In this document: piece after piece, positions 1 to 64,000 of the stretch
Layout of the letters: every line of letters begins with the position of its first letter
Numbering within the stretch: position 1 is the stretch's first letter
Assembly: GCA_964482135.1 (NCBI GenBank)
Contig: CAYZWF010000001.1
Location: 11,362 to 75,361 of the forward strand
Direction of reading: 5' to 3'
From: an uncultured Rhodospirillaceae bacterium
Lineage (GTDB): Bacteria; Pseudomonadota; Alphaproteobacteria; UBA11136
DNA: 64,000 bases
Made by a program: the position numbers and the translations under genes
Notes under the pieces: generated by a model
What the model was told of the DNA's origin: nothing
The model's input: only the letters and a program-made list of their open reading frames with translations
Databases searched by the model: none

Positions 1-162
1 GACGACAAGGGCGACAAGGACATGGTGCGGACCATGAAACGGGGGCGGAAAATGGTGGTGAAGGGAACATCCTCGCGTGGCACCGCCACCACCGACACCT
101 ATTCCCTGACCGGGTTCTCCGCCGCCTATAAGGCCATCAGCGAGGCCTGCGGGGTAAAATAA
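1..162 (+). CDS. IalB (invasion-associated locus B) family protein, C-terminal fragment; 5' end lies outside the window
   Basis: In-frame translation from base 1 gives ...[41 protein letters not shown], ending at TAA 160-162. This resembles the conserved C-terminus of IalB-family periplasmic proteins. Confidence 0.5.
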
Positions 163-197
163 TCCCGCCGCCCCGCCCCGCTTTCATTGCGGCCACC

Positions 198-1403
198 ATG
201 ATGGCCAACCATATGACCAACAGCATGACCCAGAACACGGCCTCCCATACGGCTCACCCCCCCGCCAATCCTGCTGATCCCAGTGCTGATTCAGGCGCGC
301 TGCCCAGCCTCATCGGCATGAGCCGCGAAGACATGGCCGCCGCCATGGCGGCGCTGGACATGCCGGCCTTCCGTACCGGCCAGCTCTGGCACTGGGTCTA
401 TTTCCATGGCGCGCGGGAATTTTCCCAGATGACCACGCTGGCCAAGGACTTCCGCGCCCTGCTGGCCGAGCGCTACAGCCTGGCGCGGCCCGAAATCGTC
501 GATCACCAAAAATCCGCCGACGGCACCCATAAATGGCTGCTGCGCCTGGCCGACGGCAACGAGGTGGAGACCGTCTTCATCCCCGAGGAGGACCGCGGCG
601 CGCTGTGCCTTTCCTCCCAGGTGGGCTGTACCCTGAAATGCAGCTTCTGCCATACCGGCACCCAAGGATTGGTGCGTAACTTGACGCCCGGCGAGATGGT
701 GGCCCAGCTCATGGTGGCCCGCGATACCCTCGACGAATGGGCGGCGCCCAGCGGCCAACGCCTGCTCACCAATGTGGTGGTCATGGGCATGGGCGAACCC
801 TTCTACAATTACGATGCCGTTTCGGCGGCCCTGAAAATCCTCATGGACCACGAAGGCATTTCCATTTCCAAGCGCCGCATTACTTTGTCCACCGCCGGGG
901 TGGTGCCGCTGATGGCGCGCTGCGGGGCGGATTTGGGCGTCAATCTGGCGGTCTCGCTCCATGCGGTGCGCGATGAATTGCGTAACAAGCTGGTGCCGCT
1001 GAACCGCAAATACCCGCTGGCCCAATTGCTCGATGCGGCGCGGGCCTATCCCACCGCCAGCAACGCGCGGCGCATTACTTTCGAATACGCGATGCTGAAG
1101 GGCGTCAACGATTCTCCCGCCGATGCCCGGGAACTGGCGCGGCTGTTGAGAGACATCCCGGCCAAGGTCAATCTCATTCCCTTCAATCCCTGGCCCGGCG
1201 CGCCCTATGAATGTTCCACCAAGGGCGCCATGCGGCGCTTCGCCGGAATCCTCAACGATCTCGGCCTGTCGGCGCCGTTGCGCGATACCCGGGGCGGCGA
1301 CATCATGGCCGCCTGCGGCCAACTCAAGTCCGAGAGCATTAAGGCCGCCTGCGGACTGCGCCAACAAGAAAGCATTAAGGCCGCTCCTGTTCCGCTCAAA
1401 TAA
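198..1403 (+). CDS. rlmN: 23S rRNA/tRNA adenine-C2 methyltransferase RlmN (radical SAM)
   Basis: Has the radical-SAM CxxxCxxC motif ([16 protein letters not shown]) and a GMGEP-like motif with RlmN-like overall architecture. The start may be the internal Met at 318. The C-terminus carries a short tandem repeat, SESIKAA/QESIKAA. Confidence 0.85.
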
Positions 1404-1521
1404 CCGCCCCCCGTAACAGCGTCTTTTCCTTGCCGCGAGAGCGCGTTTGCCTATACTGCGCGGCCTGATCTCTCGCCCTCATCATCCCTCGCCCTCATTA
1501 CAAAAGAGGACGGACCCGCAC

Positions 1522-2739
1522 ATGAACGCCAAAAAGAATACCGTGAAAAAGGTTGTGCTCGCCTATTCGGGCGGGCTCGACACCAGCGTCATCCTGCGCT
1601 GGCTGGTGGACGCCTATGGCTGCGAGGTGGTGACCTTCACCGCCGATCTCGGCCAGGGCGAGGAACTGGCCCCGGCGCGGGAAAAGGCGGAAACCATGGG
1701 CGTGAAGGAAATCTTCGTCGAAGACCTTCGCGACGAATTCGTGCGCGATTACGTCTTCCCCATGTTCCGGGCCAACGCTCTCTACGAGGGCACCTATCTT
1801 CTCGGCACCTCCATCGCCCGGCCGCTGATCGCCAAGCGCCAGATCGAGATCGCGGCCGAGGTAGGCGCCGACGCCGTGGCCCATGGCTCTACTGGTAAGG
1901 GCAACGACCAGCTGCGCTTCGAATTGGGCTATTACGCGCTCAATCCCGATATCAAGGTGATCGCGCCGTGGCGGGAATGGGATCTCGATTCACGGGAAAA
2001 GCTGGTGGCCTACGCCGAGGCGTACCAGATTCCGGTGCCCACCGACAAGCGCGGCGAGGCCGATTATTCCACCGACGCCAATCTGTTGCACATCTCGTAC
2101 GAGGGCAAGGTGCTGGAAGACCCCTGGGCCGAACCCGACGAGGACATGTTCACGCGCTCGGTCTCACCCCAGGCCGCGCCCGACGCCCCCACCGTGGTCG
2201 AGATCACGTTCAAGGGCGGCGACCCGGTGGCCGTGGATGGCAAGAAACTCGGTCCCGCCGACCTGTTGGCGCGGCTCAATGACCTGGGCGGCGCCAACGG
2301 CATCGGCCGCGCCGATATCGTCGAGAACCGCTATGTGGGCATGAAGTCGCGCGGGGTCTACGAGACGCCGGGCGGCACCATCCTGCTCGACGCCCATCGC
2401 GCCATGGAGAGCCTGACCCTGGATCGCGGCGCGGCCCACTTGAAGGACGAGCTCATGCCGCGCTATGCCGAGCTGGTCTATAACGGCTTCTGGTTCTCGC
2501 CGGAACGGGAGATGTTGCAGGGTCTCATTGATGACACCCAGGCCGCCGTCAACGGCACGGTGCGGCTCAAGCTCTATAAGGGCGGAGTCCATGTGGTGGG
2601 GCGCAAGTCGCCCAACAGCCTCTACAGTTCGGCCCACGCCACCTTCGAGGCCGACCAGGTCTACGACCAGAGCGATGCCGAGGGCTTTATCAAATTGAAC
2701 GCCCTGCGCCTGCGCCTGCTCGGCAAGCGCAAGAAATAA
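1522..2739 (+). CDS. argG: argininosuccinate synthase
   Basis: N-terminal [13 protein letters not shown]-loop plus STGKGNDQ and [23 protein letters not shown] motifs typical of ArgG. The ATG at 1522 is preceded by AAAGAGGA. The ORF-track start at 1447 is probably an upstream extension. Confidence 0.9.
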
Positions 2740-2766
2740 ACGCACAGCGCCACCACCCGCTCGCCC

Positions 2767-3456
2767 CTACGGCAGCGGCGTGAAACCGATCACCCATTCA
2801 TGGGCGGCCAGCAGAACCCCGTAGAGAACCAGCCCGCCCGCGATCTTGCCCCAGCCGATTTCGGACATAGTTACCCGCGCCCGCCCGGCGGCGATGGCGG
2901 CGAAGGGAACCGCCGAGGTGGCCCTTGCGAAACGCTCCCAGTCGGGCCCATGAAGCCGCGCGCGCTTGGTGTCGATGAGCCATGGCCCGGCCAGCGCCAG
3001 TGCCAGAAAAGCGCCGAACAGCACCAGCCCGGCGGCGTCGCCGTTGGGCGCCAGATGAGCGCCGGCCCATAAAATAAGAGCCCACATGACGGGATGGCGG
3101 GTGACTTTGACAATGCCGCCTATCTCTTCGCCCCCCTCTTCGCTGCCCGGCAGCGCCACGTCACTTCTGATGCTGGCCCCGGCGCTGGTGAGGCCCGCCA
3201 CCAACAGGATACAGGCCAGTGGCATGAGCAGAACCGGGATCATGCGCATCCACGGGGCTTGCGGCCAGACCTCCACGAAGGGCGCGCCTGCGTAGGCGGT
3301 GATCATCCAGGCCAGCGCCCCCAGCGTCACCATCGAATAGAGAACCCGGAAACCGCGCTGCCCGAGAAGCCCCGTCAGCCGCGCGCGCGCAACCGTACTG
3401 GAGAGCCCCACATGACTCCCCAGCATAAAAGCCGCGGCCAGGATCAGTTCCGCCAT
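2767..3456 (-). CDS. NnrU family membrane protein
   Basis: Multi-pass hydrophobic protein. MWALILWAGAHLAPNGD and the C-terminal region are typical of NnrU/DUF1295-like proteins. The start is taken at MAELIL; the annotated upstream extension is unlikely. Confidence 0.6.
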   Translation of the reverse strand: MAELILAAAFMLGSHVGLSSTVARARLTGLLGQRGFRVLYSMVTLGALAWMITAYAGAPFVEVWPQAPWMRMIPVLLMPLACILLVAGLTSAGASIRSDVALPGSEEGGEEIGGIVKVTRHPVMWALILWAGAHLAPNGDAAGLVLFGAFLALALAGPWLIDTKRARLHGPDWERFARATSAVPFAAIAAGRARVTMSEIGWGKIAGGLVLYGVLLAAHEWVIGFTPLP

Positions 3457-3502
3457 GGTTTTTTCGGACCCGCCTCTACCCCCCACGTCCCTACGCGCCC
3501 GT

Positions 3503-4408
3503 TTACGCGCCGGGGTCTTCCGGCTCGGTGAGTCCATGCTGGCGGCAGGCGGCGGTCAGTGTGTTCACCAACAGACAGGCGATGGTCATGGGACCGACGC
3601 CGCCGGGCACCGGGGTGATGGCTCCGGCCACCTGGGACGCTTCGTCGAAGGCCACGTCGCCCACCAGCCGGGTCTTGCCCTCGCCCTTTTCCGGGGCGTC
3701 GATGCGGTTGATGCCCACATCGATGACGGTGGCGCCGGGCTTGATCCAGTCGCCCCTCACCATTTCCGCTCTTCCCACGGCGGCCACCAGAATATCGGCC
3801 TCGCGGCAGACGCCGGGCAAATCCTTGGTGCGGGAATGACAGATGGTCACAGTACAGCTTTCCTTGATCAGCAACGCCGCCATGGGCTTGCCGACGATGT
3901 TGGAGCGTCCCACGATCACCGCGTTGAGGCCCGACAGATCACCCAGTTCGTCTTTCAGCATCAGGCTGCATCCCAGCGGCGTGCACGGCACCAGCGCATC
4001 CATGCCCGACCACAAGCGGCCGATATTGATGGCGTGGAAGCCGTCCACATCCTTGGCAGGATCGATGGAATCGAGCACCTTCTGGCTGTCGATATGACCG
4101 GGCAGGGGGAGCTGCACCAGAATGCCGTTCACGGCCTCGTCCTTATTGAGCTTCTCCACCAGCGCCAGCAAATCGGCCTCCGGCGTGGTGTCGTCGAGCC
4201 TGTGCTCGAAGGAGCGATAACCCACCTCCACCGTCTGTTTGGCCTTGTTGCGCACATAGACCTGGCTCGCCGGGTCTTCGCCCACCAGCACCACGGCCAG
4301 GCCGGGCACCAGGCCGTGTTCCTGTTTCAGCACGGCGGCCCTGCGGGCCAGGCTTTCACGTAAATTGGCGGCAAAGGCTTTGCCGTCGATAATCTTGGCT
4401 TCAGACAT
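3503..4408 (-). CDS. folD: bifunctional methylenetetrahydrofolate dehydrogenase/methenyl-THF cyclohydrolase
   Basis: Full-length FolD-like sequence: KIIDGKA...YVRNKAK... and GKPMAALL...VTICHSRT. Confidence 0.9.
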
Positions 4409-4622
4409 TCTTACTCCTTATCCATTCTTGCAACCGTTGCAAAAGAACTTCCCCATCCCCTTCAATCAGAACCGTTTTGCGCCGCGAGCTCGCGCCCGCG
4501 ACAATGGAAAGGCTGGACTTCGGTATCCGCCATTGTTTGGCCAACAGCTTCAACAGCGCCCCATTGGCCTTGCCGCCCCCGACCCGCACCGTTTTGTGGC
4601 TCGGTGACGCGAACTGTGACAA
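4401..4622 (-). CDS. yggU: DUF167 (YggU) family protein
   Basis: 73-aa protein with the [20 protein letters not shown]... pattern of the UPF0235/YggU family. Its stop overlaps the folD start, and it lies next to yggT as in many genomes. Confidence 0.6.
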
Positions 4623-4741
4623 CCGGATGTTCCTTCCCGTCCGCCGCGACTCCGGAAATACAGGCTTTTTTCGCTCCCGGGGTCAGGCGGAGCGCGACCT
4701 TAAGCCCCCGCGTCTCCTTTGTGAAGGGGCAAGCTGCCGCC

Positions 4742-5026
4742 TCAGGCAAAATAATAGATGAGCGAATACTGCAGGGTATAAAGCAGCAGGATCAGCACTA
4801 CCGGCGAGATATCCAGCCCCCCCATGAAGGGCAGGAAACGCCGCACCGGCGCCAACAGGGGCTCGGTAATGCGATAGAGAAAATCGCCCACCAGATAGAC
4901 GAAGCGGTTGCTTGTATTGATGACGTTGAAGGACACCAGCCAGCTCATCACCACCGAGATGATCAACAGCCAGATATAGATATTGATCACCTGATAGAGC
5001 AGGAAAACGATGGGATTCAAGGTCAC
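4742..5026 (-). CDS. yggT: YggT family membrane protein
   Basis: Hydrophobic 95-aa product (NPIVFLLYQVINIYIWLLIISVVMSWL...). GTG start at 5026 with GGAGG 8 nt upstream. The longer ORF-track version is an N-terminal extension. Confidence 0.65.
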   Translation of the reverse strand: MTLNPIVFLLYQVINIYIWLLIISVVMSWLVSFNVINTSNRFVYLVGDFLYRITEPLLAPVRRFLPFMGGLDISPVVLILLLYTLQYSLIYYFA

Positions 5027-5137
5027 GTGACGGGCCTCCGCGAAAGCCGGGTGATCTGGGCCGGGTTGCTCCGGGTTGCGGCCAAACCTACCCTCCCTGT
5101 CCGCCGCGTTCAAGAAAGACTAAATCTTTGAAAAATT

Positions 5138-5213
<76 letters not shown>

Positions 5214-5304
5214 GAAAAAAATCGGAACCACCCCTAAAAAATCAGGGTGGATAGTGGGGGCGGATAATGTGTCCCGCGCCAAGCCCTGTCAAGCATACTG
5301 CCCG

Positions 5305-6264
5305 TCAGCGAGGTGGACCCAACAGGGTTACGGGAATTTCGTCGAGACAGACCTCCAGCGGTCCATCCTCGGACAAGATGCCCGCCGGTCCCTCCATCAG
5401 ATCGCCATCCATCTGCAGCGGGTCACCGGAATCGCCGCCCGCGCCTTCCACATGCACCGATGTTCCTTCCATGATCCGCACATCATCCAGCCGGTGCAGC
5501 CTTCCCAGCACCAGCGCCGCGCCGTAACGTAAAGCGTTCCAGGCTCCGCTCCCGGCCAGGCAGACCACGTAAAGACGCGGCTCCTCGAGCCGGGCGTCGC
5601 GCACCAGCACGAATCCGCCGCCGTAATGGCGCGCCCGCGTGATAATTACCGTGGCCGCGTCGCAAACCTCGCTGTCTTTACCGTCTTTGCCGTCTTCTCC
5701 GTTCACGGTGACGCGGCAGCGCCCGCCGCCGCGCCACATTTCCTTGAACGCCGCCACCACGTAGGCCGCGGCGCCGAGAACTCGTTTCGTTCCCGTATCG
5801 ACCCCCGCCACCACCCGGGCGTCGAATCCTGCCGACACCATGAGCAGGAACAGCCTGCCATTGGCGCGGCCGGGCCGCACCACCTTGCGTTCGCCGACCA
5901 GGATGGTTTCCGCCAGCCCCCATGCCGAACGCGGCAGGCCCAGCTCATGGGCCAGAATATTGGCCGTGCCCAGGGGGATGAAGGCTAGCGCCGGTGTCTT
6001 GCCACGTGGTGTCTTGCCGCCAAGCGTCCCCAGCCCGTTAAGGGCCTCGTTCACCGTACCGTCGCCGCCGGCCACCGCCACCACGTCAAAGTTCCCGGCC
6101 TCGCGCGCATAAGTTTCCGCGTCACCAGGCCCACCCGTCTCGCGCACCGTCACCTGTGCCCCGGCTTCGCATAGGCGGGTCAGCACCCGGTCCAGCCGGG
6201 CCTTATTGCGCCGCCCGGAAACCGGGTTGTAAATCACCAATATGCGTGTGCCGCTCGCCGTCAT
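5305..6264 (-). CDS. diacylglycerol kinase catalytic-domain lipid kinase (YegS/BmrU family)
   Basis: N-terminal ILVIYNPVSGRR and AGGDGTVNEA (the DAGK_cat GGDG motif). Confidence 0.75.
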   Translation of the reverse strand: MTASGTRILVIYNPVSGRRNKARLDRVLTRLCEAGAQVTVRETGGPGDAETYAREAGNFDVVAVAGGDGTVNEALNGLGTLGGKTPRGKTPALAFIPLGTANILAHELGLPRSAWGLAETILVGERKVVRPGRANGRLFLLMVSAGFDARVVAGVDTGTKRVLGAAAYVVAAFKEMWRGGGRCRVTVNGEDGKDGKDSEVCDAATVIITRARHYGGGFVLVRDARLEEPRLYVVCLAGSGAWNALRYGAALVLGRLHRLDDVRIMEGTSVHVEGAGGDSGDPLQMDGDLMEGPAGILSEDGPLEVCLDEIPVTLLGPPR

Positions 6265-6423
6265 GGCAAAGTCCGTTCCAGTTCTTCCTTCCTGGCCACC
6301 CCTCAGAGAACCCAGCCCCGCTAGAGAACTAAAGAATATCCCCGAAAACCACCAAAATCTGACACCGTCCTCTCTCCGCTCTGTTGTACCCTGCCGGTAT
6401 GGAGTAGACTCTTCCGCCTAATA

Positions 6424-6509
6424 GGGCCAGGGTACGTCGGCCCCAAAAAAGGCGGCGCTGGCAAAACCAACAGCGCCGAGCTTGGGAAGGGCCAGGGTAC
6501 GTCGGCCCC
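6424..6509. repeat. Two copies of a REP-like dispersed element (GGGCCAGGGTACGTCGGCCCC followed by an A-run), in reverse orientation
   Basis: An identical 21-mer occurs at 6424-6444 and 6489-6509. It is the same family as the elements at 8927, 9853-10253, 14326 and 29655-29720. Confidence 0.8.
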
Positions 6510-6516
6510 GAAAAGA

Positions 6517-8001
6517 TTGTTGCGGGAGACCCTGTTGTCACCATCCTCCACCACGCAGGCACACGCTTGCGCTCCGGAAAACGAACAATGGTCGGCGCGC
6601 TTCATCGCACCGGAAAACCTGCCCGGTAAGCTTGCCGACTCTTTCGACCTGCTGCAACTGCACCGCTTGAACGGGGCGCGCTATCCCCACTTTCTGGAAT
6701 CAGCGGCGCGGGGCGGGGTCCAGGCCCGCTTCGACATCCTCTTCGCCTTTCCCGGCGACACCCTGACCCTTACAAGCGACGGCCTCCTCACCGGCGCCGA
6801 CCACATAGAACGCAAGCGCGACAAGGGCTTTCTCTCCACCTTCGACCGCTGGTGGGGACAGGCCATGTTCCCGGCTCCGGTAACCATGGAAATCGGCAGC
6901 GTGCCGCCCTTTCACGGCGGCTGGTTCCTCTATCTGGGATACGAGCTGGCGCGCGAGATCGAACCGACGCTGGACTTTCCCTCGGCACCCGGCGACTTCC
7001 CCATTGCCTTCGCCACCCGCTTCCCGGCGGCCGTCATCCGCGACCATGAAAGCGGCGAAGTAACCCTGGTGGCCGAAACCGGCTGCGACGATCTGCTCGA
7101 CAAAATGGAGGCCGACCTCGCTGCCCTTGCGCAATCGCCGCCGCCGCCCTTCACCGATACCCAATGCCTCGAAGGCGATCTCGACGAAGACCCGCCGGAC
7201 CAGCATCTTGAAAATCTGCGCCACTGTATCGACTATATTTATGCCGGCGACGTGTTCCAGGTGAACCTGTCGCGGGCCTGGCGCGGCCGGCTCACCCGGG
7301 ACATCTCCCACGCCCACCTCTATGACCGGCTGCGCGGCTGTAATCCCGCGCCCTTTGCCGGGCTTGTGACGCGGGGCGATGACGCCATCATCAGCTCCTC
7401 GCCGGAACGGCTGGTGGAAGTGCGCGGGCGTATCATCCAGACCCGCCCCATCGCCGGCACCCGGCCGCGCGGGTCGAGCGGCATCACCGATGTGGCCTTG
7501 TCCGAGGAGCTTCTCGCCCATCCCAAGGAGCGGGCCGAACACATCATGCTGGTGGACCTCGAGCGCAACGATATTTCCCGGGTCTGCAAGCCGGGCAGCG
7601 TGCGCGTGGACGAAATGATGGTGGTGGAATCCTACGCCCATGTGCATCACATCGTCTCCAACGTGCGCGGCGAACTGGCCCGCGCGGTGGCCCCCGGCGA
7701 GGTGGTGCGCGCGGTCTTTCCCGGCGGCACTATCACCGGCTGTCCCAAGGTGCGCTGTATGGAAATCCTCGCTGAACTGGAAGGCGTGGGGCGCGGCCCC
7801 TATACCGGCTCCATGGGCTATGTGAACCGCGACGGCAGCCTCGACCTCAATATCCTGATCCGCACCATGCTGCGCGAGGGCGATGCGGTTTGCCTGCGTG
7901 CCGGCGGCGGCATCGTCGCCGATTCCGATCCTGAAAAGGAACTGGAGGAAACCCGCGACAAGGCCAAAGGCGTGGTCCGCGCCCTCACCGAGGGAGGGTG
8001 A
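6517..8001 (+). CDS. pabB: aminodeoxychorismate synthase component I (anthranilate synthase component I family)
   Basis: Chorismate-binding enzyme motifs (PIAGTRPRG, HIMLVDLERNDI, FPGGTITGCPKVRCMEIL, GSMGY). Assigned as pabB rather than trpE because a class-IV aminotransferase (pabC) follows immediately downstream. Confidence 0.75.
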   Translation: MLRETLLSPSSTTQAHACAPENEQWSARFIAPENLPGKLADSFDLLQLHRLNGARYPHFLESAARGGVQARFDILFAFPGDTLTLTSDGLLTGADHIERKRDKGFLSTFDRWWGQAMFPAPVTMEIGSVPPFHGGWFLYLGYELAREIEPTLDFPSAPGDFPIAFATRFPAAVIRDHESGEVTLVAETGCDDLLDKMEADLAALAQSPPPPFTDTQCLEGDLDEDPPDQHLENLRHCIDYIYAGDVFQVNLSRAWRGRLTRDISHAHLYDRLRGCNPAPFAGLVTRGDDAIISSSPERLVEVRGRIIQTRPIAGTRPRGSSGITDVALSEELLAHPKERAEHIMLVDLERNDISRVCKPGSVRVDEMMVVESYAHVHHIVSNVRGELARAVAPGEVVRAVFPGGTITGCPKVRCMEILAELEGVGRGPYTGSMGYVNRDGSLDLNILIRTMLREGDAVCLRAGGGIVADSDPEKELEETRDKAKGVVRALTEGG

Positions 8002-8005
8002 GCCC

Positions 8006-8908
8006 ATGGGCGGCGGCGAATTTTCCTTCCAGTATCAACCCGGCACGGACCGGCCCATTTCTCCCCTCTACGTCAACGGCGAGGCCCGGGACACGCTGCC
8101 GGTCTCCGACCGCGGCCTGGCGTACGGCGACGGCCTGTTCGAGACCATCGCCGTGCGCGAGGGCAAACCCGAATTCTGGGGCCGTCACCTGGCCCGTCTG
8201 CGCGAGGGCTGTGAGCGTCTTCGTATTGTTGAACCGGATATGGGAGAATTGTCCCGCGAGTCGCAACTCCTCCTCAACGGCCAGCGCACCAGCCATGGCG
8301 TGGAACAGGGAATCTTGAAGATTATCATTACCCGGGGGTCGGGCGGGCGCGGCTACCGTGCGCCGGAAGATCCTCACCCCACCCGCATCGTTGCCTTTCA
8401 TCCCTGGCCCGACATTCCCGAAACCCATACCTCGGAGGGCGTCAAGATACGGCGCTGTGACCTACGACTTGGTCACCAACCGGCCTTGGCCGGGATCAAG
8501 CATCTCAACCGGCTCGAAAACGTGCTGGCGCGGGCCGAATGGGACGACCCGGAAATCGCCGAGGGCCTGCTCTGCGATGGCGAGGGAAACGTCATCGAGG
8601 GCACCATGAGCAATCTCTTTATGGAACGCGAGGGGGTTCTCTCAACGCCGGACCTCTCGCGTTGCGGCGTGGCCGGGATCATCCGCGCCGTGGTCATGGA
8701 AGAGGCAGGCTCACAGGGGCTTTCCGTGCAGGTGGGCGATATTCGTTACGAAGACGTAATGACAGCAGACGCCCTCTTCCTCACCAACAGCGTCATGGGT
8801 ATCTGGCCGGTGCGCGAACTCGACGGCCACGCCGCCCTCATCAGCCCCACCACCCGCGCGCTGATGGAACGGCTCGAAACCCGTCGCCGCAACCACCGCG
8901 AAGAATAA
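8006..8908 (+). CDS. pabC: aminodeoxychorismate lyase (class IV aminotransferase)
   Basis: PLP fold-type IV pattern (GDGLFETIAV, ...GIKHLNRLENVLA..., EGTMSNLF). The ATG at 8006 sits 5 nt after the pabB stop, so the ORF-track start at 7883 is an extension. Confidence 0.75.
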   Translation: MGGGEFSFQYQPGTDRPISPLYVNGEARDTLPVSDRGLAYGDGLFETIAVREGKPEFWGRHLARLREGCERLRIVEPDMGELSRESQLLLNGQRTSHGVEQGILKIIITRGSGGRGYRAPEDPHPTRIVAFHPWPDIPETHTSEGVKIRRCDLRLGHQPALAGIKHLNRLENVLARAEWDDPEIAEGLLCDGEGNVIEGTMSNLFMEREGVLSTPDLSRCGVAGIIRAVVMEEAGSQGLSVQVGDIRYEDVMTADALFLTNSVMGIWPVRELDGHAALISPTTRALMERLETRRRNHREE

Positions 8909-8926
8909 CCGCCCTCTTTTTTCAGG

Positions 8927-8948
8927 TCCGCAGACTCCGACGTACCTG
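8927..8948. repeat. REP-like element, variant (GGTCCGCAGACTCCGACGTACCTG preceded by a T-run)
   Basis: Matches the longer T-run + GGGGCCGCAGTCTCTGACGTACC family seen at 10003 and 14326. It is followed by an imperfect hairpin at 8947-8980. The element lies between the convergent pabC gene and the peptide array. Confidence 0.6.
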
Positions 8949-9056
8949 TCTCCCAAAGCTGCGAAGCAGCGAAGGGAGACCTTGGGCCTTAAAACAAAAA
9001 ATCCCGCGAGGTGATTCCCCGCGAGGTTTTTGTTAATTCCTGACGCTGGGTCAGGT

Positions 9057-9188
9057 CTATCCAGGCTGGTTGGAGTTAAAGCAATAGTACATAGTTGCTT
9101 GCATGTTCCCGTCAGCCCGGTCCAGGGCTTCGTCGGAAAGCTCGGCCAGGTCTTCGCTCTCGGGTTTTTTCACATCAGTCTTGGGCAT
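9057..9188 (-). CDS. putative RiPP/bacteriocin-like precursor peptide, copy 1 (43 aa): MPKTDVKKPESEDLAELSDEALDRADGNMQATMYYCFNSNQPG
   Basis: The ATG at 9188 is preceded by an AAAGGAAAACCCC SD-like sequence. The conserved 24-aa leader is shared with three paralogues, the C-terminus is unique, and there is a clean stop at 9057-9059. It is absent from the ORF track because it is under 60 aa. Confidence 0.6.
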   Translation of the reverse strand: MPKTDVKKPESEDLAELSDEALDRADGNMQATMYYCFNSNQPG

Positions 9189-9210
9189 GGGGTTTTCCTT
9201 TTAGTGCCAC

Positions 9211-9345
9211 TTACTCAGCCGGTGACGTAGTCCCGCAGTGGCTGGTATTCGTGCATACCTTCGTGATCTCTAAACGGTCCAGGACCTCGTCGCTGAGTTC
9301 AGCCACATCCTCGCTCTCGATTTTTTTCACATCTGTTTTGGGTAT
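9211..9345 (-). CDS. precursor-peptide paralogue, copy 2 (44 aa if translated): [I]PKTDVKKIESEDVAELSDEVLDRLEITKVCTNTSHCGTTSPAE; the start codon is ATA, so it may be a pseudogene
   Basis: The frame is conserved behind an AAAGGGAGGAACCC SD sequence, but the initiator position reads ATA. An in-frame TAA lies 5 codons upstream, so no alternative ATG exists. Confidence 0.4.
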   Translation of the reverse strand: MPKTDVKKIESEDVAELSDEVLDRLEITKVCTNTSHCGTTSPAE

Positions 9346-9367
9346 GGGTTCCTCCCTTTAATGGGGG

Positions 9368-9508
9368 TCAGTCAGCCGGAGCACTATTAGCGCAGGCGCC
9401 ACTGTTGCTGTTGCACCATTGTAAGTTCTCGGCGGTCCGGTCCAGAGCCTCGTCGGCAAGTTCAGCCACATCCTCGCTCTCGATTTTTTTAACGTCTGTC
9501 TTGGGCAT
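9368..9508 (-). CDS. precursor-peptide paralogue, copy 3 (46 aa): MPKTDVKKIESEDVAELADEALDRTAENLQWCNSNSGACANSAPAD
   Basis: The ATG at 9508 is preceded by AAAGGGAGAACCTC. It carries the conserved leader, and the stop is TGA at 9368-9370. Confidence 0.6.
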   Translation of the reverse strand: MPKTDVKKIESEDVAELADEALDRTAENLQWCNSNSGACANSAPAD

Positions 9509-9571
9509 GAGGTTCTCCCTTTAGTGGCGGCTATTCAGCCGGGGACAGCTACGCGCAGCAGCCGACACAGC

Positions 9572-9718
9572 CTATGTTATACACGAGGACGAGGACGCGC
9601 ATCCGCCAACGCTGGCGCATACGATGTACACCTGCGCATCCGAAGTCCGGTCCAGGGCCTCGTCACTGAGTTCGGCCAAGTCTTCGCTCTCGGGTTTTTT
9701 CACATCTGTTTTGGGCAT
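9572..9718 (-). CDS. precursor-peptide paralogue, copy 4 (48 aa): MPKTDVKKPESEDLAELSDEALDRTSDAQVYIVCASVGGCASSSSCIT
   Basis: The ATG at 9718 is preceded by GGGGAGAAAACT. It forms the C-terminal part of ORF-track entry 9572..9904, whose upstream extension crosses non-coding repeat DNA. The core has 3 Cys and a run of Ser. Confidence 0.6.
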   Translation of the reverse strand: MPKTDVKKPESEDLAELSDEALDRTSDAQVYIVCASVGGCASSSSCIT

Positions 9719-9852
9719 AGTTTTCTCCCCGAAAGGTAGAATGAATGTAACGACACACCCATGGGGTTCTCCCCGAAAAGTAGAATGAGTGTAACGACGC
9801 ACCCATCCTAGGCGGAGTCGCCTTCGCGGTGCAAGAAAGCTCTCTTTTTTTA

Positions 9853-10253
9853 GGCCCGACGTACCCTGGTTTAGGGCCGACGTACCCTGGCCCTTGACTC
9901 CCACCCCTCTTTCATGCTAGGAATATTTTCTTAGCTCTTTGACATGATAAAGACGTTTCCCTACCGCGCGGCGGCGCGGCCGGTTGCGCCCATCCTCTTT
10001 TTGGGACCGCAGTCTCTAATTTACCCTGGCCCTTACCGGAGCGATGCTGCGCTGCGGCAGCCCATGTGTACAAATGATGACAAATGTTAACATTTTGGAG
10101 GCCCTGAGGGCATAAATTGTTTGAAATCAAAGACTTGGGCGTAAAAGGATGGGGGTAGTGGGGCGAACAACCCCGGTTTAGGGCTCTTTTTTCGGGGCCG
10201 CCGCACCTGACGTACCCTAGGCTTTTTTTATGGGGCCGACGTACCCTGGCCCC
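9853..10253. repeat. Cluster of at least five REP-like elements (T-run + GG(G)GCCGACGTACCCTGG(CCC), or longer variants with a CAGTCTCT insert)
   Basis: Copies lie at 9853-9869, 9874-9893, 10003-10032 (GGGACCGCAGTCTCTAATTTACCCTGGCCC), 10194-10221 and 10232-10253. Each is preceded by 5-9 T residues. Confidence 0.8.
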
Positions 10254-10264
10254 TGGCCCTAAAC

Positions 10265-11230
10265 TCAGCGCTGGTTTTCCAGCGCTTCCAGATACTCCTC
10301 CAGCGCCGCGCGGCTTTCGGACTCTTGCGGCGTCAGGGCCAGCAAGCGCTGCCACAACTCGGATGCCTTGTCACGGTTGCCGGACTGGGCCTCGGCCAGC
10401 CCCACCATCCACAGGGCCTCTTCGTGTTCGGGCATGACCGCCAACAGACGTTCGTAATACCGGGCCGCCTCGGGCGGGACCAGGGGCACGGCTTCACCGA
10501 GGGACATGTCCTTCTCCGCCTCTTCTTCTTGCGCCAGCACGATTTCGATCCGGGCCAAGGCGAGGAGCAGGCCGGGATCGTTGGGGAAATGTTCGAGACC
10601 CTTCCGTAATGCCCCATAGGCCTCGCCGGGACGCTCCAGAACCAGATAGGACTGGGCCAGCATCCGCCACCCTTCCAGGTTTTCGGGTTCCTGCTCCAGC
10701 CTCGCGGCCAGTCTTTCCACCATGGCGGAAATATCCGCTTCGGAAATGTCCCCAGGCGACATATCAGGAGCTTCCACCTCCTGGCCCTGTTCGCCGCGGG
10801 AATCGAAGGGCTGACCGGGCAGTCCCGGAAACCCCAGGAAAAGATAAAGGCCCAGCGACAGCGCCGGAATCAATACCATCAGCGCCACCAGACTGCGCCG
10901 CCGCAGCCCCGGCGCGAAGGCCGCCACTTGCGGCGCCTGGTCCAACTCGCGGTCGGCGGCCAGCAATCTGCGCTCTATCTCGAGCCGCGCCGGCGTGGCT
11001 TCGGCCTCCGTCAAGACGCCGCGCGCCAGGTCCGCCTCAAGCTCGTGCAACTGGTCGCCATAGACGGCGAGATCATGGCCACCGCGCCCGCGCTCCGTCT
11101 CTTCTTCTCCTTTACCACCGTCGAAGGCGAGCCAGTCCCGGGTGCCAAGCAACAGCGCCACCGCGCCTCCGGCCATCAGGGCAATCAGCACCCAGAACAA
11201 CAGATCAGCCGTCACGGTCTCGCCGCTCAT
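10265..11230 (-). CDS. ccmI: cytochrome c-type biogenesis protein CcmI (CycH), TPR-containing
   Basis: N-terminal TM helix followed by TPR-like repeats. It is the last gene of the ccm operon and overlaps the ccmH stop. Confidence 0.65.
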   Translation of the reverse strand: MSGETVTADLLFWVLIALMAGGAVALLLGTRDWLAFDGGKGEEETERGRGGHDLAVYGDQLHELEADLARGVLTEAEATPARLEIERRLLAADRELDQAPQVAAFAPGLRRRSLVALMVLIPALSLGLYLFLGFPGLPGQPFDSRGEQGQEVEAPDMSPGDISEADISAMVERLAARLEQEPENLEGWRMLAQSYLVLERPGEAYGALRKGLEHFPNDPGLLLALARIEIVLAQEEEAEKDMSLGEAVPLVPPEAARYYERLLAVMPEHEEALWMVGLAEAQSGNRDKASELWQRLLALTPQESESRAALEEYLEALENQR

Positions 11231-11751
11231 GGGCCGTCACCTTCCGCACCGCTCTCCGCGCCGTCTTCCGCGAGCAGCGATTTCAGATGTTTTTTCTCAG
11301 GCCCACTGAGGGGTTTCGGCGTCGCCCCATCCTCCGCCATTTCCCGGCGCCGGTTTATGTAAAAGCGAATCAGCCCCGCGCCGCCGAGGAGAAAGATCAC
11401 CAGCGGCCCGAACCACAACAGCGCGGTCTCGGATTTCATGGGCGGCTTGAGCAGGACGAAATCACCGTAGCGGTCGGTGACGAAGGCCATCACTTCCGCG
11501 TCGCTGTCGCCGGCCAACAGCCGTTCACGCACCAGAACCCGCAGGTCTTTCGCCAGCGAGGCATCGGAATCGTCAATGGTCTGGTTCTGGCAGACGAGAC
11601 AGCGCAGGCCCTGGCTGATGTCCCGCGCGCGCAACTCCAGCACCGGGTCGGACAGCACCTCGGAAGGCTCCACCGCCCCGGCCCCTCGCGTCCCGAGGAC
11701 GAGAACAAGGGCAACAAGAAGAACCACATGGAACGCAGCCAGCTTCCTCAT
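11227..11751 (-). CDS. ccmH: cytochrome c-type biogenesis protein CcmH (CycL)
   Basis: Signal/TM segment followed by the LRCLVCQNQTIDDSDASLAKDLR motif (the CcmH LRCxxC). Start taken at MRKLAAF; the ORF-track N-terminal extension is rejected. Confidence 0.8.
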   Translation of the reverse strand: MRKLAAFHVVLLVALVLVLGTRGAGAVEPSEVLSDPVLELRARDISQGLRCLVCQNQTIDDSDASLAKDLRVLVRERLLAGDSDAEVMAFVTDRYGDFVLLKPPMKSETALLWFGPLVIFLLGGAGLIRFYINRRREMAEDGATPKPLSGPEKKHLKSLLAEDGAESGAEGDGP

Positions 11752-12293
11752 GATCCCAGCTCCGCGATCAGGGGCAGAATGGTTCCGGTCAGGTCGCGCT
11801 CCATGATCGGGCCCACATGGCGGTAACGGATACGTCCCTTGGCGTCCACCACGAAGGTTTCGGGAACGCCATAGACGCCCCAGTCGATGCTGGTCCTGCC
11901 GGTGACATCGGCGCCAATGGCTCGGTACGGGTCGCCGTGACGCGCCAGCCAGGCCATCACGTCCTCCGGCTTGTCCTTCTGGTTGATGCCGAAGATGGAT
12001 ACGCCGTGATCGCGGGAAAGACTCATGAGCTGCGGATGCTCCACCCGGCACGGCACGCACCAGGAGGCGAATACGTTGACCAGCGATACCCGGCCTTCGA
12101 GATCGCCCGAGGAGAAGCCGCCGCCATAGGATTCCCCGCCATCAATTGCGGCGATGGGCGGCAGATCGAACTGCGGCGCCGGCTTGTCGATCAGCGCCGA
12201 GGGCAGGCGTTGCGAATCCAGGGTCAGCCCCACGGCGAAGGCAACGGCGATGGCCGCGAAGATGGCCGTGGGCAGGAGGAATTTCCAGTTCAT
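11748..12293 (-). CDS. ccmG: thiol:disulfide interchange protein CcmG/DsbE
   Basis: Thioredoxin-fold protein with a WCVPCRVE active site (CxxC) after a signal anchor. Start taken at MNWKFLLPT. Confidence 0.8.
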   Translation of the reverse strand: MNWKFLLPTAIFAAIAVAFAVGLTLDSQRLPSALIDKPAPQFDLPPIAAIDGGESYGGGFSSGDLEGRVSLVNVFASWCVPCRVEHPQLMSLSRDHGVSIFGINQKDKPEDVMAWLARHGDPYRAIGADVTGRTSIDWGVYGVPETFVVDAKGRIRYRHVGPIMERDLTGTILPLIAELGS

Positions 12294-14278
12294 ACGGCTG
12301 CCTTCTTTCTGCGCCGCGGCGCCCCCACCCGCAGGCGGCGGTCGCTGAGCGAAAGCAGCCCGCCCGCCACCATCACCAGGGAGCCGATCCACATCCATAC
12401 CACCAGCGGCGTAAAGAACAGACGGGTGACCCAGGCTCCGCTGTCGTCTTCGGCGGCATCCCCCAGCACCACGTAAAGATCGCCCCGTCCCGTGGTGTGG
12501 ATGGCGGCCTCGGTGGTGGGCATGGCGGCCACCGGATAGACACGTTTTTCGGGTTTCAGAACCATCACCTGGCGGCCCTCGCGGCGCACCGTGAATTGCC
12601 CCTGATCGGCCGAATAGTTGGGGCCTTCCACCTGGCGCACCCCTTCCAGGGTCACTTCATAGCCGCCCACCTCCATGGCGTCGCCGGGCAGGCTGGACTG
12701 GATATGTTCCTCGCGCCACAGCGAGGCCCCGGTGGCTCCGGCGATCACCAGTGCCAGCCCGGCATGGGCCAGGGTCATGCCATAGGCCGCGCGTGGCAGG
12801 CTGCGCGCCCGTTCCAGACACTCCCGCCAGGGGGCGCGGAACAGCCGCAGGCGGTCGGCCAATTCTGCCAGGGTGGCGAACAGCAGCCATGCCGCCGCCG
12901 CCAGCGCCACCAGCGCCAGCACCGGCCCGCCACGATGGAAATACCAGGCCGCCAGCGCCACCACCAGGGCCAGGCCAAGGGCCGCGTAAAGCCGCGAAAA
13001 GGCTCCCGAAAGATCGCCTCGCTTCCACGACAGGAACGGCCCCACGGCCATCACCACCACCATGGGCGCCATCAGCGGCAGGAAGGTGGCGTTGAAAAAA
13101 GGCGGGCCCACCGAGACCTTGGGGCCGCCCACGGCGTCGAGGAACAGCGGATACAGAGTGCCCAGCAGCACCGTTCCGGCGGCTGCCGTCATCAGCAGAT
13201 TATTGAGCAACAGAGTACCCTCGCGCGACACCGGAGAAAACAACCCGCCGCCCGTCAAGCTGGGTGCGCGCAGGGCATAGAGAACCAGCGAGCCGCCGAT
13301 CACGATCACCAGCAGGACCAGGATGAACACGCCGCGCGCGGGATCGGTGGCGAAGGCATGGACCGAGGTGAGCACGCCCGAGCGCACCAGAAAGGTGCCG
13401 ATAAGGCTGAAGGAAAAGGCGAGAATGGCCAACAGCACGGTCCAGCTTTTCAAGGCGTCGCGCTTCTCCACCACGATCGCCGAATGCAGCAATGCGGTGC
13501 CCACCAGCCACGGGATCAGCGAGGCGTTCTCCACCGGATCCCAGAACCAGAACCCGCCCCAGCCCAGCTCGTAATAGGCCCACCAGCTTCCCATGGCGAT
13601 ACCCAGAGTCAGGAAACACCAGGCGGCCAGCGTCCAGGGCCGCACCCAGCGCGCCCAGGCGGCATCCACCCGGCCTTCCATCAGCGCCGCGATGGCGAAG
13701 GAAAAGGCCATGGAAAAACCCACATAGCCCACATAGAGAAAAGGCGGATGAAAGGCCAGCCCCGGATCCTGAAGCAGGGGGTTCAGGTCGCGGCCGTCGG
13801 CGGGCGCCGGGAACAGGCGCGCGAAGGGATTGGAGGTCAGTAATATAAAGAACAGGAAACCGGCGCTGATGAGGCCCTGGATGCCCAGAACCCGGGCCCG
13901 GAAAGTGGCGGGAAGGTTGCTTCCGAAGAGCGCCACACAGAGCCCGAACAGGGCCAGGATGGCGACCCACAACACCATGGAGCCTTCGTGATGTCCCCAC
14001 ACGGCGGAGATTTTATAGATCAGGGGCAGCTTGGAATTGGCGTTGGCGGTTACCACCATCACCGAAAAATCGGCTTGCACGAAAAGCACCGTCAGCGCGG
14101 CGAAGGCTAGGATGACGAATACGAACTGCCCCAGCGCCGCCGGTCCCGCCAGGGCGATCCAGCCGTCGTCGTCGCGTCCTTGCCCTTGCCGGTGCGCCCC
14201 GGCGAGGGGAAGGCTGCCCTGGACCAGGGCCAGCACGAAGGCCAGGATCAAGGCGAAATGGCCCAGCTCGGCGATCAT
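12290..14278 (-). CDS. ccmF: cytochrome c-type biogenesis heme lyase subunit CcmF
   Basis: Polytopic protein of about 660 aa with CcmF-like WGGFWFWDPVEN (the WWD domain). Start at the MIAELGHFALILAF ATG at 14278. The ORF-track start at 14350 is an upstream extension into ccmE. Confidence 0.85.
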   Translation of the reverse strand: MIAELGHFALILAFVLALVQGSLPLAGAHRQGQGRDDDGWIALAGPAALGQFVFVILAFAALTVLFVQADFSVMVVTANANSKLPLIYKISAVWGHHEGSMVLWVAILALFGLCVALFGSNLPATFRARVLGIQGLISAGFLFFILLTSNPFARLFPAPADGRDLNPLLQDPGLAFHPPFLYVGYVGFSMAFSFAIAALMEGRVDAAWARWVRPWTLAAWCFLTLGIAMGSWWAYYELGWGGFWFWDPVENASLIPWLVGTALLHSAIVVEKRDALKSWTVLLAILAFSFSLIGTFLVRSGVLTSVHAFATDPARGVFILVLLVIVIGGSLVLYALRAPSLTGGGLFSPVSREGTLLLNNLLMTAAAGTVLLGTLYPLFLDAVGGPKVSVGPPFFNATFLPLMAPMVVVMAVGPFLSWKRGDLSGAFSRLYAALGLALVVALAAWYFHRGGPVLALVALAAAAWLLFATLAELADRLRLFRAPWRECLERARSLPRAAYGMTLAHAGLALVIAGATGASLWREEHIQSSLPGDAMEVGGYEVTLEGVRQVEGPNYSADQGQFTVRREGRQVMVLKPEKRVYPVAAMPTTEAAIHTTGRGDLYVVLGDAAEDDSGAWVTRLFFTPLVVWMWIGSLVMVAGGLLSLSDRRLRVGAPRRRKKAAV

Positions 14279-14297
14279 TGGCCCAACTCGGCGATCA
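14259..14297. repeat. 19-bp tandem direct duplication (TGGCCCA[G/A]CTCGGCGATCA x2) at the ccmE stop/ccmF start junction
   Basis: Copies at 14259-14277 and 14279-14297. On the coding (minus) strand this duplicates the first 6 codons of ccmF and creates a mimic mini-frame, GTG ATC GCC GAG TTG GGC CAA TGA, whose TGA overlaps the ccmF ATG. Confidence 0.7.
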
Positions 14298-14852
14298 CGG
14301 GCCGCTCTCTTCCTGGTCCTCTTCTGGGGCCGCAGTCTCTGACGTACCATGGCCCTCCTGGCCCTGCCATTGGCCCGACTTCTTCAGGGCGTCGGCCACT
14401 TCCGGGGGCATATAGTTCTCGTCATGCTTGGCCAGCACATTGGAGGCCTGAAACACGCCGTTGCGGTCGAGGCTGCCTTCCGCCACCACGCCCTGACCCT
14501 CGTGGAAGAGATCGGGAAGAAGACCGCTAAAGGTCACCGGCACCTCGTTGGAAAGGTCCGTGATCCGAAATACCACCGATCCGTCCCCGGCATTGCGTTC
14601 CACGCTTTCCTCCACCACCAGCCCGCCGAGACGCAGGCGGCGGCCCGGCTCTATGTCGCGGTCGAGAATTTCCGAAGGGCTGTAGAAAAAAACCAGATTA
14701 TCGCGCAGCGCCGAAAGCACCAGCGCCACCGATCCGCCCAGCAACACCATTCCGGCAAGCACCAGATACAGCCGCCGCCGCTTGCGGGTCATGGGCCGTT
14801 TCGGCGGAGAATTCTGAGGTGCCCCCGCGCTATCCTGGGTGGGAGTGCTCAT
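14295..14852 (-). CDS. ccmE: cytochrome c-type biogenesis heme chaperone CcmE
   Basis: Signal anchor followed by an OB-fold region with the CcmE-typical ...NLVFFYSPSEI... and LAKHDENYMPPEV (heme-binding His region). Confidence 0.85.
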   Translation of the reverse strand: MSTPTQDSAGAPQNSPPKRPMTRKRRRLYLVLAGMVLLGGSVALVLSALRDNLVFFYSPSEILDRDIEPGRRLRLGGLVVEESVERNAGDGSVVFRITDLSNEVPVTFSGLLPDLFHEGQGVVAEGSLDRNGVFQASNVLAKHDENYMPPEVADALKKSGQWQGQEGHGTSETAAPEEDQEESGP

Positions 14853-15076
14853 GAGGGGGCGTCGTCGCGCTGGTTGCGGCTGTCATTGGCGGGGATACCC
14901 ACCGGCCCCACCGGGGTGGGTTCCTCGAAGGTTTCCAGAAGATCGGCCAGCGCCGCCTCGCGCCTCCGCAGCCGCCGCCACGAGGTCACGAACAGCCCCG
15001 TCATCACCACCGTGGTAATGATGTAGGCGGTGGTGATGAAAGAACCGTATTCACCCATGTGAAGAAAATCCGGCAT
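14849..15076 (-). CDS. ccmD: heme exporter protein CcmD
   Basis: 75-aa single-TM protein (MPDFLHMGEYGSFITTAYIITTVVMTGLFV...) positioned between ccmC and ccmE. The long ORF-track entry 14849..15505 is an extension. Confidence 0.65.
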   Translation of the reverse strand: MPDFLHMGEYGSFITTAYIITTVVMTGLFVTSWRRLRRREAALADLLETFEEPTPVGPVGIPANDSRNQRDDAPS

Positions 15077-15090
15077 GGTCTTTTCTCTTT

Positions 15091-15846
15091 CTATACCTCT
15101 CTCATATGGGGGCCGCGCTCTTCCTGGCGGTCCTGTATCCGGGTCAGGCGCAGGGCGCCGATCTTGCGGGCGAGAATCTCGCCGCGCAGGCGCAGGATTA
15201 GCACGGTGACGTAATAGGCGGTGAACGCCGCCGCCATAATCAACAGCGGAGCCAGCATGGAGGGATGAACGGCGGGGCCGTCCATGCGGACGATGCTGGC
15301 CGGCTGGTGCAGGGTGTTCCACCAGTCCACCGACCATTTTATAACCGGGATATTGACCGCCCCCACCAAGGCCAGGATCGCCGCTGCGCGCTCGCCGCGG
15401 CTGGCGTCCTCGAAGGCGGAGGTGAGTGCCATATGCCCCATGTAAAAGAAGAACAGGATCAGCACCGAGGTGAGGCGGGCGTCCCACACCCACCACGCGC
15501 CCCACATGGGCTTGCCCCAGATGGCGCCGGTGACCAGCGCGATGAAGGTAAAACAGGCGCCGATGGGGGCGCTGGCCTTGGCCGCGAGATCGGCCAGGGG
15601 ATGCTTCCAGATCAACGCCACGGCGCTGGCCGCCGCCAGACAGCTATAGACGAACAGGGCCATCCAGGCCGCGGGCACATGTATATACATGATGCGCACG
15701 CTTTCCCCCTGTTGGTAATCGGCGGGCGAGACCATCAACGCAAGGTAAAGCCCCAGCCCAAGCAGGACCACGGTCAGAACCGCGCTCCATGGAAGGGCCA
15801 CGGCGGCGATGCGCAGGAAACGGTTGGGGTTGGCGAAGCGATGCAT
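15091..15846 (-). CDS. ccmC: heme exporter protein CcmC
   Basis: Contains the WGKPMWGAWWVWDARLT tryptophan-rich WWD motif, plus conserved His residues and multiple TM helices. Confidence 0.85.
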   Translation of the reverse strand: MHRFANPNRFLRIAAVALPWSAVLTVVLLGLGLYLALMVSPADYQQGESVRIMYIHVPAAWMALFVYSCLAAASAVALIWKHPLADLAAKASAPIGACFTFIALVTGAIWGKPMWGAWWVWDARLTSVLILFFFYMGHMALTSAFEDASRGERAAAILALVGAVNIPVIKWSVDWWNTLHQPASIVRMDGPAVHPSMLAPLLIMAAAFTAYYVTVLILRLRGEILARKIGALRLTRIQDRQEERGPHMREV

Positions 15847-15865
15847 GAGTTCGTGGTGTCCAGGG

Positions 15866-16531
15866 TTATTCCAGGGCCTGTCTCAGGGCTGCCGTGCTGG
15901 CCCACAGACCCAGCGGCAGGGTGCCCAACAGCAGGCCGCCGAGCACAAGAAGATGGGGTTGGGCCGATTGACCCGTCACCGCGGCTTCCACCGCGCCGAC
16001 TCCGAAAATGAGGACGGGAATGTATAGAGGCAACACCAGAAGCGTCAACAGCACACCTCCACGGTGCGCGCCCACCGTCAGCGCGGCCCCGATGGCTCCT
16101 ATGAAAACCAGGCTCGGCGTGCCCAGCGCCATGGCCGTGATGAAGACCGCCAGCCCCTCGCGGTCCATATGCAGCATCATGGCCAGAACCGGGGCGGCCA
16201 ACAGCAGGGGCGCGCCGGTCAACAGCCAGTTGGCCAGGCACTTGGCCAGAACCACGGCTTCCAGTGGCAGCGGCGTGATCGCCATGAGGTCGAGGCTGCC
16301 ATCCTCGAAATCGGTCTGGAACATGCGTTCCAGCGACAACAGGGTGGCCAGCAATGCCGCCACCCAGACCACGGCGGGGCCGATACGGGCGAGAATTCCG
16401 CTTTCCGGCCCCACGCTGAGGGGAAACAGGGTGACGGTGATAAGAAAGAACATGACGGCCATGAGGCCGTCGCCGCCCTGACGCCAGGCCATGATCACAT
16501 CACGGCGCACGATAAGCCAGAATCCGGTCAT
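15866..16531 (-). CDS. ccmB: heme exporter permease CcmB
   Basis: About 222-aa polytopic protein starting MTGFWLIVRRDVIMAWRQGG... (typical CcmB). Its start overlaps the ccmA stop. The 401-aa ORF-track version is an artefactual 5' extension. Confidence 0.8.
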   Translation of the reverse strand: MTGFWLIVRRDVIMAWRQGGDGLMAVMFFLITVTLFPLSVGPESGILARIGPAVVWVAALLATLLSLERMFQTDFEDGSLDLMAITPLPLEAVVLAKCLANWLLTGAPLLLAAPVLAMMLHMDREGLAVFITAMALGTPSLVFIGAIGAALTVGAHRGGVLLTLLVLPLYIPVLIFGVGAVEAAVTGQSAQPHLLVLGGLLLGTLPLGLWASTAALRQALE

Positions 16532-17334
16532 GGCCGCATCTCTTGTCTTCCCACCCGTCCCGTTTTTTGTCTGCCATTGCCAAGGGCCGTAGCGGCATCT
16601 TGCCGCAGCTCGGCCAGTCCCGATGTGGGGGCGAAGCGGTCGAGGTAGAGCGGCCAGGCGCGGCCCAGGGCCATTTCCGTATGGGTCGCCACCACCACCA
16701 TGCCGCCGCGCCGCCGGTGGCGGGCGATGGTCTGTTCCAGGGCGGCGATGGAGTCGCGGTCGAGGGCCACCGTGGGTTCGTCGAGAAGCCACAGATCGGC
16801 GGGGGAGGCCAGCATACGGGCCAGCGACAGCCGCCGCTTCTGGCCCGCCGAGAGCATGCGCGCGGGAAAATCGGCAAGATGATCGAGGCCAAAGCTGCCC
16901 AGGGCGCTGCGGATGAGCCCCGGCGGCGGCGCCTCGCCCATGCGCAGCCCGGTCCAGAATGACAGGTTTTCGCCCACCGTCATGGCCGCCTTCAGGCCAT
17001 CGAGATGGCCCACGTAATGCTGGCGGGCGTGGTGGCTTTCGGGATCGTCGGCAATCGCATAGCCGTACCACAAAAGATCGCCGGCGGTGGGTTTCAGCAA
17101 ATCCGCCATAATCCGCAACAGGCTCGACTTGCCGCTGCCGTTGGGACCCAACAGTACCAGCGCATCCCCGGATTTCAGCGCGAAATCGAGCCCCTCGAAC
17201 ACTGTTCGGCCTCCCCGTACACAGACCAGGTCGTGGCCGGTAAACAGACCTCCGCCGTCTTCAGTCAGCTTGTCGGGGCCGGCAGCCGTGGGGGCTTTCG
17301 GGGCGTTGCGGGAAGGGGGCTGGGTGTCGTCCAT
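16528..17334 (-). CDS. ccmA: heme ABC exporter ATP-binding protein CcmA
   Basis: Walker A (GPNGSGKSSLLR), ABC signature (LSAGQKRRLSLAR) and Walker B (LWLLDEPT). The start may be an internal codon. Confidence 0.8.
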   Translation of the reverse strand: MDDTQPPSRNAPKAPTAAGPDKLTEDGGGLFTGHDLVCVRGGRTVFEGLDFALKSGDALVLLGPNGSGKSSLLRIMADLLKPTAGDLLWYGYAIADDPESHHARQHYVGHLDGLKAAMTVGENLSFWTGLRMGEAPPPGLIRSALGSFGLDHLADFPARMLSAGQKRRLSLARMLASPADLWLLDEPTVALDRDSIAALEQTIARHRRRGGMVVVATHTEMALGRAWPLYLDRFAPTSGLAELRQDAATALGNGRQKTGRVGRQEMRP

Positions 17335-17464
17335 CTGTGTCGAGCTTTACCCGTTGTAAACACATATAAAGTAATTTTGGCACCATACAGGTAATCCCGC
17401 CGCTCCCAAAACGAAAGCCCCAATAACGCCTTAGGACTGGACAGGGCGGAAAAGGTGAATATGT

Positions 17465-20206
17465 TTGAGGGGCTTACGGAAGGAGACTGCCCCAGTGCCT
17501 GCTTCAGACGCATCCGGCTCATGCCCGGATTCTTTCTCCTGTCACCGCTCTTTAGAGGCCGGTGGCAAGACCTATGGCTATTACAGCCTCGCCGCGGCGG
17601 CTGAAAACGGGCTTGGCGATATTGCCCGGCTGCCCCGTTCGCTCAAGGTGCTGCTGGAAAATCTCCTGCGTTACGAGGACGGCCGTTCGGTCACCCGCGA
17701 GGATGTGGAAGGGCTGGCCGCCTGGGGCGAGAGCAGATCGGGCGGTGGTGAAATCGCCTATCGCCCGGCCCGGGTGCTGATGCAGGATTTCACCGGGGTG
17801 CCCGCCGTAGTGGACCTTGCCGCCATGCGCGACGCCATGGCCGCCATGGGCGGCGATCCGCAAAAGATTAATCCGCTCTCGCCGGTGGACCTTGTGATCG
17901 ACCATTCGGTGACGGTGGATTTCGCCGGCACCAATGACGCCTTCGCCCGCAACGTGGCCGGAGAGTTCGCTCGCAATGGCGAGCGTTATTCCTTTCTGCG
18001 CTGGGGACAGAGCGCTTTCGACAATTTCCGGGTGGTGCCGCCGGGCACCGGCATCTGCCATCAGGTCAATCTTGAATATCTGGCGCAATGCGTATGGACC
18101 GCCACCGGGGAGGGTGGAGAGACCGCCTATCCCGATACCTGTGTCGGCACCGACAGCCACACCACCATGATCAACGGTCTCGGCGTGCTGGGCTGGGGCG
18201 TGGGCGGCATCGAGGCCGAGGCGGCCATGCTCGGCCAGCCCATCACCATGCTGGTGCCCGATGTGGTGGGATTCAGGCTCGATGGCGCGCTGAAGGAGGG
18301 CGCCACCGCCACCGATCTGGTGCTGCGGGTGGTGGAAATGCTGCGCGCCGAAGGCGTGGTAGGTAAATTCGTGGAATTCTTCGGTCCCGGACTCGATCAC
18401 CTGTCGCTGCCTGATCGTGCCACCATTGCCAATATGGCGCCGGAGTATGGCGCCACCTGTGGCTTCTTCCCCATCGATTCCGAGACCGTGCGCTTCCTCG
18501 CCTTTACCGGCCGCGATGGCGGGCGGGTGGAACTGGTGGAGGCCTATGCCAAGGCGCAAGGTCTGTGGCGCGACGCGGACACGCCCGACCCGGTCTTCAC
18601 CACCACGCTGGAACTGGACATGGGGGATGTGGAACCCAGCCTCGCCGGGCCGAAACGGCCCCAGGACCTGGTTGCTCTCTCGGACGCCGCTTCTTCCTTC
18701 AAGGAAACCCTGGCCGAGCTTCAGGGCGCCCCCGCGCCGCGCGAGATTGCCCTCGCCGACAGTGATCACGGTCTGCGCGACGGCGATGTGGTTATTGCCG
18801 CCATCACCAGCTGTACCAACACCTCCAACCCCGGCGTCATGCTCGCCGCCGGTTTGCTGGCCCGCAATGCCGTGGCCAAGGGACTGAAGACCAAGCCCTG
18901 GGTCAAGGCTTCGCTGGCGCCGGGAAGCCGCGTGGTGGGGGATTACCTGGAAGCCGCCGGGGTCCAGGATGATCTCGACGCGCTGGGGTTCAATGTGGTG
19001 GGCATCGGCTGCACCACCTGTATCGGCAATTCCGGGCCTTTGGCCGAACCCATCACCAAGGCCATCGGCGAAGGCAATCTGGCGGTCTGTTCGGTGCTCT
19101 CAGGTAACCGTAATTTCGAGGGCCGCATCTCGCCCCATGTGAAGGCCAACTATCTGGCCTCGCCGCCCTTGGTGGTGGCCTATGCCCTGGCCGGAACCCT
19201 GACCCGCGACCTTTTGAATGAACCCCTGGGCAAGGGCAGCGACGGCGAGGCGGTTTTCCTCAAGGATATCTGGCCTAGTAACGCGGAAATCGGTGAGGCT
19301 TTAGAAACGGCGTTGACGCCCGACATGTTCCGCAGCCGCTATGGCGATGTGTTCGAGGGCACGCCCGAATGGCAGGCGGTGGAGACGGCATCGGGCCAGA
19401 CCTTCACCTGGGACGACGCCAGCACCTATGTGAAAAACCCACCCTATTTCTCCGCCATGACGAAACAGGCGGGCGAGGTGGGGGATATTGAAAATGCCCG
19501 CATTTTAGCCCTGCTGGGCGATTCCGTGACCACCGATCATATTTCCCCGGCGGGCAGCATCCCCGAGGACGGCCCGGCCGGTGCCTATCTCACCGAGCGT
19601 GGCGTGGCGGCCCGGGACTACAACTCCTTCGGGGCGCGGCGCGGCAATCACGAGATCATGATGCGCGGCACCTTCGCCAATATCCGGCTCGCCAACGAAA
19701 TGGCCCCTGGCACCACGGGCGGCGTCACCCGGCACATGCCCTCAGGCGAGCAAATGGCCATTTTCGATGCCGCCGCGCGCTACGCGGAGGAAAATGTGCC
19801 CCTGATCGTGGTGGCGGGAAAGGAATACGGCACCGGCTCGTCACGGGACTGGGCGGCCAAGGGGCCCATGTTATTGGGGGTGCGCGCCGCCATCGCCGAG
19901 AGCTTCGAGCGTATCCACCGTTCCAACCTGATCGGCATGGGCATCCTGCCCCTGCAATTCAAGGAGGGCATGGACCGCAAGACCCTGGGGCTGGATGGCT
20001 CCGAATCCATCACCCTCTCCGGTATCGCCGGAGGGATTACCCCGCAAATGGATGTTACCGCCGCCATTGCCGGGGCCGACGGCAAGAGGTCGACGGTTTC
20101 CCTGTTATGCCGCATCGATACCCTGGACGAGGTGGAATATTACCGCCATGGCGGGATTCTTCCCTATGTGCTGCGCTCCCTTCTCGATGGCGCGGGGGAA
20201 GGTTAG
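17465..20206 (+). CDS. acnA: aconitate hydratase A
   Basis: About 900-aa product with aconitase family signatures (SLKVLLENLLR, VVDLAAMRDA, IVAGKEYGTGSSRDWAAKG, 4Fe-4S-ligand Cys in ITSCTNTSNP and IGCTTCIGNSG). Confidence 0.9.
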   Translation: MRGLRKETAPVPASDASGSCPDSFSCHRSLEAGGKTYGYYSLAAAAENGLGDIARLPRSLKVLLENLLRYEDGRSVTREDVEGLAAWGESRSGGGEIAYRPARVLMQDFTGVPAVVDLAAMRDAMAAMGGDPQKINPLSPVDLVIDHSVTVDFAGTNDAFARNVAGEFARNGERYSFLRWGQSAFDNFRVVPPGTGICHQVNLEYLAQCVWTATGEGGETAYPDTCVGTDSHTTMINGLGVLGWGVGGIEAEAAMLGQPITMLVPDVVGFRLDGALKEGATATDLVLRVVEMLRAEGVVGKFVEFFGPGLDHLSLPDRATIANMAPEYGATCGFFPIDSETVRFLAFTGRDGGRVELVEAYAKAQGLWRDADTPDPVFTTTLELDMGDVEPSLAGPKRPQDLVALSDAASSFKETLAELQGAPAPREIALADSDHGLRDGDVVIAAITSCTNTSNPGVMLAAGLLARNAVAKGLKTKPWVKASLAPGSRVVGDYLEAAGVQDDLDALGFNVVGIGCTTCIGNSGPLAEPITKAIGEGNLAVCSVLSGNRNFEGRISPHVKANYLASPPLVVAYALAGTLTRDLLNEPLGKGSDGEAVFLKDIWPSNAEIGEALETALTPDMFRSRYGDVFEGTPEWQAVETASGQTFTWDDASTYVKNPPYFSAMTKQAGEVGDIENARILALLGDSVTTDHISPAGSIPEDGPAGAYLTERGVAARDYNSFGARRGNHEIMMRGTFANIRLANEMAPGTTGGVTRHMPSGEQMAIFDAAARYAEENVPLIVVAGKEYGTGSSRDWAAKGPMLLGVRAAIAESFERIHRSNLIGMGILPLQFKEGMDRKTLGLDGSESITLSGIAGGITPQMDVTAAIAGADGKRSTVSLLCRIDTLDEVEYYRHGGILPYVLRSLLDGAGEG

Positions 20207-20209
20207 ACC

Positions 20210-20854
20210 ATGAGAATGTTCCTGCGCACCCTGGTCCTTTTTCTTGCCGTTGCCGCCATTTCCGCCTGCGCGGTGCAGCGCCCCGAACATGCCGACCAGT
20301 TCCGCGCCCGCTATGGACTCGAAGCGCCTAAGAGCCATGCCTTTAGTTTGTGTTTCGGCCATGGCTGCAAGCATTCGGCCGCGGTGCGGCTGAGCGATGC
20401 CCAATGGGCGAAAGTGAGGGCGATTTTCACAGACGTAGCCACGGATGCCAGGGCGGAGCGCTCCCGTATCGCCCGCGCCGTGGCCCTGTTGGAGAGTATG
20501 GCCGGGGAACAGGCGGGAACCCTCACCGACAAGGCTGGAACGGGTTTTCCCCTGGAGGACAGGTATCAGCTCGACTGTGTGGATGAGTCCCTCAACACCA
20601 CCGCCTATCTGGCCATGATGAAACAGGATGGCTTATTGCGCTTCCATGATCTGCGCGGCCCCGCCACCAGGGGATTTTTCTTCAGGGGCTGGCCCCATAC
20701 CACGGCGGCCATCGCCGAGCGGGAAAGCGGCCACGCCTATGCCGTGGATTCCTGGTTCTTCGATAACGGCAGGGCGCCGGCGATCCTGCCTCTCTCGTTA
20801 TGGCAGAACGGGTGGCAGCCGCAAGAGACGAAAACCCGCGCCAGTCTTTATTAA
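20210..20854 (+). CDS. hypothetical lipoprotein (uncharacterised family; paralogue of 42100..42801)
   Basis: Lipobox-like AISAC after a signal peptide. It shares the motifs C-x-G-H-x-C, DCVDES(L/R)NTT, and W...AVDSW(F/V)(F/L)DNG with the 42100 ORF. Confidence 0.5.
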   Translation: MRMFLRTLVLFLAVAAISACAVQRPEHADQFRARYGLEAPKSHAFSLCFGHGCKHSAAVRLSDAQWAKVRAIFTDVATDARAERSRIARAVALLESMAGEQAGTLTDKAGTGFPLEDRYQLDCVDESLNTTAYLAMMKQDGLLRFHDLRGPATRGFFFRGWPHTTAAIAERESGHAYAVDSWFFDNGRAPAILPLSLWQNGWQPQETKTRASLY

Positions 20855-20961
20855 ACCATCCCCATTAAGCCCTCTCTCTTTGGAGGGGGCGGAATACGGG
20901 CTGCCCGCCATCACCCAGAAGTGATTGGCCTGTGAGGGTATTGGCGCACTAAATTCAGGCC

Positions 20962-21747
20962 ATGCGAACTTTCCCAGCACCCCCCTTGCGCTTGGCCTTG
21001 TTCGTAACGGCCTGGATAACTCTTAGCGCCGTGACGACGAACGCCTTCTCGCGGGACGACGCCCCCTCTGATGGAACTCCGGTGGTGGTGGAGCTTTTTA
21101 CCTCCCAGGGCTGTTCGTCCTGCCCTCCCGCCGACAGCTTTCTCCAGGAACTGAGCCGCCGCGACAATGTTCTCGCCCTCTCGCTCCACGTGGATTACTG
21201 GGACTACATCGGTTGGCGGGATCCCTTTGCCAGCCCCCAATCCACGGACCGGCAGCGTTCCTATGCGCGCACCATGAGGCAACGTTCCGTCTATACGCCG
21301 CAGATGGTGATCGACGGCAAGTTCCAGGAAGTGGGATCGCGCCGTTCCCAGGTCATGAAATTCCTTGAACACCGCGCGCAAGACCCGGAACACGGGCGCG
21401 TGAAGGTTACGGTCACTCTCACGCCGTCAGGCGACCTGAGGACGGAAATCGCAGCCGATGAAAAAGGGGGGAAAGTCACAAATAACGCAACCGTGTGGCT
21501 CATGGAATTCGACAGCCGCCATGAAACGAAAATTCGCAGCGGAGAAAACGCCGGGCGCACCCTGGCCTATGCGAACGTGGTCCGGAGTATCCGGTCCATC
21601 GGCGACTGGAAAGGCGAGGCGGAGACAATCACCGTCAGCGCGGCGGAGCTGAATGCTTCCGGGGAACGTGACGGTTGCGCCGTGATCCTGCAGACGGGGC
21701 GCGCCGGCCCGATACTGGGAGCTGCCTGGGTAAAGCTTCGTAACTGA
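20962..21747 (+). CDS. DUF1223 family secreted thioredoxin-like protein
   Basis: Signal peptide followed by VVELFTSQGCSSCPPAD...LSLHVDYWDYIGWRDPFA, the characteristic DUF1223 pattern. Confidence 0.7.
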   Translation: MRTFPAPPLRLALFVTAWITLSAVTTNAFSRDDAPSDGTPVVVELFTSQGCSSCPPADSFLQELSRRDNVLALSLHVDYWDYIGWRDPFASPQSTDRQRSYARTMRQRSVYTPQMVIDGKFQEVGSRRSQVMKFLEHRAQDPEHGRVKVTVTLTPSGDLRTEIAADEKGGKVTNNATVWLMEFDSRHETKIRSGENAGRTLAYANVVRSIRSIGDWKGEAETITVSAAELNASGERDGCAVILQTGRAGPILGAAWVKLRN

Positions 21748-21795
21748 GCGCCGCGAGGCTGCTGCTGACAGGCTGTTCGCAGTCCTGAACCGTGG

Positions 21796-22470
21796 CTAAT
21801 CGCCGCGCACTTCCTCCACCATATCGGCGAGACGGTGAATGTCCGGAATAACCAGGGCATTTCGACCGCGCTTGACCACATCATCCCGGGCCAGATCGCT
21901 CAACACGCGGGCCACGGTTTCGCGGGTGGTGCTGACCCGGCTGGCGATCTCGCTGTGGTGGGGGATGGGGCGGATTTCGGCGCTGTTGTCGGGCTTCAGG
22001 CTGGTCATGGCCTGGCGCAGAAGTTCCGCGTGGATGCGGTTGTTGGCGCCTAATGTGCTGAGGTCCATGATGCGTTCGCTGGCCTGGCGCACCATATAGG
22101 TCAGCCGCTTCATCACCCTGAGTGCTGCCGCGGGATGATCGTGCAGGAACTCGGCAAAGGCGGTGGGCCCAAGAACGGCCACCGTGGCTTGGGTCTGGGC
22201 GATGACATTGGCGGAGCGGGGTCCGTCATCAATGGCTGCCAGTTCGCCGAAATAGTCCCCCGGCCCAAGGTCGTCAAAGGCAATTTCGCGCCCCGACAGA
22301 GAGTAATTCACGATACGCACCTGTCCCTCGACGAGGAAATAAACGTCTCGGTTTTCATCATGGCGGTCGATGATCTGTTCGCCCTCGCCAAAGGTGCGCC
22401 AGGAGCAGCGCTTTTCCAGGGCCGCTCGCTGGGATTTCTTGATCCCCTTCACAAGCGAGACGTTTTCCAG
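21796..22470 (-). CDS. Crp/Fnr-family transcriptional regulator (no N-terminal Cys cluster, so Crp/FixK-type)
   Basis: cNMP-binding domain (GDYFGELAAIDDGPRSANV) and a C-terminal HTH (HSEIASRVSTTRETVARVLSDL). The start is uncertain; a GTG near 22470 gives about 225 aa. The 318-aa ORF-track version is an extension. Confidence 0.7.
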   Translation of the reverse strand: MENVSLVKGIKKSQRAALEKRCSWRTFGEGEQIIDRHDENRDVYFLVEGQVRIVNYSLSGREIAFDDLGPGDYFGELAAIDDGPRSANVIAQTQATVAVLGPTAFAEFLHDHPAAALRVMKRLTYMVRQASERIMDLSTLGANNRIHAELLRQAMTSLKPDNSAEIRPIPHHSEIASRVSTTRETVARVLSDLARDDVVKRGRNALVIPDIHRLADMVEEVRGD

Positions 22471-22932
22471 GGAGTTTGAAGCGTTTTCGGGCAAGGGGTA
22501 TCTCCCAACCGGGGTGGATATTCCGTGGGTGCAACACAAAAACCTACGGAAAGGGGGTTTGTCCGGCAAGGAAAAGTTTCCCGATTTGCGGGAAGGGGCC
22601 TGAGGAAAGTCGCGCTTCCGGCCCGCCACTATCCCCCGTCTTCTGTGGTGACGGGCTTTGGGCGGCATCTGGCCGATGGAAATGAAAACTCCGGACGGAC
22701 CCGCCATACCTCTGGGCATAAGCCCATAATTGCCTTGTGGTTGCGGCCACATGCCGGTTGTGATAGGCAGAGCCTCGCACCGGAAATACGGCTTCGATGG
22801 CTTCCCCTTTCCGATTGAAACAGCGCTTGGAATCCGGGACCGGAAGCCGAATCTTTAAAAAATGGAACAGGCAGGTTCACTGTAAGCCCGGCCAAGACTT
22901 GGAGCCGGACAGGGAAATGTGAAGAGAAAAAA

Positions 22933-23268
22933 ATGACCTATATCGTCAACGACCTTTGTATCAAATGCAAATACACCGATTGTGTCGAAGTATGCCCCGT
23001 GGATTGTTTCTACGAGGGTGAAAACATGCTCGTCATTCACCCCGACGAATGCATCGACTGTGGCGTTTGTGAGCCGGAATGCCCGGCCGAAGCCATTTTC
23101 CCCGACAGCGAACCCGGCACCGAGAAATGGGTCGAGCAGAATCACAAATACGCGGAACTCTGGCCCAATATCACCCGCATGATCTCTCCCCCGCCCGACG
23201 CCGACGACTGGAAGGGCAAGTCCGGTAAATACGAGAAATATTTCAGCCCCGAGCCGGCGAGGCGCTGA
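22933..23268 (+). CDS. fdxA: 7Fe ferredoxin (FdxA-type, 3Fe-4S + 4Fe-4S)
   Basis: [51 protein letters not shown] is the classical Azotobacter-type ferredoxin I pattern. Confidence 0.9.
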
Positions 23269-23311
23269 GGCGGGAGAGACATTGACGTTACAGCCTTGTG
23301 TGCGGCGTAGC

Positions 23312-23338
23312 GGGGGCTGTTCGGCCCCCTGTTTTTGT
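23312..23338 (+). terminator. rho-independent terminator downstream of fdxA
   Basis: GGGGGCTG-TTCG-GCCCCC hairpin followed by TGTTTTTGT. Confidence 0.6.
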
Positions 23339-23504
23339 GGTATAGTCGCCGGTAACCATTGACAAAAGTGACCTGCGTTCGGTCCGGGTCGGACCCGCTC
23401 CTGTTCTGGGCGGTTGAGAACCCGGTCAGGGCTGTGCGCACGGTTGGGACGTGTGAATTAAGTCTGTGAATTAAGACATAGAAAAAGGAAGTAAAGAGAA
23501 ACGT

Positions 23505-24014
23505 ATGGCTAAGGACCCCACTTTTTCCTCCGGTGATTTTGTTGTCTATCCTACCCACGGCGTGGGCAAGATTCTCGGCGTTGAGGAACAGACCATCGCC
23601 GGTGACACCCTTGAACTTTTCGTCATCGATTTCGAACAGGACCGCATGAAGCTGCGGGTTCCCGTGGAGAAGGCCAAGATTTCGGGCCTACGCAGGCTGA
23701 GCTCCCGCGACCGCCTGAAGACGGCCATGAGTACTCTGAAAAGCGCGCCGCGCGTCAAGCGTACCATGTGGAGCCGCCGTGCCCAGGAATACGAAGCCAA
23801 GATCAATTCCGGCGATCCCGTTTCCATCGCCGAGGTGGTACGCGACCTTTTCCGCAACTCGGACCAGCAGGAACAGTCCTATTCCGAACGCCAGATTTAC
23901 CAGTCGGCTCTTGACCGTCTGGCCCGTGAATTTGCCGCCGTCGATAAGATGAGCGAGGAGAAAGCCGCCCAGAAGCTGGAATCGGTGCTCTCGACTCCTA
24001 CACCCACCTCTTAG
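23505..24014 (+). CDS. carD: CarD/CdnL family transcriptional regulator
   Basis: N-terminal RNAP-interacting domain (FSSGDFVVYPTHGVGKILGVEE...), about 165 aa. A good SD (AAAGGAAG) lies upstream. Confidence 0.8.
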   Translation: MAKDPTFSSGDFVVYPTHGVGKILGVEEQTIAGDTLELFVIDFEQDRMKLRVPVEKAKISGLRRLSSRDRLKTAMSTLKSAPRVKRTMWSRRAQEYEAKINSGDPVSIAEVVRDLFRNSDQQEQSYSERQIYQSALDRLAREFAAVDKMSEEKAAQKLESVLSTPTPTS

Positions 24015-24020
24015 GCCGCT

Positions 24021-25490
24021 CTAATCGGCGATAATCTTGATCATTTGCCCCGGGACGGGTTTCTGTCCCGGGGCAAATCCGTTTAAGACCCGGAACCGTT
24101 CAAGCCGGAAATCCTCAAAGGGCATCTTCTCCGCCAGCGACCGCAGGCTGTCGCCGGGCTCTGTCCTTATAATCTTGAGTCGCCGCGGCAATATGGAGGC
24201 CGCTTCCACCCGCCGCAAACGCCGGAAACTGTACGTGGTGCGGCGAAACTCCAGCGACAGATTACGGACGTCATTCACCGGCGCCACAAAGATGAAGCGG
24301 AAGATGGTCCGGGTGTCGAAGGCGATAGCCAGCAGGCGCACATCCATTGTCCCTTCCCGGGTATTGCTTTGGGCGTGGCCGGTGGCCGCCTGCATGCCGT
24401 TGACGTCAATGGCCTCGGTGTCCTGAAGAAAGTCCGCCCAGCGCGAGGTGAGATAATAAAGCATGGGCTCGCCGTCCCGGCGTTCAGCGCTGTCGAAAAG
24501 GATTCGCGCTCCGTTCGGCCCCAGGGCGGTAACCGCCTGGGCGCTGTTGAAGAGGCGGAATCCCGGCGGCACCCGAAAGCGGAAGCCCAACTCGGGATGG
24601 ATAAAGTCCCTGCCCTTGACGAAGCCCTGTTCGGGATCGTCGCCGTAAAGCATGCCGTTGATTTTGTTGAGATAGATATCACGGGCGACAATGGGGTCGG
24701 TGACACGGGCGAGACCGGCGCTGGCGATGGCCCGCTCCACCCGCTCTGCGGTGCGCGGATGGGTGGCGAGCAGGCTGGTAGCCGGATCCTGGCCTTCTTC
24801 GCCTTTAAGGCGCTGTTGCAGGGCGCCGTTGGCCCGGAGCTTGTTCAGAAACGCCGACATGGCGTGAGGGGAAAACCCTACCCTTGAGAGATAACGTACG
24901 CCCAGCATGTCGGCTTCGAATTCCTGTTCCCGGGAATAGCTGCTGAGGTAGAGATTAGCGCCAACCCCGGCGACCCGACCGATCCCGGGAGTGTTGGTGA
25001 GGACCCCGAGAAGGGTGACGCCGAGATTGGCGGCCACGGCCTGGCTGTAACGCTGGGCCGAATGGCGGGCTACCACATGGCCGATTTCATGGGCCATGAC
25101 CCCGGCAAGTTCGGCTTCGTTATCGGCCAGGGCAAGCAACCCCCGGGTCACGTAGACGAAACCGCCGGGGGTGGCGAAGGCGTTGATGACCGGGCTGTTG
25201 AGGACGGTGAAGGTGAAGTTGAGGCCCGGGGTTTCCGAGGTTCGCGCCAACAACTGGCCAATACTCTCTACATAGCGGGCGAGGCCCGGGTTCTGGTAGA
25301 CGCCACCGAATTCCTCAAGGATTTTGGGGTGCTGTTCCCGCCCCACCCGAATCTCTTCCGCGGGCGACATGAAGGCGGTGAAGCTCTGTTCGCCGGTGGC
25401 GGGGTTGACGGTACATGCGGCGGTGAACAGGAACAGGCCCAGCACCGCCATGGGTGCAAAGAGACGGATGAAAAAAGGCGGTGTCATCAC
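24021..25490 (-). CDS. M48-family zinc metalloprotease with C-terminal LysM domain
   Basis: HEIGHVVARH (HExxH) plus a downstream E ligand. The C-terminal GDSLRSLAEKM...VLNGF is LysM-like. There is an N-terminal signal peptide. Confidence 0.75.
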   Translation of the reverse strand: MMTPPFFIRLFAPMAVLGLFLFTAACTVNPATGEQSFTAFMSPAEEIRVGREQHPKILEEFGGVYQNPGLARYVESIGQLLARTSETPGLNFTFTVLNSPVINAFATPGGFVYVTRGLLALADNEAELAGVMAHEIGHVVARHSAQRYSQAVAANLGVTLLGVLTNTPGIGRVAGVGANLYLSSYSREQEFEADMLGVRYLSRVGFSPHAMSAFLNKLRANGALQQRLKGEEGQDPATSLLATHPRTAERVERAIASAGLARVTDPIVARDIYLNKINGMLYGDDPEQGFVKGRDFIHPELGFRFRVPPGFRLFNSAQAVTALGPNGARILFDSAERRDGEPMLYYLTSRWADFLQDTEAIDVNGMQAATGHAQSNTREGTMDVRLLAIAFDTRTIFRFIFVAPVNDVRNLSLEFRRTTYSFRRLRRVEAASILPRRLKIIRTEPGDSLRSLAEKMPFEDFRLERFRVLNGFAPGQKPVPGQMIKIIAD

Positions 25491-26305
25491 TGCGCTTCCG
25501 GGGTCATTTCTGTGCTGCCGGGGGTGTTCCTCATGCCGGGGTTCCTGATGATCTCGATCTGTTCGGGATGGGTGGCCTCGATCATGGGACCATTGAAGGA
25601 TTTCAGCCAGCCCCTTACACGCACGCGGCTGCCCTCCAGCCGGGAAAGGTCGATCCCTTCCTTCTCGAACAGGCGCCGGGACTTAGGCGGAATGGAGATG
25701 GTGAAATCACTGCGGTAATCGTTGCCGAAGTTGAGATAGCCACGGCCCCGGACCACGGCGGCGGACAGAACCTCTCCCTCCACCAGTTGGAAGCTGCCCA
25801 CAAGGGCTGGGGTTTCATCGGGACTGCGCACGGCATAGAAGGCATGATTCCAGATGCCGCGGCCTTCCTCACGCGCCGTTTCTTCGCGCGTCAGCATTTC
25901 ATCGGCCAGTTCCCGGTTATCGGGAAAGCTGTAGACGCGGGCCATGCCCCGGGCGATCATTTCTCCCTGAATCCAGAGTCCGTCCTTGAGATAAAGGTGA
26001 GCCAGAAGTCGGCCATGACGGTCCCTGTGCGCGCCGCCAAAGGACAGGGCCACCGGTTTTCCCAGGGCAATCCCGGCCAAGGCCTTTTTAGATTCTCCGG
26101 CCAGGGGCCAGGCCTTGAATCCGCGCCGTCCGAGGGGGAGTTTCGGGGCCTGAATCCCCACCAGGCGCACCTGCCGCCCGTCATCGAGAAACAGGGTGTC
26201 GCCATCGACGATCTCCCGCACCACGCCCTCGCCGCCGGTCTCCATCGCGGCAAGGGGAAGGGCGCGGCAGACCAAGATCAGGAAAAAAAAGACGAGGCGT
26301 TGCAT
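25487..26305 (-). CDS. secreted thermonuclease (SNase-like) family protein
   Basis: Signal peptide followed by VVREIVDGDTLFLDDGRQVRLVGIQAP...RDRHGRLLAHLY, the SNase OB-fold motifs. Confidence 0.6.
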   Translation of the reverse strand: MQRLVFFFLILVCRALPLAAMETGGEGVVREIVDGDTLFLDDGRQVRLVGIQAPKLPLGRRGFKAWPLAGESKKALAGIALGKPVALSFGGAHRDRHGRLLAHLYLKDGLWIQGEMIARGMARVYSFPDNRELADEMLTREETAREEGRGIWNHAFYAVRSPDETPALVGSFQLVEGEVLSAAVVRGRGYLNFGNDYRSDFTISIPPKSRRLFEKEGIDLSRLEGSRVRVRGWLKSFNGPMIEATHPEQIEIIRNPGMRNTPGSTEMTPEAQ

Positions 26306-26414
26306 GGTGCGCAGTATATCCCGCGGCCTGGCGCGGCGGGGTCTTTTCCTCCCGCCACGCCGTCCTTAGACTAAAGGATATAAGAGCGGCGGGTATGGAT
26401 TTCAGAACATCATC

Positions 26415-27401
26415 ATGACCAGGGACAAGAAAAGACACGGGGGCCCGGGGACGCCTTTCCGGACGCTGTTCCCGTCCCTCAAACCTTTCGAGGTGGGCAA
26501 GCTCTCCCTGGACGGTCCCCATGTCATGTATTGGGAGCAATCGGGGAATCCGGCGGGCGTTCCGGTGGTGTTTCTTCATGGTGGCCCAGGCGCCGGGGCC
26601 GGGACCACGGCGCGGCGTTTTTTCAATCCCGGCCATTACCGCATCATCGTCTTTGACCAGCGCGGGGCCGGGCGCTCCACCCCCGTGGGGGAGCTTTCCC
26701 ATAACACCACACCTCATCTCATCGCCGATATGGAAAGGCTGCGCCAACATCTGGGTGTGGAGAAATGGATTCTTTTCGGCGGCTCCTGGGGAAGCACGCT
26801 GGCGCTGGCCTATGGCGAGGCCCACCCCGAACGCTGTCTGGGCTTCATCCTGCGCGGGATTTTTCTCTGCCGGCGGGCGGAAATTCACTGGTTTCTATAC
26901 GGCATGAAACAATTCTTTCCAGAGACATGGCGCGATTTTGCCTGCTTTCTGCCGGAGAAAGAACGCGGCGACCTGTTGGCTGGTTATTCCCGCCGCTTTG
27001 ATGACCCCGATCCGGCTGTTCATCTTCCCGCCGCCCGGGCCTGGAGCCACTATGAGGGGGCCTGTTCGACCCTGCTTCCCAGTCCCGATACCGTGGCCGC
27101 CTTCGATGAGGATGCGATGGCCCTCGGCCTGGCCCGGATCGAGGCCCACTATTTCCGCCACGGCGCCTTTATGGAGGAAGGCGCTTTGTTGTCGGATCTG
27201 GGGCGGCTCCACGGCATTCCCGCGGTCATCGTGCAGGGGCGCTATGACGTGGTCTGTCCCCCGGCAAGCGCCATCGAACTAGCCCAGGCCTGGGAGGGCG
27301 CGCGGCTGGTGATGGTTGCCGATGCCGGCCATGCGGCGGTGGGGCCGGGAATCACCCGCGCCTTGGTGGCGGCCACCGAGGACTTCAAGAAGCTGAGATA
27401 A
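26415..27401 (+). CDS. pip: proline iminopeptidase (alpha/beta hydrolase)
   Basis: LYWEQSGNPAGVPVVFLHGGPG and GGSWGSTLALAY (the GxSxG nucleophile elbow), plus the C-terminal HA(A/V) region typical of Pip. Confidence 0.85.
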   Translation: MTRDKKRHGGPGTPFRTLFPSLKPFEVGKLSLDGPHVMYWEQSGNPAGVPVVFLHGGPGAGAGTTARRFFNPGHYRIIVFDQRGAGRSTPVGELSHNTTPHLIADMERLRQHLGVEKWILFGGSWGSTLALAYGEAHPERCLGFILRGIFLCRRAEIHWFLYGMKQFFPETWRDFACFLPEKERGDLLAGYSRRFDDPDPAVHLPAARAWSHYEGACSTLLPSPDTVAAFDEDAMALGLARIEAHYFRHGAFMEEGALLSDLGRLHGIPAVIVQGRYDVVCPPASAIELAQAWEGARLVMVADAGHAAVGPGITRALVAATEDFKKLR

Positions 27402-27435
27402 AGATTCGCAGGACGGGTCAGAACAGGCCCCGCTC

Positions 27436-28086
27436 GTGGCTATCCCCGGCGCGCCTTGGGGCGGCAAAACCTTGCGTGGGGTCTTAAATCCCGTAAGATG
27501 CGGCGAAGCGCCCTTTATGATTATGGAATGTGAGTGTGGAGTCGTTCCCGTGACCGCGAAATTATTTCGCCTCTCGACGTTGTATTTGGCCATGGCGGCC
27601 TTGGTTGCTTTTCTCGCCGGGGCGGAACCCGCGCGAGCCGGGGAAGACCCCGGATACCTGATTATCAACGCCGGGGCTTTCGACTTTCATCGTGACGACA
27701 CCGCCGCCGGGCAGTTCGGGGTCCAGTACCGCATGGGCGAGAGGCTGTGGTTCATCAAGCCGGTGATCGGGGTCTTCGGCACTACCGACAGCGCCATATA
27801 CGGCTATGGGGGGTTTGGCATCGACCTCTATTTCGGCAAGTGCAAATGCGTCATCTTCACCCCCGATTTCGCCGTGGGTTATTTCAAAAAGGCCGCAGGC
27901 AAGGATCTTGGCAACGACATCGAGTTCCGCTCCGGCGGTGAGATTTCCTACCGCTTCCAGGACCGCTCACGTATCGGCGTCGCCATTCACCATCTTTCCA
28001 ATGCCGGTCTTAGCGACAGCAATCCCGGTGAGGAATCCTTCATGGTCAATTATTCCATCCCCGTTAACTGGATTGTCGGTAATTAG
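27436..28086 (+). CDS. acyloxyacyl hydrolase / lipid A 3-O-deacylase (PagL-like) outer-membrane protein
   Basis: Signal peptide followed by a beta-barrel-like alternating pattern. The AIHHLSNAG motif resembles the PagL His/Ser catalytic region. The start may be further downstream, around 27550. Confidence 0.55.
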   Translation: MAIPGAPWGGKTLRGVLNPVRCGEAPFMIMECECGVVPVTAKLFRLSTLYLAMAALVAFLAGAEPARAGEDPGYLIINAGAFDFHRDDTAAGQFGVQYRMGERLWFIKPVIGVFGTTDSAIYGYGGFGIDLYFGKCKCVIFTPDFAVGYFKKAAGKDLGNDIEFRSGGEISYRFQDRSRIGVAIHHLSNAGLSDSNPGEESFMVNYSIPVNWIVGN

Positions 28087-28123
28087 AGCGCCGCGTTACC
28101 CTGTCGCCCCGACGCATTTATAA

Positions 28124-28200
28124 GCGCCCGTAGCTCAGTAGGATAGAGCACCAGATTCCTAATCTGGGGGTCGTGGGTTCGAATCCCGCCGGGCGCGCCA
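28124..28200 (+). tRNA. tRNA-Arg (anticodon CCT)
   Basis: GCGCCCGTAGCTCAGTAGGATAGAGCACCAGATTCCTAATCTGGGGGTCGTGGGTTCGAATCCCGCCGGGCGCGCCA folds as a cloverleaf with anticodon loop TTCCTAA and 3' CCA. Confidence 0.9.
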
Positions 28201-28240
28201 TAAGCTGAGGGGGCCGTAACGCCGTCCTCGCGCCTCGCTC

Positions 28241-28606
28241 TTACACCACAGGCGCGCCGTATCCCCAGCTGTAGGGGACGGGGCCGGACAACGCCACCAC
28301 GTCGCCTTCCTCCACTGCGAATCCCAGCCGTGGGCCGCCGTCCGGTTGCGGGGTAATGTCGCGTCCGTTGACCAGAACCAGAAAGACCTCGCCGGGCGGA
28401 ACGCCGAAACGGCGCAGGATATCACCCACGGTACTGCCTGCTTCCAGTTCCATGGTGCGGCCGTGTCCACCGCTGCCGTCATAGCGGGCGAGGCTGTTGA
28501 ACAGGCGAACCTCTACCCGCAGGGTGCAGGCGGCGGAATTATGGCCTATGGGGAAAGCGCCCGCCGGAGCCGGGCTTTCGCGATCCTGGATATCATGCGG
28601 TGTCAT
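28241..28606 (-). CDS. MoaD/ThiS-like beta-grasp protein (assignment tentative)
   Basis: LRVEVRLFNSLARY...LEAGSTVGDILRRFGVP...VLVNGRDI resembles sulfur-carrier/ubiquitin-like proteins, but there is no C-terminal GG. The start is uncertain. Confidence 0.4.
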   Translation of the reverse strand: MTPHDIQDRESPAPAGAFPIGHNSAACTLRVEVRLFNSLARYDGSGGHGRTMELEAGSTVGDILRRFGVPPGEVFLVLVNGRDITPQPDGGPRLGFAVEEGDVVALSGPVPYSWGYGAPVV

Positions 28607-28830
28607 GGCGCGACCATATCAGAGGGAGTCCCGTCCCGGCCACCCGGGTGTTTTGCGGTGTTTTGCCGCAGCTCTTCCTGGCCACCCCCACCCCACCCGG
28701 GAAAAGGGATGCGAAAGGGAAATAAAAACGGCATGATTACGGTTGCCGGGCCATACTGCTTTTTAGAAAAAATTTATATATTCTCGTTTATTAATATTGA
28801 GCAGGCGTCAGAGCGACAGACGGTTGAGCC

Positions 28831-29277
28831 ATGTCATACGAAGTTCAGGCCGACAAGAATGGTAAATGGGTCATCGAATCGGTGCAGCCCGACGAAGATG
28901 CGGCTATTTACGATGCCCAGCTTCTTCTTCGCGGCAAAACCACCATGTCGGTGCGTGTGGTTAAGGAAATTTATAATCCCAACGATGATTCCTATCGCAC
29001 CAAGGTGGTCTTCCGCCGTTCCCGCGAGGTGGCCGAAGCCGATTCCGTGGAGGACGAGGACGAAAATAAGAAAAAAGGCCACAAAGCAAAGTTGGAGCGG
29101 GATTCTACGCTCTGGGAGGATGTGAAACACAACGTGCAGGAAGTGGTGGACACCGTCCACGGGTGGATCACTGCCTTCGTGAACAGCATCTATTATCAGG
29201 TCTTCAAACTCATCCTTATTGTCGGTATCGGCATTTTTCTCCTCGTCACTTTGCAGGATCTGGCCGAAAAACTTTAA
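28831..29277 (+). CDS. hypothetical protein with C-terminal TM anchor, in an AT-richer region
   Basis: 148 aa with a charged N-domain (KEIYNPNDDSYRTKVVFRRSREVAE, ...DEDENKKKGHKAKLER) and a hydrophobic tail. Preferred over the overlapping antisense 259-aa ORF, which is Cys/His-rich and low-complexity. Confidence 0.45.
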   Translation: MSYEVQADKNGKWVIESVQPDEDAAIYDAQLLLRGKTTMSVRVVKEIYNPNDDSYRTKVVFRRSREVAEADSVEDEDENKKKGHKAKLERDSTLWEDVKHNVQEVVDTVHGWITAFVNSIYYQVFKLILIVGIGIFLLVTLQDLAEKL

Positions 29278-29654
29278 GGGCCAGGAACCCCCAGGCGAGA
29301 AAATAACGTGGACGACCCCACCATCGCCCCAACCTCGTAAAAACTGAAAATTTTCCTCTCGGGCCTGTTGAAGGACCGGTTTGTGACCGGCATGGACGGG
29401 TAAATGATCCCGCAAGGTATGGCAAAGCCCCTTTAAACCACTGCATAAAAATATACAATACATTGATTTACAATGGTTTTTTATGGCTGCGATGAATAAA
29501 TCACTTTCTTGTCCCGGAAGGTTACGCAAGGCTTTGCGATTCCCATCATTCTCCGCTAATTTGTGCGGCCCGCGCGCGAGACCCGATGCCCCGGAATACC
29601 CATATAAGTACAAGCATTGATGGCTTGCGCGCGAGGTGCGGCTGAGCTTTTTTG

Positions 29655-29720
29655 AGGCCCAATGTACCCTGGACCTTTTTGAGGCCCGACGTATTTTATG
29701 GCGCCGACGTACCCTGGCGC
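29655..29720. repeat. Three REP-like elements (GAGGCCCAATGTACCCTGGACC, GAGGCCCGACGTATTTT, GGCGCCGACGTACCCTGGCGC), each after a T-run
   Basis: Same family as the 9853-10253 elements. They lie inside the annotated 5' end of the gltB ORF, which argues the real start is downstream. Confidence 0.7.
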
Positions 29721-29783
29721 ATCCTGGGCCTTTTTTCGGGAAGGCTGGGAAGGCATGAAACCATAACGGACGGCATTAAGATT

Positions 29784-32700
29784 TTGACCAAGAAGATCCA
29801 TTCGACCTTGCCACCCCCACAGGGGCTTTACGATCCGCGGAACGAGCATGATTCCTGCGGCATCGGTTTCGTGGCCAATATCAAGAACGTGAAAAGCCAC
29901 GAAATCATCCGTCAGGGTCTGACCATCCTCGAGAATCTCACCCATCGCGGCGCTGTGGGGGCCGACCCCAAGGCCGGTGACGGAGCGGGAATCCTGATTC
30001 AGATGCCCGACGCCTTTCTGCGCGCCGAAGTCGCCGGGTTTGAATTGCCGCCGCAGGGCGAATACGGCGTGGCCATGCTGTTTCTGCCGCCCCACGACCC
30101 CGACGCGCGGGAGAAATGCGAATCCCTGTTGGAACAGTTCACCGTTTCCGAAGGACAAAAAGTTCTGGGCTGGCGCGACGTGCCGGTGGACAACAGCGAT
30201 ATCGGAGAAAGTGTCAGGGCCAGCGAACCCATTATCCGTCAGCTCTTCGTGTGGCAGGGCGAGTCCTGCCCCGACCAGGATGGGTTTGAGCGCAAGCTCT
30301 TCGTCATCCGTAAACAGGTGGAAAACGCGGCAGCCGAACTGGTGGGCCAGATGGAAGGCATGGAAGACTTCTATATCCCCTCTTTCTCGTCGCGGACCCT
30401 GCTGTTCAAGGGCATGGTGCTGTCCCATCAGGTGCGGAATTTCTACACGGACCTTACAGACGAGCGCATGGTTTCGGCCCTGGCCCTGGTGCATCAGCGT
30501 TTTTCCACCAACACGTTCCCCACCTGGAGCCTGGCCCAGCCGTTCCGGATTCTCTGCCACAACGGCGAGATCAATACCCTGCGCGGCAACCTCAACTGGA
30601 TGAACGCACGCCGCCGCTCCATGGTTTCCGAGATTCTGGGCGACGATCTCGACAAGATCTGGCCCCTCATCGCCGAGGGCCAGTCGGATTCGGCCTGTAT
30701 CGACAACGCCCTGGAGCTTCTCGTGGCGGGGGGCTATTCCCTGTCTCACGCCATGATGCTGTTGATTCCCGAAGCCTGGTCCGGCAATCCCCTGATGGAT
30801 GAGGCGCGGCGGGCTTTTTACGAATATTACGCGGGAATCATGGAGCCCTGGGACGGTCCCGCCGCCATTGCCTTTACCGACGGACGGCAGATCGGCGCCA
30901 CCCTCGACCGTAACGGCCTGCGGCCCGCGCGCTATTACGTTACCGATGATGATCTGGTGATGCTGGCCTCGGAAATGGGTGTGCTCACGGTCCCGGAAGA
31001 AAAAATCGTCAAGAAATGGCGCCTGCAGCCGGGCAAGATGTTCCTCATCGACCTTGAGGAAGGCCGCATTATCGACGACGGGGAGGTAAAGGCCGGTCTG
31101 GTGGCGGCCAAGCCCTATCAGAACTGGCTCGACGCCACCCAGTTCCGTCTCGAGGATCTCAAGGACGGTGACGAGGAACCCCTAGTCCGCGATCCCGGCA
31201 CCGACACCCTTCTCGATCGCCAGCAGGCCTTCGGCTACACCCAGGAGGATATTGAATTCTTTCTCAAGCCCATGGCCCTGGCGGGACAGGAACCCACGGG
31301 CTCCATGGGCAGCGATACTCCGCTTTCGGTGCTCTCGTCAAAGCCAAAGCTCCTCTACACCTATTTCAAACAGTGCTTCGCCCAGGTCACCAACCCGGCC
31401 ATCGATCCCATCCGCGAGGAACTGGTGATGTCGCTGGCCTCCTTCATCGGCCCCCGGCCCAACCTGCTGGGCTTAAGAGAAGACGGCGGGCATATGCGGC
31501 TCGAGGTGCGCCAGCCCATTCTCACCAACGACGACACCGAGAAACTCCGCCATATCGAGCTCAGAACCGACGGCCATTTCCGTTCCCTCACCCTGGATAT
31601 CTGCACTCTGGCCGATAAGGGAGTGGCGGGGATGGAGGCGGGCCTCGCGGAATTATGCGAGAAGGCGCAGGAAGCCGTGGAGGGCGGCGTCAACGTGCTG
31701 ATTCTGTCCGATCGCGGCATGGACGAGGCCCATGTGGCCCTGCCGGCGCTGTTGGCGGTTTCCGCGGTTCATCATCACCTCATCGGCACCGGGCTGCGGA
31801 CCCGCACCGGGCTGGTGATCAAAACCGGCGAAGCCCGTGAACTGCATCACTTGGCGGTTCTGGCGGGGTACGGCGCCGAGGCCATCAGCCCCTATCTCGC
31901 CTTCGAGACCCTGTCTTCGATCCATGCCGGTCTCGAGCAGGAAGGCGATAGCGACCTCTCCGAGGACGACGTGCATCAGCATTTCATCAAGGCCGCCAAC
32001 AAGGCGATCCTGAAAATCATGTCGAAGATGGGTATTTCCACGTACCAGTCCTATTGCGGGGCGCAGATTTTCGACGCCGTGGGGCTGTGCGGTGAATTCG
32101 TCGCCGCCTATTTCACGGGAACCGCCACCACCGTGGAAGGGGCGGGCCTGACCGAGGTGGCCGAAGAGGCGCTGCAACGGCACCGCCAGGCCTATGGCGA
32201 TGCCCATATCTATCGTGATTCCCTGGACGTGGGCGGTGAATACGCCTTCCGTCTGCGTGGCGAGGATCACATATGGTCGCCCGAAACCATCGCCAATCTT
32301 CAGCATGCGGTGCGCGGCGACCTGCCCGACAAATATCACCAGTTCGCCACCCAGATAAACCAACAGAGCGAGCGCATGATGACTCTGCGCGGGCTTATGA
32401 AGCTGGGTTCGGCGGGCAAATCCGTGCCCTTGGACGAGGTGGAGCCCGTCACCGAGATTGTCAAACGCTTCGCCACCGGGGCCATGTCCTTCGGCTCCAT
32501 TTCCCGGGAGGCCCATACCACCCTGGCCATCGCCATGAACCGTATCGGCGGCAAGTCCAATACCGGCGAGGGCGGCGAGGAGCCGGAACGCTTCACGCCG
32601 ATGGAAAACGGCGATTCCATGCGCTCGGCCATCAAACAGGTGGCCTCGGGCCGTTTCGGCGTTACCACCGAATATCTGGTCAATTCCGACGATATCCAGA

Positions 32701-34472
32701 TCAAGGTCTGTCAGGGAGCCAAGCCCGGCGAAGGCGGCCAGCTTCCCGGTCACAAGGTGGATGCCACCATCGCCAAGGTGCGTCATTCCACCCCCGGCGT
32801 CGGCCTTATTTCGCCGCCGCCCCATCATGACATCTATTCCATCGAGGATCTGGCGCAGCTCATTTTCGATCTTAAGAACGTCAACCGCGACGCCCGCATC
32901 AGCGTCAAGCTGGTTTCCGAGGTGGGCGTGGGTACGGTGGCGGCGGGCGTGGCCAAGGCCCGCGCCGATCACGTCACCATCGCCGGATTCGACGGCGGCA
33001 CCGGCGCCTCGCCCCTGACCTCCATCAAGAATGCGGGCTCTCCGTGGGAAATTGGGCTTGCCGAAACCCATCAGACTCTGGTGCTCAACAGGCTGCGTGG
33101 CCGCATCTCGGTCCAGGTGGATGGCGGTCTGCGCACCGGGCGCGACGTGGTGATCGGCGCCATGCTGGGGGCCGACGAATTCGGCTTCGCCACCGCGCCC
33201 TTGATCGCGGCGGGCTGTATCATGATGCGTAAATGCCATCTCAATACCTGTCCGGTGGGGGTGGCCACCCAGAACCCGGAACTGCGCAAGCGCTTCACCG
33301 GCGAGCCCGAGCATGTGATCAATTATTTCTTCTTCGTGGCGCAAGAAGTGCGTGAACTGATGGCGGAGATGGGTTTCCGCACCTTCAACGAGATGATCGG
33401 CCGCAGCGACCTTCTCGGCATGGAAGACGCCATCAACCACTGGAAGGCCAAGGGGCTGGATTATTCGCGCATTCTCTACAAGCCCGAAGCGGGACCGGAT
33501 GTGGCGGTCTATAATTGCGAAGAACAGACCCACGACATCCATGACATTCTCGACCGCAAGCTGATGAAGCAGGCGGCCGGAGCCCTGGAAAAGGGTGAGG
33601 CCGTCCGGATCGAGATGCCCATCGTCAACACCGACCGCACCTTCGGCGCCATGCTTTCGGGTGAAGTGGCCAAGCGCTATGGCCATGAGGGCCTGCCCGA
33701 GGACACCATCAGTATTCGCCTTTCCGGCACCGCGGGGCAGAGCTTCGGCGCCTTCCTCGCGCGCGGTGTCTCGGTGGAACTGGCCGGCGAGGCCAACGAC
33801 TATGTGGGCAAGGGACTTTCCGGCGGACGTCTGGTGATCTATCCGCCGCAGGAATCCCCCATCGTCGCCGAAGACAACATCATCGTCGGCAATACCGTGC
33901 TCTACGGGGCCATTTCCGGTGAATGCTATTTCCGCGGCGTGGCGGGGGAACGCTTCGCGGTGCGTAATTCAGGCGCGGTGGCCGTCATCGAGGGCGCGGG
34001 CGACCATTGCTGTGAATACATGACCGGCGGCATCGTCGTGGTGCTGGGCGGCACCGGCCGTAACTTCGCCGCCGGCATGAGCGGAGGCATCGCCTATGTG
34101 CTGGACGAGGATGGCGATTTCGAGCGCCGCTGTAATCTTTCCATGGTGGAACTGGAACCCATCACGCAGGAAGACGAGGCCCTGGAGCGCTTTGCCTATC
34201 AGGGCGGCGACCTTGAAACCCACGGCCTGGTGGATGTGATGCACGACCTGACCCGTTTCGATGCGGCGCGTCTGCATTATCTGGTCAAGAAACATCTGCA
34301 TTACACCAACAGTGCGCGCGCCCGCGCCATCCTCGATGGCTGGGATAATTTTCTGCCCAAATTCATCAAGGTCATGCCGGTGGATTACCGCCGTGCTTTG
34401 AAGGAAATGGAAGAGGCGCGGGCCGCCGATGGCGATGCCGGGTCCAAGGAGGGACAGCGCGCCCATGGGTAA
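29784..34472 (+). CDS. gltB: glutamate synthase (NADPH) large subunit
   Basis: Ntn-amidotransferase Cys in [14 protein letters not shown] and 3Fe-4S regions, and a C-terminal GXGXG beta-helix domain. The start is ambiguous. The ORF-track ATG at 29652 would put REP elements in the coding sequence, so the in-frame TTG at 29784 (propeptide of about 25 aa before the Cys) is proposed. The stop overlaps the gltD ATG. Confidence 0.8.
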
Positions 34473-35907
34473 GCCCACCGGTTTTCTTGAAATCGAACGT
34501 CAGGGATTGTCTTCCCTGCCGCCGGCCGAACGCATCTCCAATTACCAGGAGTTCACCCTTCCTCCGGAAGACGAAGCCCTTGCCGAACAGGCCGCGCGCT
34601 GCATGGATTGCGGCATTCCCTTCTGTCACCATGGCTGTCCGGTCAACAACATCATTCCCGACTGGAACGATCTTGTGTATCGGGGGGAATGGCGCCGCGC
34701 CCTGGAGGTGCTTCATTCCACCAATAATTTCCCCGAGTTCACGGGACGTATCTGCCCCGCGCCCTGTGAGGAATCCTGCACTCTCAACATCACCAGCCAG
34801 CCCGTGACCATCAAGAACGTAGAACGCAGCATCGCCGAGCATGGCTGGCGGGAAGGCTGGATCACGCCACAGCCGGCGCAGGATAAAACCGGAAAGACCG
34901 TCGCCGTGGTGGGCTCCGGCCCGGCGGGCCTGGCTTGCGCCCAGCAGCTCGCCCGTACCGGCCACGAGGTGACGGTGTTCGAGAAGAACGGTAATCCTGG
35001 CGGCCTCCTGCGCTATGGCATTCCTGACTTCAAGCTGGAAAAGCATATTGTGGAACGCCGCGTCGATCAGATGCGCGACGAGGGCGTCACCTTTCGCAAT
35101 AACTGTCATGTGGGGGTAGATGTGGCGGCGGCCGAGCTGATGGCGGATTTCGATGCCGTGGTGCTGGCCGGCGGCGCGGAGAAGCCGCGCGATCTGAAGG
35201 TTCCGGGCCGCGATCTGAGGGGTGTTCATTTCGCCATGCCCTTCCTTAGCCAGCAGAATCTCCGTAACGAGGGCAAGACCATTGATCAGGCGCAAGCCAT
35301 CAGCGCCGAGGGCAAGCATGTGGTAGTGATCGGTGGCGGCGACACCGGCTCCGACTGTATTGGTACTTCCAATCGCCAGGGGGCGCTCTCGGTGACGCAG
35401 CTTGAAATTCTCGAGCGTCCCCCGGAGATGGAAGATAAGGCGCTGACCTGGCCCAACTGGCCGTTGAAACTGCGCACTTCCTCTTCCCAGGAGGAAGGCT
35501 GCGAGAGGGACTGGAGTATCGCCACCAAGCGTTTCGAGGGGGAAGACGGTCGCGTTACCGGGATGGAAATTGCCCGCCTGGAATGGGAAACGGATAAGGA
35601 CGGGCGCATGACCATGAAAGAGGTGGAAGGCAGCAAAACCAGGCTCAAGGCCGATCTGGTTCTGCTCGCCATGGGATTCCTGAATCCCGTGGCCGAGGGG
35701 CTGTTGGATGATCTTGGTGTGGGGCTGGACGGTCGCGGCAACGTGGCCGCCGATACGGACAGCTACCGTACTTACCTCGACAAGGTTTTCACCGCCGGCG
35801 ACATGCGGCGCGGGCAATCGCTGGTGGTCTGGGCCATCCGCGAGGGCCGCCAATGCGCACGCTCGGTGGACGAATACCTGATGGGGCGCTCCGACCTGCC
35901 GCGCTAG
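34465..35907 (+). CDS. gltD: glutamate synthase small subunit
   Basis: [13 protein letters not shown]-terminus, two 4Fe-4S Cys clusters, and FAD/NADPH Rossmann motifs ([27 protein letters not shown]). Confidence 0.9.
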
Positions 35908-35986
35908 AAATTCCTGGCTCGCCGTAATCCCGCCGTACTAGAGTATTGATGACTTTCCCGTTTCAGTATTCCCCGCAAGGGAACGT

Positions 35987-37273
35987 ATGAGCCAGGCTTC
36001 TCCCCTTCGCCGCCACCAATCACCTGCTTCTCCGTCCCCGGGCGCGGCGTCCCCAAATCTGCGGGACTCATTCCTGCGGGAGGTGGCCGCGTGGCGGGTT
36101 TTTGGCGGTAAAACCCGGGAGTCCCGTCTCGGCCAGGTTCCCGTTTTCAGTAACGAGTTCTGGACTTCGCGCCAGCGTCACGCCGCCGCCCTTCACGAAG
36201 TTTCCTACCGCGCCTGTTTCAAGCCCCAGCTTCCGGCTTTTTTCATGGAACGCCTGAGCACGTCCGGGGATGTGGTCTACGACCCCTTCATGGGGCGCGG
36301 CACCACGGTGATCGAGGCCATGTTACGGGGGCGGGTCCCCATGGGGTGTGACGTCAATCCCCTGTGCCGCCTGTTGGCGGAACCGAGATTACGCCCGCCT
36401 CATGTGGCGCAGGTGGAAGAGCGGCTTGACGAGCTTGATCTGGACCGGGCGGTGGAGGTGGAGGACAACCTGCGCGTCTTTTATCATCCCGACACCCTGC
36501 GCCAGATTGCCAATCTTCGCGGCTATCTCCTGGGGCGCGAAGACCGGGGGGAGTTGGATGACGTGGATGGCTGGATTCGCATGGTGGCCACCAACCGGCT
36601 CACCGGCCATTCGGGCGGGTTTTTCTCGGTTTACACCATGCCGCCCAACCAGGCCGTTTCACTGGCGTCCCAGCGCAAGATCAACGCAAGAAGGGAGCAG
36701 AGCCCGGAATTTCGCCCGCTCAAACCGCTGATTCTCAAGAAGACCCGATCTCTGTTGCGTGGCCTTGAGATTCCAGAAGATGCAAAAGCCTGCCGGGAAC
36801 AGGCGGCGCTGTTCACTGGATCGGCTCAGGCGACGCCGGGAATTGCCGATGGCTCGGTGGCGCTGATCGTCACTTCGCCGCCTTTTCTCGACACCGTGGA
36901 CTACGGCAAGGACAATTGGCTGCGTTGCTGGTTCAACGGTATCGATGCCGCCGGGCTGGAAATCGCCGCCTTCCGGTCATTACAGGCATGGACGATGTTC
37001 ATGAAGTCGGCTTTCGCGGAATTTTCCAGAGTCCTCGCCCCCGGTGGATTCATGGCCTTCGAAGTGGGGGAAGTGCGGCGCGGCAAGGTGCGCCTGGAGG
37101 AGGCAGTCCTCGAAGCGGCGGCGGCTCTTCCCGCATCTCGCCGGCTCGACCCGGTCTGTGTCCTCATCAACGCCCAGGACTTTACCAAGACCTCCAATTG
37201 CTGGGGTGTTCACAACAATACGGGCGGCACCAACTCCAACCGTATCGTGGTCTTCGAGAAGCCAAGCCTTTAG
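35987..37273 (+). CDS. putative SAM-dependent DNA methyltransferase (N6-adenine/N4-cytosine type), orphan
   Basis: Motif I DVVYDPFMGRGTT (FxGxG) at about aa 95 and motif IV LIVTSPPFLD (SPPF) at about aa 290 give an alpha-like motif order. No restriction endonuclease gene lies adjacent. Confidence 0.6.
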   Translation: MSQASPLRRHQSPASPSPGAASPNLRDSFLREVAAWRVFGGKTRESRLGQVPVFSNEFWTSRQRHAAALHEVSYRACFKPQLPAFFMERLSTSGDVVYDPFMGRGTTVIEAMLRGRVPMGCDVNPLCRLLAEPRLRPPHVAQVEERLDELDLDRAVEVEDNLRVFYHPDTLRQIANLRGYLLGREDRGELDDVDGWIRMVATNRLTGHSGGFFSVYTMPPNQAVSLASQRKINARREQSPEFRPLKPLILKKTRSLLRGLEIPEDAKACREQAALFTGSAQATPGIADGSVALIVTSPPFLDTVDYGKDNWLRCWFNGIDAAGLEIAAFRSLQAWTMFMKSAFAEFSRVLAPGGFMAFEVGEVRRGKVRLEEAVLEAAAALPASRRLDPVCVLINAQDFTKTSNCWGVHNNTGGTNSNRIVVFEKPSL

Positions 37274-38208
37274 GCTGGGGGGCTGGCCCGATCTTGCGGT
37301 GATCCGTGCCCGCGCGCCCAACGGGATGCCAGGAAAGCGCCGCTGAGGTTGTGCCAGACGCTGAACAGGGCGCCGGGGAGCGCGGCCGCGGCTCCGAAAT
37401 ACTGGGTGGCAAGCGCCACCGCGAGGCCCGAGTTCTGCATCCCCACCTCGATGGCCATGGTGCGCCGGATACGCCGGTCCTGGATCAACAGCGCCGTCAG
37501 CCCATAGCCCGCACCCAGTCCCAGCAGGTTGTGCAACATCACCGCCGCCACCAGAGGCAGCGCCACACCCGCCAGCATTCCCGCGTTGGCGCCGACAATG
37601 ATGGCAATGATGACGACGATGGCGGCCACCGAAAGCAACGGGAAGACGGCCTTGATGCGGTCCAGCCGTTCGCCGCAAAAATGGTTGACCACCCCACCGA
37701 GAACCACCGGGACGATGATAATCTTGAGCACGCTCATCATCATGGCCACCACCGGCACCGGCACTTCGCGGCCGATATAGGCCCAACCCAGGAGCGGCGT
37801 GGCGAAGACGGCCAACAGGGTGGAGACGGCGGTAAGGGTGATGGATAGCGCCACGTCGCCGCGGGCGAGGTAACAGATCACATTGGACGCCGTGCCACCG
37901 GGGCAGCTTCCCACCAGAATGATGCCCGCGGCAAGCATGGCCGGAAGCCCCAGAATCTGGGCCAGAATCCAGCCCATAAGCGGCATCAAGAGGAATTGCA
38001 GTCCGACGCCAAGGGCCACCGTTTTCGGGGTTTTCAGGACGCGGGCGAAATCCCCCGCCGTCAGCCCCAGCCCCATGCCGAACATGACCACGCTGAGCAG
38101 GGGCACGATGGCCGGCTTTAGCGACGCCCATGAATCGGGCTGGACATAGGCCCAGAGCGAGAACAACACGGCCCATAGGGGAAAGAGGGAGGTCAGGCGG
38201 GAAATCAT
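37270..38208 (-). CDS. bile acid:sodium symporter (BASS) family transporter
   Basis: About 10-TM protein with the LFPLWAVLFSLWAY...GMGLGLTAGDF pattern of the BASS family. Confidence 0.7.
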   Translation of the reverse strand: MISRLTSLFPLWAVLFSLWAYVQPDSWASLKPAIVPLLSVVMFGMGLGLTAGDFARVLKTPKTVALGVGLQFLLMPLMGWILAQILGLPAMLAAGIILVGSCPGGTASNVICYLARGDVALSITLTAVSTLLAVFATPLLGWAYIGREVPVPVVAMMMSVLKIIIVPVVLGGVVNHFCGERLDRIKAVFPLLSVAAIVVIIAIIVGANAGMLAGVALPLVAAVMLHNLLGLGAGYGLTALLIQDRRIRRTMAIEVGMQNSGLAVALATQYFGAAAALPGALFSVWHNLSGAFLASRWARGHGSPQDRASPPA

Positions 38209-38354
38209 TGGGGAAGCAGATGGTCCATGACGCGTGGGGAATTAAAGTCAATTTTAGCTAAAGTTTTGAGCAACTTAGTCATATTTATTATTATTTTATT
38301 TACAAAACAGCCCGCATAATAAGTAGCGTATTTTCATATTAGCGGGTTTTTATC

Positions 38355-38966
38355 GTGGAGATTCTATACCCAGACGCCAAGAATAAATTTTCCCGTTTCA
38401 GGGAAGATTTGCAGCACATCGTCAATCAGCCGGGTGTCGAGGAGATGCGCCCTTGCCCCGGATGCGTAGAGCCCTGTGCCTGCTCCGGTTCCATCAGTTG
38501 TTCCTGTGGATGTTCCGCGGAATGCGACTCGGCGCCCCGGGTCATGTCCTCGGAGCCGGAGAATTTCCTTATTGAATCAGGCATCGTTCCGCTGGTCTAT
38601 GAGTTCTATTGCCTGCGCTCCTGCCATCCCTGCTGGTCTTGTGAAGGGCATAATGATTCCGACGGCAATATCTACCGCCTTCCCCAGGTCTGGTTTTTTA
38701 CCAGCTCGGTTATTTATCCCCGCCTCATCGACGAACATATCCACGCCCTGCACCACAAGGGAAAGCTGGGAACACCCTGGCATGTTTGCCTGACTTACGC
38801 GCCGAGCGAGAGCCCCTATTCGGCATTCGCACTCAAACCGGATCTGGCCATGAGCGTCAGACCACCGCTGGAAAGCCTCCAGAGGGATACCATGGCTATC
38901 GCCCATGGATTTTCAGACAGCATCCACGCCAAGGCGGAGGAATATCTTGCGGGAAGCCATTCTTGA
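38355..38966 (+). CDS. hypothetical Cys-rich protein
   Basis: 203 aa. It carries an N-proximal cluster PCPGCVEPCACSGSISCSCGCSAEC and further Cys/His motifs (CLRSCHPCWSCEGH). It is preceded by a strongly AT-rich promoter-like region at 38225-38350. Confidence 0.45.
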   Translation: MEILYPDAKNKFSRFREDLQHIVNQPGVEEMRPCPGCVEPCACSGSISCSCGCSAECDSAPRVMSSEPENFLIESGIVPLVYEFYCLRSCHPCWSCEGHNDSDGNIYRLPQVWFFTSSVIYPRLIDEHIHALHHKGKLGTPWHVCLTYAPSESPYSAFALKPDLAMSVRPPLESLQRDTMAIAHGFSDSIHAKAEEYLAGSHS

Positions 38967-39111
38967 AAAATCTGGCGCCGAAAGAGTGCGGGCGTTTGCT
39001 CCATTTTTTCTGGTGGAGGGGTTGATAGGGAGCCCTACGGACCCTTGCCCTTTGGCGCTGTTCGCATGAGCCAGCATAATGTGTCGGTGGTCCGTGAACC
39101 GGCGGAGAAAA

Positions 39112-39876
39112 ATGAATCATCCCCAGATTAAACAACAAGTGATTGATGCCCTGCTGCGCAATCCTGAGAAACCCGTCACGGGAGAAATAAAAGGGTGCCG
39201 TTTTGCGGCGCATATCGGTATCCCCAATTATTCCGAGAAGGTTCTCGCCCACTATCCCGAAGCCGCCTCACTGGGCCTCAGCGAAATCTGCCGCCGCACG
39301 GAGGTGCCGTATTTCCATTTCCAGCATTTCGGCCTTTTCTGTGTTTTCGAAAGCCCCGCTAAACTTCACTTATACGACGAGGAAAGAACACTCGAAGAAG
39401 ACGTGCGGGAAATGGTCCATAGTTTTGGGCCGGTTATCTTCCAGAATGCCTATCTTGACGCGGTGGGCGGCAAGGAGGACCAGCGGAATATCTTTTCGCA
39501 TCTGAATTTTCATTTTGACCGGGGATCAAACCAGCCCACCCAGTATTCCCTGTTCTCGCGGTCGCCCACCGATCCCGTCCAAAGCGCGCCGCGAAAATCC
39601 TCCACTTTATATATTTCCAACGTGGTGGCGCATCTGCAGTTTTGCCGGGAACATGGCCTCTCGCCTGAAAAAGAGCCGGGAAGGCCGCGCTATGACATTT
39701 TTCATAATGAAAAGATGAAAAAGATGATTGGGCAGGTGGCTCTGGAACATGCCTGGGACGCGCCGAAAAACACGGGCGAAGTAGCCATCATCCACAACCG
39801 CCCCCTCCTGCATGCCAGTTATTATCGGAAAAAGGGTGTGCGCGGCTATCCCATCGGCGTGCGTTATCTGAAGTAA
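39112..39876 (+). CDS. hypothetical protein, possibly an Fe(II)/2-oxoglutarate oxygenase-like fold (tentative)
   Basis: Co-oriented 146 nt downstream of the Cys-rich ORF. It contains NFHFDRG (H-x-D) and a distal IIHNRPLLHA...R motif, with spacing resembling the PhyH/TauD facial triad plus Arg. Confidence 0.35.
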   Translation: MNHPQIKQQVIDALLRNPEKPVTGEIKGCRFAAHIGIPNYSEKVLAHYPEAASLGLSEICRRTEVPYFHFQHFGLFCVFESPAKLHLYDEERTLEEDVREMVHSFGPVIFQNAYLDAVGGKEDQRNIFSHLNFHFDRGSNQPTQYSLFSRSPTDPVQSAPRKSSTLYISNVVAHLQFCREHGLSPEKEPGRPRYDIFHNEKMKKMIGQVALEHAWDAPKNTGEVAIIHNRPLLHASYYRKKGVRGYPIGVRYLK

Positions 39877-39893
39877 ACCGGAAAAATACTTGG

Positions 39894-40655
39894 TTAGGTT
39901 TTTTCGCGCATTTCCTTGGCGGTGACGCCTCCGGTGGTGCCGTCGGCGTAGGATGCGTAGCGGACGATAAAATAGTCGCGGGGGCGGGAGGTCGTCTTCA
40001 CTGATTCCCGGTCCCTCAGCGCGGTGATCCACGCGCAGAGGCGGGCGTATTGGGAGGGAATGACCACGTCACGGTAATGTTCCAGCGCCACGAAACGCTC
40101 AAAAAAAGGCGCATAACTGGCATCCACCAGGGAAAAGTTCTTTCCCATCCAGTAGGGGCCGGAACCAGGGGCGCCGGACAGCGCCTCCGTCTCAATGAAG
40201 CGGAGATGGTCCAGCATAAGGTTCCGGTATTCGTTTTGTTTGTCCGTATCTTGTTCCAGCAGCAGTTTGTAGAAAGTGACGGTGAAGCGGTTGTCGCAGA
40301 AGTCGATCCAGATTCGCGCCCTGGCGCGGTCTGCCGGGTCGCCCGGCATCAATGGCGGCTCGGGAAACACCTCGTCGAGATATTCGTTGATGATGGCGCT
40401 TTCATAGATGCATGTTTCACCGTGCCGCAGCACCGGCACCTTGCTATAGGGTGAAATCCGGAGGAACCAGTCAGGCTTGTTCTTGAGGTCAATTTCACTG
40501 AGGGTAAAATCCACCTCTTTTTCCAACAGCACGATACGGCTGCGCTGGGCAAAGGGGCAGACATCGGCGCTGATGATTTCCACCTCCGACTGGCTCCGGT
40601 CCGTGCCGGAATGGGTTTCGGGGGTGTCTTTATTCCGCTTCTTGCCGTCGGTCAT
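39894..40655 (-). CDS. glutathione S-transferase family protein (thioredoxin-like N-domain with CPFAQR active site)
   Basis: ISADVCPFAQRSRIVL...VPVLRHGETCIYESAIINEYLDE is an omega/glutaredoxin-like GST N-terminal domain. There is an alpha-helical C-domain. Confidence 0.65.
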   Translation of the reverse strand: MTDGKKRNKDTPETHSGTDRSQSEVEIISADVCPFAQRSRIVLLEKEVDFTLSEIDLKNKPDWFLRISPYSKVPVLRHGETCIYESAIINEYLDEVFPEPPLMPGDPADRARARIWIDFCDNRFTVTFYKLLLEQDTDKQNEYRNLMLDHLRFIETEALSGAPGSGPYWMGKNFSLVDASYAPFFERFVALEHYRDVVIPSQYARLCAWITALRDRESVKTTSRPRDYFIVRYASYADGTTGGVTAKEMREKT

Positions 40656-40740
40656 GGCGCACTACTCTCTTTAATTCCAGCCACGTGTTAGCATATATAC
40701 AGCTATCAAACATGATCCGGCAGAGGGGAAAGGCAAGATT

Positions 40741-41385
40741 ATGACGGAAAAAGAGCGCTTGATCGTGGGCATCAGCGGCGCGTCGGGTGTGGTTTACGGC
40801 ATCCGGCTGCTGGAGTTGTTGCGCGATTTGCCGGTGGAAACCCATCTTGTGATGACCCGCCCGGCCGAACTGGTTCTTGCCACCGAAAGCGATCTGGCGC
40901 CAAAGGACGTGCGCGACCTGGCCGATGTCGTCCACCCCATCGGCAATATGGGCGCGGTGATTTCAAGCGGATCATTCCGCACCAGGGGCATGGTGGTGGC
41001 TCCCTGTTCCATGAAGTCGTTGGCGGAAATCGCCACCGGCATGGGCTCGACCCTGTTGGCTCGCGCCGCCGATGTGACTCTGAAAGAACGCCGGAGGCTG
41101 GTGCTCATGGTGCGCGAAACCCCGCTGCATAGCGGCCATCTGCGCAACATGCTCAATGTGTCTGATATGGGTGCGGTAATTGCCCCGCCGGTGCCGGCGT
41201 TCTACGCGAAGCCGGAATCCCTGGACCAGATGGTGGACCACACGCTGGGCCGTACCCTCGACCTGTTTGGCCTGGAAAGCGGTACCGTGCGGAGATGGGG
41301 AGAAGAGGGGCCTGAAACGGGCCCCGATTTGGATCGGAATGCTGAGGCAGAGCCGGTTAGGCTGGGAAAAAAAACCGGCCTTTGA
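40741..41385 (+). CDS. ubiX: flavin prenyltransferase UbiX (Pad1 family)
   Basis: LIVGISGASGVVYGIRLLE...MVVAPCSMKSLAEIATG...LVLMVRETPLH, the canonical UbiX flavoprotein motifs. Confidence 0.85.
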   Translation: MTEKERLIVGISGASGVVYGIRLLELLRDLPVETHLVMTRPAELVLATESDLAPKDVRDLADVVHPIGNMGAVISSGSFRTRGMVVAPCSMKSLAEIATGMGSTLLARAADVTLKERRRLVLMVRETPLHSGHLRNMLNVSDMGAVIAPPVPAFYAKPESLDQMVDHTLGRTLDLFGLESGTVRRWGEEGPETGPDLDRNAEAEPVRLGKKTGL

Positions 41386-41476
41386 GAGACCGGGCGGTCA
41401 GATAGTTTATGGGGAAGCCCTCGCCAGACGGGGGGCTCTTCTTGAAGGAACCCCTCCGCCGCAAGGGAAACAGATT

Positions 41477-41572
41477 CTAGCCGATTACGCCGCCAACCCA
41501 GAGAATGGAGATCATTCCACCCGTCAGGCCGACGAGAAACGACAAGGCTCTTCTTGTGATCTCGGTTGCCAT
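41477..41572 (-). CDS. 31-aa hydrophobic micro-protein (MATEITRRALSFLVGLTGGMISILWVGGVIG)
   Basis: Perfect GGAGGACATC-ATG Shine-Dalgarno spacing and a single predicted TM helix. It is not in the ORF track because of its size. Confidence 0.4.
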   Translation of the reverse strand: MATEITRRALSFLVGLTGGMISILWVGGVIG

Positions 41573-41889
41573 GATGTCCTCCAGCTAATGTTTACGGCCC
41601 CATGATGGCCACATGATTACGGTGGCGCTATGACCGCCGTCACAGTGGAATCGGTAGAGGCCATCTTTTTTGAATAGGAAAGACGGGGATCGGAACAATT
41701 ATGTTGCAATGCAACAATAAATTTGATATTACCCCGGGAGTGACGCATTTCTAGGCCATGCGTCACAAAATAACGTTTTAGATCAGCAGAGTTTCCGGTC
41801 TTTGCGGTGCGGAAAACACAGGGGTGTTCGCCGCTTTTGTGTTTTCCGCACCGGCTTTGTGCCGGAACGGGGGGTTGGAGTAAGGTGAT

Positions 41890-42057
41890 ATGAGTATTCG
41901 AAAGCGGAAGAAGAACAGCAAGCCCCAAAGAGAGTACGAGACCAAGAAAAGGAAATGCCTTATGTGTCGGGACGAATTCACATCACGTCATCCCGGTGAG
42001 CGCATCTGCGCTTCCTGTAAGGGCACGGCAGCTTGGCGCGAAGGTCTGGCGCTCTAG
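41890..42057 (+). CDS. 55-aa zinc-ribbon-like small basic protein (MSIRKRKKNSKPQREYETKKRKCLMCRDEFTSRHPGERICASCKGTAAWREGLAL)
   Basis: ATG with an upstream GGAGTAAGGTGAT SD. It has a CxxC-(15)-CxxC arrangement after a Lys/Arg-rich N-terminus. It is missing from the ORF track (under 60 aa). Confidence 0.5.
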   Translation: MSIRKRKKNSKPQREYETKKRKCLMCRDEFTSRHPGERICASCKGTAAWREGLAL

Positions 42058-42099
42058 ATCAGAAATTCAGGAGTGATCTCTCCCCGTTGTGAAGGCATT

Positions 42100-42801
42100 C
42101 TATTCAAAGCCTTCCACGGGCAGAGGCAGGTCACTCTTCCAGGCTTCCAGCCGCTGTATATAGGGCGGCTCTCCATTATCCAGAACCCATGAATCAACGG
42201 CGAAACGTTTGCCGCTGACCGTTTCCTCGATCTGTGCGCCCCAGTGCGGTTCGAACAGACGGGGTGTCCGAAAAGCGGCATCGAGTACGCGATGCCATGC
42301 CAAGAGGCCCCGTTGTTCAAGGAGGATGAGAAAACGCGTGGTGTTCCGGGATTCATCCACGCAATCCATCTGCCCTTCGATATCGCCGTAATGGCGGGGG
42401 GGAATCAGCGATAACGAGGAGGTTCTGACCTGATTGTGTGGCTGGGATGAGGGCGCGAAGCTGTTGGGATTACGCCCCTTGTCACGATGAACGGATGTCT
42501 GTTTCCCGGCAATACGCTCAAACAGGGCGACGGCCTCCCGGATTTGTTCGCGCTCAATACGCGAGGTCTTGGCCGTGGGCTCGAACAGGCGCGTGATATC
42601 AAGAAGTTGTTCCCGCGAAAGTGTGACGGTGCTTTGCGCCTTGCAGTCCAAGTTGTGGCAGATGGTGATGGTGTGCGTGTTTGCAGCAGGGGGAACCCGA
42701 ACCTCTTCACGCGGTGTGACGCGACCGTTCGCCGATGGGCCAAGAAAAAAACTGGTAAACAGAATGAACGTCGCCAGGTGATAGGAAAGAAGCTTCATCA
42801 T
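42100..42801 (-). CDS. hypothetical secreted/lipoprotein, paralogue of 20210..20854
   Basis: Signal peptide MMKLLSYHLATFILFTSFFLG. It shares CxNLDC, DCVDESRNTT and FAVDSWVLDNG motifs with the 20210 ORF. Confidence 0.5.
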   Translation of the reverse strand: MMKLLSYHLATFILFTSFFLGPSANGRVTPREEVRVPPAANTHTITICHNLDCKAQSTVTLSREQLLDITRLFEPTAKTSRIEREQIREAVALFERIAGKQTSVHRDKGRNPNSFAPSSQPHNQVRTSSLSLIPPRHYGDIEGQMDCVDESRNTTRFLILLEQRGLLAWHRVLDAAFRTPRLFEPHWGAQIEETVSGKRFAVDSWVLDNGEPPYIQRLEAWKSDLPLPVEGFE

Positions 42802-42943
42802 GGACTGTTTCAAGACGCCTGTTGACAAATCTGGTAGAACAATCCGGGGCAAAGGAATCATAGCACTTCATTTTTTGTTAAGGAATCCCCTGCAAGGCTC
42901 CTTTTTCAGTCGGTCCTTATCCTGAGGTTCCTGCCGTTCACGG

Positions 42944-43306
42944 ATGAAGTGGGGCGGCAAAACGGGGGAAAGCGCTGTGGCGACGGAAATCTACATCTGT
43001 AAGGAAGGCCAAAGCCTTAAACAGGGGAAGATCGAATACGGCGAGATCGACTCTAAGGATGAAGCCCAGTCCGATGCTGTGGCGCGCTGTAAGCGGGACC
43101 GGAGCATCGCCAAAATCGCCTATTACAGCGTCAACGAAAACGGCGATTTCCGCATTTTCTTCACCTATAACAATCCCAACCCAGCCTCGGAAAAAAAGAC
43201 TCCGAAACCGGACGGAGAAGCCGCGCCCAAGAAAAAGAAGAAGGCAAAGCCCAAGAAGAAAAAGAAAAAATCCCTGCTGTCCCGGCTCCTTTCCCCATTC
43301 TCCTGA
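42944..43306 (+). CDS. hypothetical protein with poly-Lys C-terminal tail
   Basis: 120 aa. The C-terminal PKKKKKAKPKKKKKKSLLSRLL is encoded by an A-rich tract. Coding status is uncertain. Confidence 0.3.
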   Translation: MKWGGKTGESAVATEIYICKEGQSLKQGKIEYGEIDSKDEAQSDAVARCKRDRSIAKIAYYSVNENGDFRIFFTYNNPNPASEKKTPKPDGEAAPKKKKKAKPKKKKKKSLLSRLLSPFS

Positions 43307-43358
43307 GCGCCCCCCAGTGATTCTAAAGGACGCCCCGGCTCATCAGTCCTGAGCCGTT

Positions 43359-44498
43359 CTAGCCGCCAAGCGGCAATGTGTAGACGGGCTGGGTGCTCTG
43401 CACGTCGCCCGATTGCAGGGCGAAAAGATGATGGAGAAGGGAAAAGGTGGTTTTCGATGTCAGGTCGGAATCGGCGATATAAAACCAATGTCCCCGATAT
43501 TCCACGGATACGGCAGCACGGTCCGGCTGGGCGGCTTGGGAGCGCACCCGGAGCAGACCGCCCGTGACCTGATCCCAGTCAAAGACCTCGCCATCGGCGG
43601 TGCGGGTGACCGTGACCCTTCCCGCCTCGATATCTTCGGGCGGCACCTTCACACCCTGTGAGAGGTAATAGAGAACTCCCATGAGAGAGCGGGTCTGGAT
43701 GCCGATACGATCATGCCTGCCGGAAATATAGTTGGGAGTTACCACGTAAAAAGGTGCATCCGGTGAAAGCTCAAGGAGCTTCTGAAGCTCCCGGGTCTCG
43801 GTAGTGGTTTCTCCCTTCGCGGTAAGGCGCATGACGATGCGCGAGGAGCCCCGGTGTTCCACCGCCCCGGGGGAAGGATGTTCGAGCCTGATATTCAGGC
43901 CGTCTTTGACCTGGAGGTTTCGCATCAGATCAGTCAGGCGCTGGAATGTCTTGTATTCGGGTGCGGTGGCCGGCGTTGGCCCCGCCGCCCGCGGCGCATT
44001 CCTGATTTTATTGACCCGCTGTGCGCACATCTCGAACACACGTTCCACGCTCCACCCGGAATTATAAAGCAGCAGCAGGGTTTCCAAGGAAATAGGGGAC
44101 AGCAGCCGTTTTACGAACTGTTCCCCCTGAAGGGGTGAATAGGTGACGGTGGGGTTTTCCTCGTATTCTCCGCTGGGCCCGATCTCGAAGATGTTGGATT
44201 TGCCCCCACCATGGGTAAAGGCGCCGGCCAGCCCCGCGTTATAGGTGAACTGGGTGGCCACCGAACTGACCTCAAGGAAGAAGGGGGTGTCCCGGTATTT
44301 CAGGCGTACCAGATTAAGGAGCATCTGCTCCTCGCTGGTTTTCTGAATGGCTATATTATAGGGATTGCGATTGCCGTGAACCGTGTCCGGCCCGAAATAG
44401 GCGCATCCCGAAAGCAGGGAAACAACTGTCCCCAATAACATTCCGGTGTAAAACCGCCGTCGACTGCGATCCTTTTTTACCCGTACACCAATTTCCAT
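43359..44498 (-). CDS. hypothetical lipoprotein (about 380 aa)
   Basis: Start taken at MEIGVRVKK, followed by a TM/signal segment and an LSGC lipobox. There is no recognisable catalytic motif. The ORF-track 474-aa version is a 5' extension. Confidence 0.5.
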   Translation of the reverse strand: MEIGVRVKKDRSRRRFYTGMLLGTVVSLLSGCAYFGPDTVHGNRNPYNIAIQKTSEEQMLLNLVRLKYRDTPFFLEVSSVATQFTYNAGLAGAFTHGGGKSNIFEIGPSGEYEENPTVTYSPLQGEQFVKRLLSPISLETLLLLYNSGWSVERVFEMCAQRVNKIRNAPRAAGPTPATAPEYKTFQRLTDLMRNLQVKDGLNIRLEHPSPGAVEHRGSSRIVMRLTAKGETTTETRELQKLLELSPDAPFYVVTPNYISGRHDRIGIQTRSLMGVLYYLSQGVKVPPEDIEAGRVTVTRTADGEVFDWDQVTGGLLRVRSQAAQPDRAAVSVEYRGHWFYIADSDLTSKTTFSLLHHLFALQSGDVQSTQPVYTLPLGG

Positions 44499-44663
44499 CG
44501 CCTGCCTTTGCCCCTTTTGCCTGTCCCGAATAGAAGCCGCAAAGCCCCTCAAAGGCAAGGGGGCAGGGAAGGAATACAGACTGGAGCTTTTCCAGGTTGA
44601 CAGTGAATAGGGGCGTTCTATAGTCCCTGTTCTCAGTGTGGTTGCATAAGGAAAATCAACCCC

Positions 44664-44990
44664 ATGTCTCCCAGCCGCTATCTGGATAGGCCCAAGCGCA
44701 CTTACGAGGAAGCCGTGCGCGCAAAAGACACGTGCAACAGGGTTCGTGATGCGCGTGGTGACGGCTCCGATGAGACGGGACACGAAAGTCCCTTCTCGCG
44801 CCTCGGGGGGGCATGGCTGTCGGGTGTCGTGCTGGTGTTTGTTCTTGCAGCCCTTGCCGGATTTATTGTCCTGCCCTCTTTTATTCCCGAGGAAACCGTT
44901 ACCGCCGAGGGGATCACCACCGAGGAAATTCAGCGGTTACAGACCATCGCGCCGGCGGCGGGTCCTGGCGCTCTTCCCGATCCCAATTGA
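44664..44990 (+). CDS. hypothetical small membrane protein (108 aa)
   Basis: Single TM segment (AWLSGVVLVFVLAALAGFIVL). Its TGA stop overlaps the proposed TTG start of the downstream DUF547 gene (TTGA), suggesting translational coupling. Confidence 0.4.
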   Translation: MSPSRYLDRPKRTYEEAVRAKDTCNRVRDARGDGSDETGHESPFSRLGGAWLSGVVLVFVLAALAGFIVLPSFIPEETVTAEGITTEEIQRLQTIAPAAGPGALPDPN

Positions 44991-45880
44991 TCCCACGGGA
45001 ATTCCCCGGTCGGTGGCAGACCGGCCTCCCGGCCCTTACTTCTCTGTTTCTGTGGTTTTCCGTTTTTTTCACCGGCGTTGCCTGGGCGGCGTCCGGAGTG
45101 GAACTGTGGGAGCGTTGGGCACAATCCGACCCTGAATCCTCGGCTTCCATCACCTATGACAACTGGAACCGGTTTCTTGAAAAATACATTGTCGAATCCC
45201 CCGGCGGCATCACTCTGGTTCGTTACGGGGCCGTTACCGGCGAGGACCAGGAAAACCTTGGAAGTGAGATACACAGACTCTCGCGGGTTCCCATCAGCCG
45301 TTTTAACCGTGATCAGCAACGCGCCTTCTGGATTAACCTCTATAATGCGCTGACGGTTAAACTGATCCTGGACCACGCTCCGGTGGACAGTATCCGCGAC
45401 ATCGATATTTCACCGGGCTGGTTTTCCGACGGCCCCTGGGGGCGGAAACTGGTGACGGTGGAAGACGAGAAACTTTCCCTTGATGACATTGAACACCGTA
45501 TCCTGCGCCCCATTTGGCGCGATCCGCGCCTTCACTACGCCTTGAACTGTGCCGCGCGGGGCTGTCCCAATCTGGCGGCCATGGCCTATACGGCGGCCAA
45601 TAGCGAGTCGCTTCTGGACGCGGGTGCCCGGGCCTATGTGAACCATGACCGGGGCACCGCGTTCGTTGACGGCGCTCTGGTGGTGTCCAGTATTTATGTT
45701 TGGTACATGCCGGACTTCGGTGGTTCGGAGGGCTCTGTGATCGCCCATCTGGGGCGTTATGCCGAACCCGGACTCGCGGCAAAACTGGCAGAAGTGAGGC
45801 GTATCTACGACGACGTTTATGACTGGCGGCTTAATGATGCCGGGGGCGACGGGACAATGATGCCTCCGGTCTCTCAATGA
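44987..45880 (+). CDS. DUF547 domain secreted protein
   Basis: ITYDNWNRFLEKY...AFWINLYNALTVKLILDH...HYALNCAARGCPNL is the DUF547 pattern. There is no in-frame ATG before the predicted signal peptide (...LFLWFSVFFTGVAWA/AS), so a TTG start at 44987 is proposed. Confidence 0.55.
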   Translation: MIPREFPGRWQTGLPALTSLFLWFSVFFTGVAWAASGVELWERWAQSDPESSASITYDNWNRFLEKYIVESPGGITLVRYGAVTGEDQENLGSEIHRLSRVPISRFNRDQQRAFWINLYNALTVKLILDHAPVDSIRDIDISPGWFSDGPWGRKLVTVEDEKLSLDDIEHRILRPIWRDPRLHYALNCAARGCPNLAAMAYTAANSESLLDAGARAYVNHDRGTAFVDGALVVSSIYVWYMPDFGGSEGSVIAHLGRYAEPGLAAKLAEVRRIYDDVYDWRLNDAGGDGTMMPPVSQ

Positions 45881-45941
45881 TTTTCCTTTCTATTTCCTCC
45901 CCGCCGGAAATAGTCTTTGATGAATTAGAGGATATTGATCC

Positions 45942-46382
45942 ATGGTTCACAGAAGGCTTATTGAACCAGCGCTGGCCCGCCTCGAAGGTGAGCGCGTTAA
46001 ATATTTCTATGATCTGGTTCACGAACTGGAAAACGATCCCCGGCTCGGCGCGTCTCCAAACACGGTGTATCTGGTTCTCAAGGAAACTCTGGAGTTGCTT
46101 CCCACCAACCTGCCGCATGACGAATTGGCCAATTTCCTGTTCGATTTTGTCGCCACCAATGAAGCCCGTCTCAACCGGGTAATCTTCAGCCGGAATTTCG
46201 CCCACGATCCGTCCTGTATCCGCAGCGTTACCAATGATTTTGTTCGTCAGGTGGTGGATGTGGTGATGACCTATTACATGGAGGGGAAGATAGAGAGCCA
46301 TGAACAGAGGGTTCACCGCATTTCATGGCCGTACGATAAAAATGACTTCCCTTATCACGACGATGAAGATGACGAAGACTGA
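45942..46382 (+). CDS. hypothetical protein with acidic C-terminal tail (HDDEDDED)
   Basis: 146 aa with protein-like composition, in an AT-richer segment. No known motif was recognised. Confidence 0.4.
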   Translation: MVHRRLIEPALARLEGERVKYFYDLVHELENDPRLGASPNTVYLVLKETLELLPTNLPHDELANFLFDFVATNEARLNRVIFSRNFAHDPSCIRSVTNDFVRQVVDVVMTYYMEGKIESHEQRVHRISWPYDKNDFPYHDDEDDED

Positions 46383-46479
46383 AGAAGGCGCGGGAACCGA
46401 TGCTGGGGAGGAGAAGGCCTAAAGAAATACCTTGTCGCCTTCGGCTGGAATCCGATTTTCAAGGAGATTCCGCCTCTAA

Positions 46480-47259
46480 TCAGGCCGACAGTTTGGCGGT
46501 CTGCGCCTCATCGAACCATTGTTTGAGCAGGTCCACTGTCACGTATTGGGCGCCGTGGGCGTCTCCCGACACCAACTCAAAAGGCTTATCCGGTTCGCCA
46601 AGGTCGCTCAGAACGGCTGTGGCGCCGGTGAAATCCTCGCCTTCGGTATAGCTGCTGACGGTGACGATGGCGGCCATCCCGGCGGCAAGACTGGCCTGTA
46701 ATCCCTTGGGCGAATCCTCGATGGCCAGACAGGCGGTCGCGGGCAGGCCAAATTCCTGCAAGGCCCAGCTGTAGATATCTGGAGCCGGCTTCTTGGCGGG
46801 AACCTTGTTGCCGTCGCCGATAACCTCGAACCAGGAAAGGACATCGTTACCCAGCGCCTTGTCGAAAAGCGCGCGCAGGTTCTCTTCCGTCGTCGATGTC
46901 ACCAAAGCAAGGCGCAGGCCACATTCCCGCGCTTCCGAGAGCAAGCGGATGACCCCTGGCCGCACCCCCACGGCCTTATCTTCCACCAGTTCCGCATAGG
47001 CTTGGCTTTTGGCCTTATGCATGGCCTCAATGAAACTATAGAGATCGGGGCGCGAGGCCATTTCGGGATGGGTGCGGTCGATATAGTGGCGAATTCGCTC
47101 GCGTCCGCCGCTGACTCCCAACAGGTCCCGATAGATGGCCTGGTCCCAGTGCCAAGCTACCCCGAATTCCTTGAAGGCGGTATTGAACGCTTCGCGATGG
47201 GCATCCTCGCTTTCCGCGATGGTGCCATCCACATCCAACATCAGAGCCGCTAATTCCAT
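46480..47259 (-). CDS. HAD-superfamily hydrolase, CbbY-like
   Basis: LMLDVDGTIAESEDAHREAFN (DxDG[T] motif I), a motif II Ser/Thr, and motif III/IV K...DS. Confidence 0.75.
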   Translation of the reverse strand: MELAALMLDVDGTIAESEDAHREAFNTAFKEFGVAWHWDQAIYRDLLGVSGGRERIRHYIDRTHPEMASRPDLYSFIEAMHKAKSQAYAELVEDKAVGVRPGVIRLLSEARECGLRLALVTSTTEENLRALFDKALGNDVLSWFEVIGDGNKVPAKKPAPDIYSWALQEFGLPATACLAIEDSPKGLQASLAAGMAAIVTVSSYTEGEDFTGATAVLSDLGEPDKPFELVSGDAHGAQYVTVDLLKQWFDEAQTAKLSA

Positions 47260-47427
47260 TTTTTTACATTCCGTGCCTGTAACGTCGGGCCTGTTCGGCC
47301 ACTTTTTTCCGGGAGAATCACGTCCGCGCAGAACCCATGATTCTCATATTGGGGGGCAGATTGTAACGGAAAGGGGCAACCAGTGGAAAGGATGTGTGCC
47401 CGCGAGACGGCGTTGCCACAAGAAAAG

Positions 47428-48897
47428 CTATTTAGCCATTTTTGCTATGGTGGAGGTGGTGCTGTGACCGGTTTCAATCTCGGCAAGAAGGACACGCCCC
47501 CCGTATCCTTTGACCACATCACCACCCACCACTTCATCGAGACGATAATCGGCTCCCTTGACCAGAACATCGGGACGGATGGCCTCGATCATGCGGATCG
47601 GCGTATCTTCCGAGAATACCACCACCAGATCAACCGAGGCCAAAGACGCCAGCACCGTCTCGCGGGCCGATTCGCCCTGTACCGGACGGCTTTTTCCTTT
47701 CAGCCGGGCGGTGGACGAATCACTGTTAAGTCCCACAATAAGACGGTCACAAGCGGCCTTCGCCTGATCGAGAAGGGAAATATGGCCGGGATGGAGAAGG
47801 TCGAAGCAGCCATTGGTGAATCCCACTTTTAAATCCTTGCTGCGCCAAAGATTAACCTGCTCCAGGGCTTCGGCCAGCGAAATGATCTTGGCTTCTCCCG
47901 ACAACAGGTCCTGATGACGCAGCGCGCCCAGGAGCTCGGAGGCATGTACCACCGCTGTTCCGGCCTTGCCCACGGAAATCCCGGCGGCTGCATTGGCAAG
48001 CCGCGCCGCATCGGAAAGGTCCACCCCCACCGCCACAGCCGCGGCCAACGTTGCCACGGCGGTATCGCCCGCGCCCGAAACATCAAAGACCTCTCTCGCT
48101 TCTCCGGCGAAATGATCGGGTGTCTTTTTGGCGCTGCCGCGCACCAGAGTCATGCCGTCGGCGCTGCGGGTTACAAGAACCGCATCTACACCACAGGAAG
48201 CGATAATGGTACACGCGGCGGAGGCTATTTCTTCATCACTTGAAACGGGCATACGGGTGGCGGCGGCCAGTTCCCGCAGGTTGGGCGTGATAAGGCTGGC
48301 GCCGCGGTAACGGGTGAAGTTATCGCCTTTGGGATCAACGATTACGGGCCGACCGGCCTTCGTGGCGGCGGCGATAAGGTCCTCGACTCCGCTTGGCGTC
48401 AGTACGCCCTTGCCATAGTCGGACAGTATGACAACGCCACAGGACTTCATGGCCTCCTTCGCCAGACCCAGAACTTCCTGCTGTTTTTCCGGAGAAAGGG
48501 GAAGAACGGTTTCGCGGTCGGCGCGCATCATTTGCTGATGGGCGGCCACGAAACGGGTCTTGATGGATGTGGATCGGTCCTTATCCAAAAGAAGATGCGG
48601 CGTGATGGCGGGCGCGCTCCGGAAAAGCTCTTTTACATCCGCAGCGGCCTCGTCGTCGCCGATGGCGGCGATAAATTCAGTGGAGGCTCCCAAAGCAGAA
48701 AGATTGCGGGCCACATTGCCGGCGCCGCCCAGCATTTTGGTTTCTCCGCTGATGCGAAAGATGGGTATGGGCGCTTCGGGGGAAATACGTTCCACATCAC
48801 CCGCAACGAAGCAATCAAGCATAAGATCGCCAATGCAAAGCACTTTGGCGTTGCCCAACAGGTCAATGGCGGCAACGGGATCGGGAATGTTAGACAT
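47428..48897 (-). CDS. hldE: bifunctional D-beta-D-heptose 7-phosphate kinase / D-beta-D-heptose 1-phosphate adenylyltransferase
   Basis: N-terminal PfkB ribokinase-like domain (VLCIGDLMLDCF, GGAGNVA) plus a C-terminal cytidylyltransferase-like domain (GFTNGCFDLLHPGHISLL). Confidence 0.85.
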   Translation of the reverse strand: MSNIPDPVAAIDLLGNAKVLCIGDLMLDCFVAGDVERISPEAPIPIFRISGETKMLGGAGNVARNLSALGASTEFIAAIGDDEAAADVKELFRSAPAITPHLLLDKDRSTSIKTRFVAAHQQMMRADRETVLPLSPEKQQEVLGLAKEAMKSCGVVILSDYGKGVLTPSGVEDLIAAATKAGRPVIVDPKGDNFTRYRGASLITPNLRELAAATRMPVSSDEEIASAACTIIASCGVDAVLVTRSADGMTLVRGSAKKTPDHFAGEAREVFDVSGAGDTAVATLAAAVAVGVDLSDAARLANAAAGISVGKAGTAVVHASELLGALRHQDLLSGEAKIISLAEALEQVNLWRSKDLKVGFTNGCFDLLHPGHISLLDQAKAACDRLIVGLNSDSSTARLKGKSRPVQGESARETVLASLASVDLVVVFSEDTPIRMIEAIRPDVLVKGADYRLDEVVGGDVVKGYGGRVLLAEIETGHSTTSTIAKMAK

Positions 48898-48926
48898 GGC
48901 GAGTAACCCTATCGCAAACCAGCGGG

Positions 48927-49517
48927 CTAAACGAGCCCCAGTTCCGTCTCCAGGGCGGCACAGAGAAGATGCCCCAGGGTGATATGCATTTCTTGGATGC
49001 GCGCCGTGGTGGGGGAAGGAACGATGATCAGAAGATCTGCCGCCGTTCCCAGCTTGCCGCCATCACCGCCGCCAAGGCCTACCGTGGCCATGCCTGCTTC
49101 GCGGGCGGCTTCCAGCCCACGAAGCACATTGGCGCTGGTTCCCGATGTACTGATGCCCAGGGCCACGTCACCGGGCTGGCCCAGGGCGTGAATCTGGCGC
49201 GCAAACACATGTTCGAATCCATAATCGTTGCCGATGGCGGTAAGAGCCGAACTGTCGGTGGTCAGGGCCAGCCCGGGGAGCGGCGCGCGGTCCTGCGAGA
49301 AGCGGCAGCACATTTCCGCCGCCAGGTGCTGGGCGTCGGCGGCGCTGCCACCATTGCCGAAGAAAACCAGCTTATGGCCATTGCTGACGGCTGTCGCGCA
49401 TAACGCAACCAGTTCACGAAAGGATGCTTCCACGGCTTTTGCCGTGGCCCGCGCCACATCTTCATGCTCCTGGAATTCAGCGGCCAGGAAAGCCTTCAGA
49501 TCACCCTTCGTGTCCAT
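48927..49517 (-). CDS. gmhA: D-sedoheptulose 7-phosphate isomerase (SIS domain)
   Basis: [20 protein letters not shown]...[10 protein letters not shown], a SIS-domain GmhA pattern. It lies adjacent to hldE. Confidence 0.85.
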
Positions 49518-49586
49518 TTCCGTCTCTTTATTTCAGGCGTAGTTCTCCTTCCACGCCCCTTACTATTCCGGTGGAGGGGGGCCAAC

Positions 49587-50831
49587 TTAACCCTGATTCG
49601 GGCAAATCGCCAGCAAAGCCGCCTCGAAACGGGAGAGAAGGGTCTCCCGGTCCCATTCGGTTTCGGCCCTGTGGCGGGCGTTTTCACCCAGACGCTGACG
49701 CTCCGCCGCATCATCGGCAAGATGGCAGATGGCTGCCGCCATTGCCTCACTGTCTTCGGGGGGGGCGATCATGCCACAGTCGGCAACCTCCCGCGCCAAG
49801 GCCGTCTCTTCCCGCGCTCCGGCCACTACGGGCCGTCCGCTGGCAAGCATGGCACCCAGTTTCGAGGGCATGACCAGATCCGCCGCGTCGCTGCGCTGGG
49901 GCAGGAGATGTATCTGGGCGAGATTGAGAAGATCGTTAAAGGTCTCTGCCGGCTGCAGGGGCAGCAGTCTCAGGTTGCGCACAGTTTTGGCAAGAACGCC
50001 AAGCCGTGCCGCAGCCGCGCCGTCGCCGCATAAGACCACGGCTATATCAGAACGTTGTTCCAGTTTGCGGGCGGTTTCGACCAGAGTTTCCATCCCCTGT
50101 TTTTCCCCCAGATTCCCGGAATACAGGACCACCAGCGTATCCTTTTTAAGGCCCAACTCGGCGCGCAGGGCTTCCATGCGCGGGCTCGGGGTTTGCAGGG
50201 GGCGGATGGTTTCAAGATCGGTCCAGTTGGGGAACAGCACCGTATCGCTGTCGGACACGCCCTTGGCGGCAAGGCGCTCGCGCATGCGTGGCGTTATGGT
50301 GGAAACCCGGTCGAAACGCCGCAACAGCATTTCCTCTGTGGACAAGGCGAAACTGCGGGCAAAATCCGAATCCAGAAGCCCCAGCCCGAAGGCGGCCTCC
50401 ACCTCGAAATCCTGGATATGCAGCCAGGCCTTGGCGCCACTCAGTTTCGCCACCAGCCATCCTCCCGGCGCACAGAACAACGCTGGCGCCACCGTCAGCA
50501 CAATGTCGGGCCGGAATGCTCCTCCCGCCCATGCCAGGGGCGGCAGACTGGTAAGGGCGAAGCTCATCAGATGCAGGATGCGGTTGATCCCGGATCGCCG
50601 CCGCGGCACCCACAAAGGACAGCGCGTCACCGTCACGCCGTCTTCCATCCCATGGGCGTATGTGGCGGCGCTGAATCCTTCTCCCACCTTCCAGGCGGGA
50701 TAGTAGGGGGGCGCGGTGATAACGCGGACCTCATGTCCCCGCGCCACAAGCCACGGCGCCATTTCGCCGGAATATCTTCCAATTCCGATAGGCTCGGGTG
50801 CGTAGTTGAGGCCGTAAATGAGAAGTCTCAC
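49587..50831 (-). CDS. family-1/4 glycosyltransferase (WcaI-like)
   Basis: GTG start at 50831 with a GGAGAGGGA SD gives MRLLIYGLNYAPEPIGIGRY... (GT4 N-domain). C-terminal EX7E-like region. The 627-aa ORF-track version runs into the upstream flippase gene. Confidence 0.7.
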   Translation of the reverse strand: MRLLIYGLNYAPEPIGIGRYSGEMAPWLVARGHEVRVITAPPYYPAWKVGEGFSAATYAHGMEDGVTVTRCPLWVPRRRSGINRILHLMSFALTSLPPLAWAGGAFRPDIVLTVAPALFCAPGGWLVAKLSGAKAWLHIQDFEVEAAFGLGLLDSDFARSFALSTEEMLLRRFDRVSTITPRMRERLAAKGVSDSDTVLFPNWTDLETIRPLQTPSPRMEALRAELGLKKDTLVVLYSGNLGEKQGMETLVETARKLEQRSDIAVVLCGDGAAAARLGVLAKTVRNLRLLPLQPAETFNDLLNLAQIHLLPQRSDAADLVMPSKLGAMLASGRPVVAGAREETALAREVADCGMIAPPEDSEAMAAAICHLADDAAERQRLGENARHRAETEWDRETLLSRFEAALLAICPNQG

Positions 50832-51166
50832 GATTCCCTCTCCGCGCGGAGAACCAGACAATCCCCATGTCCCTGACGGTTTTTCAGCCACAACAGGGGA
50901 AACAGTATGAAACGCCATACCGCCATAAGCCCCACCACCAGTAAAGGATTGCGCAAGGCGTTGGTGGGCTCGCCGGGGTGGGCGAAATGGTCGGCGATGG
51001 TGGATTGCGCCACCCACAGGGCGGGCGTTTCCTGATGGCAGGTAAAGGTACGGAACCCGGTATCTGCGAGAAGTTTTTTCAACAGGGACGGTGAGAAATG
51101 AACGGATAGACCAGCACCCAGTCGAGGGTGGTTTCCTCCCCGGCCTCGGATGTATATTTCTCGCCC

Positions 51167-52768
51167 CTAGCCATGGGAAGGCCCCTGGCGGGATGGTTTG
51201 GAACCCGCGAGCCTGGCCTCGGCGATGAATTCCCGCACCGGGTCCCAGACGATAATGAAGAGAAGTCCCAAGCATCCCACGCCCAGGACAATCCGTTGCG
51301 CCATGTCCACCGAAAGGACAGCCATGGACCAGGCGGCGGCGATAAAGCCGACGGCCACCGTGACCAGAATTACTATGCGGGGAACGCTCACCACGGGAAG
51401 GAACAAGTTCAATTTGGCCTGGGAGAACCAGTAGATAGAGACCAGCATGACGAACTCGGTGGCGATCCAATAGGTCAACATGCCCGGGAAGGTATATTCA
51501 ACAATTCCTCCCGCCGGAATCAGCGCCAGCACGGCGGCGGTCTGCAGCCACAGGGCGCGGGCACCGAACCGTTCATTATCGCTGGCCTGAAGCAGATACC
51601 AAAAGGGAACATTGGCGAGGGTAATCAGATTGCCGATAATCAGAAGGCGGGTGGCCATGACCAGCCCTCCAGGAAGTTCACCCAGCCACAGTGAATAGGC
51701 TTCTCCGGCGAACAGCAAAAGCAGAACAAATCCCGACGTTCCCGCCGCCCCGAGAGCGAGTAGGGAAACTCGCAGTAATTCAATGGTGGCTTTCCTTTCA
51801 TCGCCGCGGTGGAGGACCGCAAGCCCCGGGAAAAGGGCCGTAAAGCCGGAAGCCGCGATATCGCGGATGGTGTGTGTCACCCGCATGGCGATGTCGTAGA
51901 GCCCCACTGCCTGGGGCCCGAGACTCACCCCCAGCACCAGCCGGAACACAGGCTCGCGAAGAATGAAGCCGACGGATATGACATAGAGATGCCATCCCCG
52001 CCGCATCAGGGAGCGCAGATGAAGCAGCGTTTCGAAAGGCGACAGCGCCACGGCCGCCGCCGCCCATTGCGGATGATGGCGCTTCAGGCGATGGCGGAAA
52101 ATCACGATCTGGGAAAGGCTCGAGAGCAACGCGCCTGCCGCCAGCCCCTCGATAGGCGCGCCCAGAAGGGTGCCGGCGACCGAGGCCGCGAAGGGAAAGA
52201 CGGGCGTGATGGCCAAAACCAACTGCACCCCGTAATTGTCGTTGCGCGCCGCCAGTACCGCGGCATCGAGCCGGGCGGTGATCTGTAAGGTGGCGCCCAC
52301 CACCAAGGCCATGGTGGCCAGCAAAAGATCGCCCGGGGAATAATATTCCGAGAGGCCTAAAAATAGCCCCTCTCCGGCGAACAGCAGCGCGCCAAGAACC
52401 ACGGCGGCGACGGCGGCATAGACCCGCCGCGCGGCAAGATGGTCGCGGCGGCACTGTATGGCTTCACCCTCACTGCGGTCACGTCCGGCCTCGCGGGTGA
52501 TGAGCAGGCTGAACCCCACATCGGCCATGCCCAGATAAGAAGTCAGCGTGGATAACAGCGACCACAGGCCCAGCACCGCCAGTCCGGCACGGTCAAGCAT
52601 CAGGGGGTAGAGGATGAAATATCCGGCGACGGGAACGATGAAGCGTAACGGTCCGGCCAGAGCGGAGCGGAAAATGTCTCGCTGTACGTTGAATACAGCG
52701 GAGGAAGGCGCAGGTGGGCCAGTCTGGGGCGTCTGTTCCGCGTTGTCGTCCTGATGTGTCACATTCAC
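51167..52768 (-). CDS. polysaccharide biosynthesis/export protein (Wzx-like MOP-superfamily flippase)
   Basis: About 12-14 TM helices, an N-terminal cytoplasmic stretch, and typical O-antigen flippase hydrophobicity. The start is uncertain. Confidence 0.6.
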   Translation of the reverse strand: MNVTHQDDNAEQTPQTGPPAPSSAVFNVQRDIFRSALAGPLRFIVPVAGYFILYPLMLDRAGLAVLGLWSLLSTLTSYLGMADVGFSLLITREAGRDRSEGEAIQCRRDHLAARRVYAAVAAVVLGALLFAGEGLFLGLSEYYSPGDLLLATMALVVGATLQITARLDAAVLAARNDNYGVQLVLAITPVFPFAASVAGTLLGAPIEGLAAGALLSSLSQIVIFRHRLKRHHPQWAAAAVALSPFETLLHLRSLMRRGWHLYVISVGFILREPVFRLVLGVSLGPQAVGLYDIAMRVTHTIRDIAASGFTALFPGLAVLHRGDERKATIELLRVSLLALGAAGTSGFVLLLLFAGEAYSLWLGELPGGLVMATRLLIIGNLITLANVPFWYLLQASDNERFGARALWLQTAAVLALIPAGGIVEYTFPGMLTYWIATEFVMLVSIYWFSQAKLNLFLPVVSVPRIVILVTVAVGFIAAAWSMAVLSVDMAQRIVLGVGCLGLLFIIVWDPVREFIAEARLAGSKPSRQGPSHG

Positions 52769-52810
52769 CCCTTGAGTGCGGCCCCGGTCAGGCGCGATCC
52801 CGCTCCGCGC

Positions 52811-53776
52811 TCAGCTTTCCGCTGCGGCCTCTGAAGAAAGCAGCCGGTCAAAATAGTCTATGGTGTGTTTCAGGCCTTCCTCCAGGGGAACCGAAGGCGT
52901 CCAGTCCAGCTTCTCACGCGCCTGTGTGATGTCCGGGCATCGTTGCAGGGGGTCGTCCTCGGGCAGCGGTTTTTTCACCAGTTTCGATTTCGCTCCGCTC
53001 AGGGAAATAATGGTTTCCGCCAGTTCCCGTATGGTGATCTCGTGCGGGTTACCGAGATTGATGGGGCCGGGCACGTCGTCGGGCGCATTCATGAGCCGGG
53101 TGATGCCTTCGATCATGTCGTCCACAAAACAGAAAGAACGGGTCTGTTCGCCGTCACCGTAAAGAGTAATGTCCTCCCCGCGCAGGGCCTGGACCATGAA
53201 ATTGGAGACCACCCGCCCATCATCGGGAAGCATGCGCGGGCCATAGGTGTTGAAAATCCGCGCCACGCGGATGGGAAGATTGTGCTGGCGGTAATAATCA
53301 AAGAACAGGGTTTCGGCGCATCTCTTGCCCTCGTCGTAACAGGCGCGGGGTCCGATGGGGTTGACCCTGCCGCGATAGGTTTCGTCCTGGGGGTGAATCT
53401 CGGGATCGCCGTAGACCTCGCTGGTGGAGGCCTGAAAAATTCTCGCGCCCGTACGTTTGGCAAGCCCCAGCATGTTGATGGCGCCGTGAACGCTGGTCTT
53501 GGTGGTCTGCACGGGGTCGTGCTGGTAATGAACGGGAGAAGCCGGACAGGCCAGATTGTAAATCTGGTCCACTTCCACATAGAGCGGAAAGGTCACGTCA
53601 TGGCGCATCAGTTCGAAATGGGGGTTGGCAAAGAGATGCTGGACATTGTCCTTGGAGCCGGTGAAGAAGTTGTCCACGCACAGCACGTCATGGCCGTCGC
53701 CCAGCAGCCGCTCACACAGGTGGGACCCAAGAAATCCCGCTCCACCCGTAACCAGAACTCGTTTCTGTGAATGCAT
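52811..53776 (-). CDS. UDP-glucuronate decarboxylase (UDP-xylose synthase), SDR family
   Basis: [19 protein letters not shown], catalytic YDEGKR (YxxxK), and high similarity to the UXS/ArnA decarboxylase domain. Start at MHSQKR. Confidence 0.8.
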
Positions 53777-53905
53777 CCGTCCCCAGGCTCCACTCAAGAA
53801 TTTTTCACGCCTGCGTAAGGTTTACACATACCAGCGCGCCGTAGAGACTATCACCGATGGCGGGCATTGATAAACCGCCGCCATTCCCGTCGCGACCGCG
53901 TCCTG

Positions 53906-54121
53906 TCATGTGCGGAGAAAGGATTGGCTGTCTTCTTCGAGTGCCAGGCAGGTGAGAATTCCGCTTGAATAGGCACCGGTGTCGATGCCGATGCGGTTGG
54001 GAAGGATCTCGGGCTCGGGCCGGATGGTGTGGCCGTGAACCACGACCTTTCCGTGATTGGCTTTAGAACCGAGGAATTCACCGCGTATCCACAACACGTT
54101 TTCTTCCTTTTGTTCGTCCAA
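53906..54121 (-). pseudogene. Truncated metallophosphoesterase (PP2B/ApaH-like) with only the C-terminal third retained
   Basis: ...VVVHGHTIRPEPEILPNRIGIDTGAYSSGILTCLALEE matches the C-terminal His/Asp motifs of calcineurin-like phosphoesterases. The N-terminal GDxHG/GDxxDRG/GNHE half is absent and there is an in-frame stop just upstream. Confidence 0.5.
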
Positions 54122-54321
54122 TGGACCGAGAACCGGTCATGCACTAACATTCGAACTGGACCACTCAAGAGGGGCTGGTCATTTCTAGGCCCCATGGCTG
54201 TGTCAATTTTGATGATCTGTTAGATCGGCTCGAGATTGAAGGAGATCGGGAGCGTCGATGTTTATCTGAAATCGTAAATCTACATGCTGACTTTGAATGG
54301 CTCGACCAAGAGAAGAAATGG

Positions 54322-55194
54322 TTGTGGGATGTTAATAGTTTCGAGAAAGGACTAAATCGTATTGTCAACGTCATTCGGAAAATCTTTTCCGTTACTCCTT
54401 CCCTACACATTACCGAACTTAGGCAAGGATTAGGCAGATACCACCGCATAGCATTCGTTCCGCACAGTCGGGTGTTACTAGAAATATGCCGTCAACTCGA
54501 TTTTCTTGAGGTTAGGGAAAATCAAGTGAACACCATTTCTGGCAGGAGGCTTCCCAGCACTCTAGTGGGGATTGAGTCAACGCTGATCAAAGCGTTTCAG
54601 GGAAAACCGATCCTTTCCAGAGAAGCGCTTGAAACCAATGCCTTGGCTTTAGGAATGAATCGATCGAGCTTTTACGTAATGATTGGTTATTCACCAATAG
54701 TAGTCCGATTAGCTAGAGGGGTATATGCCCCTATTGGCGCAGATATTCCACCCGGTGTTGTTGAAGCAACAAAACCATCATTTCAAAGGAAGCGGGTTGT
54801 TGTTGATTTTGGCTGGAATGCTAACAGATATCTGTGGATCGCTTATCGTTTATCCAAAGCTATGCTAAGCGGCAACCAGGTCAATGTGCCAACCTCCGTA
54901 AAAGAGTTTATACAGGGAGAATGGCCTATGGAGACGACTAGTCAGGGAAAAGTCGCAGTCGTTTCGATAAATGGTACCAGTGTATCGGGCTTTTATACGC
55001 TTCTAGATAGACGCGGGGCCGAGTGTGGGGACACTCTAATTTTGGTGTTTGATACAAAAGATCATTTGTTTCGGATGGAGCTAGGCAGCGATGAATTGGT
55101 CGAGCGATGGAAAAATAGCGAACTTAAATTAACAGACGATCAGTTACTTGACCTTGATTCAGATAGTGAAGAAAGGGAAGCCCCCGCGGGTTAA
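54322..55194 (+). CDS. hypothetical protein in an AT-rich insertion (an ORF of about 290 aa, and the frame stays open upstream to 54148)
   Basis: Visibly lower GC than the flanks, with no recognised domain and an acidic C-terminus (DLDSDSEEREAP). The start is uncertain: TTG at 54322, and no in-frame ATG upstream. Confidence 0.45.
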   Translation: MWDVNSFEKGLNRIVNVIRKIFSVTPSLHITELRQGLGRYHRIAFVPHSRVLLEICRQLDFLEVRENQVNTISGRRLPSTLVGIESTLIKAFQGKPILSREALETNALALGMNRSSFYVMIGYSPIVVRLARGVYAPIGADIPPGVVEATKPSFQRKRVVVDFGWNANRYLWIAYRLSKAMLSGNQVNVPTSVKEFIQGEWPMETTSQGKVAVVSINGTSVSGFYTLLDRRGAECGDTLILVFDTKDHLFRMELGSDELVERWKNSELKLTDDQLLDLDSDSEEREAPAG

Positions 55195-55351
55195 CTCTCG
55201 TGTTTTGCCACCCTTAATCCCCCGCCTTCGCGGTGGCCATATCCATGAGAGGTAGAGCGAACTCTTCCCTCCCCCGGTCGTTTCGGGCAAAGTGGCGCTC
55301 CAAAAAATAAAATAAAGAAAGACCGCGCGCCCGCGCGCCCAGAGAAACTCC

Positions 55352-55663
55352 ATGGATATCGCCACAGCACATAAAATCCGGGAAAATCCCAAGTTCGCGG
55401 CCATGGTCGCGCGCAAGGAGCGCATGGGGCGGCGGCTGACCGGGTTCATGCTGGTGGTTTATTTCGGATTCATCCTCACCATCGCATTCGCCCCCCACTG
55501 GCTGGCGATTTCATTAAGCGCGACGGGCGTGATGACGCTGGGTATTCCCATCGGCATCGCCATCATCCTGGCCGCCTTCGCCGCCACCGGGGTCTACGTC
55601 TATTGGGCCAATACCCATTTCGACGAAATCACCCGGGAAATCCTCAAAGAGGCGGGACATTGA
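55352..55663 (+). CDS. DUF485 (YjcH-like) inner-membrane protein
   Basis: 103-aa two-TM protein immediately upstream of actP, the classical yjcH-actP pairing. Confidence 0.75.
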   Translation: MDIATAHKIRENPKFAAMVARKERMGRRLTGFMLVVYFGFILTIAFAPHWLAISLSATGVMTLGIPIGIAIILAAFAATGVYVYWANTHFDEITREILKEAGH

Positions 55664-55679
55664 TGACGGGTCTCACTAG

Positions 55680-57233
55680 ATGACGGACCTCAATATTCCC
55701 GCCATCGCCATGTTCTTCGTCTTCGTGGCCGCGACGCTAGGGATTACCCGGTGGGCGGCGCGGCGCACCCGCACGCGGGCGCATTTCTATGCCGCGGGGG
55801 GAAATATCACGGCGCTGCAGAACGGGCTGGCCATCGCCGGGGACTATATGTCGGCGGCGTCCTTTCTCGGTATCTCGGGGCTGGTGTTTTTGTCGGGCTA
55901 TGACGGGCTGATCTATTCCATCGGCTTCCTGGTGGGCTGGCCCATTATTCTGTTTTTGATCGCCGAACGGCTGCGCAATCTGGGGAAATATACCTTCGCC
56001 GATGTGGTGTCGTTCCGGCTGTCGCCGGTGCCGGTGCGCTCGATCTCGGCCTGCGGCGCGCTGGCCACGGTGATTCTGTATTTGATCGCGCAGATGGTGG
56101 GGGCGGGAAAGCTGATCGAATTGCTGTTCGGGCTGCCTTATGAATCGGCGGTGATTATCGTCGGCGTGCTGATGATTCTCTATGTGAGCTTCGGCGGCAT
56201 GATCGCCACCACCTGGGTGCAGATCATCAAGGCGGTGCTGTTGTTGCTGGGGGCGAGCTTCATGGCCGTGGCGGTGCTGTGGAACATGGGATTCAGCTTC
56301 GAGGCGTTATTCGAAAACGCGGTGACCGTCCACCCCAAAGGAAAAGCCATCATGGCGCCGGGGGGGCTGCTCAGTGATCCGGTCTCGGCCATATCCTTAG
56401 GATTGGCGCTCATGTTCGGCACCGCCGGGCTGCCCCATATTTTGATGCGTTTCTTCACCGTGCCCGACGCGCGGGAGGCCCGGACCTCGGTTTTTTATGC
56501 CACCGGATTCATCGGCTATTTCTATATTCTCACATTCATTATCGGCTTCGGAGCCATCGTTCTGGTGAGCGGCGACGCACGGTTTCTCGACTCCGCCGGC
56601 GCGCTGATGGGCGGCAACAACATGGCGGCCATCCATCTGGCCCAGGCCACCGGCGGCGATCTGTTCCTGGGGTTCATTTCGGCGGTGGCCTTCGCCACCA
56701 TCCTGGCGGTGGTGTCGGGACTCACATTGGCGGGGGCGTCGGCCGTGAGTCATGATCTCTATGCCAGCGTGTTGCGCCACGGCGAGGCCAATGACGCCGA
56801 GGAATTGAAGGTGTCGCGCATGGCCACGGTGGGGCTGGGGGTGCTGGCCATAGCCCTGGGCATCGTCTTCGAGCAACAGAACGTGGCCTTCATGGTGGGA
56901 CTGGCCTTCGCCATCGCGGCGAGCGCCAATTTCCCGGTATTGCTGCTGTCCATGTATTGGTCGAAGCTGACCACGCGGGGGGCCTTCTGGGGCGGCGCCT
57001 GTGGCTTAAGCGTGGCGGTTGGGCTGATGATTTTAGGGCCCACGGTATGGGTGGACGTGCTGGGAAATAGCGACCCCGTCTTCCCCTATAAATATCCCGC
57101 TTTGTTCGCCATGAGCGCGGCCTTTCTGGCGGCCTGGGGCTTTTCGGTGAGCGACACCAGCCCGCGGGCCAAGGCCGAGCGTGAGGCTTTTGACCTGCAA
57201 TATATCCGCTCGGAAGTGGGGCGCGTGGGATAG
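55680..57233 (+). CDS. actP: cation/acetate symporter ActP (sodium:solute symporter family)
   Basis: 517-aa SSS-family transporter following the DUF485 gene. Conserved [29 protein letters not shown]-terminal region. Confidence 0.8.
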
Positions 57234-57242
57234 GGCGGGCTC

Positions 57243-57695
57243 CTAACCCCCGCGTTTTGCTTCTTGTATGGTGGCCTCCAGGCGGTCGAGGAAGCGCGAG
57301 CGGTCGGCCTTGGCGAAGGGTTTTGGGCCGCCGGTGACCTCACCGCTTTCGCGCAAATTCTGCATCAGTTCACGGTTGGCCAGCGCCATGCCGATGCTGT
57401 TTTCGGTGAAGGGTTCACCGTCGGGACGCAGGGCCAGCGCGCCGCGCTCCAAGCAGCGCGCGGCCAGCGGGATGTCGTTGGTGACGCAGATGTCAGAGGC
57501 GCAAATATGTTCGGCGATCCAGTCATCGGCGGCGTCGGCGCCGTGAGCGACGATCACCAGCTCCACCAGCGGATTTTGGACGGGACGGATGCCGCCATCG
57601 CTCACCATGAAGGTCTTGAGATCGTGACGGGCGGCCACGCGCAGGGTTTCGTCGCGCACCGGACAGGCGTCGGCGTCTATGTAAATTTCCGGCAT
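57243..57695 (-). CDS. YaiI/YqgV (UPF0178, DUF188) family protein
   Basis: MPEIYIDADACPVRDE...ICVTNDIPLAA, the characteristic UPF0178 pattern. Confidence 0.7.
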   Translation of the reverse strand: MPEIYIDADACPVRDETLRVAARHDLKTFMVSDGGIRPVQNPLVELVIVAHGADAADDWIAEHICASDICVTNDIPLAARCLERGALALRPDGEPFTENSIGMALANRELMQNLRESGEVTGGPKPFAKADRSRFLDRLEATIQEAKRGG

Positions 57696-57899
57696 AAGGG
57701 TTCCCCATAGCCCGCATCGCGATAGCAGACAAGGCGGGCCTCTTTATTGAGCGCCGATCTGGCCGAACTTTGCGATGAGGCTTTGGACCGCGCCGATGGC
57801 GGGATGGCGCAGGCTTGTCCTATCCCTCCCTCCACTGCAGGCGGCTGCAGCGCCTATTGGTCTCCGGCTGACTAGGCGGACGGGAAAGTAGACGAAAAA

Positions 57900-57934
57900 C
57901 CCCCGCGGGTTGCGACCGGCGGGGGTTTTCTTTT
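57900..57934 (-). terminator. bidirectional rho-independent terminator downstream of fhcC
   Basis: CCCCCGCGGGTTGCGACCGGCGGGGG hairpin flanked by an A-run on the 5' side and TTTTCTTTT on the 3' side. Confidence 0.55.
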
Positions 57935-57970
57935 GCCTGTGAGGAGAGGCTGTAAAAAAGCAGGACGCCC

Positions 57971-58789
57971 TTATTTATTGTAAAAAAGCAGGGCGCCGCT
58001 GCCCTGGACCGAAATATCGCCCACATATTTGCGCAGCCGGTTGTCCGACGGGTTGAGCACCGAAAAGGCTCCGCCTTGACGTTTGAGGTGGGCGAGAAAC
58101 AGGTGATGGAAGGGCAGCGTGTGGGTGCCGCTGTCGTTGAAGGTTTCGGGGAAGCGCGTGGGCGGCCGCATCATGAAGAGAGCACCACGGCGCATGGCGA
58201 AACCGAAGCGCGGCCCCACATCGCCCATGACGGCGATGGAACCGGCGATCATACGCGAGGCGCAGAGTTCTCCCACATCGCCTTCGATCAATATCAGCCC
58301 GCGCCGCAGCCGGTCTCCGGTGCGCGCCCCGGCATTGCCTTCGACGCGGACCACGCCGCCGTTCATGCCGATGCGCTCGCCGGGGATGGGCGCGCCCAGG
58401 AAATCGCCGGCATTACCTTCGATAAGGATTTCCCCGTCGCGCATGCCGCTGGCGGCGAAGTTGCCGGCATTGCCGTGGACGATGATGTCGCCGCCGGTCA
58501 TGCCGTGGCCGAGACGGTCCCCGGCATCGCCATAGACCTCGAGCATGCCCTCGCTCCAGCGCGAGCCGATACCGTCGATTTTGTCACAAATATTGTCGAG
58601 AACGAGCCGCTCGCCGGGCTTGCCGTAGACCACGAACAGGTCGCCGAGGACGCATTTGCGGTTGCCCACGAAAACCGGGAGTTTTTCGATCTCGGCGGCC
58701 TTTTTGGCGGCGCGGATCTTCTCCGTCAGCGGAGAGAGGTCCACGCGCTGGCGCGGCGCGTCCTTGAGGATGATGGCGAAGCCGCTCAT
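57971..58789 (-). CDS. fhcC: formyltransferase/hydrolase complex subunit C (FwdC/FmdC-like GXGXG beta-helix)
   Basis: Repeated GNAG/GDVG beta-helix units (GNAGNFAASGMRDGEILIEGNAGDF...). Positioned directly downstream of fhcD. Confidence 0.75.
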   Translation of the reverse strand: MSGFAIILKDAPRQRVDLSPLTEKIRAAKKAAEIEKLPVFVGNRKCVLGDLFVVYGKPGERLVLDNICDKIDGIGSRWSEGMLEVYGDAGDRLGHGMTGGDIIVHGNAGNFAASGMRDGEILIEGNAGDFLGAPIPGERIGMNGGVVRVEGNAGARTGDRLRRGLILIEGDVGELCASRMIAGSIAVMGDVGPRFGFAMRRGALFMMRPPTRFPETFNDSGTHTLPFHHLFLAHLKRQGGAFSVLNPSDNRLRKYVGDISVQGSGALLFYNK

Positions 58790-59682
58790 TTGAGAACCTT
58801 GTGCAGATGAAAGTGATAGGGCCCCAGCTTGCCGCCGTAATGACCGGCGCTGATGCGGACGATACCGTTCTTGCGGCCCAGGGTGCAGACGGCACGGATG
58901 CCCGCGCGCATGGCGCGGGCGATGTCCTTTTCGGCGAGCCCGTCGATGACGATTTCCATCACCGATTCCACCTCCGGCGGGAGCTCGGTCTTGGTCAGGC
59001 CTTTCAGTGTGGGACAGAAGGCGTCGTTGGTGGAGGCCGAGAGCTTGGGATATTTTGAGCCCAGCTTGGACCCCGAACCCACAACGCCGCCGGGAAAGGG
59101 CATGACCACGTTTTCCACCCGGTTCATGGCGGTGATCGCCCGTTCAGCCGCGCTCAATGCCTGGCCGCGGGATTCGGCGAGGATCAGGAAATTACCGCCG
59201 CCGATGCCCGGCACCTCGTGAGCGTAGTCTTCCACCAGGAACTCGCCATCCATGATGGGAATGCGCCAGTAGCGGATTTTCCCCAGCAGTTTCGACCTCT
59301 GGAAGCCGTCGCCGAAATAACGCAACGCCGCCCCCATCTTGATCTTCTTGCCCTCCCTGATGCCGGCGTAACAGGCCGAGGTGGGCGAAGTCATGACGCT
59401 TTGCCCGGTGCGGGTAACCACGTGTTTGGCCAGTTCCTTGCTGTTCATGGCGAACAGCAGCACCGACATGCCGGGACGGCCATCGGGGGTCTCGCTGGGC
59501 TTGAGCTTTTTCTCGATTCCCGTCTCCACGCCGCAGGCGATGACCGAGGTGGAAAAACCGATCATGCTGTTTGCGGCGGTGAAGGCCCAGCGCTCGGTGT
59601 CGGCGGTGATGATGAGCCGGGTCGCCACCATGGGAAAGGCCTCGGCGAAGGTGTCGTCGATTTTAACGCCGTTGATGATCAT
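58786..59682 (-). CDS. fhcD: formylmethanofuran:tetrahydromethanopterin formyltransferase (Ftr) homologue
   Basis: MIINGVKIDDTFAEAFPMVATRLIITA... matches the Ftr N-terminus. About 300 aa. Start taken at MIING, overlapping the fhcA stop. Confidence 0.8.
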   Translation of the reverse strand: MIINGVKIDDTFAEAFPMVATRLIITADTERWAFTAANSMIGFSTSVIACGVETGIEKKLKPSETPDGRPGMSVLLFAMNSKELAKHVVTRTGQSVMTSPTSACYAGIREGKKIKMGAALRYFGDGFQRSKLLGKIRYWRIPIMDGEFLVEDYAHEVPGIGGGNFLILAESRGQALSAAERAITAMNRVENVVMPFPGGVVGSGSKLGSKYPKLSASTNDAFCPTLKGLTKTELPPEVESVMEIVIDGLAEKDIARAMRAGIRAVCTLGRKNGIVRISAGHYGGKLGPYHFHLHKVLK

Positions 59683-61352
59683 GCCCGCCTGCCTTTCCCG
59701 CATTTATGGGTCTCGACGCGGAAGCGTCCGTCGTCGGGAAAATCGGACTCGCGGATCACGAAATTCCCCATCTGCATTCCCTGGAAATCACTGAAATAGG
59801 ATTTAAGGCTTTTCTCGATGCCGGAGTGATATTCGGGACGCACCACATGGGTTGCGCCCCAGGTGACGTTCACCACCTTGCCATTGCGCGCCACCAGATT
59901 ACCATCCTTGAATACGTAATCGGGTTTTTCGAACATGCGCTCCTTGTTGGCGTGGGGGGTATAGACGGTGATGTCGGCGGCCGCACCCGCGCCCAGATGG
60001 CCGCGGTTTTTAAGGCCCAGGATACGGGCCGGCGCGGCGCGGGTCATGATGGCGATATCGTAGAGACTGTATTCGCGCTTGATGGAGCGCAAGGTTGAAA
60101 CGTCGCCGGCATGCTTGTTGACGGTGTCGAGCATGGAATTGCGGAAGCTGCGGTCCATCAACAGGCGGATCAAATGGGGATAGCTGGTAAACGGCGCGCC
60201 GTTGGGGTGGTCGGTGGTGAGGAAAATGCGCCAGGGGTCGTTCACCAGAAGGAAAATCTCGAGCCCGATGGCCCATTGCAGGGCGTTGACGAAATTGCGG
60301 TCACGATAGCGGAAAGGAACCACGCCGCATCCCGCCTGGCAGTCGATATCCATGCACACCCATTTGTGGGGAGAGGCGAGATCGGCGTTGTGGTGCTGGG
60401 TCATGGTGTCGCCCGACGCCGTGACGGTCTGGCCGAACATGATCTGGCCCACATCCACGGTGATATTCTTTTGCTTGTTGATGGCCTCGGCGATGCGCGC
60501 GGCTCCCGAGGAGAACCCCCTGTCGCCTTCCGTGCCATAGGTGTGGAACTGGATATGGGTGAGATGCATGGGCAGGCCGCCGGCCCCGGCCATGGTCTTG
60601 AGCGTGGTCTCCACATTGCCCGGAACCCCGAGATTACAGCCATGCACATGCAAGGGGTGGGGCACGCCGAGATCGGTCAAGGCGCGGGTCAGCGATTTCA
60701 ACACCTTGCGCGGCGTCAATCCGTAATGGGAATCGGTTTCGTCGAGGTCGAGCATGCGGTCGTTGAATTTGAAGGCGCTGATGCCGCCGGGATTCACCAC
60801 CTTGACGCCCAGCGCCTGGGTCGCCCCCATCATCCAGGCCACGTAATCGGTGATGGCTTTCTGGTCGGCCTTGCGCGAGAGCATGCGGAGAAAGAAATCG
60901 TCATTGCCGAGCATCACATAGGCGCCCTTGTCGATGATCGGCACATCCGCCATCTCGAGATGGGCCTGGCGCGCATTGACGGGCACCAGGGCGGGCTCGA
61001 AGGCCGCCGTATAGCCCATCTCGGCATAGCGGTAGCCGGTGGAAAAACTGGTCATGGTGGGTTCGCCGGAACCCGAGCGTTTGAGCCGCGAGCGTTTGGC
61101 CTGGTACTGGCGGTGTTCCTCGGGCAACAGCATGCGGGCGATATTGACCTTGCCGCCGGCGATATGGCTGTGCAGGTCCATGGCCCCGGCCATCACCACT
61201 TTGCCCGTCACGTCGTACACCTGGTCGGGCTTTTCGGAACCGGGGGGGCGTTTCACGATGCGCCCGTCGCGGATGAAAATATCCTGTTTGCGGCCGTTGA
61301 TCTTGTGAGCCGGGTCGAAAACCTTTCCGCCTGTGAGTTTGATCAGCATCAC
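59679..61352 (-). CDS. fhcA: formylmethanofuran dehydrogenase subunit A homologue (amidohydrolase superfamily)
   Basis: MMLIKLTGGKVFDP...AMDLHSHIAGGKVN (metal-binding HxH). About 557 aa, as for FwdA/FhcA. Confidence 0.8.
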   Translation of the reverse strand: MMLIKLTGGKVFDPAHKINGRKQDIFIRDGRIVKRPPGSEKPDQVYDVTGKVVMAGAMDLHSHIAGGKVNIARMLLPEEHRQYQAKRSRLKRSGSGEPTMTSFSTGYRYAEMGYTAAFEPALVPVNARQAHLEMADVPIIDKGAYVMLGNDDFFLRMLSRKADQKAITDYVAWMMGATQALGVKVVNPGGISAFKFNDRMLDLDETDSHYGLTPRKVLKSLTRALTDLGVPHPLHVHGCNLGVPGNVETTLKTMAGAGGLPMHLTHIQFHTYGTEGDRGFSSGAARIAEAINKQKNITVDVGQIMFGQTVTASGDTMTQHHNADLASPHKWVCMDIDCQAGCGVVPFRYRDRNFVNALQWAIGLEIFLLVNDPWRIFLTTDHPNGAPFTSYPHLIRLLMDRSFRNSMLDTVNKHAGDVSTLRSIKREYSLYDIAIMTRAAPARILGLKNRGHLGAGAAADITVYTPHANKERMFEKPDYVFKDGNLVARNGKVVNVTWGATHVVRPEYHSGIEKSLKSYFSDFQGMQMGNFVIRESDFPDDGRFRVETHKCGKGRRA

Positions 61353-62671
61353 GGCCCCGCCTTTATGTGGCTCTCGATAGCGGTGACGGCGTCGGCCGTG
61401 GAAGCCAGATCGGTCTCACGCAGGGAGCGCAGGGGCAGGGCGGTCACGGAATCGGCGCGCACGAAATGGCCGCCATGATCGATGCCGGGAACCGCCACCG
61501 GAATGTAGACATCGGGAATTTTGGCAGGCGTTTTGGCCGATTTGCCGGAGAAAGTCATGCCCGGCGCGCCGAGAACGATAGTGGGCAGATCGCAGCACCC
61601 CTTGGGCGGTTTGAGAGTCCTGCCAAAGGCCGAAATCCAGACCAGGGCGTCGGCCTCTCCGCTTTCCAGGAGGCGATCGGAAGAATAGACATAGGAATCG
61701 TGGACCGGATGCCCGGTGGCGAAGCTGGTGCGCAGGGGAAACCCGCTCTGCCAGGTACAGACCTGGGCCGCGCCATGGGCGTTATCGCTGCCGCCCAGCG
61801 GAAAGCCGCTGAAGCGCGACGTCTTGTTGATGTCCTTGATGAACTCACAGATGGCCTGGACCGTCAGTTCGCCATGGGGCCCGGGAATCTCGGCCGCCGA
61901 CCAGACGATAACGCCGTAACGGGCCTGTTTGATGCGCTCCGCCAGCTTGGCGAGCTTCGATACCGCCGCCCCGCCCACCTCTTTGGCCTGTACCGGGCGC
62001 TCGCCGTTATAAAGCGCGCGCAAGACCCCCACCACATCGGCCATGCGCCGGATGTCGGCGTCGATCACCGTTGGCCGCCGTCCCGAGGGCGAGCGGCCGG
62101 GTTTGGTGTCGAGACCCTTGCCCAGATAGACCACCTCGCGATTTTTCGGGCGCGGGGCGAACATGGCTTTCTTCGGCCACACACAGCGCTCGAAGAAGCG
62201 CGGGTAGCCGCCCACGGCATCGGTGCCGGCGAAGATAATGAGATCGGCGCGGTTGCGGATTTCAGCCATGGTGGTGGTCATCCAGCCGCCGTCCTGGAGC
62301 ACCAGGAGATTATTGAACATGGCTCTGGAGGCGGCGTGATCCACCACGCCGCCGATACCGTCGGCCAGCTGTAGAACCGCCTTGGCGCCACTGATGTCGG
62401 TGGCCATACCGCCGAACAGAGGCTGGGAGCTGTTTTTCAGAATATCCCCGGCGCAGGCCACGGCTTCCTCAAAGGTAGCGGGCTTGCCGCCGATCAGGGG
62501 CGTGGCGGTGGCCGGCGTTTTCTCGAAGCCCTTACAGGCCAGCGCGCAGCCATTGGCTTTCACCTTCAGCCGCCGCGCACCGGAGCGTTCCACCGTCAGA
62601 TCGTCACAGCATAACCCGCAAAAGGGACAGGCCACGTCTTTGAATATGCGGGAGTGTGTGGATGCGGTCAT
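61349..62671 (-). CDS. fhcB: formylmethanofuran dehydrogenase subunit B homologue
   Basis: N-terminal CPFCGLCCDDL Cys cluster plus a molybdopterin-oxidoreductase-like fold without the catalytic Cys/SeCys context, typical of FhcB. Confidence 0.7.
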   Translation of the reverse strand: MTASTHSRIFKDVACPFCGLCCDDLTVERSGARRLKVKANGCALACKGFEKTPATATPLIGGKPATFEEAVACAGDILKNSSQPLFGGMATDISGAKAVLQLADGIGGVVDHAASRAMFNNLLVLQDGGWMTTTMAEIRNRADLIIFAGTDAVGGYPRFFERCVWPKKAMFAPRPKNREVVYLGKGLDTKPGRSPSGRRPTVIDADIRRMADVVGVLRALYNGERPVQAKEVGGAAVSKLAKLAERIKQARYGVIVWSAAEIPGPHGELTVQAICEFIKDINKTSRFSGFPLGGSDNAHGAAQVCTWQSGFPLRTSFATGHPVHDSYVYSSDRLLESGEADALVWISAFGRTLKPPKGCCDLPTIVLGAPGMTFSGKSAKTPAKIPDVYIPVAVPGIDHGGHFVRADSVTALPLRSLRETDLASTADAVTAIESHIKAGP

Positions 62672-62687
62672 TCAGGGTTCGCTTTGG

Positions 62688-63098
62688 TTATGTGCCTCCC
62701 GAAGGAGGGTCGTCGTATTTTATGTAGGCGAAGCGGGCTTCCCCGGGCGTGCCTTCCAGTCCGCCATCTTCTTCGCCGGGCTGCCAGTGGATCACGTCCT
62801 CGATCTTCTTCGCCAGTTCAAAATCCTTGTCGGTAATGCCTTTGGCGCTGTGTGTCATGAGCCGCACTTCGACCCAGGCGTAGGAAGCGGTGATATCGGG
62901 GTGGTGCCAGGCGGCTTCGGCGAGATGGCCCACCGTGTTCACCACCATCAGGGTGCCCTTCCATCCATGGGTGCGGTATTTACGGCGTATCCATCCTTTT
63001 TCCAGATGCCAGTGAGGAAGCTCTCGCCTGAGAAAATCCTCCGCCTCGGTATCACTATAGGGTTTTTCCTTGGGTTTATCTGTTGCGTTATCGGACAT
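62688..63098 (-). CDS. pterin-4a-carbinolamine dehydratase (PCD/DCoH)-like protein
   Basis: ...VGHLAEAAWHHPDITASYAWVEVRL carries the PCD signature [EDKH]-x(3)-H-[HN]-P. It lies within the tetrahydromethanopterin-linked gene block. Confidence 0.6.
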   Translation of the reverse strand: MSDNATDKPKEKPYSDTEAEDFLRRELPHWHLEKGWIRRKYRTHGWKGTLMVVNTVGHLAEAAWHHPDITASYAWVEVRLMTHSAKGITDKDFELAKKIEDVIHWQPGEEDGGLEGTPGEARFAYIKYDDPPSGGT

Positions 63099-63376
63099 GA
63101 GTTTTCCTCTCCCGTCATGTCCCGGTCAAGCCGGGCTGTAACCTATGCGAGCGACCGCTGTTGGGCAAGCCGGATCGCGGCTTTGTCGCCTGTTGCCGGA
63201 GATTTTCAGGTCACCGCCGTCGCCGCTCAGGACCCCGGGTCATGCCAGGGACAAAGCCATTAATCCCTTGACTCATGGGGGCCATGCTTTCATTTACGCG
63301 GGCATGAACGCTGCCACGAACGGGGCGGTTTTCCACTCTCTCCCATGCTCATATATAATTTCGATTCTTAGAAACA

Positions 63377-64000
63377 GTGACAAATAATCACCAAAACCCA
63401 GCCAAAGATTCCAGGGAAGCGCCGCCCGGCAAGGTTTCCGTGACGGTGCCGGCGCGACTCCATTTCGGATTTCTCGACCTTCATGGCGCCCTCGGGCGGC
63501 GCTTCGGAAGTTTCGGCATGGCCCTGGACGGTCTCTCGACGCGACTTCACGCCGTGCCCGCTGCAACCCTTGGTGTGGACGGCCCGGACCAAAACCCGGC
63601 AACGGTTGAGCGGGCCATGGGCTTTGCCCGGACCATAGCAGAAAGCCTGGGGCTGGAGGGCGGCGCGGCGCTCACCATCGAAGAGGCCATCCCCGACCAT
63701 GCGGGGCTGGGCTCGGGAACCCAGCTTGGGCTGGCGGTGGGAGCCGCGCTGACCAGACTTCACGGCCTTAATATTGGTGCCGGCGATCTGGCGCGGCTGT
63801 TGGGACGCGGCGCACGATCAGGCATCGGCATCGGCGCCTTCGAACAGGGCGGCGTCATCCTCGACGGCGGGGTTGCGGTGGACGCTACCGGTAACGGCGA
63901 AAACGGCTTCCCGCCGGTGACCAGCCGCCTCGCCTTTCCCGATGAGTGGCGGGTGATGCTGATTCTCGACCCCAAGTCCAAGGGCCTGCACGGCAGTGAG
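63377..64000 (+). CDS. beta-ribofuranosylaminobenzene 5'-phosphate synthase-like (GHMP-kinase fold; methanopterin biosynthesis), 3' end outside the window
   Basis: VSVTVPARLHFGFLDLHGALGRRFGSFGMAL...PDHAGLGSGTQLGLAVGAAL matches beta-RFAP synthase/MptG. The putative start is GTG at 63377, with a weak RBS. Confidence 0.6.
   Translation, partial: MTNNHQNPAKDSREAPPGKVSVTVPARLHFGFLDLHGALGRRFGSFGMALDGLSTRLHAVPAATLGVDGPDQNPATVERAMGFARTIAESLGLEGGAALTIEEAIPDHAGLGSGTQLGLAVGAALTRLHGLNIGAGDLARLLGRGARSGIGIGAFEQGGVILDGGVAVDATGNGENGFPPVTSRLAFPDEWRVMLILDPKSKGLHGSE

Follow-up and report, generated by a model that had tools for sequence, protein, structure and literature searches.

A linked gene pair for a divergent TauD/TfdA-superfamily oxygenase and a cysteine-rich protein as a probable two-step enzymatic module

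Introduction

Both nutrient scavenging and natural-product chemistry rely heavily on TauD-type Fe(II)/2-oxoglutarate oxygenases, and newly described clades often lead to new reactions. These enzymes normally act without a dedicated partner, and to our knowledge none is needed by TauD, AtsK or TfdA. The gamma-butyrobetaine and trimethyllysine hydroxylases, which are clavaminate-synthase-like oxygenases, carry an N-terminal zinc-binding domain of unclear role. TYW3/Taw3, the class IX SAM-dependent tRNA-wyosine N4-methyltransferase (PDB 1TLJ, 2DRV, 2QG3 and 2DVK), is archaeal and eukaryotic, and we know of no wyosine in bacteria. The signature motif of TYW3 is (S/T)xSSCxGR (PMC5311493). In the eukaryotic wybutosine pathway, TYW3 stands alongside TYW5, a 2-oxoglutarate/Fe(II) hydroxylase (PMC2938197).

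Here, we analysed two adjacent genes, ORF1 and ORF2, in a stretch of 64,000 nucleotides from an uncultured Rhodospirillaceae bacterium (the window), for which a reading of the sequence had suggested an AT-rich cassette of a cysteine-rich protein and a PhyH/TauD-type oxygenase (the original prediction). ORF2 resembles TauD, AtsK and TfdA (PF02668) in its predicted double-stranded beta-helix fold but, unlike these enzymes, has a dedicated partner gene. With the gamma-butyrobetaine and trimethyllysine hydroxylases the locus shares the combination of an oxygenase of the same superfamily and a small Cys-rich metal-binding module, which is predicted in ORF1. Whereas the zinc domain of these hydroxylases (DUF971) is fused in cis, ORF1 is a separate protein, and a Pfam scan of ORF1 for a DUF971-type domain gave no match. 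The likeness to the wybutosine enzymes TYW3 and TYW5 is one of concept only, namely that one substrate is served by a protein with the TYW3 fold and by an oxygenase dependent on 2-oxoglutarate. TYW5 is of the JmjC type and ORF2 of the TauD type; moreover, the eukaryotic TYW3 and TYW5 genes do not form a conserved neighbouring pair as ORF1 and ORF2 do, and an RNA substrate for the latter would be an analogy only.

Results

ORF2 is predicted to be a divergent TauD/TfdA-superfamily oxygenase

As originally predicted, the window contains two co-oriented open reading frames on the plus strand, to which all coordinates refer unless stated otherwise: ORF1 (38355..38966, 203 aa) and ORF2 (39112..39876, 254 aa). 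All sequence elements quoted in that prediction were found at their positions. The true start of ORF2 is ATG 39112, where the public protein P0001 begins, as do all homologues. An ATG at 39079 was rejected as start, as the related contig L001 carries a 1-nt indel between both ATGs and the homologues begin at 39112. Comparison with L001 gave a dN/dS of 0.11 for ORF2, indicating purifying selection. Altogether, 96 ORF2 homologues were found, none of them with a Pfam domain.

AlphaFold modelling of ORF2 predicted an oxygenase fold with high scores (pLDDT 93.6, pTM 0.91). A Foldseek comparison with the PDB returned 70 matches at E ≤ 1e-3 (best E 1.7e-5), and the best 50 of these 70 were all of the TauD, AtsK, TfdA, Rv3406 or IsnB type; for the same best 50, the probability was 0.97-1.00. 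TM-scores to TauD structures were only 0.31-0.42. Of the two oxygenase types originally proposed, TauD/TfdA is thus supported by the fold and a conserved 2-His-1-carboxylate triad, whereas the PhyH type was rejected because the fold matches the TauD type. In sequence, ORF2 is just 10-14% identical to solved TauD-family members. Its Pfam TauD (PF02668) score of 13.2-13.5 bits falls below the gathering cut-off of 27, and sub-threshold Pfam TauD matches were obtained for 17 of 60 family members (best E 2.5e-4). No NCBIfam model matched ORF2, and searches of PDB chain sequences with both proteins and their profiles gave nothing relevant. Because ORF2 scores below the Pfam gathering threshold and has no NCBIfam match, we place it outside the curated TauD family; on the strength of its predicted fold it is a superfamily relative of TauD/TfdA and a new oxygenase branch outside current family libraries.

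An informative hhalign alignment of the ORF2 family with TauD needed the addition of four diverse PDB TauD-family sequences and is statistically weak; with E. coli TauD alone, or with a TauD set at least 80% identical, the alignment was meaningless. Conservation together with the informative alignment nevertheless points to a complete set of iron ligands. H134-F-D136 (39511..39519) is the putative proximal histidine and carboxylate of the facial triad, with H134 kept in 59 and D136 in all of 60 homologues, and both residues were aligned to TauD H99 and D101. The putative distal histidine, H234 (39811..39813), lies in a motif N-R-x3-H-A, is invariant in the same 60 sequences and was aligned to TauD H255. 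The extended alignment around it sets ORF2 'EVAIIHNRPLLHAS' opposite TauD 'DIAIWDNRVTQHYA'. The strings NFHFDRG, IIHNRPLLHA and YYRKKGVRG, on which the original prediction had built its metal site, all lie within ORF2. In the second of them, however, only the latter histidine (H234) holds as a ligand, while the former is Asp in most homologues.

For 2-oxoglutarate, the presumed contact to the C5-carboxylate is T165 of an SST motif (39604..39606). T165 is found in 59/60 and S164 in 60/60 homologues, and T165 was aligned by hhalign to T126 in the GGDT motif of TauD, the role of which in contacting this carboxylate we take to be established. R251 (39862..39864), present in 59/60 homologues, sits within GVRYL on the last predicted strand (248-253) and is most likely the 2-oxoglutarate-binding arginine equivalent to TauD R266, as judged from conservation and strand position, the tail being unreliably aligned by hhalign. 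ORF2 resembles TauD in the aligned H-x-D ... H triad, the GGDT/SST threonine and the (D)NRxxxH motif, and presumably in an arginine on the last strand. With 254 aa against the 283 aa of E. coli TauD, it is the shorter protein by about 30 residues, and nine other conserved residues (R137, S146, R150, R161, Y237, Y238, R239, Y246 and Y252) fall outside the TauD motifs compared.

ORF1 combines a cysteine knuckle with a conserved alpha/beta domain

ORF1 starts with GTG and encodes a cytoplasmic Cys-rich protein in which a helix at the N terminus and a Cys knuckle precede an alpha/beta domain. It is likewise under purifying selection (dN/dS 0.14 versus L001). Both Cys strings quoted in the original prediction occur verbatim in ORF1. 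The knuckle spans residues 34-57 (38454..38525; C34-x2-C37 ... C53-x3-C57), and each of these four cysteines is present in 63-64 of 65 homologues. C41, C49 and C51 are more variable (47-49 of 65), as is C43 (25/65). The window ORF1 has eight cysteines in its first 60 residues, which is also the family median. The Cys-dense look of ORF1 is partly specific to this lineage, since just the four N-terminal cysteines and C96 are near-universal. A few family members gave weak zinc-ribbon-type Pfam matches, with zinc-ribbon or metallothionein-like hits in single members, and the knuckle is presumed from its cysteine pattern to be a metal site for zinc or an iron-sulfur centre.

Within ORF1, conservation is highest in the C-terminal alpha/beta domain, not in the Cys tract. 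This domain contains a near-invariant loop, W94-S-C96-E-G-H99 (38634..38651), which is a candidate active or ligand-binding site (W94 in 65, S95 in 64, C96 in 63, E97 in 60, G98 in 64 and H99 in 63 of 65 homologues). E74, S95, C96, E97, H99 and D178 make up a near-invariant polar cluster. Conservation of the four knuckle cysteines, C96 and H99, like that of the iron triad of ORF2, far exceeds chance.

By analogy, the topology of the alpha/beta domain resembles the N-terminal extension and RAGNYA core of TYW3. Comparing the ORF1 profile by hhalign with four PDB TYW3 chains gave P = 0.055; none of 100 column shuffles reached the score, but the reversed profile was nearly equal. In the best local alignment, the W94-H99 loop falls opposite SSCxGR, the catalytic motif of TYW3, and E74 falls opposite the Asp of the same enzyme. 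Foldseek provided no support for this likeness, and a TYW3 match in Pfam was found in none of 11 + 65 ORF1 members, even at E ≤ 10. At the signature, ORF1 reads P-C-W-S-C-E-G-H, so that Ser, Cys and Gly are kept while Arg is replaced by His and the leading Ser/Thr is missing. In TYW3, an invariant Asp of the N-terminal extension and an invariant His at the end of a RAGNYA strand are implicated in SAM binding. Opposite this Asp, 61 of 65 ORF1 members have Glu and the other four Asp, and no conserved His was found at the corresponding strand end, where P110-x-V-W-F is conserved instead. ORF1 also differs from TYW3/Taw3 in lacking an element that matches the SHS2 insert and in carrying a Cys knuckle and a further helix at the N terminus. 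It is doubtful that ORF1 binds SAM.

ORF1 and ORF2 are linked across diverse genomic contexts

The family is spread over about thirty genomes and metagenome bins, mostly alphaproteobacterial, and the pair is adjacent in most of them; cultured carriers are Pelagibius litoralis DSM 21314 and Aestuariispira insulae CECT 8488. Among 30 non-redundant loci, ORF1 adjoins ORF2 in 24, lying co-directionally upstream in 15, divergently in eight and downstream in one. The remaining six ORF2 loci have no ORF1 in the flanking DNA examined, which is very short on one side in two of them (L028 and L030), and several ORF1 homologues in several lineages occur without ORF2. In most other co-directional loci, the profile matches of ORF1 and ORF2 are about 5-76 nt apart, and in L009 there is a 4-nt overlap between the called genes.

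All-against-all clustering of neighbours revealed no recurrent family in more than seven loci. Those seven reflect synteny in one subclade, made up of housekeeping genes (an indolepyruvate-oxidoreductase-like gene, an epimerase and pyruvate kinase). Of 91 flanking ORFs scanned against Pfam, no more than three shared any one family, and among the loci compared neither a transporter nor a regulator nor another enzyme was conserved next to the pair. Because the genes are linked in 24 of 30 loci and share no other neighbour, we regard the pair as a self-contained two-gene module. In agreement with the original prediction, ORF1 and ORF2 very probably work as a unit, which their adjacency in three different arrangements supports. 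Neither protein matched a PADLOC anti-phage defence model at E ≤ 1.

The AT-rich stretch is a conserved divergent intergenic region

In 100-nt windows, GC content falls from 0.64 at 38100-38199 to 0.34 and 0.38 across 38200-38399 and rises to 0.46-0.60 within the genes. The steep fall coincides with the 146-nt divergent intergenic region (38209..38354) between ORF1 and a gene of the SBF (bile-acid/Na+ symporter) family on the minus strand (37270-38208). The reported abrupt drop is thus real but confined in its steep part to intergenic DNA, and the genes themselves are mildly GC-poor: with a whole-window GC of 0.607, the coding parts of ORF1 (0.557, GC3 0.65) and ORF2 (0.53, GC3 0.62) lie just modestly below. 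Much of the window between 38 and 48 kb is similarly low in GC, and an ORF at 54322-55191 is far lower, at 0.449.

The promoters of both the SBF gene and ORF1 probably lie within 38209..38354. Positions 38195-38370 align to L001 with 94% identity, with about three mismatches over 38209-38307 as counted by hand, compared to a synonymous divergence of 0.24-0.54 in the flanking genes. The promoter-like label originally given to this stretch is weak: one candidate sigma-70-type promoter on the plus strand (TTGAGC-17-TATTAT, 38266..38294) matches at 9 of 12 positions, and the scan found two sites where shuffles gave 1.7 ± 1.3 by chance, hence no enrichment. An Rfam search of the intergenic region matched no family. 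A hairpin with a T-run seen by eye just 5' of ORF1 (about 38314-38350) was dropped as an attenuator, as it falls in the least conserved intergenic part relative to L001. The spacer between ORF1 and ORF2 (38967..39111) is 86% identical to L001, with indels, and carries a GGAG about 7 nt 5' of ATG 39112 as well as a weak promoter-like site (39052-39080).

The original prediction had also proposed a horizontally acquired cassette. The GC content of ORF2 and ORF1, 8 and 5 points below the window mean, would fit an AT-rich islet, as would the patchy distribution of the family in varied genomic contexts with three gene orders and the transposase genes in the vicinity of the pair, or of ORF1, at L011 and L046. 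In the related genome, however, the pair occupies the identical site with the same neighbours, at a protein identity of 86-93% and a comparable synonymous divergence. Over 31 loci, its GC follows that of the host over a range of 0.50-0.68 and lies on average only 0.03 below the flanks, the similar GC across much of 38-48 kb likewise speaks against an islet, and plasmid and viral-contig searches found no copies of the pair. A recent acquisition in this genome is therefore unlikely. An empty-site search through relatives of the SBF transporter yielded non-syntenic homologues with identities no higher than 62% and no closer cassette-free relative.

Discussion

Our analyses support an oxygenase fold with conserved ligand residues for ORF2, and they show that both protein families are conserved and that their genes are linked. 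We consider it fairly probable that the pair is a self-contained enzymatic module in which the oxygenase ORF2 and its dedicated partner ORF1 carry out consecutive steps on one substrate. ORF2 would hold iron through H134, D136 and H234 and 2-oxoglutarate through T165 and R251, and with O2 and 2-oxoglutarate it would form an Fe(IV)-oxo species, as its relatives do, for the hydroxylation or other oxidation of an unactivated C-H bond. In ORF1, the Cys4 knuckle, probably zinc-binding, would buttress the alpha/beta domain. Most likely, ORF1 would either bind the substrate of ORF2 or process it chemically through its Cys/His loop, so that one molecule undergoes two steps in succession. By analogy, this molecule is more likely to be ubiquitous in cells, such as a nucleotide, an RNA base or a peptide-like metabolite, than a niche nutrient. 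We favour this class only because the pair has no conserved neighbours and because the usual ligands of the fold type to which ORF1 is likened are nucleotides, nucleic acids or peptides.

Tight linkage would also be expected if ORF1 were the protein substrate or carrier of ORF2, with a residue, or a group on Cys96, being hydroxylated. Such an arrangement would match the earlier idea of a tailored Cys-rich protein, and some members of this superfamily are active on substrates that are tethered to a carrier protein. Yet ORF1 occurs without ORF2 in several lineages and ORF2 without a nearby ORF1, so that two enzymes fit better than an obligate substrate-enzyme pair; in addition, ORF1 keeps a whole polar cluster and a compact fold rather than a single target site, and Pfam detected no carrier-protein or phosphopantetheine-type domain. 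We therefore hold a substrate or carrier role to be distinctly unlikely. Much the same low probability applies to ORF1 as an accessory metalloprotein, that is, an iron or zinc chaperone or an iron-sulfur or rubredoxin-like redox protein that loads or re-reduces the iron of ORF2. The eight cysteines in the N-terminal 60 residues with their CxxC and CxxxC knuckles, the possible metal site CxxH (C96 and H99) and the weak zinc-ribbon or metallothionein-like matches would suit this role, but conservation peaks in the C-terminal alpha/beta domain and not in the Cys tract, ORF1 is also found without ORF2, and a partner of this kind would be unusual for a TauD-type enzyme.

Nutrient scavenging in the manner of TauD and AtsK, in which ORF2 would free sulfite, sulfate or another group from an imported organosulfonate, sulfate ester or similar anion, takes its appeal from the closest structures (TauD, AtsK and Rv3406) and from the strongly conserved divergent promoter region that the window pair shares with an SBF-type organic-anion transporter. 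The conserved Arg and Tyr residues of ORF2 suggest an anionic substrate, and neighbours elsewhere include an SBF homologue (L033), a sulfatase (L011), a sulfotransferase (L045, a further locus with the pair) and EamA transporters. However, each of these neighbours is confined to two or three loci at most, ORF2 is only remotely related in sequence to the three enzymes, and a Cys-rich partner is unexpected in a sulfur-starvation system, which makes scavenging improbable. A link to the precursor-peptide array at 9057-9904 on the minus strand, some 29 kb upstream of the cassette, which would then tailor ribosomal peptides, had been called tempting but unsupported by the sequence in the original prediction and did not survive comparison. 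Beyond co-residence in the same 64 kb and the Cys-containing cores of the peptides, nothing favours it. In 40 other loci, tblastn found no related leader peptide within about 6 kb of the pair (all E > 0.1), no RiPP-type enzyme recurs beside it, and housekeeping-type genes intervene, such as cytochrome c maturation just downstream of the array and a glutamate-synthase-small-subunit-like gene immediately upstream of the cassette. The distribution over these 40 loci effectively refutes the link; we rejected it and regard it as extremely improbable.

Within the favoured two-step module, a specific reading by analogy is that of bacterial base or nucleotide modification. A TYW3-descended ORF1, without the SHS2 insert and with a zinc knuckle, would act through its Cys/His loop on RNA, DNA or a nucleotide, and the TauD-type ORF2 would then hydroxylate or oxidatively remove a group on the same base. 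We consider this very unlikely as a specific proposal. If true, bacteria not known to make wyosine derivatives would have their own version of the logic of wybutosine synthesis, in which TYW3 is combined with a 2-oxoglutarate hydroxylase. Should ORF1 truly derive from the TYW3 scaffold, a rare methyltransferase fold would extend into bacteria with altered catalytic residues.

The ORF2 clade has a catalytic apparatus that is intact by conservation, together with a partner from an equally undescribed Cys-rich family. With two cultured carriers, the pair forms a compact two-gene system that is experimentally tractable. For sequence-based surveys, it is of practical relevance that the Cys-rich third of ORF1 is often missing from public gene calls, and these truncated calls hide the most distinctive feature of the family.

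ORF1 and ORF2 are conserved genes of undescribed families

Inspection of the sequence bore out the original prediction's description of this region as a two-gene cassette for a Cys-rich protein and a non-heme iron oxygenase-like protein. The coding region of a bile-acid/Na+ symporter-family (SBF) transporter gene on the minus strand ends at 38208 and is followed on the plus strand by ORF1 (38355-38966; GTG start, 203 aa), which contains both Cys strings originally quoted, and ORF2 (39112-39876; 254 aa), with GGAG ahead of its start. The ORF2 boundaries follow from two observations: P0001, a public 254-aa protein identical to ORF2, and all homologues begin at ATG 39112, and in a related contig a 1-nt indel places this codon out of frame with ATG 39079, the listed start, which was therefore ruled out. 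Downstream of ORF2 lie a convergent glutathione-S-transferase (GST) gene and a UbiX-type flavoprotein gene.

Neither protein reached any Pfam or NCBIfam threshold, and a 13-bit TauD match for ORF2 was the sole family hint. The 96 homologues of ORF2 (35-100% identity) are all unnamed or 'hypothetical', and none carries a Pfam domain. For ORF1, a word-indexed search recovered only 10 homologues and an exhaustive profile search 329 cluster representatives at E<=1e-3, 184 of them at E<=1e-30. Compared with the related contig L001, ORF1 and ORF2 have dN/dS values of 0.14 and 0.11, close to that of the neighbouring SBF gene (0.17). Both are real, conserved genes of undescribed families.

In the public annotation of the window's own genome (loci L040-L043, 3433-3855), ORF1 is a 140-aa product that starts at Met64 and lacks the Cys-rich N-terminal part (38355-38543 in the window). 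Many ORF1-family representatives in a library of 1.8 billion proteins have their first residue near profile position 64 as well, suggesting a systematic start-codon miscall. The upstream part is conserved as protein, with homologues opening M-[KR]-I and four near-invariant Cys, and therefore the long GTG-initiated frame is the gene.

The two genes are linked across genomic contexts

Scanning a single genome for each species identified 27 loci encoding ORF2 relatives, in Alphaproteobacteria (Rhodospirillales, Kiloniellaceae, Thalassospiraceae, Pelagibius) and one Pseudomonadales bin; the cultured strains Pelagibius litoralis DSM 21314 and Aestuariispira insulae CECT 8488 are among the carriers. 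When these loci were combined with metagenomic contigs and the window and duplicates were removed, 30 loci remained, and 24 of them had ORF1 next to ORF2: upstream in the same direction in 15, divergent in 8, and downstream in 1. In most co-directional loci tens of bases separate the profile matches to the two genes, and the genes called in L009 share 4 nt. ORF2 occurs without ORF1 within reach in six loci, including L028 and L030, where very little flanking sequence is available on one side, and ORF1 occurs without ORF2 in L003, L005, L007, and L046. Decay of ORF2 is seen in another contig (L044, 1676-1837): behind an intact ORF1 homologue only its last 38 codons remain (E 2e-14, family profile), and an EamA transporter gene comes next.

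No other gene family recurred near the pair in more than seven loci, the most recurrent being housekeeping genes confined to one syntenic subclade, and a Pfam scan of 91 flanking ORFs found no family in more than three. The linkage of ORF1 and ORF2 is strong and independent of genomic context, and the two very probably form a unit. Contigs outside this set supply more instances: the short contig L045 (2-2447) has the pair immediately behind a sulfotransferase gene and a second, P4H-type 2-oxoglutarate oxygenase (Pfam 2OG-FeII_Oxy_3, E 1e-5), and in one further contig an unnamed 253-aa gene overlaps the ORF1 end.

Composition and mobility of the pair

The abrupt GC drop that had been described is real in the 146-nt stretch between SBF and ORF1 (34-38%, against 64% directly before it), but the composition of the pair itself (coding GC 0.557 for ORF1 and 0.53 for ORF2, whole window 0.607; GC3 0.65 and 0.62, most window genes 0.70-0.84) is shared by many genes at 38-48 kb. 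Among unannotated ORFs of the window, three successive ones at 42103-44783 (253, 120, and 474 aa as listed; GC 0.53-0.57) have no Pfam family and occur, likewise unannotated, in public contigs of the same organism. A 290-aa ORF without Pfam family (54322-55191, plus strand; GC 0.449, GC3 0.41) makes a far better case for foreign DNA than the pair does. Across loci, the mean GC deficit relative to the flanks is 0.030 for ORF2, with a deficit in 26 of 31, and 0.027 for ORF1 (21 of 25), and the GC of both tracks host GC from 0.50 to 0.68; the deficit of the window pair (0.05-0.08) is at the high end of these loci without being exceptional.

Varied contexts, three gene orders, and transposase genes within a few kb of the pair or of ORF1 alone in two unrelated contigs (DDE_3/HTH, IS1595-type, and Transposase_mut; L011 1506-2566 and 9610-10275, L046 361-1222) suggest that the pair is mobile over long timescales. 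A recent entry into the window genome is not established. The same neighbours flank the pair in related contigs from other samples, with synonymous divergence of 0.30-0.54. No copies turned up on plasmids or in viral sequences, and a search for near relatives with the site unoccupied likewise gave none.

The promoter-like label given to the intergenic stretch is weak: its single sigma-70-like match (38266-38294) does not go beyond what shuffling yields. Compared with L001, non-coding 38209-38307 has only about three differing positions, counted in an alignment of 94% overall identity, and is conserved far beyond the synonymous sites of the flanking genes (synonymous divergence 0.24-0.54 across ORF1, ORF2, and SBF); the last ~45 nt before the GTG are much less conserved. 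This pattern suggests a constrained, putatively regulatory region shared by the SBF transporter and ORF1. The GST gene (39894-40655; L001 4590-5351) has a dS of 0.08, well below that of these three genes, and a dN/dS of 0.44, which hints at recombination or uneven divergence along the stretch.

ORF2 founds a new clade of the TauD superfamily

The ORF2 AlphaFold model (60-sequence alignment; pLDDT 93.6, pTM 0.91) gave 70 Foldseek matches in the PDB at E<=1e-3, and the best 50 of the 70 were all TauD, AtsK, Rv3406, TfdA/AAD/RdpA-like, or IsnB (probability 0.97-1.00), in agreement with the suspected oxygenase-like fold, with modest TM-scores (0.31-0.42) and 9-14% identity to TauD-type structures. 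Sub-threshold Pfam TauD matches were found in 17 of 60 family members (best E 2.5e-4). In a statistically weak profile-profile alignment (P=0.03) with E. coli tauD (MG1655) and four diverse TauD-family sequences from PDB, NFH134-F-D136 falls on NWH99-T-D101 and SST165 on GDT126, and its extended form places EVAIIHNRPLLH234AS on DIAIWDNRVTQH255YA. D136, R137, S164, N229, H234, and Y237 are kept in 60/60 homologues, and H134, T165, and R251 in 59/60. The metal triad originally suspected, H134/D136/H234, is therefore real, with the ligand in IIHNRPLLHA being specifically the second His. The predicted TauD-type catalytic apparatus is intact. R251 in the last strand is most likely the Arg that holds 2-oxoglutarate, a role we infer because the ORF2 tail does not align reliably with TauD. 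ORF2 belongs to the TauD superfamily, yet misses the curated family threshold and conserves a group of Arg and Tyr residues peculiar to it, and thus represents a new family. This new clade has a dedicated partner, ORF1, from an undescribed family.

ORF1 is a folded partner with conserved Cys and His

The ORF1 AlphaFold model (pLDDT 82, pTM 0.79) opens with an N-terminal helix at residues 8-24. Residues 25-59, which include the Cys residues, adopt no regular secondary structure; two helices follow, then a strand (91-96) ending in a W-S-C-E-G-H loop, and a last beta-beta-alpha-beta-beta-alpha unit. Over 65 diverse homologues, C34, C37, C53, and C57 are kept in 63-64, C41, C49, and C51 in 47-49, and C43 in 25. 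At the core of the family is thus a CxxC...CxxxC knuckle, presumed to bind a metal, probably zinc; the extreme Cys density noted originally is partly lineage-specific. W94, P110, F114, and W142 are kept in 65/65, S95, C96, G98, H99, and D178 in 63-64, and E74 in 61, the remaining four carrying Asp. ORF1 is therefore a conserved, folded protein bearing Cys and His.

Taw3 (TYW3) has an N-terminal extension and a RAGNYA core with an SHS2 insert; one Asp and one His are invariant in it, and it carries the motif (S/T)xSSCxGR (PMC5311493, PMC2034487). Its topology fits ORF1 provided the SHS2 insert is absent. Four PDB TYW3 chains, found with a human TYW3 query (E 1e-26 to 6e-8), served for comparison. 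The single best local alignment of the profiles (28 ungapped columns) places I-E74-x-x-I-x-P-L-V...W-S-C96-E-G-H99 on V-D-x-D-I-x-P-L-L...S-S-C-S-G-R. None of 100 column-shuffled controls reaches its score of 18.3 (mean 12.0, max 17.9), but the reversed profile attains 17.6, so that by itself the score carries no significance. Fold ranking, topology, and the location of the alignment on catalytic residues agree, and a remote kinship of ORF1 with the TYW3 scaffold is therefore plausible, at about an even chance, each line being weak and only partly independent. Membership of the TYW3 family proper is not established; the motif Arg is His in ORF1 and the invariant His is missing, changes that argue against a conserved SAM-methyltransferase function.

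Possible roles of the pair

We propose that ORF2 would oxidise a C-H bond with 2-oxoglutarate and O2, while the Cys4 knuckle of ORF1 would bind a metal and its E74/S95/C96/E97/H99 cluster would bind or process the ORF2 substrate. Because no transporter, regulator, or additional enzyme is conserved beside the pair, and in view of the RAGNYA-type fold, we lean towards a ubiquitous substrate that may be nucleotide-, RNA-, or peptide-like. A scavenging module in the style of TauD and AtsK, whose fold ORF2 shares, is a serious rival. So are readings in which ORF1 is itself the protein substrate of ORF2, or a metallochaperone. Binding or processing of the substrate by ORF1 is the reading we carry forward.

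A peptide array elsewhere in the window

About 29 kb from the pair lie four small tandem ORFs (9057-9904, minus strand), whose coding sequence falls in four 128-nt repeat units with spacings of 157-210 nt. The leader MPKTDVKK[PI]ESEDLAELSDEALDR is common to all four, their C-terminal tails contain Cys and vary, and the array looks like RiPP precursors. A class IV aminotransferase gene lies on one side and cytochrome c maturation genes (CcmH, CcmF) on the other, with no obvious maturase among the scanned flanking genes. No array-like sequence was found near the pair in 40 other loci, a distribution that argues against a connection. The original prediction was right that nothing in the sequence connects the two. 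Just upstream of one array peptide ORF, 9716-9803 holds two tandem 44-nt copies that are 86% identical.

Follow-up and report, generated by a model that had tools for sequence, protein, structure and literature searches.

Flexible, or hypervariable, genomic regions that lie between core genes have been described for free-living marine bacterial populations. The tract examined here, in a 64,000-nucleotide stretch of an uncultured Rhodospirillaceae bacterium (hereafter "the window"), resembles them in that the same core genes flank a variable content of small modules without mobility genes, and in having a variable restriction-modification (R-M) cassette and variable LPS glycosyltransferase genes in its vicinity. 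Compared with classic strain-level flexible islands, it is less dynamic, being fixed within the species and owing much of its variation to deletions that left gene stubs behind. It also shares with the classical integrase-mediated island at a tRNA gene a GC content lower than that of its surroundings and many hypothetical genes, but it lacks an integrase, a border tRNA, and direct repeats, and its dinucleotide signature is host-like. Furthermore, its parts do not make up one contiguous unit, the housekeeping gene ubiX is among them, and the relatives show no clean empty site. We find that, bounded by the conserved gltBD genes to its left and the conserved heptose operon gmhA-hldE-cbbY to its right, it is probably a flexible chromosomal segment that has long been resident, made of backbone genes and small dispensable modules. 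Its features are as follows:

35987-37273, forward strand: orphan Type II DNA methyltransferase (MTase), 428 aa (PADLOC MTase_II PDLC03325)
37270-38208, reverse strand: BASS/PanS-like transporter (Pfam SBF, E 2.7e-42)
38355-38966, forward strand: Cys-rich protein, 203 aa, GTG start
39112-39876, forward strand: putative Fe(II)/2-oxoglutarate dioxygenase, TauD/TfdA-like, 254 aa
39894-40655, reverse strand: Cys-type glutathione transferase, GST (Pfam GST_N_3 and GST_C_2)
40741-41385, forward strand: UbiX flavin prenyltransferase (NCBIfam NF004685)
41890-42057, forward strand: micro55, a CxxC...CxxC micro-protein of 55 aa
42100-42801, reverse strand: secreted protein, 233 aa, with signal peptide and without lipobox
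42944-43306, forward strand: poly-Lys-tailed protein, 120 aa
43359-44498, reverse strand: lipoprotein, 379 aa, lipobox LLSGC
44596-46457, forward strand: three-gene cassette of mem108, periplasmic DUF547, and acid146
44664-44990, forward strand: mem108, first gene of the cassette
44987-45880, forward strand: periplasmic DUF547 protein (Pfam PF04784)
45942-46382, forward strand: acid146, acidic-tailed orphan, third gene of the cassette
46419-46448, reverse strand: stub of a response-regulator/metallo-beta-lactamase (RR-MBL) gene, namely the stop codon and the last ~9 codons
46480-47259, reverse strand: CbbY-like HAD phosphatase (Pfam HAD_2)

The genes named in a first-pass annotation, which had read 38225-46400 as an accessory island of hypothetical genes, were mostly borne out (Cys-rich, oxygenase-like, GST, UbiX, 55-aa micro-protein, poly-Lys ORF, membrane protein/DUF547 pair, and acidic-tailed protein). 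For the Cys-rich protein, the correct gene is the 203-aa ORF that begins with GTG at 38355. Its two lipoproteins reduce to one, at 43359-44498, as the product of 42100-42801 carries a plain signal peptide only. The frequent strand switches among the tract genes are real, and most of the dispensable genes are indeed without known function. Selection on the tract genes is purifying (dN/dS 0.08-0.43), and these ORFs are therefore real genes. Along the tract, dS is uneven, from 0.09 to 0.54, so that recombination between lineages could blur a simple tree-based reading.

In 1-kb windows, the GC content of 37501-48500 is 0.533-0.597, as compared to 0.604-0.642 in the preceding 7 kb and 0.60-0.63 in the sequence that follows; overall, GC drops from 0.61-0.65 in the flanks to 0.53-0.60. 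At the 4-kb scale, no part of the window is lower in GC than 38001-47000 (0.551-0.567), and the tetranucleotide distance from the rest is also maximal there (9.0-10.6 vs. 4.9-8.5), while GC3 is 0.59-0.74 in tract genes vs. 0.70-0.83 in most flanking genes. The lower and patchy GC reported earlier was thus observed (ubiX 0.616, acid146 0.506), but it does not stop at 46400: The low-GC tract spans ~37.5-48.5 kb and extends into core genes, with cbbY, which heads the conserved cbbY-hldE-gmhA block, at 0.597 and hldE at 0.585 (GC3 0.63). GC and tetranucleotides thus deviate most in the tract at the 4-kb scale, but its dinucleotide signature is host-like after GC normalization (delta* 33-69 in the tract vs. 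19-71 elsewhere in the window). Because the orthologous tracts of relatives are likewise low in GC (L099, 0.553; L103, 0.557; L084, 0.566), the lower GC probably reflects the kind of genes that reside there. Elsewhere in the window, low GC recurs in patches at 9-10 kb, 22-24 kb, 28.5-30 kb, and, most extremely, at 54-55.5 kb (GC 0.46).

The flanking repeats and integrase genes that would mark a mobile island were both sought, and neither was found. Pfam revealed no integrase or transposase among ~50 window ORFs, which comprise all but one of the ORFs of ≥150 aa judged coding. No tRNA or tmRNA lies at a tract border, the window's only tRNAs being located at 5138-5213 and 28124-28200, and direct repeats amounted to short, scattered, chance-like matches, none of which brackets 38.2-46.4 kb or any module. 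PHROG yielded MTase families, the unknown-function family 13335 for micro55 (E 5e-6), a marginal unknown-function match for the Cys-rich protein (E 0.0097), and nothing else; beyond the MTase, no phage or defense matches were obtained.

Comparison across five lineages represented by metagenome contigs, the nearest GTDB species representative having at most 64% HldE identity, showed that the arrangement is fixed and collinear in the window's species. Near-identical copies of the window occur in L001 and L002 (99.99%) and in L102 (99.97%), the gene neighborhood of UbiX is shared by 24 contigs from independent assemblies, the tract gene order recurs in L103-L106, and 38234-46448 is collinear with the sister lineage L099 at 91.7% nucleotide identity, the flanking genes of sister lineages being 95-97% identical to those of the window. 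The notion of a strain-specific region thus did not hold. What the comparison did bear out is that dispensable genes differ in presence between related species: the left-hand gltD and the right-hand cbbY-hldE-gmhA are constant in the window, L099, L103, L084, and L085, and the content in between varies. With slashes denoting breakpoints, the layout is gltBD / ubiX-micro55-233aa / 379aa / cbbY-hldE-gmhA in L084 and gltBD-MTase / ubiX-micro55 / cbbY-hldE-gmhA in L085. The differences from these two lineages are spread over four distinct breakpoints, and the tract contains backbone genes (ubiX and micro55), in disagreement with a single ~8-kb island. The BASS transporter, proposed as the left flank, is itself variable; the window, L102, and L103-L105 have the gene, and L099, L084, and L085 lack it.

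The backbone consists of ubiX and micro55, which occupy the same place in all five lineages; the genes for the 233-aa secreted protein (dN/dS 0.21-0.24) and the 379-aa lipoprotein (dN/dS 0.14-0.17) do so in four of the five. UbiX scores well above the family thresholds (255 bits for NF004685, cut-off 188; 240 bits for TIGR00421, cut-off 109; Pfam Flavoprotein, E 4e-42), its orthologs in other lineages are 87-97% identical at the nucleotide level, and in L077 and L035 ubiX adjoins hldE. Micro55 is 100% identical in amino acid sequence in L099 and L103, 95% in L084, and 87% in L085, with a dN/dS of ~0, and the ~200 nt upstream of it (41690-41889) are conserved and hold a perfect 16-bp inverted repeat (41805-41853). 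A homolog of the 379-aa lipoprotein (53% identity) is located close to hldE in the GTDB metagenome-assembled genome L004, and CbbY is 95% identical in L083/L084 and 89% in L085.

The dispensable modules comprise the orphan MTase, BASS, the Cys-rich/TauD-like pair together with the GST, the poly-Lys gene, the mem108-DUF547-acid146 cassette, and the RR-MBL gene, which L099 carries intact and L103 in split form and which the window has lost via a 1269-bp deletion. The MTase matches its profile over residues 28-426 (PDLC03325, E 7e-162), and its orthologs, at 80% amino acid identity in L085 and 93% in L103, are full-length from residue 1. No restriction endonuclease gene is adjacent to it in the window, where BASS abuts it, and it is hence not classed as a Type II R-M system; at the same site, L099 carries a different MTase with an MjaV-family endonuclease, a cassette that is clearly foreign (GC 0.45). 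The BASS protein scores 336 bits against NCBIfam PanS, under the 400-bit cut-off. The GST, whose gene is divergent from ubiX, is assigned to the Cys type by its domain scores (GST_N_3, 68.9 bits; GST_C_2, 33.1 bits) and its active-site motif C-P-F-A (...ADVCPFAQR...), is omega/DHAR/SspA-like, and bears a 23-aa N-terminal extension; in the PDB, it is most closely related to tau/omega GSTs, DHAR, and SspA, in alignments that begin at query residues 21-28. The poly-Lys gene, which runs antisense between two same-strand genes, is found only in the window's species, where the protein is 89-97% identical in sister lineages (dN/dS 0.08-0.15); in L083 and L084 it is missing, a 511-bp segment (42850-43360) being replaced by 29-35 bp. 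At the head of the cassette (dN/dS 0.13-0.43) stands the region's best sigma-70-like site (TTGACA-16-TATAGT, 44597-44624; 11/12 in the promoter scan). Its DUF547 protein is assigned at 92.9 bits against PF04784 (threshold 27), and acid146 has just 4 clusters among 5.8e9 proteins.

Several absences in relatives left traces. In L084, MTase codons 1-13 and GST codons 1-30, the latter with a 1-nt frameshift and covering the beta-1 strand of the GST fold, are joined by a 17-bp filler identical to the lineage's own gltD. L085 retains codons 1-12 of the GST, with ACG in place of the ATG start, and the first 15 codons of the 233-aa gene, where ATGATG has become ACGACG. The spacer between cbbY and the 379-aa gene in L084 contains a 33-bp internal RR-MBL piece (29/33 identical, a score reached by 0 of 500 shuffles). 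Short microhomologies occur at the junctions, and a templated filler at one of them. Given these stubs, the absences of the MTase, GST, 233-aa, and RR-MBL genes are deletions, and it is for these four genes only that the polarity of presence and absence is proven.

One horizontally acquired, strain-specific island of ~8 kb between BASS and cbbY is very improbable as an origin of the tract. The extremes of GC and tetranucleotide distance at 38-47 kb would suit it, as would the many genes without annotation, most of which are missing near hldE in 80 GTDB representatives. However, the tract is collinear in sister lineages, encloses ubiX and micro55, differs from relatives at four separate breakpoints, and has left deletion stubs in them; the BASS "flank" varies, and neither integrase, border tRNA, flanking repeat, nor distinct dinucleotides accompany it. 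A chimeric join introduced by metagenome assembly can practically be dismissed: Although the organism is uncultured and known from metagenome assemblies only, the same sequence was independently assembled in ENA, JGI, and Logan data sets, and diverged collinear copies are present in other lineages.

We regard it as unlikely that several small islets (Cys-rich/TauD-like, BASS, poly-Lys, and the DUF547 cassette) arrived horizontally on an ancestral GST-ubiX backbone, with some losses in relatives. These four modules are limited to species-level lineages, the DUF547 cassette is self-contained, antisense to its neighbors, and begins exactly at a near-consensus promoter, acid146 is an orphan, GC3 is 0.59-0.69 in most module genes, and a foreign R-M cassette did enter the locus in L099. 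Yet no insertion scars or repeats were found, and the GC3 of BASS is native-like (0.82). Moreover, the L084 deletion has its left end at the left border of the cassette and runs into the RR-MBL remnant, such that one deletion explains the absence of the cassette from that lineage. No donor is identifiable either: The nearest relatives of the 254-aa protein outside the species are ≤55% identical, apart from one at 81%, and those of acid146 outside the species-level group are 41-44% identical, except for one at 88% on a 1.6-kb contig. In the long-resident flexible stretch that we favor, the main source of variation would be small microhomology-mediated deletions in weakly constrained genes, and a second would be cassette replacement at the R-M site, rather than the arrival of one foreign island. 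The Cys-rich/TauD-like pair, BASS, poly-Lys gene, and DUF547 cassette could still be acquisitions that the window's species made after the split, because the ancestral content of L084 and L085 between the MTase and GST stubs is not visible, and an old foreign origin for some modules fits the deviant 4-kb GC and tetranucleotides.

In each of the six contexts that were examined, the Cys-rich and TauD-like genes of the tract are neighbors. The window's species has ubiX one gene away from the pair; L107 and L111 have the order ubiA, Cys-rich, ubiD, TauD-like; and three further contexts lack any ubi neighbor. The Cys-rich protein combines an N-terminal Cys cluster with a C-terminal alpha/beta domain that possibly has a TYW3-like fold, and that carries a motif near-invariant in the family, W94-S95-C96-E97-G98-H99. 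The TYW3/Taw3 class of SAM-dependent methyltransferases is marked by an SHS2 + RAGNYA alpha/beta fold, invariant SAM-binding Asp and His residues, and a signature motif. Compared with this signature, (S/T)xSSCxGR (PMC5311493), S-C-x-G alone is common to both, with His in place of the essential Arg and Trp in place of Ser. The Cys-rich protein furthermore has the extra N-terminal Cys cluster and is bacterial, whereas the wybutosine of TYW3/Taw3 is archaeal/eukaryotic, and searches for TYW3 likeness gave no Pfam TYW3 match and nothing from Foldseek. The 254-aa protein displays the TauD/TfdA double-stranded beta-helix fold, in a model that is poor at the H-x-D segment (pLDDT <50 for residues 118-142); of the candidate residues for the H-x-D...H iron triad and the 2-oxoglutarate-binding Arg, H134 is nearly invariant in its family and D136, H234, and R251 are invariant. 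Its match to Pfam PF02668 (13.5 bits) stays under the 27-bit gathering score, and 9 of 29 family members have such sub-threshold matches (best E 0.0013). We accordingly consider it a putative member of a rare TauD/TfdA-like family, set apart from TauD/TfdA enzymes by the Cys-rich partner gene that always adjoins it.

The pair might form an undescribed two-gene enzyme module that operates within, or next to, the UbiA/UbiD-UbiX portion of prenylated-quinone biosynthesis, a reading that we find doubtful though conceivable, given the invariable adjacency, ubiX one gene away, and the interleaving with ubiA/ubiD in L107 and L111, which liken the locus to ubiX/ubiD/ubiA neighborhoods. A hydroxylase and a TYW3-like methyl- or group-transferase with a metal-binding Cys cluster could be partners, for example, in supplying precursors or in an alternative step that hydroxylates/methylates the ring. 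To our knowledge, no ubiquinone enzymes come from either family.

Taken together, the true extent of variation is 35.9-46.5 kb, in at least five pieces, and base composition alone is a misleading guide in this tract: Hypothetical genes that form a low-GC run in a single window can turn out to be a tract of long residence whose relatives are reduced derivatives. The Cys-rich/TauD-like pair may deserve attention, as two families without a Pfam model that lie beside ubiX, ubiD, and ubiA, and so may the R-M swap site beside gltD. Otherwise, the genome flexibility seen at this locus of an uncultured marine-type alphaproteobacterium is of an ordinary kind.

The low GC content that the first-pass annotation had noted for an accessory island at 38225-46400 was confirmed. 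In 1-kb windows, GC was 0.53-0.60 over ~37.5-48.5 kb versus 0.61-0.64 before it, and at the 4-kb scale 38-47 kb was both the GC minimum of the window (0.551-0.567) and its most distant part in tetranucleotide usage (distance from the rest of 9.0-10.6 versus 4.9-8.5). Third-position GC (GC3) was 0.59-0.74 for genes of the tract versus 0.70-0.83 for most flanking genes. While the deviation thus stood, the proposed right end at 46400 did not, as the low GC extended beyond it through the core genes cbbY and hldE (hldE GC3, 0.63). The GC-normalised dinucleotide signature did not distinguish the tract from the rest of the window; further low-GC patches also occurred elsewhere, the strongest at 54-55.5 kb (GC 0.46). 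The orthologous tract in relatives was likewise low in GC (0.553-0.566). Hence, the low GC probably belongs to these genes and not to a recent arrival.

Public contigs of identical sequence supplied the gene calls, which were checked against family libraries and gave the following inventory.

Genes of the tract and its flanks (window coordinates, strand, description)
35987-37273, +, Type II DNA methyltransferase (MTase), 428 aa, without adjacent endonuclease (PADLOC E 7e-162)
37270-38208, -, BASS/PanS-like transporter
38355-38966, +, Cys-rich protein, 203 aa
39112-39876, +, p254, a 254-aa TauD-like protein
39894-40655, -, GST with a CPFA active-site motif
40741-41385, +, UbiX (255 bits versus a cut-off of 188)
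41890-42057, +, micro55, a 55-aa CxxC...CxxC protein
42100-42801, -, 233-aa signal-peptide protein
42944-43306, +, poly-Lys-tailed protein, 120 aa
43359-44498, -, 379-aa lipoprotein with lipobox LLSGC
44664-44990, +, mem108
44987-45880, +, periplasmic DUF547 protein (92.9 bits)
45942-46382, +, acid146, an acidic-tailed protein
46480-47259 onwards, -, cbbY, then hldE and gmhA

Elsewhere, the window carried the usual genes of an alphaproteobacterial chromosome: rlmN, argG, folD, gltBD, the ccm operon and the genes for aconitase and for H4MPT-linked C1 metabolism. The C1 genes, at 57971-61352, encode formylmethanofuran:H4MPT formyltransferase (Ftr) and the GXGXG and amidohydrolase subunits, which suggests that the organism may carry out formaldehyde oxidation or a methylotrophy-type metabolism.

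We found the tract to be shared throughout the species, which is uncultured. The closest HldE among 185,579 GTDB species representatives, in Rhodospirillaceae/Alphaproteobacteria MAGs, was only 64% identical, so these genomes are too distant to test the borders of an island; their loci shared gmhA-hldE only, occasionally with cbbY, ubiX or the 379-aa lipoprotein gene. Assemblies from ENA, JGI and Logan supplied 24 contigs with identical or near-identical copies, one of them (L102) 99.97% identical to the window. In two sister lineages of the species (L099-L101 and L103-L106), ubiX, cbbY, hldE and gmhA were 95-97% identical in nucleotide sequence; window 38234-46448 was collinear in the first at 91.7% identity, and the second kept the gene order unchanged, MTase and BASS included. 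An NCBI MAG, "ISR48" (Alphaproteobacteria bacterium), carried the lipoprotein, mem108, DUF547 and acidic-protein genes on consecutive locus tags. Between the window and the sister lineages, dN/dS was 0.08-0.43 for every gene of the tract. This constraint, together with the sharing at species level, indicates real genes that are not strain-specific, contrary to the suggestion that the region was the main candidate for strain-specific biology. Synonymous divergence from L099 and L103 over 34465-46382 was uneven: dS rose from 0.085-0.09 (GST, ubiX, DUF547 and acid146) through 0.27-0.30 (p254) to 0.35-0.54 (gltD and the Cys-rich gene). This range within one species, from 0.09 to the 0.54 of the Cys-rich gene, points to homologous recombination between lineages, by which the tract would be a recombination mosaic.

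More distant relatives, located by a metagenome scan with CbbY, split the tract into separate parts. Nucleotide identity to the window was 86-88% for L083/L084 and 80-83% for L085. The order in L084 was gltBD / ubiX-micro55-233-aa gene / 379-aa lipoprotein gene / cbbY-hldE-gmhA, and that in L085 gltBD-MTase / ubiX-micro55 / cbbY-hldE-gmhA. Breakpoints were determined with blastn.

Segments present only in the window (coordinates, relative compared, content)
36025-40565, versus L084, MTase, BASS, Cys-rich gene, p254, GST
42850-43360, versus L084, poly-Lys gene
44596-46457, versus L084, mem108-DUF547-acid146
49681-52778, versus L084, glycosyltransferase and flippase-like genes
37264-40618, versus L085, BASS to GST
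42118-46455, versus L085, 233-aa gene to acid146

These breakpoints show that the 8-kb region is not a single unit. The idea of one island between BASS and cbbY is contradicted: its parts have separate breakpoints, ubiX and micro55 are backbone genes lying inside it, and BASS, its supposed flank, is itself variable. In two other Rhodospirillaceae MAGs, ubiX (65-66% amino acid identity) lay immediately after hldE (L077 11834-12391 and L035 7083-7664), which implies that the ubiX-hldE neighbourhood predates this genus.

Variation was also visible elsewhere in the window. On the LPS/O-antigen side, the genes for a GT4 glycosyltransferase and a Wzx-like flippase (49681-52778) were missing from L084 and L085, both of which retained just the final 24 codons of GT4. 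The window and L084 ceased to be collinear at 54120, and the ORF at 54322-55194 (GC 0.448, GC3 0.41), the most foreign-looking gene in the window, had no family match. A low-GC patch (0.50-0.56) immediately past the tRNA-Arg(CCT) gene at 28124-28200 held two overlapping 259-aa ORFs without a Pfam or NCBIfam match, and 28619-29516 was missing from L085, with ~100 bp in its place. As a possible tRNA-linked islet, 28124-29613 looks more convincing than the 38225-46400 tract.

The remnants left at the breakpoints informed on the direction of change. L084 retained the MTase start and codons 1-13, an N-terminus that the full-length MTases of L085 and L103 share, as well as the first 30 codons of GST, frameshifted by 1 nt; GST residues 24-30 are part of the fold, since the alignment of solved GSTs begins at query residue 21-28. 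The two stubs preserve 5′ ends that point inwards, as a deletion between convergent genes would leave them and an insertion would not. The junction of this 4.5-kb deletion (L084 13120-13330, window 36024/40566) contained 17 bp of filler that matched the gltD of L084 itself without mismatch; with further matches of 12 and 17 bp on its two sides, this filler made up a 56-bp gltD-like patch (48/56 identity), and both ends of the deletion resembled gltD. The filler suggests templated (template-switch) repair from the neighbouring gene. An insertion of the 4.5-kb stretch from gltD to ubiX into a 56-bp patch like that of L084 was considered and rejected, because the two ends are the inward-reading 5′ ends of MTase and GST, a pattern that only a deletion leaves.

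Further stubs told of deletion as well. In L085, the first 12 codons of GST remained, their ATG start now ACG, as did the first 15 codons of the 233-aa gene, whose two start codons were both mutated. L099 has an intact response-regulator/metallo-beta-lactamase (RR-MBL) gene of 408 aa between acid146 and cbbY, which in L103 is in two pieces; the window lacks it through a 1269-bp deletion that left a stub at 46419-46448 (the stop codon and last ~9 codons). In L084, the cbbY-lipoprotein spacer carried 33 bp from the interior of this gene (29/33 identical; 0/500 shuffles scored as high), and a 9-bp motif, TTTT(T)CCAG, was common to the left end of the RR-MBL-side deletion and its target. From these stubs, at least the MTase, GST, 233-aa and RR-MBL genes were ancestral and lost by small deletions; BASS, the poly-Lys gene, the DUF547 cassette and the Cys-rich/p254 pair may have been either lost from the relatives or gained by the window's species.

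Signs of mobility were sought and not found. No integrase or transposase occurred among ~50 window ORFs scanned (including all but one of the ORFs of at least 150 aa judged coding), no tRNA bordered the tract, and the search for flanking and terminal inverted repeats returned just short, chance-like matches. PADLOC and PHROGs gave no matches for the tract proteins beyond the methyltransferase, micro55 and a marginal hit of the Cys-rich protein (E 0.0097), and Rfam had no match close to any threshold over 35-50 kb. The locus of the window MTase and BASS is a restriction-modification swap site, judging from L099, where 1028-3224 (GC 0.45) replaces window 35912-38233 (MTase body and BASS) with a different MTase (364 aa, 55% amino acid identity) and an MjaV-family restriction endonuclease; the final 16 codons of the window-type MTase remain behind this cassette (L099 3141-3188).

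Overall, the compositional signal of the proposed island is real, but its reading as an accessory island is only partly right. We propose that gltBD and the heptose operon enclose a flexible patchwork of long residence, in which the scan found no mobility machinery. It is fixed in the window's species, and in related species microhomology deletions have probably eroded it. As such, it is an already known kind of genome feature.

Among its genes, micro55 was the most conserved (100% identical in sister lineages, 87-95% in distant ones; dN/dS ~0), and it matched a PHROG of unknown function (E 5e-6). The non-coding 41690-41889 upstream of it showed 84% mean column identity over five lineages (window, L099, L103, L084 and L085), the relative at 80% ANI included, and contained an inverted repeat with perfectly matching 16-bp arms (41805-41820 / 41838-41853) as well as the palindrome TTGCAATGCAA. 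It had no Rfam match and could be a regulatory element or small RNA. Of the promoter-like sites in the region, the best (44597-44624) lay at the start of the DUF547 cassette. Its last gene, acid146, is an orphan (4 clusters) whose 41% homologue does not adjoin a DUF547 gene, so the cassette as a unit is not conserved elsewhere. PDB sequence searches with DUF547 and the 379-aa lipoprotein gave nothing useful, and for DUF547 the literature held plant papers only, none on a bacterial function.

The Cys-rich and p254 genes were neighbours in 6/6 contexts examined. The p254 family is rare (29 clusters among 5.8e9 proteins) and has no Pfam model; its members share D136, H234 and R251 without exception and H134 almost without, and 9/29 members gave Pfam TauD matches, all sub-threshold. 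The most likely identity of p254 is that of a divergent 2OG dioxygenase; a PDB sequence search with it returned nothing useful. The Cys-rich family (256 representative clusters, ~205 aa) has a nearly invariant N-terminal Cys cluster and WSCEGH motif, and its alignment from residue ~13 of the 203-aa ORF confirmed the GTG start. Its structure model was very confident (pLDDT 95.8), Foldseek found no significant match to it in the PDB, and the family profile drew only spurious EGF-like Cys matches there. A fold link to TYW3 stays a lead only, because Foldseek and Pfam lent it no support.

Neither protein had a match by tblastn against 72,556 plasmids, and we found no paper connecting TauD with UbiD/UbiX. 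One gene separates the pair from ubiX in the window's species, and the order was ubiA - Cys-rich (minus strand) - ubiD - p254 in L107 and L111; the pair had no ubi neighbour in L109, L113 and L115, and for a further Cys-rich homologue, P0094, the contig of 3.8 kb gave no informative context. The pair is thus placed recurrently beside ubiX, ubiD and ubiA, an association that comes from 2/5 independent lineage groups. This conserved Cys-rich/TauD-like gene pair near ubiX, ubiD and ubiA is the item of the region with some novelty.

Follow-up and report, generated by a model that had tools for sequence, protein, structure and literature searches.

Several described systems share features with the locus analysed here. 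PglW, a protein of type 2 BREX, is described as carrying, from about residue 800 onward, an RNA polymerase alpha-CTD-like domain followed by three winged helices (PMC12839542). The MZA system combines MzaA, with a sigma-70-like helix-turn-helix (HTH), and MzaB, a GHKL/MutL-like ATPase. B3-like domains are found in plant B3 factors as well as at the N-terminus of LlaJI.R1 and the C-terminus of NgoFVII, and EcoRII-N and BfiI-C are also B3-like DNA-binding domains of restriction enzymes. A further point of comparison is given by the calcineurin-like Ser/Thr phosphatases 1 of the PrpA/PrpB/lambda-phosphatase type.

In the window, by which we mean the whole 64-kb stretch of DNA that was analysed, remnants of two genes meet: one of a phosphatase of the latter type and one, here called X', of a gene family (X) whose predicted modules recall the former systems. 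We consider the locus, with a probability of about 80%, to be a recent and probably non-functional scar in which two gene stumps are joined 5'-end to 5'-end. Its features are as follows.

53906-54124, minus strand: phosphatase stump, approximately residues 171-242 of a 242-aa PrpA/lambda-type Ser/Thr phosphatase
53906-54121, minus strand: called 71-aa ORF with a TTG start, a mechanical call (database entry P0007)
54114-54124, no strand: site of a 77-bp frameshifting deletion relative to L006, inside the phosphatase remnant, with the FVHAG motif region lost
54125-54173, minus strand: more phosphatase-derived sequence, on the upstream side of the 77-bp deletion, conserved with relatives in the phosphatase frame
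54174-54183, no strand: left junction, bases assignable to neither parent
54184-55165, plus strand: foreign fragment X', approximately residues 305-625 of the 628-aa protein P0290
54322-55194, plus strand: called 290-aa ORF with a TTG start, identical to JGI protein P0001, a mechanical call inside X'
55166-55216, no strand: right junction, with the distal half of an intergenic repeat that is dispersed in the host

The flanking genes were assigned by Pfam scan to UXS (PF16363/PF01370) and DUF485 (PF04341), and actP to the SSF transporter family (PF00474) through precomputed matches on the identical contig L003, in agreement with the DUF485-actP neighbourhood proposed in the initial annotation. 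Between about 54150 and 55200 the GC content drops from 0.58-0.62 to 0.44-0.46. The segment 54174-55194 has a GC of 0.449 and a GC3 of 0.415, compared to a GC of 0.61 for the whole window and a GC3 of 0.64-0.81 for the neighbouring genes, and it is the sole 1-kb stretch of the window with a GC below 0.5, which bears out the AT-rich character first ascribed to it.

The phosphatase stump retains only the C-terminal motifs VVHGHT and GIDTGA. Intact orthologues of 242-266 aa, which in Reyranellales- and Rhodospirillales-like genomes are the immediate upstream neighbours of UXS, were found by a UXS-based scan of genome contigs, in which the best genome reached at most 80% aa identity and whose value lay in revealing the intact phosphatase beside UXS (242 aa in L012 and 266 aa in L016, with the same synteny in L018, L022, L026, L047 and L070). 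When the 242-aa L012 orthologue was used as a tblastn query, residues 171-242 were matched (E 2e-28, 66% identity), and on the phosphatase family HMM of 262 positions the stump covers 180-252. Residues 1-170 gave no match anywhere in the 64 kb in tblastn searches with intact orthologues. Matches to PDB 4j6o (E 0.048) and to NCBIfam Pnkp/PrpE (about 1e-3) were likewise restricted to the C-terminal part, and the homologues of the stump carry the source name serine/threonine protein phosphatase 1. With both the C-terminal motifs (GH-T and GIDTG) and the orthologous place upstream of UXS, the stump belongs to this family, and the earlier claim of a truncated phosphoesterase gene holds. The N-terminal metal-binding motifs GDxHG, GDxxDRG and GNH(E/D) are absent from the window phosphatase and the HAG motif is gone as well, so the stump cannot be an active enzyme. 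A phosphatase N-terminus hidden in a 244-bp stretch of L006 or in window positions 55195-55351 was considered and rejected, as both the phosphatase HMM and tblastn came back empty.

X' is absent from three relatives at about 85% nt identity (L006, L007 and L089), and the AT-rich gene is therefore not core. All three contain a short phosphatase ORF that is free of the insert. It had initially been allowed that such relatives might show an intact short phosphatase-like gene; their ORF is instead a decaying stump, with a nonsense codon, substitutions at conserved residues and an omega of about 0.8. The 244 bp present at this position in L006 were also examined as a diverged piece of X, and the family HMM found nothing there.

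Comparison with L006 locates the ends of the host sequence. By blastn, window positions 52665-54124 correspond to L006 2659-1201 and positions 54114-54173 to L006 1124-1063, with an 11-bp overlap in the window, such that the 11 bases 54114-54124 align to two places in L006. The resulting 77-bp deletion is flanked by a short repeat, of which one copy reads GTCCATTGG and the other GTCCCACTGG in the L006 and window sequences. Upstream of it, the region 54125-54173 still resembles L006 (77% identity over 62 bp, E 5e-7), and in the phosphatase frame the window reads ...PLLSGPVRMLVHDRFSVHW where L006 reads ...RPSLTGPV*MLVHNCQGVHW, with CGA in the window in place of the TGA just before the L006 ATG at 1087. 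Homology to the relatives stops at 54173. In this lineage the 5' break of the phosphatase does abut AT-rich DNA, as had been proposed.

On the other side of the left junction, homology to the donor-like contig L098 begins at about 54181-54196. Reading the alignments by eye, host GAGGGCCGTCCAGGC and donor GAAGGCTTTCCCAGGC appear alike at this point, which hints at microhomology. At the right junction, a local alignment joins window positions 55147-55216 to L006 851-775, with the well-matched part starting near 55166; the homology is weak (blastn E 0.011). The proximal half of the dispersed intergenic repeat also occurs at window positions 8928-8980 and 14330-14348. The X' frame continues into host-derived sequence for about 9 codons (…SEEREAPAG) and stops at a TAA (55192-55194) that is there by chance. 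These last 9 codons align to host DNA and not to the X family, the proteins of which end about 6 residues earlier (e.g. ...LDPDDDA).

The plus-strand frame is open from 54148 to 55194 (349 codons), its first ATG, GTG or TTG being the TTG at 54322, and it ends in an acidic C-terminal tail. It had no match in Pfam, NCBIfam, PADLOC or PHROGs. The ORF list and these four database scans agree with the initial annotation, in which the frame was said to have no in-frame ATG before TTG 54322, an acidic tail and no recognisable domain. Homology to the X family starts at about 54184, and 46 codons separate this point from the only start codon downstream. X' shares 85% aa and 90% nt identity with P0290, aligns to L098 (GC 0.446) without gaps over 54196-55145 at 89.8% nt identity, and covers positions 381-704 of the 726 in the X family HMM (E 3e-112). 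Some 305-410 N-terminal residues are missing from the frame, as are a start and a stop of its own. It also lacks the alpha-CTD-like and sigma-70 r4 domains of the N-terminus, and the N-terminal parts of P0290 and P0127 had no match in the window. Judged by these alignments, X' is an internal fragment of a gene encoding 590-750 aa and not a complete orphan gene.

The stand-alone, single-gene insertion originally put forward does not survive this comparison. A complete defence, toxin or regulatory cassette, inserted in the phosphatase gene and bordered by target-site duplications, would explain both the foreign composition and the position of the segment against a truncated phosphatase. It is nonetheless highly improbable, as the full-length homologues P0290, P0127 and P0288 and the HMM coordinates refute it, the only start codon lies downstream of where the homology begins and the native stop has been lost. 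The missing phosphatase half is not on the far side of the segment, and the PADLOC and PHROGs scans were empty. Direct and inverted repeats around 54120-55220 were only short and at chance level, with no terminal inverted repeat and none of the target-site duplications anticipated at about 54120 and 55200. The database entries P0001 (290 aa) and P0007 (71 aa) are consequently to be read as gene stumps and not as orphan genes, defence genes or short phosphatases.

What X' once belonged to was assessed from its homologues. A phmmer search yielded 1106 representatives of clusters at 50% identity, 321 of them at E <= 1e-30, with a median length of 717 aa, and the region homologous to X' is always a C-terminal module of approximately 330 aa in these proteins. 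Most of the full-length members scanned, including P0004, P0005, P0127, P0128, P0288 and P0290, carry Pfam RNA_pol_A_CTD and Sigma70_r4 domains at the N-terminus. An AF2 model of the X' module based on 22 sequences (pLDDT 83.9; an earlier model with 6 sequences was poor, pLDDT 54) predicted three winged helices and a B3-like beta-barrel. The model also had structural matches at the level of the fold. Taken together, X is predicted to be a protein of 590-750 aa composed only of DNA-binding modules: one or two alpha-CTD-like domains, a sigma-70 r4 HTH, three winged helices and a B3-like barrel.

The genes around X form a recurrent module, in the order of a gene for a protein of about 200 aa, a GHKL ATPase gene and X (L001, L002, the P0006 contig and L092-L094). 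The GHKL ATPase lies immediately upstream of X in three independent contexts, the pairing was seen in every full-length relative with readable upstream DNA, each time in a mobile or restriction-modification context, and in P0294 the ATPase is fused to the C-terminal part of X. Between the L092 and L001 islands, the proteins of about 200 aa and the GHKL ATPases are homologous at 48-58% identity. The 7-kb L092 island (GC 0.40-0.48) contains an integrase, is inserted in tRNA-Gly(CCC) and is bounded by the duplicated tRNA-Gly. In L092 the module spans 6993-12232, where the GHKL gene is split, and the L001 operon spans 535-6640. With the GHKL ATPase, a C5 methylase with Vsr and an integrase among them, the contexts of the homologues, for which a search in phage-defence islands had been suggested, are defence-island-like. 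Searches elsewhere returned little: no paper on the X family was found, tblastn of P0290 against plasmids gave only matches at 25% identity to hypothetical proteins in unrelated contexts, and neither the viral contigs nor the metagenome contigs, the latter scanned with alignment A1 and with the phosphatase-stump DNA pattern, contained a match. Short family members were considered as natural stand-alone forms and rejected, as most of them come from short contigs and cluster with longer proteins, and as P0186 (289 aa, with no GHKL partner nearby) is cut off by a DDE_5 transposase gene; P0225 (352 aa) may be an exception.

The age of the scar can be estimated from the substitutions in both stumps. 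Compared to L006, the phosphatase stump has an omega of 0.125 and has kept all conserved residues. Under neutrality, synonymous and non-synonymous differences would be expected at about 1:3.4; the observed 18.5 and 10.5 mean that the phosphatase must have been under selection until very recently. An old truncation shared with the relatives was rejected on the same ground, since a neutral stump would be expected to show approximately 3.4 non-synonymous differences per synonymous one and no degenerate residues were seen. In X', omega is 0.22 upstream and 0.32 downstream of TTG 54322, values that were judged the same, and 10 lineage-specific amino-acid changes in the window copy stand against 20 in P0290, so that there is no excess. 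As neither stump shows decay, the event was recent. X' is foreign and recently acquired, with an unameliorated composition; the GC3 of 0.415, the nucleotide identity to low-GC L098 and the amino-acid changes all corroborate the earlier proposal of a recent acquisition of foreign DNA. Purifying selection on the truncated X' and too little time for decay cannot be told apart, the 349-codon frame being still open. The arrival of X' may have caused the phosphatase truncation or followed closely after it, the phosphatase of the relatives being also 5'-truncated.

A domesticated protein is another reading of the intact frame. X' could be translated from TTG 54322 into a 290-aa DNA-binding regulator, or into a dominant-negative decoy against incoming GHKL-X modules. 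The JGI gene caller predicts this product, the frame is intact and the protein 100% identical on all 15 contigs that carry it, and the TTG is preceded at 6 nt by GAGAAG, a weak Shine-Dalgarno-like sequence. In the AF2 prediction, the TTG-initiated product would keep two winged helices and the B3-like domain and be able to fold and bind DNA, so that well-predicted domains would survive the truncation, and the lack of excess amino-acid changes on the window lineage also fits a maintained protein. We nevertheless regard this reading as unlikely. The 46 codons before the TTG are as constrained as those after it, which indicates an inherited pattern and not new selection, and the TTG lies at the end of the first winged helix, which a start there would cut. 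The N-terminal DNA-binding domains and the GHKL partner are missing, X' is absent from the nearest relatives, and P0186, the short family member with an interpretable context, is truncated by a transposase gene. A scan for sigma-70-like promoters over 53700-55500 gave 0 sites, the terminator-like sites were unremarkable, and Rfam returned nothing at E <= 1 over 52500-56500. With no enzymatic domain, partner ATPase, native start or detectable promoter, X' most likely has no function, and it will decay.

In the course of events that we propose, the phosphatase gene or the DNA beside it would have received a GHKL-X island or part of such an island. Through illegitimate recombination, the locus would then have lost the remainder of the island, the 5' approximately 305 codons of X together with its last few codons, and the 5' approximately 128 codons of the phosphatase with its promoter. 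A separate, later 77-bp deletion between the short repeats would have frameshifted the phosphatase stump. In general, integrated islands are more often degraded through deletions. The integrase, att repeats and tRNA target, all present in the L092 island, are all missing from the window locus: the only tRNAs of the window are at 5138 and 28124, not near the locus, and no remnants of an integrase, a GHKL ATPase, a homologue of the approximately 200-aa protein or other island genes were found in the window.

The same scar could have been produced in a single step, if a double-strand break at the phosphatase gene or close to it was resected and then repaired through end-joining or microhomology-mediated illegitimate recombination, with a random piece of X of about 1 kb as filler. 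This would have replaced the 5' half of the phosphatase, its upstream region and half of the intergenic repeat, and differs from the insertion and deletions described above only in history. Both ends of X' fall inside gene X, and in L098 low-GC DNA runs at least 1.1 kb past X, such that an island would have needed deletions on both sides. The absence of decay in either stump favours a single recent event, and the lack of an att site, direct repeat, nearby tRNA or integrase remnant, as well as the host and donor resemblance at the left junction, point the same way. Against it stand the greater frequency of island loss by deletion and the position of the right break, within approximately 10-25 bp of the natural end of X. 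A random fragment would hardly be expected to end there, but the same coincidence would be required of a random deletion. No allele with the whole island was found at the locus. An insertion with two subsequent deletions and capture in one step are roughly equal in parsimony, and we tentatively regard the latter as plausible. By either route, the locus would be the scar that we favour, and it shows, as a clean and datable case, how foreign DNA can be lost along with a core gene. The remnant also led to a large unannotated family of about 1100 clusters, a by-product that may outweigh the finding itself in usefulness.

Compared to known systems, the phosphatase stump shares the C-terminal motifs and the UXS adjacency with the PrpA/PrpB/lambda-type enzymes and differs from them by the loss of the three N-terminal metal-binding motifs and the HAG motif. 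P0186, a decayed copy of the family, shares the C-terminal module with X', is of similar length and likewise lacks a neighbouring GHKL partner, whereas its truncation is tied to an IS element and the X' junctions are without IS or repeats. The C-terminal domain of X may resemble, at the level of the fold, the B3-like domains of LlaJI.R1, NgoFVII and the plant factors, as suggested by a predicted model with moderate scores; in contrast to the restriction enzymes, X has no nuclease domain, and there is no detectable sequence similarity. Full-length X has the arrangement seen in PglW, with an alpha-CTD-like domain, an HTH and three predicted winged helices. The N-terminal parts of the X family matched PADLOC PglW at positions 805-956 (E 1.5e-6) and NCBIfam BREX_PglW at 795-960 (E 5.7e-6), both weakly and far under the family cut-off (24 versus 990 bits), and the window piece has no PglW match. 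X differs from PglW in the absence of NERD nuclease and kinase domains, in a B3-like barrel at the C-terminus where PglW has an inactive STAND ATPase, and in having no BREX genes nearby. In its organisation the module is similar to MZA, as it pairs an r4 HTH protein with a GHKL ATPase near a methylase or in a defence island. Weak matches to MZA were obtained for both partners, and PADLOC on full-length X relatives gave only weak, domain-level matches, to MzaA and PglW. The parent module of the approximately 200-aa protein, the GHKL ATPase and X may be an undescribed restriction-like or anti-phage system, in which X would be the DNA-scanning subunit in analogy to the alpha-CTD and triple winged-helix part of PglW, and the GHKL-X pairing in a mobile or restriction-modification context makes it a reasonable candidate for such an uncharacterised module.

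The AT-rich segment at 54174–55194 had a GC content of 0.449 and a GC3 of 0.415, compared to a GC3 of 0.64–0.81 in the neighbouring genes and a GC content of 0.607 over the whole window, and was the sole 1-kb stretch with a GC content below 0.5 in the 64 kb (the window composition profile dips to 0.44–0.46 at approximately 54150–55200). Both reading frames described in the initial annotation, including the TTG as first start of the plus-strand frame, were recovered in the ORF list. Judged from its sequence, the locus appears to be a recent scar that joins two genes head-to-head, both lacking their 5' part:

53906–54121, minus strand, 71-aa ORF, stump of a PrpA/lambda-type Ser/Thr phosphatase gene adjoining UXS
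54148–55194, plus strand, open frame with the earliest possible start at TTG 54322
54184–55165, plus strand, X', a piece of approximately 990 bp of a parent gene, X

By Pfam scan, UXS matched PF16363/PF01370 and the DUF485 gene PF04341, while precomputed matches for a JGI marine-metagenome contig identical to the window (L003) assigned actP to the SSF transporter family PF00474. Two more contigs from the same population differed from the window by 4 and 8 SNPs, none within the AT-rich segment.

On its own, the 71-residue stump gave only weak matches to metallophosphoesterase C-termini, and a homology search with it returned many fragments named "serine/threonine protein phosphatase 1". The uniformly short match list was rejected as proof of short genes, since single-sequence searches yielded no match exceeding roughly 1.7 times the query length: a 76-aa query returned nothing above 132 aa, and the same type of search also missed P0127, a 743-aa full-length member of the X family with 65% identity. 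The list is thus a search artefact, silent on whether short genes exist. Distant Alphaproteobacteria (Reyranellales- and Rhodospirillales-like MAGs, and Vineibacter) carry an intact gene of 242–266 aa, with the motifs GDIHG, GDYVDRG, GNHE and FVHAG, immediately upstream of UXS and facing the same way. The window stump corresponds to residues 171–242 of this phosphatase (E 2e-28; HMM positions 180–252 of 262), and the remaining part of the protein had no match anywhere in the 64 kb, which indicates that the phosphatase gene is truly truncated, as initially proposed.

The plus-strand frame is likewise a fragment. A first homology search gave proteins of 408–591 aa that align over the whole frame from its 13th codon, far upstream of the TTG, and an exhaustive phmmer search gave 1106 cluster representatives (321 with E <= 1e-30); the best 146 hits had a median length of 717 aa. 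The region matched by the window frame was always C-terminal in these hits, and the family HMM (726 positions) matched nucleotides ~54190–55159 at positions 381–704. A profile search found P0290, a 628-aa protein 85% identical to the frame, whose contig (L098, GC 0.446) shares 89.8% DNA identity with 54196–55145 without gaps; by this alignment the window carries residues ~305–625. Most full-length members scanned, and all close relatives of the fragment, carry at the N-terminus a Sigma70_r4 helix-turn-helix together with either one or two copies of RNA_pol_A_CTD; this part is absent from the window. Family proteins end approximately 6 residues earlier than the window frame (...LDPDDDA), whose last ~9 codons (SEEREAPAG*) align to host DNA of a relative. 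Given the homology upstream of the TTG and the host-derived last codons, X' has lost both its own start and its own stop.

Three relatives at ~85% nucleotide identity, L006 and L007 (Logan assemblies) and L089 (JGI), share the gene order DUF188, ~330 bp, phosphatase stump and UXS; X' is absent from all three, and DUF485–actP from L006 and L007. From UXS across the stump, the window stays homologous to the host relatives as far as 54173, apart from 77 bp that are deleted in the window between short repeats of the GTCCAYTGG type. Donor homology to L098 begins at ~54181–54196, placing the left junction at 54174–54183. On the right side, X homology ends at ~55165 and L006 homology restarts, weakly (blastn E 0.011), within a dispersed intergenic repeat with other partial copies at 8928–8980 and 14330–14348. 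The repeat has the core CCGCAGWCTCYGACGTACC, followed further on by GCTGCGAAGCGAAGGGAG, and was seen at the following places:

Window: 8928–8980, 9990–10030, 10190–10250, 14317–14356 and 55166–55216
L006: 775–851

A pattern search matched the window twice, where 0 matches would be expected. One copy contains the right junction of X', and the repeat, which looks REP-like, may be prone to recombination. Around the junctions there were no notable direct or inverted repeats, and no tRNA was found near them.

Beyond the repeat, the DUF485–actP pair (55217–57240) is host-like in composition (actP GC3 0.81). It is missing from L006 (compared over 707–775), where only ~20 bp separate DUF188 from the repeat; the pair was either deleted in L006 or acquired in the lineage of the window. 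Downstream of DUF188 (57971–59703 and beyond) lie genes with GXGXG, FTR and Amidohydro_3 domains, which may encode an Fhc-type complex (formyltransferase/hydrolase) for C1 metabolism linked to tetrahydromethanopterin; this would suggest a methylotroph-like marine alphaproteobacterium.

The window stump has kept all conserved residues, and its omega against L006 (0.125; 18.5 synonymous and 10.5 non-synonymous differences) is similar to those of UXS (0.088) and DUF188 (0.155). The relatives carry 5'-truncated stumps of 104–106 aa with premature stops and substitutions at conserved residues, and an omega of ~0.8 among themselves:

L006:1084–1419 and L089:108–428, 5'-truncated stumps with a nonsense codon, early stops, and His to Asn or Lys and Gly to Arg at conserved residues

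A codon just ahead of the start called in L006 reads TGA there but CGA in the window. The low omega and kept residues argue that the window phosphatase was under selection until very recently and that its loss in the relatives was a separate or an earlier event; sister lineages thus appear to have lost the gene in parallel. The upstream sequence common to the window and L006 was rejected as an old joint breakpoint, since homology must stop where X' begins, whatever the state of L006. Against L098, X' had a dS of 0.24 and an omega of 0.31 (no different between the two sides of the TTG, at 0.22 upstream and 0.32 downstream), outgroup-polarised amino-acid changes numbered 10 window-specific against 20 P0290-specific, and its composition is unameliorated (GC3 0.415). 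By these measures X' is as fresh as the stump.

The favoured history would be the entry of an island carrying X and its GHKL ATPase, followed by deletions. No remnant of an integrase or other island gene was found in the window. Capture of a fragment in a single step, while a break was repaired, would explain the locus about as well, since X' begins and ends inside the X gene and low-GC DNA runs on past X in its closest relative, L098. In either case no promoter was detected for X', which is without start, stop, N-terminal domains and ATPase partner, and translation of a 290-aa DNA-binding product from TTG 54322 is improbable. The earlier reading of recent foreign DNA of defence-island origin beside a truly truncated phosphatase gene stands, but that of a stand-alone single-gene insertion does not. 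The locus itself is of an ordinary kind, the decayed remnant of an island or a pseudogene scar, and involves an uncharacterised family; it is the parent module that is a lead worth pursuing.

In three independent contexts X (590–750 aa) follows, in the same order, a ~200-aa protein and a ~550-aa GHKL ATPase (HATPase_c_3), as a conserved module found repeatedly on mobile DNA:

Contigs carrying the module
L001:535–6640, followed by a 585-aa protein, then a methylase, a Fic gene and an integrase
L002:3–3845, followed by a 585-aa protein, then a Vsr gene and a C5 DNA methylase
Contig of protein P0006, followed by a 585-aa protein
L092:5620–12628 and L093:50–7058 (L092–L094), 7-kb island, GC 0.40–0.48

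One end of the L092–L094 island carries an integrase and its flanks a duplicated tRNA-Gly(CCC), and its ~200-aa and GHKL proteins are 48–58% identical to those of the other island type. In P0294, an 860-aa ENA protein on a 3.6-kb contig, an N-terminal GHKL ATPase is joined to the stretch of X that spans its sigma-4, winged-helix and B3-like domains; the protein is either a deletion-generated chimera or a natural fusion, in which case functional coupling would gain support. In L095:241–2453, the gene for P0186 (289 aa) is cut off by a DDE_5 transposase gene, whose 3' end it overlaps, and is a stump too, an independent case of the family cut to its C-terminal module. P0225 (352 aa; L096:3439–4497 and L097:2622–3680) adjoins three small unannotated opposite-strand genes with no GHKL ATPase in view; it could be a true short form of the family or one more remnant.

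PADLOC did not recognise the module as a system, and no curated model spans the ~330-aa part kept in the window. A good AlphaFold model of this part, built from 22 sequences (pLDDT 83.9), has three winged helices in tandem and a beta-barrel at the C-terminus, so that X would consist of predicted nucleic-acid-binding modules throughout. Built around a GHKL ATPase, the module is a candidate for an uncharacterised restriction-like or defence module, in which we infer, by analogy, that X could serve as the DNA-recognition subunit. Among known systems, the GHKL protein gave only weak matches to the models for BbrUII/HgiDII restriction enzymes and for MzaB, and X matched the MzaA and PglW models through its alpha-CTD and sigma-4 part only. 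The helical part of the X model matched the tandem winged-helix array of SelB and winged-helix proteins, and the layout of X resembles the alpha-CTD and triple winged-helix region described for BREX PglW (PMC12839542).
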